From positions 1,426,001 through 1,490,000 of the forward strand of contig JBODTK010000010.1 in the NCBI GenBank assembly GCA_050613775.1: a DNA stretch of 64,000 nucleotides, written 5' to 3'. The stretch comes from Neocallimastix sp. 'constans'. Lineage: Eukaryota. Each line of letters opens with the position of its first letter. The first letter of the stretch is position 1. A model generated the notes under the pieces. That model worked only from the letters and a program-made list of their open reading frames with translations, had not been told where the DNA came from and did not search any database. This document shows positions 1 to 64,000 of this stretch, piece after piece. The translations under genes and the position numbers were made by a program.

Positions 1-16
1 AGACAATGATGTCATC

Positions 17-724
17 ATGAAAAATAGTTATTCTAATAATTTGCAACAAGTACCTGAATTTGGATTCTTCTCAGGAAACACTAATGACACAGATTTATTT
101 TGTCAATTATGTGAAGATACTTTCTCAACTTATCCCAACTTAGGATTACCAGAAGAAGTAAAAATAAACTTTGTCAAATCTCGTTTGAGAGACGGTGCAA
201 GAAATTGGTATATTGCTACCTATAACGAGAACAATCATCCAGGAACACTAAAGAAATTATTAAGTGATATAAAGAAAACTTTTACGAATGTTGCAAGTAA
301 AAAATTGGCTAAAATCCAGTTAGTAAAATTAAAACATTCGTATGGGAAAATAAATGATTATATAGAAAAGTTTAGAACGTTAACTACTGGTCTGTCTTGG
401 GACGAAGAAGCTTTAGTCTTATTTTTCTATAATGGACTTCACCCAAAGTTCCAAGAAGAAATAGATAAAATGGAAGAATTCCCTACAAAGATTGGTGATA
501 TTTATACTAAGTGCATCTTATTTGAAAATAATATTAAAAGTAAGGACCAATTAAGAAATAATATTGATAATAAAAATTTGAGAAAGAAACATTCAAGCCT
601 ACATGTAAACAATAGCAAGAATTATAATAATAATAATTATTATTATACTAAAAATAAATCTAGCAATAATTATTTTAATAATAATAACAATAATAATAAT
701 CAACATAATAACCAAAAAAACTAA
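17..724 (+). CDS. gag: Retrotransposon Gag (element 1)
   Basis: Retrotrans_gag-like motifs (SRLRDGARNWY, YIEKFRTL, FYNGLHPK); ends at slippery AAAAAAC-TAA. Confidence 0.9.
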   Translation: MKNSYSNNLQQVPEFGFFSGNTNDTDLFCQLCEDTFSTYPNLGLPEEVKINFVKSRLRDGARNWYIATYNENNHPGTLKKLLSDIKKTFTNVASKKLAKIQLVKLKHSYGKINDYIEKFRTLTTGLSWDEEALVLFFYNGLHPKFQEEIDKMEEFPTKIGDIYTKCILFENNIKSKDQLRNNIDNKNLRKKHSSLHVNNSKNYNNNNYYYTKNKSSNNYFNNNNNNNNQHNNQKN

Positions 725-3700
725 TTGATGGGCTTCAAAAGGAGTCCAGAACATCAAAAAATTTAAAAACAATTTATTATAATTTTCCTACACTTGATTC
801 AATCAATGAATCAAATCTCCCATCTACATTCCTTTTATTCAAATCTTATATTCCTATTAAATTCTTAAATAATTTTTCAATTAAAAATGAAAAAATTCAA
901 AAATTAACTTCTGAATCTATGTTAGATTCAGGATCCTTTTGCAATTTTATCACAGAAAAATTAGTAAATAAATTAAAACTAAATATTCAAAAAACAAAAA
1001 ATAAAATCCTAGTTAAAGGTATTTCAGGCAGAACTACCAAATTAGATCAATTTGTTTGGTTAAATTTTCAAATTAAATTTTTTAAAAATAATAAATTTTA
1101 TTTTCAAGATTTTAAAGAAAAATTTTTAATCTCAAATTGTATTCCTACTGGTTTACTTTTTGGAAATCAGTTTATTAGGAAATTCAAAATACATTACAAT
1201 TATAAAAATAATACCTTATATTCTTATTTAAATTATAATTCTTTAAAAGATCATAAAAATAAATCCATAAAATATAAGGGAAATAATTTTTATTTAAACT
1301 CGTTGAAAAGAAAAATTTTTAAAAATAAATTTTTTAAAAGAAAAATAAAAAATAAATTTTATTATAAAAATTTTTCAAAAAATCGATCAAAAAATAATTC
1401 AAAAAATATCTCCAAAAAATTTAATTTAAAAAATTTAAAAAATTTTTCAAAAAATTCAAAGTTTAATAAATATAAAAATTCTATTAATAAAAATTCTAAA
1501 ATTTATGTATATGTAAAATATTTAAATAAATCTAAAAGTAAATTTTCTTCCAAAAAATTTAACAAAAATCATCGAGATTTATATAATAATAAAAAAGAAT
1601 TTAGTTATAATTTTTTAATATATTGTTTTCTTTCAACTAAAGATAAAGTTGAAATTGAAAATGAGGAATCAAAAGTAGAAGAAATTCCTCATCAATATCA
1701 AGATTTAGCAATCGTATTTAGCAAAAAAGAGGCAGATAAATTACCTCCTCACCGTTTAACCGACTGTAAGATTGTTTTAGAAAAAGACGCTACACTCCAT
1801 TACGGCCCAATTTATCCATTAACTGAAGAAGAATCACAAGTTCTTAAGGACTATATAAAAGAAAATTTAGAAAAAGGATTTATTAGACCATCAGAATCTC
1901 CTGCTGGATATCCTGTCCTTTTTCAAAAGAAAAAAGATGGTTCCCTTCGGTTATGTGTAGACTATAAAAAATTAAATGCAGTAACTATAAGAAATTCATA
2001 TCCTCTCCCTCTAATAACAGATATAATAGAAAAAGTAAAGGGAGCAAAATATTTTACGAAATTGGATTTACGTTCTGCTTATAATTTAATAAGAATTAAA
2101 GAAGGTGATGAATATAAAACTGCGTTTAGAACTAAATATGGTCATTATGAATATTTAGTTATGCCGTTTGGATTAAAAAATGCGCCTGCCACTTTCCAAT
2201 CATTTATTAACTCTATTCTTAGACCATACTTGGAAAAATGTGTAATCTTATATTTAGATGATATTTTAATTTATTCCAAAGATCTAGAGGAACATCATAA
2301 TCAAGTCAGAAACGTCCTTCAAACTTTAATTAATAATAATTTATATGCAAAATTAGAAAAATGTGAATTTGACCAGAATAAAGTTGAATTTTTAGGTTAC
2401 ATTTTATCTGGTGATGGTGTATCTACTGACCCAAAGAAAATTAAATATATAGAAGAGTGGCCAAGACCAGAAAATTTAAAAGATGTTCAAAGATTTATTG
2501 GCCTATGTAATTACTATAGAAGATTTGTTAAAGATTTTGCAAAAATTGCAAAACCTTTACATAATTTAACAAGAAAGAATATTAAATTTTTATGGACGAA
2601 TGAATGTGAATATGCTTTTAAGGAATTAAAGAAAAGATTAATTACTTCTCCAATTCTACTTCATCCTGATATTACAAAACCTTTTATAGTAGAATGTGAT
2701 GCAAGTAATTATGCTATTGGTGCTGTTCTATCTCAAAGGGATAAAGATAATAATTTACATCCAGTAGCATATTATTCTAGAAGTTTACTAAACGCCGAAA
2801 TAAATTATACAATTACTGATAAAGAACTACTCGCTATAAGGGATGCTTTTATTGCTTGGAGACATCTACTTCTTGGTGCTAAATACCAAATTACTGTTTA
2901 TACGGATCATAGGAACTTAATATACACATTAGGAGGAAAGGTTGCAAATCAAAGACAACATAGATGGTACCTTTTCTTCCAAGAATATAATTTTATAATA
3001 AAGTATAGGCAGGGAAACAAAAACGGAAAACCTGACAGTCTATCTAGGAGACCTGATTATATTAGAAACAACATTGAAGAAAAACCTGAAAATATTTTAG
3101 ACATTAAAAATGTTAAAGAATTTCCATGTTTTGTTAGCATTGTTAGTGATCTTTTAGAAAGAATTATTGATGCTACTAAGTCTGACGCTACAGCTGAGGA
3201 TATTCGACTTTACTTTAGTCCTCAAAATGTAAAAAATAATATGTCCTATAAGCCCTTCAGAAAAATGGAAAAGTTTAAAATAAAAGACAATTTAATATTT
3301 TATAATAATCTAGTCTATATTCCTGAAGTTCTCCGACTAGAAATTTTAACTAAGTATCATGAAAAGCCTGCTGCCAGTCATTTAGGAATTAGAAGAACTT
3401 TAGAGTTAATAACAAGAAACTTTTGGTGGCCTAAAATAAAAGAAGATGTAACTAAATATGTAAACTCTTGTCAGTCCTGTGCAAGAAACAAAATAAATAG
3501 GCACAGAAAATATGGTCTTCTACAACCTTTGGATACTCCCGAAAGACCTTGGAAATCTATTGAAATAGACTTTTTATGCGGTCTTCCTGATTCTAAAGGA
3601 TATACAGTAATAATGGTAGTTGTCGATCGTTTTTCTAAAATGATCCACTTAATTCCCTTTAAACAAATACCTGATGCAAAACAAACTGCTAAGGCCTTTA

Positions 3701-4615
3701 TGAATAATATCTTTAAACTACATGGTTTACCTCAAGATATTTATACAAACAGAGGATCACAATTTACAAGTGCTCTTTGGAATGAATTTATGCACTTATT
3801 AAAAATTAAAAATAATATAGCTACCACAGATCATCATGAAACCGTCGGACAAGTTGAAAGGTGTAACTCTTTTATTGAACAATATCTTAGGGCTTATTCA
3901 AGAGCTTATTATCATGATGACTGGATAGATTGGATCTACCTTGCAGAATTTGCATATAATAATTCGGTTAACGAATCTACTAAGGAAACTCCTTTCTTTA
4001 TAAATTATGGGTTCCATCCTTCCATGGACGAATTCTTTTTATTACCTCAAATGGATACTAATTTTAAATATATAAAAAATGTAAATACTAGTTTTAATCA
4101 CATTAAAGACGTCTTACTACGTTCCAAAGAATTATATAAAAGGCATGCTGATAAGAAAAGATTAGAACCCCCTGTTTTTAAAGAAGGTGACTTAGTATGG
4201 GTTCAAAGTCCTCCTTCTCTTAATATCGAAGATTATTCTTAATTATCACCTTGTAAGTACGGACCCTATAAAGTACTTGAAGCTTTAGATAATAATAATT
4301 ATAAAATAGATTTAAAAAGATCTCCTTTCCCTAAACACCATCCAATATTCCATATATCTGAGCTCGAGCCTTTCATTCCTACTCCTCCAGAATATAGAAA
4401 AAGAAGATCTCATAATGAATCTATTAAAGATATTATAGAAATAGCAGGATTTAGGACCAATTATAAGAAAAAAATGTTATGAATATCGTGTAAGGTATAA
4501 ATATAAAAATTCATACGATTGGGTTCCTTCAGAAGAAGTTGAAAATAACCCAAGAAATCAAGAGATTTATTTATTATATTTAAAGAATGGAAGGAAGCTT
4601 ACTTCGATAGCTTAT

Positions 4616-4621
<6 letters not shown>
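721..4621 (+). pseudogene. pol: Pol (protease, RT, RNase H, integrase, GPY/F, chromodomain) of element 1, disrupted
   Basis: Frame is open from 721; LDSGS protease, YLDD RT, ECDAS RNase H, HHCC integrase. Premature TAA at 4240-4242 is followed in frame by LSPCKYGPYKV...HPIFHISELEP. An extra A in the run at 4468-4474 shifts the chromodomain-like YEYRVRYKYKNSYDWVPSEEV. Integrase D>N (TNRG, 3748-3750). Confidence 0.88.
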
Positions 4622-4674
<53 letters not shown>

Positions 4675-5240
4675 TGGAAAATTTATTTTTTATTATTAAT
4701 TTTTAACTTTTACTTTATTATTATCTATTTTTTTAGTTAATTTTAATTTTTCAATATTTCTAAAATGAAATTTCAATTTCAAAATTTCAAAATTCAAAAA
4801 TTCAAAAAATATAGCTATATTACACTCTTAACAATCAATTAATAATTCAACATAATCAAAATTTTATAAATTATTATAATTTTCATTTTTTTAAAATTTA
4901 ATGCAACAAATTAAGAAGTTAATTGAAATTAAATTTCAAAATTTCAATTTCAAAAATTCTATATCAAATTCATTCAAAAATGGTACCATTATATTCACAA
5001 CCATCAATTTTATTAACTAAATTTTAATTTTACTAAATTTTAGAAATTTCAAAATTTCAATGAAATGGTCACTTGAAATGGGGTTTTTTATAAAAATTTA
5101 AAAGGACTTAAGTGACCTTCTTCCTTTGAAATTAAAAAATTTTTTAATTTATGAAATTTCAAAATTTTTTTAATAAAAATTTAGACCTCCATATCGTTAC
5201 ACAAAAAACCGTCTTGAATCCGATTTTTATGGGAGGGCGT

Positions 5241-5965
5241 TGTTGAAATTATAACTGAATTGAAATCTCAATTTCAGTTATTTACATTTCAATAATTAAA
5301 AATATTATTTATTTAATTATAAATAATATATATAAATAATATATATATTTAAATAATTAATAATTAATATAAATTCTTGTTTAATATTTAAAGGGTTATC
5401 TTAGGCCTAATAATTCTGAGAATATTAATAAATAAGGTTTATATTAATAATTAATTTCAATGATACATTTGACGTCACGTGTATTTTATTTATATTATGT
5501 TTTTATATATGTTTACAACATATCTATATTAAATTCAATTATTCAAATTAATTATATAATTAAATTTATCCTTATATTTTATTAATATTTATATTACTAT
5601 ATTATTACTATCTTATAATTAAATATTATTATTATGTAACTTACAAAGTATAAAAGAAAGATGTAAAAATCTATCTTTTATGTTCTTTGTAAGGTTATTG
5701 TAAAATTACCTTAATAGTAATATATTATAGATATTTTATTATTAAATAAAATCAATAAATTTAAAATCAAATTAATTTGATAATTCTAATTATCAAAGTT
5801 TATTATAAATAAATTTTCATTAAACTAAACATTTAAATATTTATTATTATTATTATATATCTATATAGTATATTACTATATAGACATATCGACTTAGTGA
5901 ATATTTTTATTAAAACATATTATTTTATTTAAATTTAAATTATAAATTATATCAAAATCTTAACA
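5241..5965 (+). repeat. 3' LTR of element 1
   Basis: TG...CA termini with imperfect inverted ends, preceded by a PPT; the partner LTR is not in the window, so the 3' boundary is taken from the junction with the LTR remnant at 5966. Confidence 0.7.
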
Positions 5966-6019
5966 TTTAGATTTAATTATTATTCGTTATTTTAGTTAAT
6001 AATAAATTTACCTTTTACA
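5966..6019. repeat. Terminal 54-bp remnant of an LTR of the same family as 6025-6581, interrupted by element 1
   Basis: Matches 6528-6581 with 1 mismatch; ends in TTTTACA and is followed by TTTTC. Confidence 0.75.
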
Positions 6020-6024
6020 TTTTC

Positions 6025-6581
6025 TGTAACAGATACATGGTAACTTCAAGCCTATCCAATGATAGTTCTTTGGTTACGTAACGTATCTCTAAACAGCTAG
6101 CAATTTCGGCTAATCAAATAAAATCTTTTGTTACTTTCGTACATTAAATTTTATTATTTTATAAATAATTATATAGTTAAATATTTATTTAAATATATTT
6201 TATTTAGTGATTAGTAAACTAAGTTAAATTAAATTATTTACCAATCATAATATTATTGACATGTATAAATAATAATTGAACTTGTAACTGTAACGCACTA
6301 GCGTTACTATTAACGTAAATTGTTATTATAAATATTAATATTGATAAATAAAAATATAATTATTAAATAAAAAATATTACTCAGTGTAAGCCCAGTAACT
6401 GATAACAAATAGAGTTATAAAGTGCTGCGCTATACTCTAGTGTAAAAAGAAATAATAATTATAGAATTAATTAATTTAGTGTTTATTATTAACAACTCGA
6501 ATAGAGAGGTGTTAAGTTATCTTAGCCTTTAGATTTAATTATTATTCGTTATTTTAGTTAATAATAAACTTACCTTTTACA
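6025..6581. mobile_element. Probable solo LTR (family X)
   Basis: TGTAA...TTACA inverted termini; flanked by TTTTC at 6020-6024 and, once element 2 is removed, TTTTC at 12850-12854. Confidence 0.7.
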
Positions 6582-7381
6582 TTGATACGATATATTTTAA
6601 ATATTCGTATTTACAATAGTTTTGGGCGCTACACTGGGGAATTGTATTAAATTATATATTCTAATAATAATATTAATTATTTTATTTAATTATTTAAAAT
6701 TTTTATTTTAGGATATTTGTTTTGTAATATTTTATTTTTATTTTATTTTATTTTTATTTTATTTTATTTTATTTTATTTTATTTTTATCATATTAATTAA
6801 CTATTAATAATTATAATTTAATTATAATATTCTACAATTAATTACTTAAACAACTAATTTTATTAAAACTAATAACTAAACTACTATCTTAACTAATTAA
6901 AACATTTTTCTTATATTAAATCAACTATTACTAATTAACATATATCAATAATTTATTAACAAAAACATTTTTTTTTTTTATAATATTTTTATATATTTTT
7001 TTTTATAATTATTATCTCTATATTAAATCATAATTGTTATATTTTATATAAACATTAATATAAAAGTTTATATTATAATAATTAAATTTTATACTATAAT
7101 AATATTATTTTATATGATTTATAATTAATATAATTCATCATTTTTATATAATTAATTTTATAATAATATATATTTTACAAACTTTATATAATTAATATAA
7201 TTTAATAATAATTTTAAAATATCATTATTTTTCTTTTCATCTTGTATCAGAACGCCCACGCTTTAGATCAGACTTCGTCCCTTGAAGTCTAAAGAATATT
7301 TGTATGAAATAATAAATTTTAAAATTTATAAGGCATTATTTTTTTTTTTTTTTTTTTGTAATATAATTATATGATTATTAT

Positions 7382-7444
<63 letters not shown>

Positions 7445-7488
7445 GTAGTGATTTATTTTAAACTATTATTATTTTTTAAATATTAATA

Positions 7489-8692
7489 TTAATCAGTGAT
7501 TTCTACAAAACTACTTATATAAGGAATAACATTTTTGAGATGTATATTTCTTTCGGCAACTTCATTAGTAATTGGATCACAAACTGTAACAGTATTAAAT
7601 TGTTGCTTAACTATTTTTAATGGTCCAATAAAATAAGGGTCCAATTTTCTTCTATTAAAATTCCTGATTAATACTAAATCTCCAGGTTTAAATTCACTTC
7701 TTAATCTTTTAATTTGTTTTCTTCTATCTTTCCATAGTTCATTAGCAGTTTCTATATTCCGAATAGCTTCATTAATCCATTTATTATGTGTAATAAATTT
7801 TCTTAAATAATATTCTTCATCAGTTTCATCTTCATGTTTTTGATCAACATTAATTGTAAGTTCGAAAGGTTGCAAATCCCTTCTACCATAAAGTAATTCA
7901 AAACTGCTATACTTTGTTACTTCATTCTTAGCTGTTCTAAGCGCCCATAAAGCACTAGGTAGAATATCATCCCAATCTTTATTATTTTTTCCTAAAAGTC
8001 GCAAATATTTTCCAATTTCTCTATTTCTATTCTCAACTTCTCCATTAGAAGGTGGATGATACGTAGCCACATTATGTACATATACATCATGCAAATCGAG
8101 AAAAGCTTTAGTTTTATCTGAAATAAGTTGTGGGCCATTATCTGTAATTAATAACTCTGGTATTCCATGCCTCGAAAACACATTAATTAAAAATCTTATT
8201 ACATCTTCAGATTCTGTTTTTTCTAATGGTTCAGCTTCCACCCATTTGGTAAGGTAGTCAACTAATATTATGATATATCTATTTCCTCTAGCAGTTGTAT
8301 ATAATGGACCAACTAAATCTAAACCAACTCTTGTGAAAGGCAATCCTGGTGGTGTTGGAATATCTTCAGGGTATTTATTTTGAGGCTGTGGCTTATACAT
8401 TTGACATTTCTTACAACATTTTATAAATATTTTTATATCTTTATTCATTCCTTTCCAAAAGTAATCTCTTTTTAATCTATGATAGGTTTTATAACAACCT
8501 TCATGTCCTATGTTATGTGCTAAATTAATTAATTTCCATTTTTCTTTTTCATCAAAAATTACTCTTCTTAAATTATTATTTTGTTTATAATAAATAATCC
8601 CATCTATTTCTACAAATTTTTGTTTTATATAATTATCAATAAAATCATTTAAAAATTTTTTATCATTATTATTATTTTCATTATTATTTATT

Positions 8693-8760
<68 letters not shown>

Positions 8761-9733
8761 GATATTATTAGAATTGTCATTATTGTTAATATTATTATTA
8801 TAATCATCAATATTAATATTATGATTATTATTATTATTATAATTTAAATTATTTGGATCATCCTCTAAATTCATATTATCTTCATCTCGAATATTTCCAT
8901 TATTATTAATTTCAATAATATCTGGATTTTCTCTAAAATTAACCTTTTTTGTAGAAGAAAGATATTCACCTTCAATTATTTTATTATTATTTAGTTCCTC
9001 ATTATTATTACTATCATTATAATTATCATTATTATTATTTATTTGTTTCATGGCTGGAGTGTGAATAGGAACTGGATTATCTTTGAGATGAAGCCTTTGT
9101 GTTTCTTTATAAGGCCCCTTATATTTTTCTTTATTTTGTTTCCCTTTTCTCTGAGCAGCAAAAACAACTTCATCCTGGAATTCTTCATTGGTATCTCTTA
9201 AATAAACATTATTATTATTATTTTTATTATAATTGTTATTATAATAATCATTTTTTTCATTATCATTATCCTTAATATTATTATTACAATGATTATTACA
9301 ATTATTATAATGATTATTATTATCATCGATATAATAATCATTATTATCATTTCTCATATTAACATTATCACTATTACATTTCATAATACTATTATTATAA
9401 TTATAATTATAGTTATTGTAATTTTTATAATTATTATTATGATTGTAATTATTAGTATCGTTATTATTATAATTATCATTACTATAATCACTATTACTAT
9501 AATTATTATTAAGATTCTTATTGTTATAATTACTATTATTATTATTAATATTAACATTATTATTAATATCACTATTATTATTAATATTACTATTATTATT
9601 ATTAATATAACTATGACTATTATTATTATAATTATTGTTATTAATATTACCTCGATTATTATAATCATCATTATTATAATTATTACCATTATTAACAAAA
9701 TTATAATTATTATTATAACTACTATTATGATTA

Positions 9734-9764
<31 letters not shown>

Positions 9765-10130
9765 AACTATTACTATTATTATCATTATTGTAACGATTAT
9801 TAATGTAATTATTATTATATGTGTAATTATTATTTTTGTTATTTTTATGGTTATTGTTATTATTAAAGTTATTGTTATTATTAGTATTATTGTTATTGTT
9901 ACAATTTGGTTTATTGCAATAATTATTATTACTATTATAATTATCATAAATATTATAATTATTATAATTATTATTATCATTATCATTGGAATTAGTATTA
10001 AAATTATCTTTTCTATTAACTAAATAAATATTCTCATTGTTTTTATAGTTGTTGTCTTTATTCTTGATATCCATTTCTTCATTATTTCCATAATTTTCAT
10101 TTCTTTCATTATTATTAATTAGTAAATTAT

Positions 10131-10173
<43 letters not shown>

Positions 10174-10348
10174 TTTTAATATTCTTATAATATATATTAT
10201 TTTCATTATAATTATTAGGTTCATTAATATTATTATTATTATTATTATAATGATTATGGAAGTTATCATTACAATAATTGTCGTTGTTTATACATAAAAG
10301 GGTGGTTTGTTTACTGGAAGTTGGCCTTCTCCCATAATCTATTTTAAA
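7489..10348 (-). CDS. Asn-rich linker + integrase (element 2 ORF2), probably translated by -1 frameshift from gag
   Basis: AHNIGHEG...CKKC zinc finger, GLDLVGP / ITDNG / GEVENRN DDE triad intact, FIGPL GPY/F-like motif. The -1 frame from the slip site is open up to the poly(A) run at ~10133-10171, where it is one base out of phase with ORF 7489-10269. Confidence 0.8.
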
Positions 10349-11937
10349 TTGCTATCGCTTCTAATATTTTGCTGATGAGGATTTTGATTATCAAAGTACC
10401 TAGGATTACTTTTATTTCTTATTTCCTCCATATTTCTTGCATTGTTGTAGTTATCATTGTTATAGTTGTCATAATTAGTATTATTAGTATTATAATTATT
10501 ATTTCCATAATTACTATTACTATTATAATTATTATTTCTATTATAATTATTATTGTTATTATACATATTATTGTTATTATAATTATTATTGTTATAATTG
10601 CTATTAATATAATTATTATTGCTATAATTGTTATTATTATAATTATTATTGTTATTATAATTATTTTTTCCTCTATTGTTGTTGTTCCTAAAATTATAAT
10701 TACCATTGTTAATATTATTATTATTGGAATTATTATTATAGTTACCAAAATTATTATTATTATTATTATTACTGTTATTGAAATTATTATTATTATTATT
10801 ATTGTTACTGTTATTGAAATTATTATAATTACTATTATTGCTACTATTAATACTACTGTTATAGAAATTATTATAATTATTATTATTGTTATTATAATTA
10901 CTGTTATAATTATTATTACCATATAGAGTATTATAATTATTATTATTATTATTATTAATATTATAATTATTTCCATTATTTCCGTTATTAAACATTCTAT
11001 TTCCATTATTATTATAATTATTTTCATTATAAAATCCAGAATTAAATTTTCCGAAGGTCATTAATTGATTCTGATCCTGACTATAATTAAGAGATTTATT
11101 TTTATTTCTTAAATTTCTTTTGTTACATTCTCTTGCTTTGTGACCTGGTTCGCCACAGAGGTAGCAAGTAAAATTTCTAAATTGATTATTATTATTGTTG
11201 TTATTATTATACCTTGAATTAAATCTTTCTTGACGATATCGACCAGTAGAAAACAGATCAGCATTGCCCACATAATACGTATTTTGTATAGAATTATCTA
11301 AATCCCTATTTCCTTCGGTCAATCCTCTATATAATGGATGTTCTAATAAAGAATTTTGACAATTAGAATTATTTTGGAAGACCATAGAAGTGTTGAGAAA
11401 TTCATTATTTCCTATGGTCCTTTTTTCGGCTTTCTCGGCTCTTACAGCCACTTCAAAAGCATCCGACAAGGTATCACGTTCGGCTAAGAGAATTTGAGAA
11501 TGAACATATATTCTTGATTTTATTGAATTTAAATAATCATCGACTGATATAATCTTCTGATAATCTCTATCTAATCGATGATACAAGGTTAAATAACGGT
11601 AGTTAAAATTCTTTATATTTTCATTTGGTTTTATTTTCAGATTTTTTAAAACTGAGCATTTATCAGCTGGTTTTATATCCATATACTTTTCAATAGCTGA
11701 TTGCACTTCTTTATAGTTTGGATACCTTGTGATATTATTCCGAGTGGTTACTAATGATTTCAAAACGTTCCTCAAGTCAGCCTCCACGGCTATTTTTAGC
11801 CATACAAAAATTCTAGATGAATCTTGGATGTCATGCATTTCCATGACACCCTTAAAATCTTCTATCCATGTGTCTATGTCTTTACCATAGTCACATAGAT
11901 ATGGTAGATCACGTTTTACTTTGGAAGCGTCAACCAT
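10339..11937 (-). CDS. gag: Gag with zinc knuckle and long Asn-rich C-terminus (element 2)
   Basis: CYLCGEPGHKAREC (CX2CX4HX4C); lies just downstream of the PBS. Confidence 0.88.
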   Translation of the reverse strand: MVDASKVKRDLPYLCDYGKDIDTWIEDFKGVMEMHDIQDSSRIFVWLKIAVEADLRNVLKSLVTTRNNITRYPNYKEVQSAIEKYMDIKPADKCSVLKNLKIKPNENIKNFNYRYLTLYHRLDRDYQKIISVDDYLNSIKSRIYVHSQILLAERDTLSDAFEVAVRAEKAEKRTIGNNEFLNTSMVFQNNSNCQNSLLEHPLYRGLTEGNRDLDNSIQNTYYVGNADLFSTGRYRQERFNSRYNNNNNNNNQFRNFTCYLCGEPGHKARECNKRNLRNKNKSLNYSQDQNQLMTFGKFNSGFYNENNYNNNGNRMFNNGNNGNNYNINNNNNNNYNTLYGNNNYNSNYNNNNNNYNNFYNSSINSSNNSNYNNFNNSNNNNNNNNFNNSNNNNNNNFGNYNNNSNNNNINNGNYNFRNNNNRGKNNYNNNNNYNNNNYSNNNYINSNYNNNNYNNNNMYNNNNNYNRNNNYNSNSNYGNNNYNTNNTNYDNYNNDNYNNARNMEEIRNKSNPRYFDNQNPHQQNIRSDSNLK

Positions 11938-12860
11938 TATTAATTAACTACTAAAAAAAGGGAAAAAAAATGAAACAAAACTTATATTTAATACGTAATT
12001 TATTTTCTTATTTAATTCGACTTATCTCTAATATTATTTATTTATTTTTTACTATTATATATATATATATATTTTAATAAAAAAAAAAATAAATTTTTTT
12101 TTTTTTTTTTTTTTTTATAATATTATTATTATTTTCATATAATTTAATAGTGCAGCGCCCGGATTCTCCACCAAAAATATGATACGATATATTTTAAATA
12201 TTCGTATTTACAATAGTTTTGGGCGCTACACTGGGGAATTGTATTAAATTATATATTCTAATAATAATATTAATTATTTTATTTAATTATTTAAAATTTT
12301 TATTTTAGGATATTTGTTTTGTAATATTTTATTTTTATTTTATTTTATTTTTATTTTATTTTATTTTATTTTATTTTATTTTTATCATATTAATTAACTA
12401 TTAATAATTATAATTTAATTATAATATTCTATAATTAATTACTTAAACAACTAATTTTATTAAAACTAATAACTAAACTACTATCTTAACTAATTAAAAC
12501 ATTTTTCTTATATTAAATCAACTATTACTAATTAACATATATCAATAATTTATTAACAAAAACATTTTTTTTTTTTATAATATTTTTATATATTTTTTTT
12601 TATAATTATTATCTCTATATTAAATCATAATTGTTATATTTTATATAAACATTAATATAAAAGTTTATATTATAATAATTAAATTTTATACTATAATAAT
12701 ATTATTTTATATGATTTATAATTAATATAATTCATCATTTTTATATAATTAATTTTATAATAATATATATTTTACAAACTTTATATAATTAATATAATTT
12801 AATAATAATTTTAAAATATCATTATTTTTCTTTTCATCTTGTATCAACATTTTCCAAGCA

Positions 12861-12953
12861 GCTCGTGTAGCCTAGAGGTTTAAGGCGTCGTGCTTATAAG
12901 GGAGTACCTCTTATGCAACGCGAAGATCGCGGGTTCGACCCCCGCCATGAGCA
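12861..12953 (+). tRNA. tRNA-Ile(UAU) with 19-nt intron (12899-12917)
   Basis: Acceptor stem GCTCGTG/CATGAGC+A; anticodon stem TCGTG/CGCGA; anticodon TAT at 12895-12897; intron at the canonical 37/38 position; T-loop GGTTCGA; resembles fungal tRNA-Ile(UAU). Confidence 0.95.
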
Positions 12954-13038
12954 ATATAAATTTTACATTTTATTTTATTTATTTTTAATAATTCATATAT
13001 ATATATATATAATTATTAAATAATTTTAAAATTTATAT

Positions 13039-13069
<31 letters not shown>

Positions 13070-14795
13070 TAATAATTATTTTAATTTGTTTTTATTAATA
13101 AAATTTTAAGTAATTATAAAGTTAAAATACATATATATATATATATTTTTTATTATATATATATAATATTAATAAGTATTGTATATAAATATAAGATGCT
13201 TAAATAAATCCATAGTAAATATGTTAAATATTATTATAAAATAAATATATAATTATATCAATACATTTTGTAATAATAATAATAATAAACTTAATAAATT
13301 TATGGGATTTAATACTATTTATGTTATTACCTTCATTTATATCATTAATATTTCATATTTATACCTTATATAAAATATAATAAATATAAAATAAAATAAA
13401 AATAATATAAAATGTATAAATAATTTCAAACTAAATAGAAATACAATTTTACTTATTAATATTCTCAGAATTATTTAATAAGAATTTATATTAATTTTTA
13501 ATCATTTAAGTAAATATTATTTATCAATAATATTAATTATTTAAAATGTAATTAACGGAAATTGAGAATTCGATTCAGTTATATTTTTGATATTTATTGT
13601 TAAAACTTAAAGTTAATTTGGTTTTGACGATTAGGTCAAGATATTAAATTATTTTAATATAAAATTATTATTGGATAATAATTAATTTTTAGGGATTAGA
13701 ATTTTAAAATTAATATTAAATAAATATTAATTAAAAAAATTAAATTAATTAATATATATTACTATAATTTGGCATCTTGACCTAATCTTTATAGCCATAT
13801 TTATTCCAAAGTATAAACATTTATACAATAAAAATTAACTATTAAAACTAAATATATATAAAAAGTTTCAATATTGATACAAAGGGTTTTTTCTCTTAAT
13901 CTAATATAGAATTAAAAGTGATAATAGACTGTATCAAAATAAAAAGAAAAATGTATAAATAATACAAAAATTTAATAATATTTTATTATAACAAATTTGT
14001 TTTATTATAATTTTTTATTTATTATAATTTTATTTACTTATTTACCTATTTATTTATTTAATTATTAATGATTTAATTTTATATTAAATTAATAATAAAA
14101 ATTTAAATATGTTTATTAAATCAAAATTAAATATATATACTAATTTAAATAATATGAAGAATTAATTTTAAATATCAATTATAAAATTTAATAACGAAAG
14201 AATAATTAAATAAAAAAAATATTTACATCTATTTAGTTTTTTTTACAAGAATTATATTAATTTATATTATAAATGATAAAAGAAATAAAAGGAAATAAAA
14301 AGACATAAAAGGAAATAAAAGAAGATCATTTGTTTACAAGTTTAATATTTACAATATTATTTTAAATTTTATTTACAAGTTTATTTAATATAGAAAGTTA
14401 TTGTTAAAATTGTTAAATATCACAGTTATGTGTTTAATTACATTGTACATTATACTACATTATTAAGTGTAAAATATTTTTTTATTCGATAATATAATGC
14501 AGTGTAACGTTAAATGTTACCAATAATGTTAGACTAGAAAATAAATATAAATAACATGTAATAACATATTCTTAAATGAATAAGGTCTTTCTAAATGTAA
14601 AAGCAATAAATAAATAAATAAATAAACACATAATAAAATATAAATATTATTTCTGAATTTAAGTGTTATATTTAACAGATTAAGAGTCTCATGACTCAAT
14701 AATTCATTAACAATTGCTGATATCAAAATCTAATATATTAAATATTAAACATTCATTAAATATTAAAATAAAGAAATATTGGTAGCCACATTAAA

Positions 14796-17700
14796 ATGAC
14801 TAAATCAGATAATTCAACAGTTACGGGGAGTTCTTCAAAAACTTCTTCAAAGACAACAAAAACTACAAATACATCGAGTACAACAATGAATGATACTCTT
14901 GTCGAAGTAGAACCTCCAAATATTCAAACCAACACAATTAATAAATTTCACATTCAAAACTTTAGAATTACAAATGAAAACTTTCACAAATGGCATTCAG
15001 ACTTAAAATTATTCCTTGATTCTGAAGAATTGGGTGATTATATATCAAAGAATATCAAAGATATAAACACAAATAAAAAACATTTAAAATATGACAGTAC
15101 AGTCAGAATTATAATATTAAACAGCCTCGACGAATATACAAAAAGCTTATTAAATAATTGTACAAGTGCCTACTTAATGATAAAGGAATTAAAGGAAAGA
15201 TTTTCAGAAACAGGCCCTTCAAGATTATTTGAAATTGAAATGAAGATAAAAAAGCTAGAAATCGAAAACGATGACTTTAAACTGTATTTAGATAATCTTA
15301 ACTCATTATTTACAGAATACAATAACGAGGCAAAATCTCAAAATAAGCCAGAACTAAGTGAAGAAACAAAAGTCTTGTATTCTTTAGAGGAACTAAATAA
15401 AGTCGACATCGCATATTCATTCACATTTCTATATGTTGAAAAGACATTTAAGGATTTAAAAGAAGACATAACAAAACTAAGTACCATAATTAAGAAAAGT
15501 AAAAGTATTAAACGAGTAGAAATCAAGGAAACATATCAACACGAAGATCAAATTAATAGAGTCCGAAATGGGAAACTCCCATATAATTTTAATAAAGAAG
15601 CAAATTCCAACGAATACTGTCAATATTGCCATAAAAATGGGCACACTACTGATAACTGTTTCTTCAATCCATCGAATTCACCAAATAATAACTATAGAGG
15701 AGAAAAGAAAAATATTAATAATAAGTCAAGAAACAAAATTAAAATTAAAAGAACATCTTTAAACAGGAAAGGTAGTAAAAGAAACTTCAAATCTTATAAC
15801 GTTAATTATGAAGAACAAAACAATTCGAATTCAGATTCAGATCCTTCATTCGACTTCTGCTTCAATATAAAAACTAATTGTGTAAAAGATAATTTTAATA
15901 ACAGTTCAATAACTTCCAGGAACATAAGGGTAAATAAAGTAACTACCGAAATCTTAAAAGAAGAAAATAATATTATGGAAGATAACAATATAGAATCATG
16001 GATCATTGATAGTGGAACAGGGATTAATTTATCTAAGAATATAAAAATACTATCAAACATTGAAGAAGTTGCTAATAGAGGAATTACATACCCAAACGGA
16101 CAATCCGATAGAATATACAAAAAGGGTATGTACAAAGGGATGTATAAAAATAATAATTTTTCTATTGGAGAAGTATTTTATGCTCCAAACATACAAAATA
16201 ATTTAATTTCCACTCATTACCTATGTAAAAAAGGCTTCAAATTAGTAATGGATATGCATAACAATAAAGAAAGACTCCAAATATTTAAAAATAATAAACT
16301 AATTACTACCGTTTATACAAATGATGAAAACCTCTTTACTTTAAATACAAGCTCAATGAAAAATAAAGATTATAATATAAACAATGTCGATTTAAAATTA
16401 TGGCATGCTAGATTAGGCCACTATTACAATCAAAATCTTCAAAAATTTCTAGAAAACAACAACATTAAGGAAGAAAAGAATGATAATATAAATTGTGAAG
16501 ATTGCAAAATAAGTAAACTCAAGAAAAAACCATTCAACAAAACAATCAACAAAAGTTCCTCACCATTACAAGTCGCTCATTCTGATATCGTCGGACCACT
16601 AAAGCCTTCACCATCATTTAGTGGATACAAATATTATATAACATTCATAGATGATTTCAGTAGAAAATGTTGGGTCTACTTACTGAAACACAAATCTGAA
16701 GCAGTACAAAAATTTATTGAGTTTCATAAACTTATGAAAAATACTTGTAATTACAATATAAAAGAAGTAAGATCTGATAACGGTTTAGAATATAACAATT
16801 CTAATTTTATAAATTATCTTAAAAATAATGGAATTATATTCAATCATTCAACACCAGGTAATCCCCAACAAAATGGTCGCGCTGAAAGAATTAATCAAAC
16901 ATTAGATAACTGCGCGAAAACACTACTTAGTGCAGCTAAATTATCACCCATTTTATGGGATGAAGCTATTAAATGTGCATGTATATTGTATAAATTAAAT
17001 CCGCATCAAGGAATTAATTTTAAAATCCCGAACGAGGTATTTTTTAATAAGAAAATTGATATATCTAAACTTAAAGTGTTTGGATGTAAAGTATTTTTCC
17101 TTAATAGATACAAACAAGGAAAATTTGAAAATAATACAAAACCAGGTATTTTCTTAGGATACTCATCAGATTCCCCAGGTTATCGTGTCCTCGACACTAC
17201 TTCAAAAACAATAATTATAGTTCGTGACGCATACTTCAATGAAAGTACTCTAGGTTCACTTGGCACATCATTTTTTCATTCCTCAAATCCTTCAGATAAA
17301 CAAATTGAGGGGGAACAGGACTTACAACATGATTCACAACATCAATTTAGTCAATCTATTTATCATAATGAATTTGAAAGGAATGAAAACAAACCGAATA
17401 AAATTAATATTGAAGATAATATTGATTTAATGGATGAATACAATAATGAAAACATGTTAGACAATAATTCAGAAAACGAAATAATTAATGAAGACATAAT
17501 TAATGAAGACATAATTAATGAAAATAAAATTAATGAAGACATAATCAATGAAAATAAAATTAATGAAGACAAAATTAATGATGATAAAATCAATGAAGAT
17601 AAAATTAACGAAAATCAAAAATTAGCTGAAAAACAAGAAGAAATACTCAAAAATTCAAATATTGAAGATAATATAAAAGTTTCATCAAACGAAAACCATG

Positions 17701-19643
17701 CCAAAATCCTACATGATAATAGTAAAAGTAATGAAAATAACACTATTATTAATAGAAATAACGATAATAACATAAAGGGTATAAAAATCACAAAAAATGA
17801 TTTTTTGAACAAAAATGTGAAAAAAAGTTTTATTAATAAAAATTTGAATAAAAATTTCAAAAATTTCAAATTTAAGAATAAATTAAAAATTTCAAACCTT
17901 AATAATTATAAAAATTTATCTAAATCAAACCTTAATAATTATGAAATTTTAGACCAGAAACTTATTGAGAATAGAATTGAAAGCAATCATAAAATCTGGC
18001 TAATATGAAGATGAATGAAAAATCAAATTTGGAAAATAATAAAATATATGATAATAATAAAATGAATGACTATAATTCAGAGAATGAATCTGAGGACAGT
18101 TTTAGTGATCTGGAACCTTTAGATAAAAGAAAACTAAGAAAGAACAAAGAAAAGAACTTTAAATTTAATATTAAAAGAAATAATAAAATTTTCGATAAAC
18201 TAGTAAACAAAAATGATAAAATTGATAACGAGAAAACAAAAAACTATCGAAAAAGAAAAAGAAAAAATTATCAATTGAATGAAGAAAGAAAAATAAAAGA
18301 TAGAGTATCTACATCAAATAAACCATTTTTTGAAAGGAAAACAGACTAAGATGAAAACGAAAGACGCAAGAGAAATAGAGTCAATAACATTAATACATTA
18401 ATTCCCAAGAATTATGAAGAAGCTATGAATTCAGAAAATGCGGACAAATGGAAAGACGCAATTAACAAAGAATTACAAAATTTATATGGAAATAATGTAA
18501 TGAAAATTGTTGAAAATAAAAATATCCCAAAAGGCATTAAGCCACTCGACGTTAAATGGGTTTTTACCATAAAAGATAATGGTACATATAAAGCTAGATT
18601 GGTCGTCAAAGGTTTTCGACAAATTGAAGGAGTTGATTATAACTGCACCTATTCTCCTACAATAGAAATGGATAGTTTTAGATTAATTATTGCCATTGCA
18701 TCTATATATAAATGGGATTTAAGACAAATCGATATTAAAGCTGCATATTTGAACGCTAAATTAGATGAGAAAATTTATGTACAAATTCCAATCGGTGATA
18801 AAAATTTCAATTGCGGAAAATCAGGATTATTACGAAAGGCTCTCTATGGACTCAAACAAGCTGGAAGACAATGGTTTTACGAAATCTCCGGTTTTCTTAA
18901 GAAAATTAGGTTAATTCAATATAATACAGATAGTTGTTTATTTGGTAAATATAAAAATAATAAATTATGCTTATTACTAACACTCTATGTTGATGATATA
19001 CTAATTGCAGGAGAGAATAAAGAAATTACCAAAGTTGTTTCAAAGATAAAACGTAAATACAAAGTCTCCACAGATAAATCAGCAAACAAAATTATTGGAA
19101 TCAATATAGTTAAAACAAATAAAGGCTACAAAATTAATCAAAAAGATTATATTGAAAAAATGTTAACTAACTACAACATAAACAATACTAAAATAACTAG
19201 AATACCATGTATTAATGCAAAATTAGAAGATAGAGAAAACTCTGAGAAAATTAACAAAACTGATTATAAAAGATTGATTGGATCTCTATTATATGTATCA
19301 ACAAAAACAAGACCTGACATAGCATTTGCAGTAAATCAAGCTGCAAGATTTTCTGAGAATCCAACAAGAGCTGATTTGAATGCAGGTATACAAATACTAA
19401 AATACCTTAAAAGTACAAAGGACTATTCAATTCATTATAACGGAAAGAAAATTTTAAGAGCTTATTGTGATGCAGATTTCGCTGGTGATGAGGTTAAAAG
19501 AAGATCCACTTCAGGATATATTTTTGTATTAGGAAATAGCCCAATATCATGGAAATCAATTACACAGAAAAATATATCCTTATCAACTACAGAAGCCGAA
19601 TACTCAAGCTTAATAGAATGTACCAAACAAGCTATATGGATAA
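14796..19643 (+). pseudogene. Copia gag-pol polyprotein (Gag, PR, IN, RT, start of RNase H)
   Basis: CQYCHKNGHTTDNC knuckle, WIIDSG, LWHARLGH, DIVGP/RSDNG/RAER, YKARLV, LYVDD, YCDADF; frameshift near 17995, in-frame stop at 18347-18349, cut by the nested element at 19644. Confidence 0.92.
17481..17615 (+). repeat. 15-bp coding minisatellite (IINED/KINED/IINEN) in the Copia IN-RT linker
   Basis: About 9 units resembling ATAATTAATGAAGAC. Confidence 0.8.
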
Positions 19644-20277
19644 TGTAATGAATCCGTCAATAAAAAAAACAGATTATAACAATAAAAAAAACACTACAAT
19701 TTAAACAAATAAAATTAAAGTAATTTCTTTTATTAATAAATTCTTTTATTAATTATAAACTTCTTTTATGTTATTAACTGTAAAATAGTTAATAACTAAT
19801 ACATCGATTAAATTAAGAAAAATTACATGTATTTATATTTTTTCTTATTACAATATTAATATATGATGTTATTTAATAATATATATAAAACTATTTATTT
19901 ATAAACAAAAGATTTTTTAATTAATAATTTTTTATTATTTATTAATTTACTAAAACTAAAATTAATTTTTTAAACTCTTTATTTTATTTATTATTTTAAT
20001 ACTTATAATAATTTTAATTATATATTTAATATTGAAAAACTATTTTTATAAATATTAACTATTTAAGATTATTCCTAAATTAATATTTAACTATTTAAAA
20101 CTAAACTAAATTAACTAAACTAATTAAAAAATATTTTCAATTAAAAAAATAATTAAATTTTATTTCAATAAATTTTATATAAAAAAAATAATTCATATAC
20201 ATTAAATAAATTAAATGTACGAAAAATTAAGCTATTTAATGTATTAAAGATTTATTAAATCTTTACAATCTCGCCCT

Positions 20278-23200
20278 TTAAGTCGAGCTCCTGCGAGACA
20301 TACGATTTAGTCCATTTGCTGGTAGATCAATTACAAATGGTTGATATCTATGTCTAACATAGATTTCATTATCACTCAAAGTATTTTCTTCTATGTTTGT
20401 CCTATTCTTTTTGGTTCGACGATAATATTCCTGAATCAATTGTTTGTCATAAATTTGATCTTCATCAATCCAAGTATCCTCATCAGAATCAAGTCCTTTC
20501 CAAGATACAAGAAAACGATTCTTTCCTCTATATTTTCTCATATTAACAATCTTTTCTGGAACTTTATCAAAAGTGTCAGTGGTCAAATTAATATTCTTTC
20601 TTTTTCTTTTATTTCTGTTTTCGAATTCATTTTTATGATAAGGTTCAAGTAATGATACGTGAAAAACAGGATGACAACGCATATTACTTGGGAGTTTAAG
20701 TTTATAAGCAAGTGAACTAATTTTCTCAACAATTTCAAAAGGACCAAGCATTTGATTAGCAAGTTTTTTCTTAACATTTTTAGTAGTACTTCCTTTAAGT
20801 AACCAAACTTTGTTACCAACTTGGAAATCAGGTGAGGGTAATCTTCTTTGATCCGCATATTTTTTGTAAGTTTCTTTAGCTTTATCTAAGTTTTCTTTCA
20901 GAAATTTAATATTTTCGTTAATATCTTTAACTCTTTGATCAGCTCTATGAGGTCTTTCATTAGATGGAATTTCTAGACTAAATCTAGGATTGAATCCATA
21001 GTTAGCAAAAAATGGGGATTGATTGATTGATTGTTGTAAAGTATTGTTATAAGCGCATTCAGCAAAAGGTAATAAATCAACCCAATTTGTTTGTCGTTCA
21101 TTTATATAACAACGAAGATATTGTTCCAATATCGCGTTCACCCTCCCTGTTTGACCATCAGTCTGCGGATGGTTTGAAGTTGAAAACGAATGCTTAATAC
21201 AAAGTAAGTCACATAATCTATTCCAAAATTCAGAGGTGAATTGGGTACCTCTATCAGAAATAATGGAATCAGGGAAACCATGCAATTTAAAAATTGAATT
21301 AATAAAAGCATCAGCGGCAATTGAAGTAGTAGGAAGACAACGAAGGGGGATAAAATGAACCATCTTTGTTAAACGATCAACAACCACCATAATAGTAGTC
21401 ATATCTTTGGATTTTGGCAATTCAACAATGAAATCCATTGAAATATCAGCCCAAGCTCTATTTGGTGTGGATAATGGGGATAACAAACCATACGGCTTAT
21501 GCCTTGGAACTTTAGCACGACAACAAGTTTCACAAGACTTAATAAATTTCTTAACATCATGTCGTAACTTTGGCCACCAAAAGTTTCTGTAAATTAAATC
21601 CGAAGTTTTATTTACACCAAAGTGACCAGCTGTTACAGAATCATAGTGCATTTCTAGAATTCTTGTACGAATATTTTCCGGAACATAGATTAAATCATCA
21701 TAGAGAAGAAATCCTTCATCATCAATTACACATTTATCAATATTTCTAATAGGAGCAGTATCTTTATTATTACTAGAAAGAAAAGTTTTAATTTTGTTAT
21801 ACAATTCATCATCTTTAAGTGAATTTAAAATTGAATTACATAAGCAATCATCAGAAGCATTACAGTTAATAACACGACAAGAAACAGTCTGAGGGTAATT
21901 AAAAAGATGATCACTTCTTCTAGATAAGATATCAGGTTTTCCAGACTTCTTACCAGCACGATAAACTAAATTAAAATCGAAACGAGAGAGAAATTCATAC
22001 CAATGGATTTGACGTTGCGAGAGCATTTCAGGCTTTCTAGGAAAAGTCAAATTTTTATGATCGGTATAAATTGTAAAAGGATGACGAGCACCTTCTAAAT
22101 AGTGACGCCATTCCTCAAGAGCAACTTTAATTGCTAGAAGTTCTTTATCGTAGATTGGATAATTCTTTTCTGATTTGGTTAAGCTAGATGAGATATAAGC
22201 TATTGGGTGTAGTTGACCATCGTATTCCTGAGAAAGAATCGCACCAACAGCAAAATTAGAAGCATCAGTTTCAACAACAAAAGGCTTATTACTATCAGGG
22301 TTTCTCAAAATAGGAGCAGATGTGAACAACTCTTTTAATTTATCAAATGCCTTCTGTTGATCAGGACCCCAGTTAAAGGATACATTTTTTCTTGTAAGTT
22401 TATGCAAAGAACGGGCGATTTTAGCAAAATCTTTAATAAAAATCCTATAATAATTGCATAAACCAATAAAAGATTGAACTTCCTTAACTGTGGTTGGAAC
22501 AGGCCAATCAAGAATGGCTTTAATTTTATTGGAATCAACCTTTAAACCATCTTTCGATAAAATATAACCAAGAAAAACAGTTTCAGAGACATCAAACTCA
22601 CATTTCTCGAGTTTGACATATAAATTATTTTCTAATAGTTTCTTTAAAACTTTCTTGACATGAATATGATGTTCTTCTAAACTTTTTGAATAAATTAAAA
22701 TATCATCAATATACGAAATAACAAAATCATCTAAGTAATCACTAAGAACATCATTTATAAAATGCTGAAAGGTTGCAGGGGCATTTTTTAACCCAAAAGG
22801 CATAACCAAATATTCAAAATGTCCATAACGAGTACGAAATGCTGTCTTATACTCATCACCTTCTTTTATTCTTACTAAGTTATAAGCAGATTTTAAATCC
22901 AACTTAGTAAAGAATTTTGCACCTTTAACTCTATCTAGTAATTCACTAATTAAAGGAAGAGGATAGGAATTACGGATGGTCATCTCATTTAACTTTCTAT
23001 AGTCAACATATAATCTCAATGAACCATCCTTCTTTTTAACAAACAATATAGGTGCTCCAGCAGGAGATGTCGATTTCCTAATGAAACCTTTTTCTAAATT
23101 TTCTTTGATATACTTCTTCAATTCGTCTCTTTCTACTTCTGTTAAAGGATAAATAGGACCATAAAATAAATTTGAATTATCCTTTAATCTTATTTCACAA

Positions 23201-23739
23201 TCATACTCACGATGTGGAGAGAGTATGTCGCAATTTCTTTCATTGAATACTTCTGTATAATTTTTATAAATAGGAGGTATTCCTATAATTTTTTGATTTA
23301 ATTTATTTTCGAAATTACTAATTTTTAAACAATTACAGATACAACACAAATTTTTTACAGAACACTTTTTAGAAATATACTTTTTACTTTCATCTTTATT
23401 TAAATTATCATTATGATTACAATTTTTTGTTACATTATTACATAAAACATCAATTTTACAAATTTTATTTAATTCATCCAAATTAATATTATTACTATCA
23501 CTAAATTCATAAATTTCATCATCATTATCAAACATAAAACTATCATTTACATCACTATCATAATTAATTATACAAAAATTTTTTAAACCATTAAGTTCTT
23601 CATTTTCACTACAAGTTTTAATACGAGTACGACGACCTCTAATCGTAATTTCTTCATCAGAATTCATATCGGAGTCAGATTCAAAGGAATACTTACGCTT
23701 AGGATTAATTTTTTCCTTTGTTAAGGAAAGTTCTTCCAT
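20278..23739 (-). CDS. pol: Pol RT-RNase H-integrase-chromodomain (element 3); integrase catalytic Glu mutated
   Basis: YIDD, ETDAS, SMDF/SDRG, GQTGRVN where E is expected, GPF, chromodomain PEKIVNMRKYRGKNRFLVSWKG...DTW. Confidence 0.92.
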   Translation of the reverse strand: MEELSLTKEKINPKRKYSFESDSDMNSDEEITIRGRRTRIKTCSENEELNGLKNFCIINYDSDVNDSFMFDNDDEIYEFSDSNNINLDELNKICKIDVLCNNVTKNCNHNDNLNKDESKKYISKKCSVKNLCCICNCLKISNFENKLNQKIIGIPPIYKNYTEVFNERNCDILSPHREYDCEIRLKDNSNLFYGPIYPLTEVERDELKKYIKENLEKGFIRKSTSPAGAPILFVKKKDGSLRLYVDYRKLNEMTIRNSYPLPLISELLDRVKGAKFFTKLDLKSAYNLVRIKEGDEYKTAFRTRYGHFEYLVMPFGLKNAPATFQHFINDVLSDYLDDFVISYIDDILIYSKSLEEHHIHVKKVLKKLLENNLYVKLEKCEFDVSETVFLGYILSKDGLKVDSNKIKAILDWPVPTTVKEVQSFIGLCNYYRIFIKDFAKIARSLHKLTRKNVSFNWGPDQQKAFDKLKELFTSAPILRNPDSNKPFVVETDASNFAVGAILSQEYDGQLHPIAYISSSLTKSEKNYPIYDKELLAIKVALEEWRHYLEGARHPFTIYTDHKNLTFPRKPEMLSQRQIHWYEFLSRFDFNLVYRAGKKSGKPDILSRRSDHLFNYPQTVSCRVINCNASDDCLCNSILNSLKDDELYNKIKTFLSSNNKDTAPIRNIDKCVIDDEGFLLYDDLIYVPENIRTRILEMHYDSVTAGHFGVNKTSDLIYRNFWWPKLRHDVKKFIKSCETCCRAKVPRHKPYGLLSPLSTPNRAWADISMDFIVELPKSKDMTTIMVVVDRLTKMVHFIPLRCLPTTSIAADAFINSIFKLHGFPDSIISDRGTQFTSEFWNRLCDLLCIKHSFSTSNHPQTDGQTGRVNAILEQYLRCYINERQTNWVDLLPFAECAYNNTLQQSINQSPFFANYGFNPRFSLEIPSNERPHRADQRVKDINENIKFLKENLDKAKETYKKYADQRRLPSPDFQVGNKVWLLKGSTTKNVKKKLANQMLGPFEIVEKISSLAYKLKLPSNMRCHPVFHVSLLEPYHKNEFENRNKRKRKNINLTTDTFDKVPEKIVNMRKYRGKNRFLVSWKGLDSDEDTWIDEDQIYDKQLIQEYYRRTKKNRTNIEENTLSDNEIYVRHRYQPFVIDLPANGLNRMSRRSST

Positions 23740-25138
23740 ATGGTTCCTTTCCTTTAGAAGAAATTTTGTTTAACTTCTTTTTATTTTTATTTTTTCTATT
23801 TCTTTTTCCTACATTACAGTGTCGAGCACAGTATCCTGAACTGAAAGAGATTTTCTTTGAATCATGGTAGTTAATAGGGCAATGTTTTTCAATCCATGGG
23901 AGTCCTAAAATGATATCTACATCAGGGATACGAAGAGAGTGTAATTGAATTATTTCATAATGATTCTTAAAACGAAGAATACATTTCTCGGTGATTTTCT
24001 TCACAGTAGATAAACCATAACCCAAACCAGCAACTTTAAAGGAGTTATCAATATTCATAAGTTTAATGTTGTTTACTCTAGCAAATTCTGGATGTATACA
24101 GTTAATATCAGAGCCGGAATCAATGAGAACCTTTGCTTTAACCTCATCGGATTCATTTGTTTTAATATAAAAATCAAGTATGTTAGTCTTTCCTTTAAAA
24201 TTTATATTCTCATTTTCAACAATATCCAAAACTTTGTAGATATTATCATACTTTTCAACTTTCTTAATTCTCCTAACAGAAGAAGAGGTAGATATAGAAG
24301 TGGCAGAAGAAGAGGGATCTTCATTTGGAACTTTATTAATCATTTTGAAGTTTTTTGGTTTTATTCTATTTGGACAATTAAATTGCATGTGTCCAGCTTC
24401 ACCACATTTAAAACATAGTCTCTTCTTTCTTCTTTCTTCAATATTTGATTTGTTTTCAATGTAGTTCTTGTTGTGTGATGGGAAATATCTTGTGACTTTT
24501 TGACCTTTTTTAATGCGATAAAGATCCACATCCATTGGATCGTCTTGATTATAATTTCTACGGTCTTGATGAATTAAGTAATATTCTTGGATGTCGTTTC
24601 TCTTGGTAAGGCTTTCTATATTCACAGATTCCCTAAATAGCTGCTCTAAGTTGTTGGGATTTGGATTTACGAGAGCTAAACGTTCTCTCATCTTGGGATG
24701 GAGTCCTTTAATATACATAAAGATTTTTGCGGACTCATTAAAGTTCGAGTATTGGCTTATCTTCTGGAATGCAGTGATGTATTCCATAACGTGGCCATAC
24801 TTGAACTGACGAATATTGTTAAGTTTCCCATTAGCGACAGCAGCATCAACGTCAGGGTCGCCAAAGTTTCTTCTTAGTTCATTAATGAAGTTCTCATAGT
24901 TTCTAAGAACTTCGTTATTATTCCTCCGTAAGCAAGAAGCCCAGTTAAGTGCTCTTCCAGTAAAATATGAGATAACGAACATGACCTTCCTTCTATCATC
25001 GGGGAACCTTCGTGGATTTGCCTCGATAGCTAACTCTATCCTTGTCAAAAATCCATCGAGGTCCTTCGTAGCTCCCGAGAATAAGGGAGGGTCGTTGATG
25101 ATCTTCAGTTGAGGAGCTGGATTAAGTTGTTGTTCCAT
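23705..25138 (-). CDS. gag: Gag-protease (element 3)
   Basis: Likely ATG at 25138 (MEQQLNP); FTGRALNWA, PMDVD, CFKCGEAGHMQFNC knuckle, LIDSGS and IILGLPW protease motifs. Confidence 0.9.
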   Translation of the reverse strand: MEQQLNPAPQLKIINDPPLFSGATKDLDGFLTRIELAIEANPRRFPDDRRKVMFVISYFTGRALNWASCLRRNNNEVLRNYENFINELRRNFGDPDVDAAVANGKLNNIRQFKYGHVMEYITAFQKISQYSNFNESAKIFMYIKGLHPKMRERLALVNPNPNNLEQLFRESVNIESLTKRNDIQEYYLIHQDRRNYNQDDPMDVDLYRIKKGQKVTRYFPSHNKNYIENKSNIEERRKKRLCFKCGEAGHMQFNCPNRIKPKNFKMINKVPNEDPSSSATSISTSSSVRRIKKVEKYDNIYKVLDIVENENINFKGKTNILDFYIKTNESDEVKAKVLIDSGSDINCIHPEFARVNNIKLMNIDNSFKVAGLGYGLSTVKKITEKCILRFKNHYEIIQLHSLRIPDVDIILGLPWIEKHCPINYHDSKKISFSSGYCARHCNVGKRNRKNKNKKKLNKISSKGKEPYGRTFLNKGKN

Positions 25139-25521
25139 TTGATCCTCAAGATTTAAATTTTGAAATATAAGATCCAATTCTTCCAACTTGATTAATTTAT
25201 TTGTATACTTAGATTTCAACTAATATTTTATTTATTTTCTGACCTGCTTATTTATTAAGGTATTTACTTATATAATTTATTTTATTTATTCTAAATTATT
25301 TTCGTTCTAGTAATTAATTATTATTATATTAATATTATATTATTATTCATAAAGTCGTCAGCACGATATCCAATTGTAATGGTGTGCGACGAGTAAACGA
25401 AACAAATATAATATAATATAATAATATTAACTAATATGTTATTAAAGAGCCACAGTAGAAATAAAACACCTTGAAGATAAAGCGCAAAAGACAACACAGT
25501 AACGATAAACACGGTATGGAT

Positions 25522-25775
25522 CAAACACAGTAGAAACCAAACACAGTAGAAACCAAAAACAGTAGAAACCAAACACAGTAGAAACCAAAAACAGTAGAAA
25601 CCAAAAACAGTAGAAACCAAAAACAGTAGAAACCAAAAACAGTAGAAACCAAAAACAGTAGAAACCAAACACAGTAGAAACCAAAAACAGTAGAAACCAA
25701 ACACAGTAGAAACCAAACACAGTAGAAACCAAACACAGTAGAAACCAAACACAGTAGAAACCAAACACAGTAGAA
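25522..25775. repeat. 16-bp tandem repeat CAAA(C/A)ACAGTAGAAAC, ~16 copies, in the 5' leader of element 3
   Basis: Read directly; no spacers between units. Confidence 0.95.
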
Positions 25776-26477
25776 GAATCCAAACGCAATAGTAGTTTTT
25801 ACTTGTTATAACGTGTTTTTTGTTTAAATCTTAGTGGGTATTAGTTATTGTAATGAATCCGTCAATAAAAAAAACAGATTATAACAATAAAAAAAACACT
25901 ACAATTTAAACAAATAAAATTAAAGTAATTTCTTTTATTAATAAATTCTTTTATTAATTATAAACTTCTTTTATGTTATTAACTGTAAAATAGTTAATAA
26001 CTAATACATCGATTAAATTAAGAAAAATTACATGTATTTATATTTTTTCTTATTACAATATTAATATATGATGTTATTTAATAATATATATAAAACTATT
26101 TATTTATAAACAAAAGATTTTTTAATTAATAATTTTTTATTATTTATTAATTTACTAAAACTAAAATTAATTTTTTAAACTCTTTATTTTATTTATTATT
26201 TTAATACTTATAATAATTTTAATTATATATTTAATATTGAAAAACTATTTTTATAAATATTAACTATTTAAGATTATTCCTAAATTAATATTTAACTATT
26301 TAAAACTAAACTAAATTAACTAAACTAATTAAAAAATATTTTCAATTAAAAAAATAATTAAATTTTATTTCAATAAATTTTATATAAAAAAAATAATTCA
26401 TATACATTAAATAAATTAATTGTACGAAAAATTAAGCTATTTAATGTATTAAAGATTTATTAAATCTTTACAGATAA

Positions 26478-26746
26478 GAAGATTAGTTAATGAAATATTT
26501 AACAAAAACATTAGAATTAATATTAGAATAGATAATAAACCATGTAAGGATATAGCTGAAAATGAAAACCAAAAGGGACGATGCAAATATATGGATATAA
26601 AATACAAATATGTTCAAGATGAAATTATGAAAAATGAAATTAAATTAACACTCATTGGTTCTAACTCAATGATGGCAGATCCATTAACCAAAAGTATTTC
26701 TGGACCCAAGCTTAAATATTTCTCAGACTTCATCATGGAAATGTAG
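26478..26746 (+). pseudogene. C-terminal RNase H portion of the Copia pol
   Basis: Removing element 3 restores AIWIRRLVNE...IDNKP...KYMDIKYKYVQD...MADPLTK...stop TAG at 26744-26746. Confidence 0.92.
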
Positions 26747-27579
26747 AAAATGCCAATGTAGGGGGAATGTTAAATATCACAGTTATGTGTTTAATTACAT
26801 TGTACATTATACTACATTATTAAGTGTAAAATATATTTTTATTCGATAATATAATGCAGTGTAACGTTAAATGTTACCAATAATGTTAGACTAGAAAATA
26901 AATATAAATAACATGTAATAACATATTCATAAATGAATAAGGTCTTTCTAAATGTAAAAGCAATAAATAAATAAATAAATAAATACATAATAAAATATAA
27001 ATATCATTTCTGAATTTAAGTGTTATATTTAACAAAAATAATGATTTAATATAAGTAATAATTAGAACTAACCATATTTTTTTTTACATTAAATATTAAC
27101 TAACGAATTGATAATATTTGAAAAAAGAACATATTTATTATATTATATTTTAGAATATTATTAATAAAATATTGTTATTAATAATTGTTTGTAGTTTATT
27201 TATAATTTTGTTTATTATTTTATCTTTTATTTATTTTTATTATTATTAAGGCTTTATTTTAGAGAAATAACTAAAATCAATAAAATAGACTTATGGCTAC
27301 AATTTAAGTATAATTTATAATATAGATTTATTATGCCAAAGCTTTTCAATTTTAAGTTGCTATCGAGATACTTTTTAATTTAAATTTTAATTAAGATAAA
27401 ATTTTATTATAATTTTTCCTAAAAGTATAATTTTGTAGAAGAGTTCAATATAATTTTATTTAATGTTTACGGTTGGGTATCTATTTAATAAATGGAATAA
27501 ACATTGGATTAGGTTAGTATGATTAAGTTTACAAAGTATTGATTTATTATTTCATTATAATTTTTTGATATTTCAAGCA

Positions 27580-27672
27580 GCTCGTGTAGCCTAGAGGTTT
27601 AAGGCGTCGTGCTTATAAGGGAGTACCTCTTATGCAACGCGAAGATCGCGGGTTCGACCCCCGCCATGAGCA
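27580..27672 (+). tRNA. tRNA-Ile(UAU) with intron, copy 2
   Basis: Identical to 12861-12953. Confidence 0.95.
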
Positions 27673-29681
27673 AAATAAATTTTACTTTTTGTTTTATATT
27701 TATTATTTTTTTTAATTTATTTATTATATATAATTCATATATATATATATATATAATTATTAAATAATTTTAAAATTTATATGTTTTTTTTTTTTTTTTT
27801 TTTTTAATAATTATTTTAATTTGTTTTTATTAATAAAATTTTAATTAATTATAAAGTTAAAATACGTATATATATATATTTTTTATTATATATATATAAT
27901 ATTAATAAGTATTGTATATAAATATAAGATGCTTAAATAAATCCATAGTAAATATGTTAAATATTATTATAAAATAAATATATAATTATATCAATAAATT
28001 TTGTAATAATAATAATAATAAACTTAATAAATTTATGGGATTTAATACTATTTATGTTATTACCTTCATTTATATCATTAATATTTCATATTTATACCTT
28101 ATATGAAATATAATAAATATAAAATAAAATAAAAATAATATAAAATATATAAATAATTTCAAACTAAATAGAAATACAATTTTACTTATTAATATTCTCA
28201 GAATTATTTAATAAGAATTTATATTAATTTTTAATCATTTAAGTAAATATTGTTTATCAATAATATTAATTATTTAAAATGTAACTAACGGAAATTGAGA
28301 ATTCGATTCAGTTATATTTTTGATATTTATTGTTAAAACTTTAAGGCAATTTGGTTTTGACGATTAGGTCACGATATTAAATTATTTTAATATAAAATTA
28401 TTATTGGATAATAATTAATTTTTAGGGATTAGAATTTTAAAATTAATATTAAATAAATATTAATTAAAAAAATTAATATATATTACTATAATTTGGCATC
28501 TTGATCTAATCTTTATAGCCATATTTATTCCAAAGTTTTAACATATATACAATAAAAATTAACTATTAAAACTAAATATATATAAAACGTTTCAATATTG
28601 ATACAAAGGATCTTTTATCTTAATCTAATATAGAATTAAAAGTGATAATAGACTATATCAAAATAAAAAGAAAAATGTATAAATAATACAAAAATTTAAT
28701 AATATTTTATTATAACAAATTTGTTTTATTATAATTTTTTATTTATTATAATTTTTATTTTTTTATTTATTTATTTATTTATTTATTTATTAATGATTTA
28801 ATTTTATATTAAATTAATAATAAAAATTTAAATATGTTTATTAAATCAAAATTAAATATAAATACTAATTTAAATAATATGAAGAATTAATTTTATATAT
28901 CAATTATAAAATTTATTAACGAAAAATAATTGAATAAAGAAAATTTTTACATCTATTTAGTTTTTTTCACAAGAATTATATAAATTTATATTATATATGA
29001 TAAAAGAAATAAAAAGAAATAAAAAGAAATAAAAAGACTTAAAAGAAATAAAAGAAGATCATTTGTTTACAAGTTTAATATTTACAATATTATTTTAAAT
29101 TTTATTTACAAGTTTATTTAATATAGAAAGTTATTGTTAAAGTAATGATTTAATATAAGAAATAATTAGAACTAAACATATTTTTTTTCATTAAATATTA
29201 ATTAACGAATTGATAATATTTGAAAAAAGAATATATTTATTATATTATATTTTAGAATATTATTAATAAAATATTGTTATTAATAATTGTTGCTAGTTTA
29301 TTTATAATTTTGTTTATTATTTTATCTGTTATTTATTTCTATTATTATTAAAGTTTTATTTTAGAGAAATAACTAGAATCAATAAAATAGACTTATGGCT
29401 ACAATTTAAGTATAATTTGTAATATAGATTTATTATGACAAAGCTTTTCAATTTTAAGTTGCTATCGAGATACTTTTTAAATTAAATTTTAATTAAGATA
29501 AAATTTTATTATAATTTTTCCTAAAAGTATAATTTTGTAGAAGAGTTCAATATAATTTTATTTAAAGTTTACGGTTGGGTATCTATTTAATAAATAGAAT
29601 AATCATTGGATTAGGTTAGTATGATTAAATTTACAAAGTATTGATTTATTATTTCATTATAATTTTTTGATATTTCAAGCA

Positions 29682-29774
29682 GCTCGTGTAGCCTAGAGGT
29701 TTAAGGCGTCGTGCTTATAAGGGAGTACCTCTTATGCAACGCGAAGATCGCGGGTTCGACCCCCGCCATGAGCA
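29682..29774 (+). tRNA. tRNA-Ile(UAU) with intron, copy 3
   Basis: Identical to 12861-12953. Confidence 0.95.
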
Positions 29775-30790
29775 ATATAAATTTTACTTTTTATTTTATT
29801 TATTTTTAATAATTCATATATATATATATAATTATTAAATAATTTTAAAATTTATATGTTTAGTTTTTTTTTTTTTTATAATAATTATTTTTATTTGTTT
29901 TTATTAATGAAATTTTAATTAATTATAAAGTTAAAATAAATATATATATATATATATTTTTTATTATATATATATTAATAAGTATTGTATATAAATATAA
30001 GATGCTTAAATCAATCCATATTAAATTTGTTAAATATTATTATAAAATAAATATATAATTATATCAATACATTTTATAATAATAATAATAAATTTAATAA
30101 ATTTATGGGATTTAATACTATTTATGGTATTACCTTCATTTATATCATTAATATTTCATATTTATACCTTATATAAAATATAATAAATATAAAAAAAAAA
30201 AACAAGATAAAATAAAACAAAATCAAATAGTGTAGTATTATGAAGTACGTAAATTATTAATAAAAATAAAATAAACTAAAATTAAGAAATTAAATATATT
30301 AAATAATAAATAAATATACCAATAAAAGAAAAATAAGTAATAAAATAGTGGTGATTTTTATAATGAATATATAAAAATCAATATAGATAATTAAATATCA
30401 AATATAAAATATAATAATTCTAATATATATATCTACATCGAAACATTATTATTTTATTATATTTATATCGAGAAGTGAAAAAATTTCCCCTTTTGATATA
30501 CACACAACATTTTTTAAAAAAAAAAAAAAATCAATTTTTATTTTTTTATTTTTATTTTTAATTTTTTTATTTTTTTATTTTTTTATTTTTTCTATTTTTT
30601 TCTTTTTTTTATCTCAGAACATTCTATTTTGATTATTAACTTTTAAAATATTTTTTTTTTTATTATCTTATTTTCTAATTTTCTATATTTAATTTTATTA
30701 AATAAATATATTATAAATTTCTCAAAAATAATTTTTAAATAAGAATTACTATTTCATTTTATATTATTACTATTTTTATCTAAAATTAAA

Positions 30791-31252
30791 TTAATAAGAG
30801 TAAAGAGTGTAAGCAGTGTCGTATTCTAAAGCGAAGTGACAGTCTTGTGGAGTCCAGACGTCGAAACGTTGCTTACCACCTTCGTATTTGTTAGCACCAG
30901 CGGTAACACCACATTCTCTGTTGAAAAGGTTATCAGTTTCATACCATTCATTAGTGGCTTCATCATATTTGGATAAAACAGACTTATTGAATTGAGACCA
31001 TCCTCTCATGTTGCAGTTTTCAAGACCGATAACATTGGTAATTGGGATTTCAATGTGATAAACATCTTCATCTTGTCTGTAGTACATACATTTGACATGA
31101 TTATCAGAATCATTGTATAAACAGTTGTAAGCTTCAGTTTTTTCACCATTACAGCTACTGAAATTTAATTTGGTATCCTTAGCAAAGTATAAATTGGCAG
31201 AAGCGGTAGCAAAAGCCATAGCAGTACAGCATAAAAAGTTGAAGAATTTCAT
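30791..31252 (-). CDS. Small secreted cysteine-rich protein of unknown function, copy A (153 aa)
   Basis: Signal peptide MKFFNFLCCTAMAFATASA; 6 Cys in the mature part; GC-richer than its flanks; conserved in 4 copies. Confidence 0.88.
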   Translation of the reverse strand: MKFFNFLCCTAMAFATASANLYFAKDTKLNFSSCNGEKTEAYNCLYNDSDNHVKCMYYRQDEDVYHIEIPITNVIGLENCNMRGWSQFNKSVLSKYDEATNEWYETDNLFNRECGVTAGANKYEGGKQRFDVWTPQDCHFALEYDTAYTLYSY

Positions 31253-31359
31253 TTTTAATTATTATTATTATTATTTATTTTTGAATGTATAATTTAAATA
31301 CTAATATTATATATATATATTTTTTTTTAAAAAAAAAAGAAAATTATTGTTAATTTATA

Positions 31360-31403
<44 letters not shown>

Positions 31404-31691
31404 CATTAAGTTTCAAAAATTTTCATAGATAAAAGTAAATTATTTTAATTATTAAGTTTTTTATTAATAATATTATTTAATAAATAAATAAATAAATAAG
31501 TAAATAAATAAATAAGTAAATAAATAAATAAATAAATAATTTTTTTTTATATTTTTTTTTTAAAAAAAAAAAAAAATTAATTTTTATATTATTAAATAAA
31601 ATTTTTGCTATTGTTTAAAAGATGATCAACTTTTCCATTTAATCTATTTTAGAAAAAAGAAAATTATAAAATAAAATAAAATAAAATAAAA

Positions 31692-31730
<39 letters not shown>

Positions 31731-32097
31731 ATTAAAAATTGGTGGATGGTTACATAAATTACATAAAATAATATATTATTTTATAATAAAATAAAATTAA
31801 TAATTATAATTAATATAAAAATAAAAAGTTAAAAGTAAAAGTCAATAAAAAATTGAAATGTGAATAAGACATTTACTGTAGTTACAGACTAATACTTTTT
31901 ATAATTATATGTAAGCTATTATAAAACTTTTTATTAAATAATAAAAATAAAACTTTTACATTTAAAAGTTAATATCAATTTAACTAAATGATAAAGAAAT
32001 TTGAAATCATTTTTAATCATTATTACTTACATTTACCTAAATGACTAATTATATTATTATTGATATTAATTATAATTAATAAATTATTCAACATTAA

Positions 32098-32132
<35 letters not shown>

Positions 32133-34517
32133 TAAAAACATATGTCAAACTTTTTTTTTTAATATATGACTATTACATTAATATTATATATATATATATT
32201 AAATATTAATAATACATAATAAATAATAAATAATAAATAAAATAATAAATAATAAATAATTGAATAATAAATAATAAATAATTGAATAATAATAAAAAGA
32301 GCATTTATTAATAAATAATTAAATAATAAAAAGAGTATTTATTAATAAATAATTAAATAATAAAAAGAGTATTTATTAATAAATAATAAATAATAATTGA
32401 ATAATAAATAATAAATAATAAATAATAAATAATAAATAATAAATAATAAAAAATAAATAAAGAGTATTTATTAATAAATAATAAATAATAAAAAATAAAT
32501 AAAGAGTATTTATTAATAAATAATAAATAATAAAAAATAAATAAAGAGTATTTATTAATAAATAATAAATAATAAAAAATAAAAAGAGTATTTATTAATA
32601 AATAATAAATAATAAATAATAAGAAGAGTATTTATTAATAAATAATAAATAATAATTGAATAATAAATAATAAATAATAAATAATAAATAATAAATAATA
32701 AAAAAGAGTATTTATTAATAAATAATAAATAATAAATAATAAATAATTCAATAATTAAATAATAAATTATAATTAATTGAATAATAAATAATTAATAATA
32801 AATGAATAGAATAACATTATGAAATAAAGCTGCTAATAATTGATATTAATTTAAACAATATTAAAAATGAATTTTTTATTATATAAATTAATAATAAGAA
32901 AATATTCAACTATGAATTTTTTTTTTTTTTTACGCTTTCTTTCTAGTTTCAGTGAACTTATTCAAATTAATATCTCTTTCAGAGAATAAAAAAAAATAAA
33001 GAATACCCTTTAAATTTACAATTATCCTATTTTAAAAATTACTTTATATTTAATGGCAATTTTTTTTCTTTTAAATTTATTTAAAGGAGATATATTTTCT
33101 TCCTTTTTCTAAAATATTTCCTATGTTTAATATTTTACATATTTAAACAATTAACTAAAGAATAATATATAACTTAATAATTGTGTTAAGTCATATATTG
33201 TAATTAATTTATATAATATATATAAAAAAATAATAATAATAGAAAATAATTAATAAGGATTAATAAATATGTATTATATTCTTATAATAAATAATTTTCT
33301 TATTTCATTTTTTAGACTTTTTAATTTTTCAAATAAAATGCTAAAATTATATTTATTTTTTTAGGATGTATATCTCTATTTAATTATTTATTAATAATAT
33401 AAAAAAAAAATTTTAAAAATAAAATTAAAATTTTATTAGAAATTAATAATTTAATTTTTTTTTTTTTTTCATTTTTGAATTCTTTTAAAATTTTTTAATC
33501 CTTTTTTTTAAGCCTTTCCTTATGTCTCTTTTCCACAATTTCCTTTTTTTTATTTTCTTTTTTTTAGCTTTTATTTCTATATTAAATTAATATATTTAAA
33601 TTACTTTGTGCAACCTTAACTGGTTATTTCATTTCATTTTAGATTATTAAAAATTAAAAAAAAATTTATTTATTTATTTATTTTTAAATTTTGTGTTACA
33701 TAAAATCAATAATTAATTTCATAAATGGATAATCTTTTTTTTTTTTTTTTAATTTTTTTTTTTAATTTTTTTTTATTTGTAGATTTTTTAAATTAATTTT
33801 TTTGTTATTAAACAAATTATTACCGTTTATAAAATATTCTGCTTATACTTTCATATTCTGTAACATTCTATCTTGCTATTCTGATTCTGTAACTAATGAA
33901 ACTCTTTGGTTTAATAATATCATTATTTTTAAATTTTATTAATAATAAATAAAAATTGAAATAAATGACCACAAACATTTGCTACAATTAAATAAAGCTT
34001 TATATTTAAAATAAAAACTTTTTTTTATCTTCATTTTTTTGTTATTCAAAAAAATTAATATATAATAATGTTGAAAGTAAATAAATAAATAAATAAATAA
34101 AAAGAACTCCACTTTTTTTCTATTTATAATTATAATTATTCTATTGCTATTGTTCATAAAATTTTGACAAAATTTAATAAGGATTGATTAAAAAAAAGAA
34201 AAAATAAAAAAATTTTTTTATATTTTACTCCTTTTTTTTTTATTATTTTTTAATTTTTTATTTTTTTTTATTTAATTTAATTTATTTTAATTTATTTTAA
34301 TTTAATATTTTTTATTTCATTTTTTATTTTTATTTTTATTTTTTTTAATTTTTATTTTTCTTTACCACTTTATCAATTATATTTTTTTTAATAGAAAATT
34401 ATTTTTGTTAATAAAATAAATATAAAAAATATAATAAATAAAAAAAAATTTTTTTTTAAAAAAAAAGCTTACTTCATAGGTTTTTTTTTGGTACCTACAA
34501 TTTAAATAAAATAAATA

Positions 34518-35077
34518 ATAAATAATTAAATAATTGAATAATAAATAATAAATATAAATAATAAATAATAAATAATAAATAATAAATAATAAATAATAAA
34601 TAATAAATAATAAATAATAAATAATAAATAATAAATAATTAAACAATTGAATAATAAATAATAAATAATAAATAATAAATAATAAATAATAAATAATAAA
34701 TAATAAATAATAAATAATAAATAATAAATAATAAATAATAAATAATAAATAATAAATAATAAATAATAAATAATAAATAATAAATAATTAAACAATTGAA
34801 TAATTGAATAATGAATAATGAATAATAAATAATAAATAATTAATAATTGAATAATTGAATAATAAATAATAAATAATAAATAATAAATAATAAATAATAA
34901 ATAATAAATAATAAATAATAAATAATAAATAATAAATAATAAATAATAAATAATAAATAATTGAATAATAAATAATAAATAATAAATAATAAATAATAAA
35001 TAATAAATAATAAATAATAAATAATAAATAATAAATAATAAATAATAAATAATAAATAATAAATAATAAATAATAAT
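34518..35077. repeat. (AATAAAT)n heptamer satellite; also ~39776-40335, ~45035-45537, ~47760-48170, with composite arrays at ~32213-32810, ~37471-38068, ~42729-43325
   Basis: Read directly; source of the spurious YYLLFII ORFs. Confidence 0.9.
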
Positions 35078-35806
35078 ATAAATTAGAATAGTGTTTCAAA
35101 TATGTATAACATATTATGAAATACATAATACTTTTTTTTTTTTTTTTTTAGTTATTTAATTATATAATTATATATATTATTAAATTTTTATATTTTATTT
35201 AATAAATTGAATATTTCTTATTCTAGTAATTTTTTTTTTTATTTTTATTTTTTAATGAATACAAATTTGACTAATCATAATTAAAAAGTATATGATTAGA
35301 GATTATTAATATATATCTATATCTATATCAAATATATTAAAAAATAAAAAAAAAAAAATTTTTATATTAGTTGAAGGCCATGTTTTAAACACGCATAGTT
35401 GAGTTAGTTTCTTTTTTTTTTTTTATTTTTTTTTTTTTTGTTTATTTTAGTATATTAAATTATTTTTATCTCAGAAAGATCATGGTCTTAAATATTAATA
35501 AGCCTAAAAGAAATAATATTTATTTCTATAATTATTAAAGCAATATAAAATATTTTTAATATTAAAATTTAATTATTGTTTTTACGTGATAATATTTCTT
35601 ATATTTTAATAGATAGTAATGATTTATAATATTGAAAAAATTTTAATGAATTTACACTCATAATAAAAATAAACAATAAGTAATATTAATATTAATATTA
35701 AAATAAATATATAAATTTTCTTTTTAATGTAAATTTTATTAATAATTTATTTGATTATTTTTTAAATAAATATATATATATATAAATTCTCTATAAATTA
35801 TAAATG

Positions 35807-35849
<43 letters not shown>

Positions 35850-36048
35850 CATTTGGATATTTTCTAATAAATAAAACTTTTTTTTTTTAGTAAGATACTA
35901 TATTTTTCTTAAACTACTTTTTTTTTTTTACATATCTTTCTATTATAATTATTGTTTTTCTTTTTTTTCTTTTATTATAATCATTTTTATTTATTTATTT
36001 AAATAAAAAATAACTTTTTTAAACATTGTTCATTGTTTAAAAATCAAT

Positions 36049-36510
36049 CTAGTAAGAATATAAAGTAGAAGCAACATCATAATCTAAGGAGAAGTGACAG
36101 TTATCTGGAGTCCATACATCAAAACGTTGCTTACCACCTTCGTATTTGTTATTACCAGCAGTAACACCACATTCTCTGTTGAAAAGGTTGTCAATTTCAT
36201 ACCATTCATTAGTGGCTTCATCATATTTGGATAAAACAGTCTTACTGAATTGAGACCATCCTCTCATGTAGCAGTTTTCAAGACCGATAACATTGGTAAT
36301 TGGGATTTCAATGTGATAAACATCTTCATCTTGTCTGTAGTACATACATTTGACATGATTATCAGAATCATTGTATAAACAGTTGTAAGCTTCAGTTTTT
36401 TCACCATTACAGCTACTGAAATTTAATTTGGTATCCTTAGCAAAGTATAAATTGGCAGAAGCGGTAGCAAAAGCCATAGCAGTACAGCATAAAAAGTTGA
36501 AGAATTTCAT
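36049..36510 (-). CDS. Small secreted cysteine-rich protein, copy B (chimeric)
   Basis: 5' half like copy A, 3' half like copy D. Confidence 0.88.
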   Translation of the reverse strand: MKFFNFLCCTAMAFATASANLYFAKDTKLNFSSCNGEKTEAYNCLYNDSDNHVKCMYYRQDEDVYHIEIPITNVIGLENCYMRGWSQFSKTVLSKYDEATNEWYEIDNLFNRECGVTAGNNKYEGGKQRFDVWTPDNCHFSLDYDVASTLYSY

Positions 36511-36616
36511 TTTTAATTATTATTATTATTATTTATTTTTGAATGTATAATTTAAATACTAATATTATATATATATATTTTTTTTTAAAAAAAAAGAAAA
36601 TTATTGTTAATTTATA

Positions 36617-36659
<43 letters not shown>

Positions 36660-36956
36660 CATTAAGTTTCAAAAATTTTCATAGATAAAAGTAAATTATT
36701 TTAATTATTAAGTTTTTTATTAATAATATTATTTAATAAATAAATAAATAAATAAGTAAATAAATAAATAAGTAAATAAATAAATAAATAAATAATTTTT
36801 TTTTATATTTTTTTTTTAAAAAAAAAAAAAATTAATTTTTATATTATTAAATAAAATTTTTGCTATTGTTTAAAAGATGATCAACTTTTCCATTTAATCT
36901 ATTTTAGAAAAAAGAAAATTATAAAATAAAATAAAACTAAATAAAATAAAATAAAA

Positions 36957-36987
<31 letters not shown>

Positions 36988-37354
36988 ATTAAAAATTGGT
37001 GGATGGTTACATAAATTACATAAAATAATATATTATTTTATAATAAAATAAAATTAATAATTATAATTAATATAAAAATAAAAAGTTAAAAGTAAAAGTC
37101 AATAAAAAATTGAAATGTGAATAAGACATTTACTGTAGTTACAGACTAATACTTTTTATAATTATATGTAAGCTATTATAAAACTTTTTATTAAATAATA
37201 AAAATAAAACTTTTACATTTAAAAGTTAATATCAATTTAACTAAATGATAAAGAAATTTGAAATCATTTTTAATCATTATTACTTACATTTACCTAAATG
37301 ACTAATTATATTATTATTGATATTAATTATAATTAATAAATTATTCAACATTAA

Positions 37355-37389
<35 letters not shown>

Positions 37390-40300
37390 TAAAAACATAT
37401 GTCAAACTTTTTTTTTTAATATATGACTATTACATTAATATTATATATATATATATTAAATATTAATAATACATAATAAATAATAAATAATAAATAAAAT
37501 AATAAATAATAAATAATTGAATAATAAATAATAAATAATTGAATAATAATAAAAAGAGCATTTATTAATAAATAATTAAATAATAAAAAGAGTATTTATT
37601 AATAAATAATTAAATAATAAAAAGAGTATTTATTAATAAATAATAAATAATAATTGAATAATAAATAATAAATAATAAATAATAAATAATAAATAATAAA
37701 TAATAAAAAATAAATAAAGAGTATTTATTAATAAATAATAAATAATAAAAAATAAATAAAGAGTATTTATTAATAAATAATAAATAATAAAAAATAAATA
37801 AAGAGTATTTATTAATAAATAATAAATAATAAAAAATAAAAAGAGTATTTATTAATAAATAATAAATAATAAATAATAAGAAGAGTATTTATTAATAAAT
37901 AATAAATAATAATTGAATAATAAATAATAAATAATAAATAATAAATAATAAATAATAAAAAAGAGTATTTATTAATAAATAATAAATAATAAATAATAAA
38001 TAATTCAATAATTAAATAATAAATTATAATTAATTGAATAATAAATAATTAATAATAAATGAATAGAATAACATTATGAAATAAAGCTGCTAATAATTGA
38101 TATTAATTTAAACAATATTAAAAATGAATTTTTTATTATATAAATTAATAATAAGAAAATATTCAACTATGAATTTTTTTTTTTTTTTTACGCTTTCTTT
38201 CTAGTTTCAGTGAACTTATTCAAATTAATATCTCTTTCAGAGAATAAAAAAAAATAAAGAATACCCTTTAAATTTACAATTATCCTATTTTAAAAATTAC
38301 TTTATATTTAATGGCAATTTTTTTTCTTTTAAATTTATTTAAAGGAGATATATTTTCTTCCTTTTTCTAAAATATTTCCTATGTTTAATATTTTACATAT
38401 TTAAACAATTAACTAAAGAATAATATATAACTTAATAATTGTGTTAAGTCATATATTGTAATTAATTTATATAATATATATAAAAAAATAATAATAATAG
38501 AAAATAATTAATAAGGATTAATAAATATGTATTATATTCTTATAATAAATAATTTTCTTATTTCATTTTTTAGACTTTTTAATTTTTCAAATAAAATGCT
38601 AAAATTATATTTATTTTTTTAGGATGTATATCTCTATTTAATTATTTATTAATAATATAAAAAAAAAATTTTAAAAATAAAATTAAAATTTTATTAGAAA
38701 TTAATAATTTAATTTTTTTTTTTTTTTCATTTTTGAATTCTTTTAAAATTTTTTAATCCTTTTTTTTAAGCCTTTCCTTATGTCTCTTTTCCACAATTTC
38801 CTTTTTTTTATTTTCTTTTTTTTAGCTTTTATTTCTATATTAAATTAATATATTTAAATTACTTTGTGCAACCTTAACTGGTTATTTCATTTCATTTTAG
38901 ATTATTAAAAATTAAAAAAAAATTTATTTATTTATTTATTTTTAAATTTTGTGTTACATAAAATCAATAATTAATTTCATAAATGGATAATCTTTTTTTT
39001 TTTTTTTTAATTTTTTTTTTTAATTTTTTTTTATTTGTAGATTTTTTAAATTAATTTTTTTGTTATTAAACAAATTATTACCGTTTATAAAATATTCTGC
39101 TTATACTTTCATATTCTGTAACATTCTATCTTGCTATTCTGATTCTGTAACTAATGAAACTCTTTGGTTTAATAATATCATTATTTTTAAATTTTATTAA
39201 TAATAAATAAAAATTGAAATAAATGACCACAAACATTTGCTACAATTAAATAAAGCTTTATATTTAAAATAAAAACTTTTTTTTATCTTCATTTTTTTGT
39301 TATTCAAAAAAATTAATATATAATAATGTTGAAAGTAAATAAATAAATAAATAAATAAAAAGAACTCCACTTTTTTTCTATTTATAATTATAATTATTCT
39401 ATTGCTATTGTTCATAAAATTTTGACAAAATTTAATAAGGATTGATTAAAAAAAAGAAAAAATAAAAAAATTTTTTTATATTTTACTCCTTTTTTTTTTA
39501 TTATTTTTTAATTTTTTATTTTTTTTTATTTAATTTAATTTATTTTAATTTATTTTAATTTAATATTTTTTATTTCATTTTTTATTTTTATTTTTATTTT
39601 TTTTAATTTTTATTTTTCTTTACCACTTTATCAATTATATTTTTTTTAATAGAAAATTATTTTTGTTAATAAAATAAATATAAAAAATATAATAAATAAA
39701 AAAAAATTTTTTTTTAAAAAAAAAGCTTACTTCATAGGTTTTTTTTTGGTACCTACAATTTAAATAAAATAAATAATAAATAATTAAATAATTGAATAAT
39801 AAATAATAAATATAAATAATAAATAATAAATAATAAATAATAAATAATAAATAATAAATAATAAATAATAAATAATAAATAATAAATAATAAATAATTAA
39901 ACAATTGAATAATAAATAATAAATAATAAATAATAAATAATAAATAATAAATAATAAATAATAAATAATAAATAATAAATAATAAATAATAAATAATAAA
40001 TAATAAATAATAAATAATAAATAATAAATAATAAATAATAAATAATTAAACAATTGAATAATTGAATAATGAATAATGAATAATAAATAATAAATAATTA
40101 ATAATTGAATAATTGAATAATAAATAATAAATAATAAATAATAAATAATAAATAATAAATAATAAATAATAAATAATAAATAATAAATAATAAATAATAA
40201 ATAATAAATAATAAATAATTGAATAATAAATAATAAATAATAAATAATAAATAATAAATAATAAATAATAAATAATAAATAATAAATAATAAATAATAAA

Positions 40301-41064
40301 TAATAAATAATAAATAATAAATAATAAATAATAATATAAATTAGAATAGTGTTTCAAATATGTATAACATATTATGAAATACATAATACTTTTTTTTTTT
40401 TTTTTTTAGTTATTTAATTATATAATTATATATATTATTAAATTTTTATATTTTATTTAATAAATTGAATATTTCTTATTCTAGTAATTTTTTTTTTTAT
40501 TTTTATTTTTTAATGAATACAAATTTGACTAATCATAATTAAAAAGTATATGATTAGAGATTATTAATATATATCTATATCTATATCAAATATATTAAAA
40601 AATAAAAAAAAAAAAATTTTTATATTAGTTGAAGGCCATGTTTTAAACACGCATAGTTGAGTTAGTTTCTTTTTTTTTTTTTATTTTTTTTTTTTTTGTT
40701 TATTTTAGTATATTAAATTATTTTTATCTCAGAAAGATCATGGTCTTAAATATTAATAAGCCTAAAAGAAATAATATTTATTTCTATAATTATTAAAGCA
40801 ATATAAAATATTTTTAATATTAAAATTTAATTATTGTTTTTACGTGATAATATTTCTTATATTTTAATAGATAGTAATGATTTATAATATTGAAAAAATT
40901 TTAATGAATTTACACTCATAATAAAAATAAACAATAAGTAATATTAATATTAATATTAAAATAAATATATAAATTTTCTTTTTAATGTAAATTTTATTAA
41001 TAATTTATTTGATTATTTTTTAAATAAATATATATATATATAAATTCTCTATAAATTATAAATG

Positions 41065-41107
<43 letters not shown>

Positions 41108-41306
41108 CATTTGGATATTTTCTAATAAATAAAACTTTTTTTTTTTAGTAAGATACTATATTTTTCTTAAACTACTTTTTTTTTTTTACATATCTTTCTA
41201 TTATAATTATTGTTTTTCTTTTTTTTCTTTTATTATAATCATTTTTATTTATTTATTTAAATAAAAAATAACTTTTTTAAACATTGTTCATTGTTTAAAA
41301 ATCAAT

Positions 41307-41768
41307 CTAGTAAGAATATAAAGTAGAAGCAACATCATAATCTAAGGAGAAGTGACAGTTATCTGGAGTCCATACATCAAAACGTTGCTTACCACCTTCG
41401 TATTTGTTATTACCAGCAGTAACACCACATTCTCTGTTGAAAAGGTTGTCAATTTCATACCATTCATTAGTGGCTTCATCATATTTGGATAAAACAGTCT
41501 TACTGAATTGAGACCATCCTCTCATGTAGCAGTTTTCAAGACCGATAACATTGGTAATTGGGATTTCAATGTGATAAACATCTTCATCTTGTCTGTAGTA
41601 CATACATTTGACATGATTATCAGAATCATTGTATAAACAGTTGTAAGCTTCAGTTTTTTCACCATTACAGCTACTGAAATTTAATTTGGTATCCTTAGCA
41701 AAGTATAAATTGGCAGAAGCGGTAGCAAAAGCCATAGCAGTACAGCATAAAAAGTTGAAGAATTTCAT
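41307..41768 (-). CDS. Small secreted cysteine-rich protein, copy C (same protein as B)
   Basis: Translation identical to 36049-36510. Confidence 0.88.
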   Translation of the reverse strand: MKFFNFLCCTAMAFATASANLYFAKDTKLNFSSCNGEKTEAYNCLYNDSDNHVKCMYYRQDEDVYHIEIPITNVIGLENCYMRGWSQFSKTVLSKYDEATNEWYEIDNLFNRECGVTAGNNKYEGGKQRFDVWTPDNCHFSLDYDVASTLYSY

Positions 41769-41874
41769 TTTTAATTATTATTATTATTATTTATTTTTGA
41801 ATGTATAATTTAAATACTAATATTATATATATATATTTTTTTTTAAAAAAAAAGAAAATTATTGTTAATTTATA

Positions 41875-41916
<42 letters not shown>

Positions 41917-42213
41917 CATTAAGTTTCAAAAATTTTCATAGATAAAAGTAAATTATTTTAATTATTAAGTTTTTTATTAATAATATTATTTAATAAATAA
42001 ATAAATAAATAAGTAAATAAATAAATAAGTAAATAAATAAATAAATAAATAATTTTTTTTTATATTTTTTTTTTAAAAAAAAAAAAAATTAATTTTTATA
42101 TTATTAAATAAAATTTTTGCTATTGTTTAAAAGATGATCAACTTTTCCATTTAATCTATTTTAGAAAAAAGAAAATTATAAAATAAAATAAAATTAAATA
42201 AAATAAAATAAAA

Positions 42214-42244
<31 letters not shown>

Positions 42245-42611
42245 ATTAAAAATTGGTGGATGGTTACATAAATTACATAAAATAATATATTATTTTATAA
42301 TAAAATAAAATTAATAATTATAATTAATATAAAAATAAAAAGTTAAAAGTAAAAGTCAATAAAAAATTGAAATGTGAATAAGACATTTACTGTAGTTACA
42401 GACTAATACTTTTTATAATTATATGTAAGCTATTATAAAACTTTTTATTAAATAATAAAAATAAAACTTTTACATTTAAAAGTTAATATCAATTTAACTA
42501 AATGATAAAGAAATTTGAAATCATTTTTAATCATTATTACTTACATTTACCTAAATGACTAATTATATTATTATTGATATTAATTATAATTAATAAATTA
42601 TTCAACATTAA

Positions 42612-42646
<35 letters not shown>

Positions 42647-45600
42647 TAAAAACATATGTCAAACTTTTTTTTTTAATATATGACTATTACATTAATATTA
42701 TATATATATATATTAAATATTAATAATACATAATAAATAATAAATAATAAATAAAATAATAAATAATAAATAATTGAATAATAAATAATAAATAATTGAA
42801 TAATAATAAAAAGAGCATTTATTAATAAATAATTAAATAATAAAAAGAGTATTTATTAATAAATAATTAAATAATAAAAAGAGTATTTATTAATAAATAA
42901 TAAATAATAATTGAATAATAAATAATAAATAATAAATAATAAATAATAAATAATAAATAATAAAAAATAAATAAAGAGTATTTATTAATAAATAATAAAT
43001 AATAAAAAATAAATAAAGAGTATTTATTAATAAATAATAAATAATAAAAAATAAATAAAGAGTATTTATTAATAAATAATAAATAATAAAAAATAAAAAG
43101 AGTATTTATTAATAAATAATAAATAATAAATAATAAGAAGAGTATTTATTAATAAATAATAAATAATAATTGAATAATAAATAATAAATAATAAATAATA
43201 AATAATAAATAATAAAAAAGAGTATTTATTAATAAATAATAAATAATAAATAATAAATAATTCAATAATTAAATAATAAATTATAATTAATTGAATAATA
43301 AATAATTAATAATAAATGAATAGAATAACATTATGAAATAAAGCTGCTAATAATTGATATTAATTTAAACAATATTAAAAATGAATTTTTTATTATATAA
43401 ATTAATAATAAGAAAATATTCAACTATGAATTTTTTTTTTTTTTTTACGCTTTCTTTCTAGTTTCAGTGAACTTATTCAAATTAATATCTCTTTCAGAGA
43501 ATAAAAAAAAATAAAGAATACCCTTTAAATTTACAATTATCCTATTTTAAAAATTACTTTATATTTAATGGCAATTTTTTTTCTTTTAAATTTATTTAAA
43601 GGAGATATATTTTCTTCCTTTTTCTAAAATATTTCCTATGTTTAATATTTTACATATTTAAACAATTAACTAAAGAATAATATATAACTTAATAATTGTG
43701 TTAAGTCATATATTGTAATTAATTTATATAATATATATAAAAAAATAATAATAATAGAAAATAATTAATAAGGATTAATAAATATGTATTATATTCTTAT
43801 AATAAATAATTTTCTTATTTCATTTTTTAGACTTTTTAATTTTTCAAATAAAATGCTAAAATTATATTTATTTTTTTAGGATGTATATCTCTATTTAATT
43901 ATTTATTAATAATATAAAAAAAAAATTTTAAAAATAAAATTAAAATTTTATTAGAAATTAATAATTTAATTTTTTTTTTTTTTTCATTTTTGAATTCTTT
44001 TAAAATTTTTTAATCCTTTTTTTTAAGCCTTTCCTTATGTCTCTTTTCCACAATTTCCTTTTTTTTATTTTCTTTTTTTTAGCTTTTATTTCTATATTAA
44101 ATTAATATATTTAAATTACTTTGTGCAACCTTAACTGGTTATTTCATTTCATTTTAGATTATTAAAAATTAAAAAAAAATTTATTTATTTATTTATTTTT
44201 AAATTTTGTGTTACATAAAATCAATAATTAATTTCATAAATGGATAATCTTTTTTTTTTTTTTTTAATTTTTTTTTTTAATTTTTTTTTATTTGTAGATT
44301 TTTTAAATTAATTTTTTTGTTATTAAACAAATTATTACCGTTTATAAAATATTCTGCTTATACTTTCATATTCTGTAACATTCTATCTTGCTATTCTGAT
44401 TCTGTAACTAATGAAACTCTTTGGTTTAATAATATCATTATTTTTAAATTTTATTAATAATAAATAAAAATTGAAATAAATGACCACAAACATTTGCTAC
44501 AATTAAATAAAGCTTTATATTTAAAATAAAAACTTTTTTTTATCTTCATTTTTTTGTTATTCAAAAAAATTAATATATAATAATGTTGAAAGTAAATAAA
44601 TAAATAAATAAATAAAAAGAACTCCACTTTTTTTCTATTTATAATTATAATTATTCTATTGCTATTGTTCATAAAATTTTGACAAAATTTAATAAGGATT
44701 GATTAAAAAAAAAGAAAAAATAAAAAATTTTTTTTATATTTTACTCCTTTTTTTTTTATTATTTTTTAATTTTTTATTTTTTTTTATTTAATTTAATTTA
44801 TTTTAATTTACTTTAATTTATTTTAATTTAATATTTTTTATTTCATTTTTTATTTTTATTTTTATTTTTTTTAATTTTTATTTTTCTTTACCACTTTATC
44901 AATTATATTTTTTTTAATAGAAAATTATTTTTGTTAATAAAATAAATATAAAAAATATAATAAATAAAAAAAAATTTTTTTTTAAAAAAAAAGCTTACTT
45001 CATAGGTTTTTTTTTGGTACCTACAATTTAAATAAAATAAATAATAAATAATTAAATAATTGAATAATAAATAATAAATATAAATAATAAATAATAAATA
45101 ATAAATTATAAATAATAAATAATAAATAATAAATAATAAATAATAAATAATAAATAATAAATAATAAATAATTAAACAATTGAATAATAAATAATAAATA
45201 ATAAATAATAAATAATAAATAATAAATAATAAATAATAAATAATAAATAATAAATAATAAATAATAAATAATAAATAATAAATAATAAATAATAAATAAT
45301 AAATAATAAATAATAAATAATAAATAATTAAACAATTGAATAATTGAATAATGAATAATGAATAATAAATAATAAATAATAAATATAATAATAAATAATA
45401 AATAATAAAAATAGTATTTATTAATAATTAATAATTAATAATAAATAATAAATAATAAATAATAAATAATAAATAATAAATAATAAATAATAAATAATAA
45501 ATAATAAATAATAAATAATAAATAATAAATAATAATATAAATTAGAATAGTGTTTCAAATATGTATAACATATTATGAAATACATAATACTTTTTTTTTT

Positions 45601-46277
45601 TTTTTTTTAGTTATTTAATTATATAATTATATATATTATTAAATTTTTATATTTTATTTAATAAATTGAATATTTCTTATTCTAGTAATTTTTTTTTTTA
45701 TTTTTATTTTTTAATGAATACAAATTTGACTAATCATAATTAAAAAGTATATGATTAGAGATTATTAATATATATCTATATCTATATCAAATATATTAAA
45801 AAATAAAAAAAAAAATAATTTTTATATTAGTTGAAGGCCATGTTTTAAACACGCATAGTTGAGTTAGTTTCTTTTTTTTTTTTTATTTTTTTTTTATTTT
45901 TTTTTATTTTAGTATATTAAATTATTTTTATCTCAGAAAGATCATGGTCTTAAATATTAATAAGCCTAAAAGAAATAATATTTATTTCTATAATTATTAA
46001 AGCAATATAAAATATTTTTAATATTAAAATTTAATTATTGTTTTTACGTGATAATATTTCTTATATTTTAATAGATAGTAATGATTTATAATATTGAAAA
46101 AATTTTAATGAATTTACACTCATAATAAAAATAAACAATAAGTAATATTAATATTAATATTAAAATAAATATATAAATTTTCTTTTTAATGTAAATTTTA
46201 TTAATAATTTATTTGATTATTTTTTAAATAAATATATATATATAAATTCTCTATAAATTATAAATGTTTTTTTTTTC

Positions 46278-46310
<33 letters not shown>

Positions 46311-46506
46311 CATTTGGATATTTTCTAATAAATAAAACTTTTTTTTTTAGTAAGATACTATATTTTTCTTAAACTACTTTTTTTTTTACATATCTTTCTA
46401 TTATAATTATTGTTTTTCTTTTTTTTCTTTTATTATAATCATTTTTATTTATTTATTTAAATAAAAAATAACTTTTTTAAACATTGTTCATTGTTTAAAA
46501 ATCAAT

Positions 46507-46983
46507 CTAGTAAGAATATAAAGTAGAAGCAACATCATAATCTAAGGAGAAGTGACAGTTATCTGGAGTCCATACATCAAAACGTTGCTTACCACCTTCG
46601 TATTTGTTATTACCAGCAGTAACACCACATTCTCTGTTGAAAAGGTTGTCAATTTCATACCATTCATTAGTGGCTTCATCATATTTGGATAAAACAGTCT
46701 TACTGAATTGAGACCATCCTCTCATGTAGCAGTTTTCAAGACCGACAACATTGGTAATTGGGATTTCAATGTGATAAACATCTTCATCTTGTCTGTAGTA
46801 CATACATTTGACATGATTATCAGAATCATTGTATAAACAGTTGTAAGCTTCAGTCTTTTCACCATTACAGCTACTGAAATTTAATTTGGTATCCTTAGCA
46901 AAGTATAAGTTACCAGCAGAAGCAATGTTCCATTGAAGGGCAAAAGCCATAACAGAGCAGCATAAGTAATTGAAGAATTTCAT
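46507..46983 (-). CDS. Small secreted cysteine-rich protein, copy D (158 aa, different signal peptide)
   Basis: MKFFNYLCCSVMAFALQWNIASAG; unique upstream region. Confidence 0.88.
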   Translation of the reverse strand: MKFFNYLCCSVMAFALQWNIASAGNLYFAKDTKLNFSSCNGEKTEAYNCLYNDSDNHVKCMYYRQDEDVYHIEIPITNVVGLENCYMRGWSQFSKTVLSKYDEATNEWYEIDNLFNRECGVTAGNNKYEGGKQRFDVWTPDNCHFSLDYDVASTLYSY

Positions 46984-47526
46984 TTTTTGAATTTTTTTTA
47001 TTTTAAATTTTTTTTATAAATATTTTTTATTTATAATTTTTTTTTTTTTTTTTTAAATGGTGACGCTTAAAAATTCTGTTCATTTTATCTATTTATATAT
47101 ATATTTTTTAATTATACAATTAGTTTATTCATAATATACTTTAATATAATTATTAATTAATTTTTATTAATATAAATAAATAAAAAAAATTAAATTTATT
47201 AGATAGAAAGTTTTAGTATTAATTATTATTAAAACTTTTTAATACTTATATATATAATCCACTATCTTCTATATATTATTTATTATTTTCTTATTGAAAT
47301 ATACTCTATTTAATTATATTATGGATATATATTATATTTTTTTTTTGTCAACCCAATCATTCATTTATTTTACTTGGTTGAATGTGTCATTTTTATTTTT
47401 GAAAAGAAGGAACGGCAAAATAATTAAAAAAATTTTAAGATTTTTATAGATATATTAAATATATTAAAACCTTATTTATTATTACTTTTCATATTCTTTT
47501 ATATATATAAAAAAAAATAATAATGA

Positions 47527-47560
<34 letters not shown>

Positions 47561-48866
47561 AATTAATAAAAAATTTTTTAAATTTTTTTTTTTTTTTTTT
47601 TATCATTCATTCATAAATCGAAATTAAATTTCTTTTTAAAAAATATTTTTTCTTTTTTATATTATTAATTTAATATTAAATAATTATTAAATAATGTATA
47701 TAATAAAGATTGTGTTCAAACTTTTTTTTTTTTTTTTTTTTAAAAAAAAGGGTAAACAAATAATTGAATAATAAATAATTAAATAATAAATAATTAAATA
47801 ATAAATAATAAATAATAAATAATAAATAATAAATAATAAATAATAAATAATAAATAATAAATAATAAATAATAAATAATAATTAATAAATAATAAATAAT
47901 AAATAATTGAATAATAAATAATAAATAATAACTAACAAATTATAAAAGAGAATTTATTAATAAATAATAAATAATAACTAATAAATAATAAAAGAGTATT
48001 TATTAATAAATAGTAATTAATAAATAATAAATAATAAATAATCGAATAATAAATAATTGAATAATAAATAATTGAATAATAAATAATAAATAATAACAAT
48101 AAAAGAGTATTTATTAATAAATAATAAATAATAAATAATAAATAATAAATAATAAATAATAAATAATAAAGTATGAATATTTAATAATTTATGAATAATG
48201 TAATAAAAGAGAGGATAATTAATATTAAAGAAAAAATGAGAATTTTATATTAATAATAACTATTCTAAAATAATTTAAAATTAACAAATAAATAATTAAT
48301 TTTGTGTAGTGTATGTCTCTTAATTAAAAATCTTTTTCTTCAATCATGCGCCACACAAACTGATATATGTGCACTACAATAAAATAAATGGACATAATAA
48401 ATTATTTCAACCAATAAGTATTTTTACATTTTTTCTTTATGTCCAAAAAATATTTAAGATGAAATACTATTATTAAAATAAATAATATTTCAAAGACCTC
48501 CTTATATATAAATTATTATTAGAGAGGATACTGGACTAATTGAGAGGGTTACGCTAGTACTGGATATTTAAGAGGGAATTAATAGCATTTTTGTACATAA
48601 TTTCTTGTGTCCATGTAAATATATTCTATTAAATTGTAATTTTTGTGACATTTATGTATATGCCAAAAGGGGAATGTTGCGTTTCGGAATGTTGTATTTC
48701 GAAACATGACTTTTTAAATTAAAATTTGATTTTTAATTTAACTGACCACTCTTTTCTCTTTTTTAAATAATAGTAAAAATATAAATAAATATAAATTGGT
48801 TAATTTTTATTTTAAAATAAAAAATGGAAATAAAATAAATGGGTTGATTGTTTTTATTAATATTAC

Positions 48867-48905
<39 letters not shown>

Positions 48906-49484
48906 CATTAATATTATTATTATTATTATTATTATAATTATTATTATTATTATTATTATTGATAAAGAATTATAAAAATTTCATGAATTTTTATAAAAAA
49001 ATAAACAAATACAAATTGTACACAAATTATTAAATGTATATATTAAAATTATATTTTTATGATATAATATAATATATTAAAATATATTATATTTCTAAAA
49101 ATATATAAATATTAAAAACTTTATTATTCTTAAAAAAATGAAATTTATTAAATAAATAAATAAAAAAAAAAAAAAAAAAAAAAAAGGAACTTTTAAAATT
49201 AGAGAGAAAAGTTACAAAGGCTACTTAGTTAATAAATAAAAGTTATATTTTTTTAATAAAATATACTTTAAACTACTTACTACTTTTATGGTATTTTTGA
49301 TTTGTAAAATAATTCTCTTTTAAAAATAAGAATTAAAGGCAACTTTAGAATACAAAATTTATAAACTTAAAATAATATAAATTTTTGTATCAATTGGTGG
49401 AGCAATCGGTCTTCCCGGGCGCTGCTATATTAAAAAATTTTTCTTGTGTTCAATTTAAATTTTTAATTATATTATATTAATAAA

Positions 49485-50375
49485 ATGAGTAGTACTTCCA
49501 AAAATACTAAAGAAATTAAAGAAACTGATACTGGAGGCTTTGAAAAAGCTATTAAAATCGCTAAAACAATTAGAAAGTTAGGAGATAAAAATTCTACCTT
49601 TCCAACTTGGGAAAATGAAGTCAAAAAATTATTAAATCATTATCCAATGGATGAATATGAGAAGATAAGAATAATAATGGCTACTGTAACTGATGAGAAC
49701 TATGACCTTTGTAGTAATACCCTTTTTACAAATGACAAGTGTACTTCCGAGGACCTTATTACAGAAATAAAAAAATTGTTAGGCTATGATAACACTTCTA
49801 TTAACAACTTGGATAAGTTAGTAAAAATAAGAGTTCAAAATAATAATATTAAAAGTTATAATTTAGATTTTAAAATTCTTTTAAACGGAATTGAAAAAGA
49901 TGATAGACCCACTACCAAAAGAATAATTCAATATTATATCAGAGGTCTAAAAGGAACAAGATATTATCACTCCTTAGTCTTAAAAAAATTTAGTAGTCTT
50001 GATGATGCTATAAAAGAAGTAAATAAAATGGTATCTTCTTATGAAGAGTATGAAGGAAGTCAAAATAAGACGTATCATAGTAATAAAACATCTCATAAAA
50101 CCAATCAAATCCAAAGTAGAAACAGAAACTACCCTTCAAACTATCTTTCTAAATATTCATCAAACAATTACAAAACAAATAATTTGAATAAAGAACCTTC
50201 TAAACCAAAAGATAATGAAAAAGATTCTGACGTAGAGAACCTTACAGAAAAGTTCTCTAAAATGCAGTTATATGTTTGTCACCGTTGTGGTAAACCTGGA
50301 CACATTGCTCGTCATTGCATGAATGAGATATCTCCAGAAAATTTAAAATACGTACGTGAAAATCATTTAAATTAA
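49485..50375 (+). CDS. gag: Gag with zinc knuckle (element 4)
   Basis: CHRCGKPGHIARHC; ends at slippery TTTAAAT-TAA. Confidence 0.9.
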   Translation: MSSTSKNTKEIKETDTGGFEKAIKIAKTIRKLGDKNSTFPTWENEVKKLLNHYPMDEYEKIRIIMATVTDENYDLCSNTLFTNDKCTSEDLITEIKKLLGYDNTSINNLDKLVKIRVQNNNIKSYNLDFKILLNGIEKDDRPTTKRIIQYYIRGLKGTRYYHSLVLKKFSSLDDAIKEVNKMVSSYEEYEGSQNKTYHSNKTSHKTNQIQSRNRNYPSNYLSKYSSNNYKTNNLNKEPSKPKDNEKDSDVENLTEKFSKMQLYVCHRCGKPGHIARHCMNEISPENLKYVRENHLN

Positions 50376-53300
50376 TAAAGGGAAGTTCTCAATCTTCCCA
50401 TAAATTAAATAAAATTGAACAATCTTATCCCTCCGAAGAAGAAGATTATCATTTGTACGCTATTAAAAGAAAACGAAATAATGAAAATAATGAAGAAAAT
50501 GAAATTAATGAATCTTCTTCCACTTCAATATCGGATACCAATACTATATCAAGAAAGAAGAGAGGAAGGAAACAAATATTTAAATATCCTAAAATAATTG
50601 ACCCTTCCATCTATAATAACAAGACTATCCAAGATGCAAAGAAACAAAATAAAGATGACAAAAACAATAGACGACTTGGTGAGGACATTCAATATGATGA
50701 AGAGATAAACGAAAGTGAAATTAAAAAGAAGAATCCAAATACTCTTCATGATATTTTTAAAGCTATTGTTATGCTTAAAAATAATAAAGAATATAATTTG
50801 TATGAAGCATTAAATAATACTAATGCTAATATATCTTTTGCTCAACTCTTTGCTGTTAGTCCTTCACTCAGAAAGTTATGTTCAAAAGGTCTCAAATTAA
50901 ATAATGAAGATCTAAGATACATTAATATGATTCAAAATTTTGATATTGAAGACTCTGATATGTCGACAGTTGATGAAACTATAAATGAACTTGATTACGC
51001 ATTAAAGAATAATACACTTCAATTTGTTAAGGCTCCTGAAAAACCAATAAATCAACTCTATTCTGTAAATAAATCTAATATCGCTACTGTCTTAGGATTT
51101 GTAGATAATATTTCTTCTAAAATATTAATTGATACTGGTTCTGGTGTAAATGTAATTAAAAAATCTTTTTATAATAAAATTTCAAAAAACCATAATGCTA
51201 TCTTAAAGGAAAAAACTTATTTTAAATTAGCAAGTAATGCTGTAGTATCTGCTGATCATGTTGTATTTTTATGTTTAGAATTTGATAAATTAAAAATAAA
51301 TTCAATGTTTTGGATTTTGGATGACACAGATGAATGCTACGACATTATATTAGGTAGAAATTCCCAAAAAGAAAATAGGTTATATATTGATCCTGATGAT
51401 GACGGATTATATATGAAAAGAGATGGAAAAACTTCTCTTTGTGTTGCTGCTCCTGTTAGTGTACCTTCCCATCAACGAGTCATTTTCTATATCTCGTTAG
51501 CTGCAAAAATTTCCGATAATATTAAATCTGATAATTCAATCATTCCTAACCCCTCTCCATTAAATAATTTATTAGATTCTTTTAATGATATTTATATCAA
51601 TCCCATAGAAGAAGAGAAATTACCTTCTATTTCTCTCGATGATATAGGTGAAAAATATATTGCAATAAACCTCATAAATAATACAATTTATTCTGACTTA
51701 AACGAAGAAAAACGTATTGCTTCTTTGAAAGATATTTTAAACAATGATAAAAAATTGCAAATTTTGTTAAAAAATTTTGATGATGTTTTAATTGATTCAA
51801 TTGATAGGGTTAGAACTGCAAATGCCGAACCGCATTCCATTTCTCTCACAAATTCAAAACCTATCAAACTTAGACCATATAAAATTTCGCTAGAACAATC
51901 CTTAGCTTTAAAGAAAGAAATTAAAAAACTATTAGATCATGGTTTAATTGTCCCTTCTCGTTCCCCATGGGCTTTTCCTGTTCTATTAGTGAAGAAGAAG
52001 AACGGAGAATGGAGAATGTGCGTAGATTATAGAAAATTAAATGAAATTACAATAAAAGATGCTTATGCCTTGCCTTTTATCGATGAACTGTTAGAGTCGG
52101 TTCATGGGGCCAAAATATTTTCTGCCCTAGATCTATTTTCTGGATACCATCAGATTCCCATGGATCCAAAAGATGTTGAAAAGACCGCTTTTACAACAAA
52201 ATTTGGTAATTATAATTTTGTTGTTATGCCATTTGGTCTGACAAATGCCCCTGCTTCATTTCAACGTGAAATGAATCGTATTTTAATGCCCCTTATTGGT
52301 AAATGCTTATTTGTTTATATGGATGATATTTTAGTTTATTCTCCCACCTTTGAACAACATCTTAAAGATTTAGAAAGTGTTTTTCAAATTCTTAGAAAAT
52401 ATAAATTTTCTGTAAATATTACCAAATGTAAATTCTGTCAAAAATCTGTGGAAGTTTTAGGTCATGTTTTATCTGATGAAGGTATCAAACCGATACCTAG
52501 TAAGGTATTCGCTATCTCTTCATGGAAAATTCCATCAAATATAACTCAATTACAGTCTTTTCTTGGTCTTGTTGGCTATTATAGAAAGTTTATTCCGAAC
52601 TTCGCCAACATTTCAAATATTTTATACAAGTTAACTAGTAAAAATACTTCCTTTTTATGGACTGAAGATCACACTATTGCTTTTAACTCTTTGAAGGATG
52701 CAATTTGTTCTAGTCCCATATTAAAGTATCCTGATCCTATGAAGCCTTTCATTATTCGTACAGACGCTTCTTCTTATGCTGTTGGTGTTGTTCTTTTACA
52801 ATTTTATGAAGATACTCAAAAAGAACATCCTATCTATTTTTATAGCCGTTGTCTAAAGAAAGCTGAATTGAATTATTCTGTTACAGAAAAAGAAGGTGTT
52901 GCTGTTATCTTTGCTTTAAAGAAATTACGACCTTACATTGCTGCCTCTCCCTTTCCTGTTAAATTGTTCACTGATCACAAACCTCTTATCGGATATTTTT
53001 ATTCAAGTATACCTTTAAACGATCGTCACATTCGTTGGATTTCCCTTTTCAATGAATTTAAAGTTGAAATTATTTATGATAAAGGTAAAAATAATATATT
53101 TGCGGATGCTCTCTCTCGTATTCCTTCTGGAAATATTCTTTCTATTTCCTCTATCGAATCTACCTTAAACAATACTAGCCTTCTTTCAGATGATATTCCT
53201 TCTCCTGTTTATGATTATATTAAAAATAATTATTCTTTTCTTGATGGTTGTCTTGTTTATCGTAATAAAAATAATAATTTTCTTAAAGTTATTGATGATC

Positions 53301-54349
53301 CTAATGTAAAACATGAGCTTGTGGTAAAGGCTCATCTTGTGGGCCATGAAGGTGTCGCGAAAACACTCTCTCGATTGAAAGAAATTTACTATTGGCCAGG
53401 TATGAAAAGCGATGTGGAAACCGTTATAAAAACTTGCTTTAAATGTCAATGTTATAGACCTTCTCCTGTTCCAAAGGGCACTTCTACTATTCCGACTGTT
53501 GTAGAAAGACCTTTTGTTCGTGTTGGTTTAGACATAGTTGGTCCTCTTACAGAAACTAAATCGGGTAATAGATTTATTATCGTTTTAATAGACTATTTTA
53601 CTAAATGGATTGAAGCAAAAGCTACAAGGACTATTGACACTTCTGATGTTATAAAATTTTTACAAGAAGTCTTTTCTAGACATGGTGTCCCCGAAGTTAT
53701 TATTACAGATAATGGAAGACAATTTATTGCCGATATAACCAAAGCTACAATTGATTTATATGGAACATGGGTCAGATTTATTTCTCCCCGTCATCCAGAA
53801 GCAAATGGTCAAGTGGAAAACGCAAATAGAAAAATTATAAAAGTTTTAAGACACATTTGTGATAAACAAATTGAATGGGATAATTTTCTTTTTTCTACTT
53901 TTTGAGCTTTAAGAACGACAAAGTCAAGTGTTACAGGATTTAGTAGTTTTGAGCTACTTTATGGAAGAAAAGATCTATGGCCTTTAAGTGTTACTCTTCC
54001 GGATCTACCAAAAGAAAAAGACGAAACTGACTTAGAATATAATGTAAGAAGATTTATTAGACACCAAGAATGGGTTAAAGAAGCCGTTGATAACATTCAA
54101 TATGCACATTCATATTGGTTACAACGATCAAAGGCCTCTTCTAATATGTTACATAAATATAAACCTGGTGATTTAGTTCTTATAAGACATATAAACAGAA
54201 AGAAATTAGATCCATATTATATAGGACCCTTTAAAGTATTAAAATCTTCTAAATATAACACTTTGGTTTTACAAACACTAGATACTAATACAATTTTAGA
54301 ACGTAATATCCATATAAAAGATGTAAAACCTTATTTGGTATCAATATAA
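50366..54349 (+). pseudogene. pol: Pol (PR, RT, RNase H, IN) of element 4 with one nonsense codon
   Basis: LIDTGS, YMDD, RTDAS, HHCC and DDE motifs. TGA at 53903-53905 replaces Trp (STF*ALRT vs SALWALRT in element 2); the frame continues to 54349. Confidence 0.92.
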
Positions 54350-54404
54350 AAAAAAAAAAAAAAAATATTAAAAAGGTCAATCACGATAGTAATAAAAATT
54401 TACA

Positions 54405-54442
<38 letters not shown>

Positions 54443-54991
54443 ATAATAATAATAACTCGTTAACGAATTATTATAAAATATAAAAATTATATGAATTTAG
54501 TAATAATATCTTTATTATTTTTATTCAGCTATCCCTAAAGTGATATCTTAAGGAGGGAAGTCTTGATAAAGAATTATAAAAATTTCATGAATTTTTATAA
54601 AAAAATAAACAAATACAAATTGTACACAAATTATTAAATGTATATATTAAAATTATATTTTTATGATATAATATAATATATTAAAATATATTATATTTCT
54701 AAAAATATATAAATATTAAAAACTTTATTATTCTTAAAAAAATGAAATTTATTAAATAAATAAATAAAAAAAAAAAAAAAGAAAAAAAAAAGGAACTTTT
54801 AAAATTAGAGAGAAAAGTTACAAAGGCTACTTAGTTAATAAATAAAAGTTATATTTTTTTAATAAAATATACTTTAAACTACTTTTATGGTATTTTTGAT
54901 TTGTAAAATAATTCTCTTTTAAAAATAAGAATTAAAGGCAACTTTAGAATACAAAATTTATAAACTTAAAATAATATAAATTTTTGTATCA

Positions 54992-55037
<46 letters not shown>

Positions 55038-55651
55038 TAACAAAAAATATTTTAATATTTTTGTTTAAGTAATATTTAATAATATTTAATTTTAAAGATA
55101 TATATTAATATTTTAGCAAAAAATATTTAAAAAATATCTTAAAAGTTATATATTATATATTTTATTATTGTTTTTTATTATTGTTTTAACAAATAATATT
55201 AAAATATATTTTTAAAATTAAATAATTATTAAAATTTATATATTTTTTAAAATGAATTATCATTAAAAATTATTTCATTATTTTATTATTTATTAAAAAT
55301 TTAAATATTTTTATTTATTTATCAAAATAATATAAGCCATCTTTATATCAATGGTTTATTAAGGTACGCCTCATTTCATATAAATATGAGATGAGTTCTG
55401 AAATGTAACTTTCCGAAATTCACCACATCCCTTCAAAGAGAAGTTACGAACTGGAAAATCACTCAGAAATGTAGTACTAGTAAAATTCTAAGCAATAATA
55501 TGTGTATCAGGACACTAATGCAAAAACACTCAGTAACGACGCCCTCTAGGGATAATTCTGCCTTTATAAAAAGGAAGTGTGTAACTATCTCAATATTTCC
55601 ACTGCCCCTGAGGGGAGTGGTTGAATCCAAAAGTGAAATACATAGGAAATA

Positions 55652-55686
<35 letters not shown>

Positions 55687-56144
55687 ATAACAATTTTTAT
55701 ATATTTTATTACAAATTTTACTTTTCATGTGACATTTAATTCAAATTTAAACTTTTTTTATTTCATTTAATTCATTCGTCAAGAAAATATTAACACTACC
55801 AATTTATATTATTTTTAATATGTGAATAATATATATACAAAAAAATATGCTATATCAAATTAATTCAAGTATTTTTTTTTTTTTTCATAATGATTAAAAA
55901 AAAAAAATAAATTTTATTTTTTATTTTTTATTTTATTTTTTACATTATATTTATTTATTTTTTTTTTTTTTTATAAATTTTTAAAATTTAATTAAAAATA
56001 AGAATAAAAAGTGAATAAAATATATTATTAATATATATATATATATATAAAAAAAGAGAGAGAAATTTATTTATTTTTCATTAAAGATTGTTAATTGATT
56101 AAATTTTAAATTATTAAATTATTATATTGCTATTTTCTATCAAA

Positions 56145-57209
56145 TTATTCAAATATAACTTGGTAAAATTCTAATTCAAGAACTGTAAATTCTGAATAAT
56201 CTCCATTAATTTCATAGTTTTTACTTATTCCTGAGAAATACGCGTTGGTTGGAACACAACTACCACAACTTCCATAACTTAATGAATCAGAGCCAATGTT
56301 AAAAAAACTGGTAAAATTTAGTCCCTTATTAGAATTGCTAAATGCAGCTTTATTTTTAACGACATTATATATTTTACGATTAGATAAAGAAAAGCAAAAG
56401 CAATTATTGTCAGTGACTTGATTACTATTACCGGATGTCCTCGCTTTATCCGTGTAGCCACCAAATCGTGCGCCACTTGAGGATTGAATTAATACTAAAT
56501 TATTAGGAATATTATCACATTTAGAATGAAATATTTTAAGATCATCTCCATCTTCTGTCATTCTATATTTTAATTCTAAACGAATATTTTTTTTTCCTCT
56601 TTCAGGAATTTGTAATAATCGATTTTTAATAAATTTCATTTCTTCTTTTTCATTTTTAATGATTTGTTTAGATTGAAGTGTTAAATTACGTATTATTTCT
56701 TCTAATTTATTCAATTTAGTTTTCAAATTTTTGTTTTCTATTTCTAATTCATTTGATTTATTACATATCATTTCTTGAACATCATCCTTATTACATTCAC
56801 GCATCTTCAATTTTATTTCAAATCTTAATGGATCTTTGAAACCTCTAATTTCTCCTTCAATAACAAGAATAAAATAAATTTTCTGATTTATATCAGCAAT
56901 TGAAATCTTTCCTTCTTCAAATGAAAAAAAAATAAAACGATAGATTTCTTGAATATCACGATATGGCCTTAACATTATATTATCTTGATTAATAAATTCA
57001 TCTAGATTCATTTCAATCATATAATTAAAATTAACGATTTTCTTTTCTTCTTGAGCTATTATTCTAATAAAAGAATTTTTATTGAGATTCACTAATTGAA
57101 GTTTAATTGCATAATTTTTTTTAGAATAACTCAATACAAATATATTTTCTTCATTTAATTCTTCTTCACCAGGAATCATTACAATATTACTATTATTTTT
57201 TGAAGACAT
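56145..57209 (-). CDS. Coiled-coil + C-terminal TLDc domain protein, copy 1
   Basis: TLDc hallmarks LKYRMTEDG, FHSKCD, LVLIQS...RFGGYT, CFCFSL, FTVLELEFYQV; heptad region ELEIENKNLKTKLNKLEE; intronless. Confidence 0.88.
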   Translation of the reverse strand: MSSKNNSNIVMIPGEEELNEENIFVLSYSKKNYAIKLQLVNLNKNSFIRIIAQEEKKIVNFNYMIEMNLDEFINQDNIMLRPYRDIQEIYRFIFFSFEEGKISIADINQKIYFILVIEGEIRGFKDPLRFEIKLKMRECNKDDVQEMICNKSNELEIENKNLKTKLNKLEEIIRNLTLQSKQIIKNEKEEMKFIKNRLLQIPERGKKNIRLELKYRMTEDGDDLKIFHSKCDNIPNNLVLIQSSSGARFGGYTDKARTSGNSNQVTDNNCFCFSLSNRKIYNVVKNKAAFSNSNKGLNFTSFFNIGSDSLSYGSCGSCVPTNAYFSGISKNYEINGDYSEFTVLELEFYQVIFE

Positions 57210-57944
57210 TTTTCTTTCTTTTTTTTTTTTTAAAACAATAAAAATAAAAATATAAATTTTTTTTTTATTTATATAGTTTAAATAAAAAATTAGATAGCTT
57301 TTATATTTTTTTTTTGATTTTTTTTTTATATATGTGATAAAATTTTACGTCCATAATAATTAAAATAAAAATATTTATTTCTTTTTTAAATATTTTAAGG
57401 AATTATAAAACAATAATTGTTTTCATTAAGTTTATTCTTTTTTTTTCTTTAAAACCAATCATTTTCTCTTTATTTAAATTCTTATGAATATATATTGTTA
57501 AATTTATAAAATATATTAATTAAAAAAAAAGAAAAAAAAATTAATGGACATAATTATGTAATTATTTCAGTTAATTATGTCCTCCCTATATATAAATTAT
57601 TATTAGAAAGGATACTGGACTAATTGAGAGGGTTACGCTAGTACTGGATATTTAAGAGGGAATTACTAGCATTTTTGTACATAATTTCTTGTGTCCATGT
57701 AAATATATTCTATTAAATTTTAATTTTTGTGACATTTACATATATACCAAAAGGGGAATGTTGCGTTTCGGAATGTTGTATTTCGAAACATGACTTTTTA
57801 AATTAAAATTTGATTTTTAATTTAACTGACCACTCTTTTTTCTTTTTCAAATAATAGTAAAAATATAAATAAATATAAATTGGTTAATTTTTATTTTAAA
57901 ATAAAAAATGGAAATAAAATAAATGGGTTGATTGTTTTTATTAA

Positions 57945-58222
<278 letters not shown>

Positions 58223-59350
58223 TAACAAAAAATATTTTAATATTTTTGTTTAAATAATATTTAATAATATTTAATTTTAAAGATATATATTAATATTTTA
58301 GAAAAAAATATTTAAAAAATATCTTAAAAGTTATGTATTATATATTTTATTATTTTTTTTATTATTGTTTTAACAAATAATATTAAAATATATCTTTAAA
58401 ATTAAATAATTATTAATTATTATTTTAACATAAAAAAATTTAAATATTTTTTAAAATAAAATATCATTAAATATTATTTCATTATTTTATTTTTTATTAA
58501 AAATTTAAATATTTTTATTTATTTATCAAAATAATTTAAGCCACCTTTATATTAATGGTTTATTAAGGTACGCCTCATTTCATATAAATAAAAGTTCTGA
58601 AATGTAACTTTCCAAATACATCACATCCCTTCAAAGAGAAGTTACGAACTGGAAAATCACTCGGAAATGTAGTACTAGTAAAATTCTAAGCAATAATATG
58701 TGTATAAGAGCACTAATGCAAAAACACTCAGTAACGTCGCCCTCTAGGGATAATTCTGCCTTTATAAAAAGGAAGTGTGTGACTATCTCAATATTTCCAC
58801 ATCTCAATATTTCCACTGCCCCTGAGGGGGGTGGTTGAATCCAAAGGAGAAGCACATAGGAAATAAAAAAAAAAAAAAAAAATAAAGAATAACAATTTTT
58901 TGTATATTTTATTACAAATTTTACTTTTCCTGTTACATTTAATTCAAATTTAGACTTTTTTTATTTCATTTAATTCATTCGTCAAGAATATATTAATATC
59001 ATCAATTTATATAACATTTAATATGTGAATAATATTTATAAAAAAAAATATGCTATATCAAATTAATTCAAGTATTTTTTTTTTCATAATGATTAAAAAA
59101 AAAATAAATTTCATTTTTGATTTTTTATTTTATTTTTACATTATATTTATTTATTTTTATTTTTTTTTTTTTATAAATTTTTAAAATTTAATTAAAAATA
59201 AGAATAAAAAGTGAATAAAATATATTATTAATATATATATATATATATATATAAAGAAAGAGAGAGAGAAATTTATTTATTTTTCATTAAAGATTGTTAA
59301 TTGATTAAATTTTAAATTATTAAATTATTATATTGCTATTTTCTATCAAA

Positions 59351-60415
59351 TTATTCAAATATAACTTGGTAAAATTCTAATTCAAGAACTGTAAATTCTG
59401 AATAATCTCCATTAATTTCATAGTTTTTACTTATTCCTGAGAAATACGAGTTGGTTGGAACACAACTACCACAACTTCCATAACTTAATGAATCAGAGCC
59501 AATATTAAAAAAATTGGTAAAATTTAGTCCCTTATTAGAATTGCTAAATGCAGCTTTATCTTTAACGACATTATATATTTTACGATTAGATAAAGAAAAG
59601 CAAAAGCAATTATTGTCAGTGACTTGATTACTATTACCGGATGTCCTCGCTTTATCCGTGTAGCCACCAAATCGTGCACCACTTGAGGATTGAATTAATA
59701 CTAAATTATTAGGAATATTATCACATTTAGAATGAAATATTTTAAGATCATCTCCATCTTCTGTCATTCTATATTTTAATTCTAAACGAATATTTTTTTT
59801 TCCTCTTTCAGGAATTTGTAATAATCGATTTTTAATAAATTTCATTTCTTCTTTTTCATTTTTAATGATTTGTTTAGATTGAAGTGTTAAATTACGTATT
59901 ATTTCTTCTAATTTATTCAATTTAGTTTTCAAATTTTTGTTTTCTATTTCTAATTCATTTGATTTATTACATATCATTTCTTGAACATCATCCTTATTAC
60001 ATTCACGCATCTTCAATTTTATTTCAAATCTTAATGGATCTTTGAAACCTCTAATTTCTCCTTCAATAACAAGAATAAAATAAATTTTCTGATTTATATC
60101 AGCAATTGAAATCTTTCCTTCTTCAAATGAAAAAAATATAAAACGATAGATTTCTTGAATATAACGATATGGCCTCAACAATATATTATCTTGATTATTA
60201 AAATCATCTTCGTTCATTTCAACCATATAATTAAAATTAACAATTTTTTTTTCTTCTTGGGCTATTATTCTAATAAAAGGCTTTTTATTGAGATTCACTA
60301 ATTGAACTTTAATTGCATAATTTTTTTCAGAGTAATTCAATACAAATATATTTTCTTCATTTAATTCTTCTTCACCAGAAGTTATTATAATTTTATTATT
60401 ATTTTTTGAAGACAT
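59351..60415 (-). CDS. Coiled-coil + TLDc domain protein, copy 2
   Basis: 354 aa paralog; about 20 aa differences from copy 1. Confidence 0.88.
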   Translation of the reverse strand: MSSKNNNKIIITSGEEELNEENIFVLNYSEKNYAIKVQLVNLNKKPFIRIIAQEEKKIVNFNYMVEMNEDDFNNQDNILLRPYRYIQEIYRFIFFSFEEGKISIADINQKIYFILVIEGEIRGFKDPLRFEIKLKMRECNKDDVQEMICNKSNELEIENKNLKTKLNKLEEIIRNLTLQSKQIIKNEKEEMKFIKNRLLQIPERGKKNIRLELKYRMTEDGDDLKIFHSKCDNIPNNLVLIQSSSGARFGGYTDKARTSGNSNQVTDNNCFCFSLSNRKIYNVVKDKAAFSNSNKGLNFTNFFNIGSDSLSYGSCGSCVPTNSYFSGISKNYEINGDYSEFTVLELEFYQVIFE

Positions 60416-60906
60416 TTTTCTTTTTTTTTTTTTAAAAAAAACAATAAAAATAATGATAGATAAAAGAATGTTTTTTATTAATATAATTTAAATACAAAAT
60501 TAGTAGGCTTTTATATTTTTTTTTGAATTATTTTTTATATTTTATGTCCATATTAAATAAATAAAAAAAGAATTAAAAGTATTTTTTAAATCATTTTTAT
60601 TTAAATGTGAATATAAAAATATTTATATATTTTTAAATATCAAACCAATCAAGAAATAAGAAAAATTAAAATATATATATATATATGCCTATTTAACCAA
60701 TGCTAAAGTTTATTATAAAATATCAATAAAGGAAATTTCTAATTTTTTTGCTAGTACTTTTTAAATTAATATATGTACAGGTAAAATACAAGATTATACC
60801 ATTTTGGCCTTAATACTTTCTAATAATAAATTTAATAATAAGATATCAATTATAAATAGATTTTAAATTAAATAATATTATATAATTAATTAAAATAATA
60901 ATATTC

Positions 60907-60949
<43 letters not shown>

Positions 60950-61799
60950 ATTATAATTATTTTTAATTGTAATTATAATATCATATTTAACTTTTTATTG
61001 CTTTAAATAAAAAAGAAACTTTTTTAATTGTATATATACATATTTATAATTAATTAATAAATAGAGGTAGAAATTAATTATTAAATAGATATCTATTAAA
61101 TTATTATTCAATTTTTATTTGAAATTTAAAAAAAAATAATTAAATAAATAAAAATAAAAATAAAGGAATATTTTACATCAAAATAATTAATAAGATATAT
61201 ATAATTTGCTTATCAGATCGCCAATGTTTAAAACTCAGTAAAGGGATAATATTTGCCTATATGAAAATGTGTGAATTTCTATATATTCCTACTGCCCCTG
61301 AGGGAGGCTGAAACCAAGGGTGGTACACATTGGAAATAAAAAAAATAAAAAAAATAATTTTTTTAATTGAACTCTCTTATATAATTATTGAATAAAAAAA
61401 AATATATATATATATATAATCATTGTATCTTTGTTTAAAAAAATGGAATTAAAAATATTATTTTAATTTTATTTTTATATTTTTTAAATTTATTTCTTTT
61501 CATATTAAATTTTTTTATTACTAAAAAGGATATAAAAAAATATAATAATAAAAATATATAAATATTTTTAAATATCAATACAATTAAGAAATAAAAATAA
61601 TTAAAAAAAATGGAATTAAAAATATTATTTTTATATTTTTTTAAATTTATTTCTTTAATATAAAAATTTTTTTATAATAAAACAGATATAAAAAAAATAT
61701 AATAATAAAAAAATATAAATATTTTTAAATATCAATGCAATTAAGAAATAAGAATAATTATAATATAAATTACTAATGAAATTACTATATATATTTTTG

Positions 61800-61833
<34 letters not shown>

Positions 61834-63371
61834 TATGTCTACTTAAATAATTATAAATATATATTTATTAATACTAAAATAAATTATTAATAACTAGAAA
61901 ATAATTTTCTACTAATACTTTTTGAATTAATATACATACTGGTAAAATACAAGATTATACTTCTTTGGCCTTAATATTCTATAATAATATATCAATTGTA
62001 AATAAATTTCTAATATTTTATATTTAATAAAAATGATAATATTTTTTTATAATTATTATTTTTATTTGCTATTATAGTATTAAACATATTTATAATTAAT
62101 TAATCAATAGGGGGAAATTAGAAATAATTAATTATTAAATAGATATCTATTATACTACTATTCAATTTTTATTAAATATTAAAATAAAAATAAAAATAAA
62201 AATAAAAATAAAAATAAAAGAATAATTTACTCCAAAATAATTAATAAAGTACTTCTATTAAATGATAAATATATTAGCAATAGATTAATGTATATTGGGA
62301 TATCACAAAATTGTTCAACTTTATTATTTTATTTTATTAATTATGTAATTTAAAATTATTTTTATTCAATATTTAATTTCTCTCTATTAGAGTAGTAGTT
62401 ATTATTGATGGATTGATTATAATTTCATCTATTTCTACAACGTAAACTTCTTTTAAAAATTAATCTTTTATTAAGAAGTCTTTTTGTTGAGAAGTAAAGT
62501 TAAAAAAAAAGAGAAAAAAGATATTTCTAATACATAATTAACTGAAATAATTACATAATTACGTAGATAAACTCCTCTCTTAACACACTAGTTAAAAGAA
62601 AAATTTATACAAACGAGACCTCTTTATTACTTATTAAAGTATTTGTAAAGTGACCTTTATTATTTATATTTACCCTTTAAATAATAGTTTTTAATATATT
62701 TAACGTAAACTACAAATAAAAATAAAATAATTTTATAAATAACGCTAATAATTAATAAACACGTATTATTAATTATACTAGTTAATTTTATATATTTTAT
62801 TTATTAATATTAATATTTCATTATTAAATTTCCTGTTTCTTGTTAATTTTATTATAATTATTAAAGAACAAAGTTTTAAATTATTAATATATTTTTAATA
62901 TATTTATAATTTCTTAATTAACTTAAATTATTAATAAAATCATAATCATATATCGCAAGAATACAATTGTATACATTAATTTCATACATTAAAATAATAT
63001 ATTTTATTATTAAATTAATTATTTTCTTATCAACGTCCATTAATTTTTTTTTTTCTTTTTTTTTAATTAATAAATTTTATAAATTTAACAATATATAATC
63101 ATAAGAAGTTAAATAAAAAGAAAATGATTGGTTTAAAAGAAAAAAAAGAATAAACTTTATGAAAATAATCATTGTTTTATAATTCCTTAAAACATTTAAA
63201 AAAGAAATAAATATTTTTATTTTAATTATTATGGACGTAAATTTTTTTCATATATATAAAAAAAAAATCAAAAAAAAATATAAAAGCTATCTAATTTTTT
63301 ATTTAAACTATATAAATAAAAAAAATTTTTTATTTTTATTTTTATTGTTTTAAAAAAAAAAAAAAAGAAAA

Positions 63372-64000
63372 ATGTCTTCAAAAAATAATAATAATATTGT
63401 AATGATTCCTGGTGAAGAAGAATTAAATGAAGAAAATATATTTGTATTGAGTTATTCTGAAAAAAATTATGCAATTAAACTTCAATTAGTGAATCTCAAT
63501 AAAAATTCTTTTATTAGAATAATAGCTCAAGAAGAAAAGAAAATCGTTAATTTTAATTATATGATTGAAATGAATCTAGATGAATTTATTAATCAAGATA
63601 ATATAATGTTAAGGCCATATCGTGATATTCAAGAAATCTATCGTTTTATTTTTTTTTCATTTGAAGAAGGAAAGATTTCAATTGCTGATATAAATCAGAA
63701 AATTTATTTTATTCTTGTTATTGAAGGAGAAATTAGAGGTTTCAAAGATCCATTAAGATTTGAAATAAAATTGAAGATGCGTGAATGTAATAAGGATGAT
63801 GTTCAAGAAATGATATGTAATAAATCAAATGAATTAGAAATAGAAAACAAAAATTTGAAAACTAAATTGAATAAATTAGAAGAAATAATACGTAATTTAA
63901 CACTTCAATCTAAACAAATCATTAAAAATGAAAAAGAAGAAATGAAATTTATTAAAAATCGATTATTACAAATTCCTGAAAGAGGAAAAAAAAATATTCG
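63372..64000 (+). CDS. Coiled-coil + TLDc family protein, copy 3 (inverted, runs off the window)
   Basis: ATG at 63372 reads MSSKNNNNIVMIPGEEELNEENIFVLSYSEKNY...; open to the window end; absent from the ORF track because no stop is in the window. Confidence 0.88.
   Translation, partial: MSSKNNNNIVMIPGEEELNEENIFVLSYSEKNYAIKLQLVNLNKNSFIRIIAQEEKKIVNFNYMIEMNLDEFINQDNIMLRPYRDIQEIYRFIFFSFEEGKISIADINQKIYFILVIEGEIRGFKDPLRFEIKLKMRECNKDDVQEMICNKSNELEIENKNLKTKLNKLEEIIRNLTLQSKQIIKNEKEEMKFIKNRLLQIPERGKKNI

Follow-up and report, generated by a model that had tools for sequence, protein, structure and literature searches.

The window analysed here, a stretch of 64,000 nucleotides from Neocallimastix sp. 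'constans', consists mostly of nested elements. A tRNA-Ile(UAU) gene is found on its plus strand at positions 12861-12953, the first of three identical copies in a 2.1-kb tandem unit. This gene, already named in a preliminary description of the sequence, was confirmed as an Rfam tRNA match of 55 bits with anticodon UAU and an intron of 20 nt; ARAGORN, when introns were allowed, misnamed it tRNA-Ala. Its two paralogs, also on the plus strand, are located at 27580-27672 and 29682-29774, both with starts free of LTRs. TATTT occupies -11 to -7 of the former, and CAA at -6 to -4 is common to all three copies.

Between -14 and -7 upstream of the gene at 12861-12953 lie three LTR insertions, hereafter E1, X and element 2, within 8 bases of each other. 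Element 2 (6583-12846) is flanked by ACAT at 6579-6582 and 12847-12850, the left copy being made of the last three bases of X and one T. After in-silico removal of element 2 and one ACAT, TTTTC stands on both sides of X (6025-6581): one copy, read at the junction between E1 and X, is at 6020-6024 and the other at 12850-12854, the right target copies of the two insertions overlapping within 12847-12854 (all on the plus strand). With respect to the mature tRNA, the targets are -11 to -7 for TTTTC and -14 to -11 for ACAT. Both the ACAT duplication and the TTTTC boundaries of X, as well as these distances, had been put forward in the preliminary description, and the reading of the junctions bears them out. 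E1 and X share the same five target bases and have the same orientation as the tRNA, while the element nearest to the tRNA, element 2, is also the youngest (666 of 667 LTR positions identical). At this one locus, all three insertions keep to the zone ahead of the mature tRNA, about 5-30 bp, that is typical of Pol III-targeted LTR retrotransposons such as Ty3, Tj1 and DGLT-A. Of the six insertions in the window whose junctions can be read, three lie in the 20 bp ahead of a tRNA gene, for which uniform insertion gives a probability of about 1e-7, a post hoc figure that assumes independent insertions.

Concerning the left member of the stack, the claim that the family of X had inserted twice did not hold, since the left member matches X over the final 63 bp only (5957-6019 vs. 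6519-6581, 95% identity); further left, nothing but AT-rich noise aligns. Judging from the sequence, it is most simply the 3' LTR (5241-6019, plus strand, 779 bp) of a different, full-length element that has the U5 end of X. It is read in this way because a gag-pol region lies upstream, followed by a polypurine tract (GGGAGGGCGT, 5230-5240, plus strand) and then by TGTTG. The extent of this LTR is deduced, the 5' LTR and the left target copy of E1 being beyond the left edge of the window. An alternative division into an E1 LTR at 5241-5520 and a separate LTR at 5635-6019 is less likely, as the left flank at 5635 (TATTA) differs from TTTTC. The window starts inside a candidate gag region (1-720, plus strand), recognised by eye directly before the pol frame. 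The pol frame itself (712-4620, plus strand) encodes protease, reverse transcriptase (RT), RNase H, integrase, an SH3 domain and a diverged chromodomain, and is broken by an in-frame stop at 4240-4242 and, within an A-run near 4470, by a frameshift; a protein 99% identical to it (P0121) has neither the stop nor the frameshift. The order protease-RT-RNase H-integrase, the purine tract and the TG...CA LTR make E1 a Ty3/gypsy LTR retrotransposon. E1-like contigs from prokaryotic bins stop inside their LTRs.

On the modelled fold of its integrase C-terminus, E1 is a chromovirus with a diverged chromodomain. The model has a pLDDT of 85.8 and its top fold matches are chromodomains (Z up to 7.1), one superposition giving Z 6.8 and 1.9 Å over 53 residues; in the Atlas, the C-terminal region scored 0.92 to Chromo clusters. 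Foldseek returned no match to the model at E<=0.001, and Pfam Chromo matched none of eight E1-clade proteins vs. both of two more distant controls. The chromodomain assignment rests on the fold because the profile test on E1 was weak (65%), with two of nine proteins exceeding the best of 900 shuffles.

X is a solo LTR of 557 bp (6025-6581, plus strand; TGTAA...TTACA) whose U5 end faces the tRNA. That it is a real LTR, a point on which the preliminary description had made its proposal depend, follows from X ends elsewhere that precede a primer site. The sequence after these ends, in L003 (a locus from another assembly) and in sequencing runs X1 and X5, is the exact complement of an 11-nt candidate self-primer within X (6300-6310, plus strand), an 11-mer which appears in 4 of 20000 shuffles of X and was not found in the LTR of E1. 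By sequence, X belongs with the LTRs of Tf1/Tj1-type self-priming elements, with a putative primer site complementary to the LTR and not to a tRNA. The primer site also overturned a minus-strand orientation of X taken from L003. X is a high-copy LTR, with 1612 records in run X1, both LTR ends pooled.

As for element 2, all its features are on the minus strand. Its 667-bp LTRs, which differ by one mismatch, are the 3' LTR at 6583-7249, next to a purine tract (7250-7265), and the 5' LTR at 12180-12846, facing the tRNA. A gag with a zinc knuckle (10339-11943) is accompanied by an open frame (7489-10287) in which an Asn-rich region and the pol N-terminus are fused to an intact integrase with H2C2, D-D-E and GPY/F-like motifs. 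No protease, RT or RNase H was found in element 2, which, from its coding content, is non-autonomous; an RT match was obtained in 29 of 42 loci related to it, the other 13 starting too near the integrase to contain one. A tRNA-type primer-binding site, TGGTGGAGAATCCGGGC, follows a 6-nt spacer (12155-12179), the primer perhaps being tRNA-Ala, and the motif is also present in L005 and L007. The integrase matches Ty3 with E 4e-11, more weakly than it matches foamy-virus integrase. The lineage of element 2, tRNA-primed and with a 4-bp duplication, is unrelated to the integrase lineage of E1 and X. Both element 2 and its family give the impression of recent activity.

The best reading of this stack at one tRNA locus is Pol III start-site targeting by all three elements, to which we give a probability of about 0.55. 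Integration complexes of two unrelated Ty3/gypsy integrase lineages would have been guided to the tRNA-Ile gene by RNA polymerase III initiation factors, the tether probably being TFIIIB or TFIIIC, and transcription would start at the CAA at -6 to -4. E1 would have inserted before X, which was later reduced to a solo LTR, and element 2 came last, in opposite orientation, with a 4-bp duplication taking in the last three bases of X. Because a tRNA promoter is internal, the start site would survive each insertion and every newcomer would land on the gene side of its predecessor. The diverged chromodomain of E1 may have a role in targeting, and element 2 may have been mobilised by an autonomous relative. 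What stands of the earlier proposal of two tRNA-targeting LTR families is that one site, where the Pol III start is expected, was used repeatedly; the families are three, and their targeting rests on one tRNA locus.

The literature describes several comparable systems. Tj1 of Schizosaccharomyces japonicus is a self-primed Ty3/gypsy element with a 5-bp duplication; it inserts in the orientation of the gene, 1-10 bp ahead of the Pol III start (PMC4600332). X, likewise Ty3/gypsy, has three Tj1 traits, namely the 5-bp duplication, the candidate self-priming site and the gene-matching orientation, and E1 resembles Tj1 in orientation and target; however, the fungus belongs to another phylum, E1 retains a diverged chromodomain, and one locus is described here, whereas new insertions have been mapped for Tj1. 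Duplications of 5 bp at the tRNA start are also made by Ty3 in Saccharomyces cerevisiae and by Tyl3/Tyl6 in Yarrowia (PMC5911963, PMC5014426), and Ty3 Gag-Pol is the best match of E1 among solved structures (E 2e-135), but the distance to the mature tRNA is 15-17 bp for Ty3-type ends vs. 11 bp for X, and Tyl3 is primed by tRNA-Met whereas X would prime itself. Among dictyostelid elements, Skipper-2 is a chromovirus with a diverged chromodomain beside tRNA genes, as is E1, although it lies downstream of them and E1 at the tRNA start (PMC5006619). DGLT-A lacks a chromodomain, has a tRNA-type primer and, in most listed families, sits 10-34 bp ahead of the mature tRNA in either orientation (PMC5006619, PMC6101501), with 13-33 bp in D. 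discoideum and 10-11 and 10-19 bp in two D. purpureum families; the distances of 11 and 14 bp found here are inside these ranges and that of Tca8 (6-30 bp). Element 2 resembles DGLT-A in the absence of a chromodomain, in its tRNA-type primer and in its place 14 bp upstream, in reverse orientation. It differs in having two frames and in lacking an RNase H, the domain by which, together with the integrase N-terminus, the single-ORF DGLT-A contacts TFIIIC.

A quite different explanation, possible but on balance doubtful, is that the first element came near the tRNA by chance and that later ones were drawn to the resident U5 end or to a favourable local sequence instead of the Pol III complex. Such a hotspot yields the same LTR-target-LTR stack, and P elements, with a motif preference only, are reported to insert twice at one target as well (10.1101/158386). 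L003, which belongs to the integrase subclade of element 2, is directly adjoined by an X-like U5 end, 1 bp off the position of element 2; the pairing of an element 2-type integrant with an X end therefore recurs, but as no tRNA is visible at the L003 junction, it fits LTR-end targeting equally well. Loose ends behind X gave no tRNA signal either: in 12 contigs of run X6 and 11 of run X11, the consensus was AT-rich without tRNA-like letters, a weak test (agreement 0.47 and 0.50; 5' LTR junctions and flanks mixed; 20 of 124 loose ends listed). Strict targeting is also difficult to reconcile with the abundance of X ends, unless the number of tRNA genes is very high as well. On the other hand, the hotspot requires two unrelated integrases, with 5-bp and 4-bp duplications, to favour the same LTR end, and a first insertion that fell by luck into the small interval used by Pol III-directed elements. 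We know of no described gypsy LTR-terminus targeting at 1-bp precision.

Pol III direction could also be confined to a single lineage, most likely the self-priming E1/X chromoviruses to which the Tj1-like traits belong, element 2 being a passenger that enters DNA, open or AT-rich, next to elements already in place. We regard this as improbable: two insertions of the element 2 subclade, in the window and in L003, lie at most 1 bp from an X-type end, which would be rare for a passenger. In its favour, junctions in the wider clade of element 2 fall in a microsatellite (E3, within (ATT)n repeats), in a Copia RT gene (L033) and in an AT-rich flank without B box (L004, a closer relative); E3 and L033 are outside the subclade of element 2 in an integrase tree built without named reference elements. 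ARAGORN at default score found no tRNA gene in the 42 element 2-related loci, none of which reaches past the 5' LTR, the tRNA-facing side here, and with a relaxed score and long introns it made only implausible calls in retroelement loci. Exact-pattern searches gave no match for the X end in metagenome contigs; in viral contigs they matched neither the element 2 LTR end nor the X end with primer site nor a motif from inside X, and protein scans found no relative there; five prokaryotic bins with fungal repeat contigs held no X copy besides L003 and L056, the remaining matches being short and AT-rich. Lastly, chance nesting in this transposon-dense region or an assembly error is very improbable, as the two duplications are exact and overlap in the way expected of insertions that came one after the other, and chance nesting would have to meet the uniform-insertion probability given above. 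What speaks for it is the nested make-up of the window and the X/element 2 junction, for which no bridging piece with 31 bases on each side was seen in contigs of four sequencing runs, compared with 6470-6660, among 26 of 1952 pieces listed; this carries little weight because short-read contigs break at repeats.

Carrying the Pol III reading beyond the locus is more tentative, at rather less than even odds. Anaerobic gut fungi would harbour two independently evolved LTR lineages that target Pol III starts and compete there over a shared stretch of a few bases. One would consist of self-priming chromoviruses with a retooled chromodomain which, as Tj1 does, insert in the direction of the tRNA; the other would be a subclade that is tRNA-primed, has no chromodomain, makes 4-bp duplications and has untargeted sister subclades. 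The origin of targeting would then not be confined to compact genomes but extend to large, repeat-rich ones.

Anaerobic gut fungi are hard to engineer, and a site-directed family with recently active-looking members, such as that of element 2, might serve as an integration tool in them. If targeted and untargeted sister subclades do exist, the determinant of targeting would be mappable. Targeting of tRNA starts is known from ascomycete yeasts and dictyostelids, and has been explained as a way for compact genomes to avoid damage (PMC5006619, PMC5911963). If the present reading is true, two unrelated integrases acting at one site in an early-diverging, transposon-rich fungus would add independent origins of such targeting and weaken the compact-genome explanation.

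The window has a G+C content of 18.8% and is made up mostly of nested retrotransposons. Directly 5' of an intron-containing tRNA-Ile(UAU) gene (12861-12953, plus strand), element 2 occupies positions 6583-12846 on the minus strand, with 667-bp LTRs differing from each other by one base, and the ACAT duplication attributed to it in the preliminary description was indeed present in both flanks. When element 2 and one ACAT copy were excised in silico, TTTTC was found on either side of the solo LTR X (6025-6581), the right copy lying at -11 to -7 relative to the mature tRNA 5' end, so that the duplication proposed for X also stood. As a whole, the stack consists of three insertions packed into 8 bp at the start of one tRNA gene; it is real and sharply placed, and was seen at one locus.

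The earlier claim that the family of X had inserted twice did not hold, the left member of the stack and X having only 63 bp in common (95%). With a gag-pol region and a purine tract (5230-5240) lying before it, the left member is most simply read as a 3' LTR of 779 bp that belongs to a full-length element (E1); a shorter E1 LTR followed by a separate 385-bp LTR is also conceivable. Under either reading, the target of X is the five bases after the left member, and two related but distinct LTRs therefore used one target. The E1 pol domain order is that of gypsy elements, with Ty3 as the best match among solved structures. Pfam Chromo gave no match in any of eight close E1 relatives and matched both more distant controls. 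The C-terminal 75 residues of the E1 type are conserved across nine proteins and have a predicted fold (pLDDT 85.8), the top fold matches of which are chromodomains (yeast Chd1, with a middling Z of 6.8, 1.9 A over 53 residues). Judged by eye, aromatic cage positions one and three are substituted, the same pattern being reported for Skipper-2 (PMC5006619). At a guess, this chromodomain-like fold takes part in targeting.

As for X, a comparison with 6470-6660 yielded 1612, 150, 2 and 188 records in four of the 21 listed runs, many of these records being X-end variants. A contig of run X5 carries an identical X end followed by ATAGTAACGCT, the consensus of 14 records in run X1 begins as ATAGTAACGCT does, and the same sequence stands behind an X-like end in L003, a retroelement locus of another assembly. 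Its exact complement lies inside X (6300-6310) and was found in 4 of 20000 shuffles of X. By its sequence, X has the self-priming layout known from Tf1 and Tj1 (PMC4600332), with a candidate primer site, a layout that establishes the orientation of X as that of the tRNA. An X-like self-primer arrangement of 11 nt also occurs in a chromovirus (19644-26472) whose chromodomain is canonical; its 624-bp LTRs show 1 mismatch, its target duplication is GATAA, and it lies within the Copia element at 14411-27034, away from tRNA genes. At 5923-6251, L003 holds two X-like U5 ends (the LTR end facing the tRNA in the stack), spaced by 268 bp and enclosing a short leader and a self-priming site; this is perhaps an internally deleted element.

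In element 2, gag and an intact integrase are accompanied by a tRNA-type primer site; protease, RT and RNase H are all missing. Its frame 2 aligns with the pol start of two related loci, L001 and L002, and then with integrase, the middle portion being absent. RT is present in 29 of the 42 loci related to element 2, the other 13 being too short to tell, after 17 distant loci (L037-L040, L042-L053, L061) and two duplicates had been left out. Element 2 is a recent non-autonomous derivative. In the integrase tree, which has 43 rows after removal of three short loci, element 2 clusters with L001-L003, L005, L006, L017, L055 and L060 (96/91), E3 and L033 falling outside this group and the chromoviruses far away. 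Among the 120 integrase matches listed, named fungal relatives had only two sources, Neocallimastix (53%) and a gene model of Orpinomyces (58%). The host is taken to be a gut fungus of the anaerobic kind. E3 (48960-54991) is a gag-pol relative within the window, its integrase being 50% identical to that of element 2. Very long Asn-rich stretches without stops were observed in the two element 2 frames (7489-11943), and the frames of L001 and L002 contain 11-23% Asn. Fungal-type retrotransposon contigs (L054-L060) also occurred in five prokaryotic genome bins (G001-G005), probably as binning contamination.

Two further identical tRNA-Ile copies, at 27580 and 29682, are part of a 2.1-kb tandem unit, and neither has an LTR at its start. 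Within the window, the 545 bp upstream of these copies are not matched by anything to the left of the stack, which is what their displacement past the window's edge by the stack would lead one to expect. CAAGCA directly precedes the gene in all three copies and is itself preceded by TTTTC in the first copy and by TATTT in the other two. An inverted stretch of 72% identity links the E1 LTR (5246-5470) to the tandem-unit spacer (13587-13370 and 28320-28202), possibly as an old LTR remnant. Upstream of the second tRNA-Ile, a Copia element (14411-27034) with 267-bp LTRs and an AAAAT duplication ends at a distance of 545 bp, a single case falling in the range known for Ty1. Further on, a 5.26-kb unit is present in three tandem copies (30782-47015), the third of which encloses a 168-codon frame; this frame begins like a signal peptide and gave no Pfam match.

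Concerning the junctions of related elements, L003, whose integrase is 66% identical to that of element 2 and whose primer site differs, has its 3' LTR end immediately next to an X-like U5 end, one base off the position used by element 2; as its contig ends within the 5' LTR, the tRNA-facing side is out of view. Away from tRNA genes, E3, which lies between duplicated TLDc-domain genes, is inserted in an (ATT)n tract, L033 interrupts a Copia RT gene and L004 lies in AT-rich DNA; the L035 junction is ambiguous. The consensus behind X ends was AT-rich, with about 50% agreement (X6, 12 records; X11, 11 records), in rows mixing primer-site junctions and flanks, 20 of 124 being displayed. Strict same-direction targeting might leave G+C-rich letters there, so this consensus speaks mildly against it.

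Three of the six insertions with readable junctions are at the tRNA start (P about 1e-7 under uniform insertion, post hoc), and three insertions in 8 bp are incompatible with chance under uniform insertion. Targeting of LTR ends or of a hotspot predicts an identical stack and requires no more than a single lucky first insertion; it is judged the less likely origin of the present one. We favour Pol III start-site targeting, at a probability of about 0.55, for the following reasons: the distances agree with those known from other elements (PMC4600332, PMC5911963, PMC5014426, PMC5006619, PMC6101501), X has three traits in common with Tj1 (PMC4600332), and two unrelated integrases chose one site. 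Distance-based targeting would produce a stack with the youngest element closest to the gene, the arrangement seen here, and integration would be guided through contacts with Pol III factors at the presumptive tRNA start.

A search of literature listings, mainly of open-access papers, returned no report of such tRNA targeting in gut or early-diverging fungi. The case rests on one locus, and the stack is unusual in that two lineages are joined at one site. Stacking at tRNA starts is a known kind of behaviour, and plausibly a new one for this phylum.
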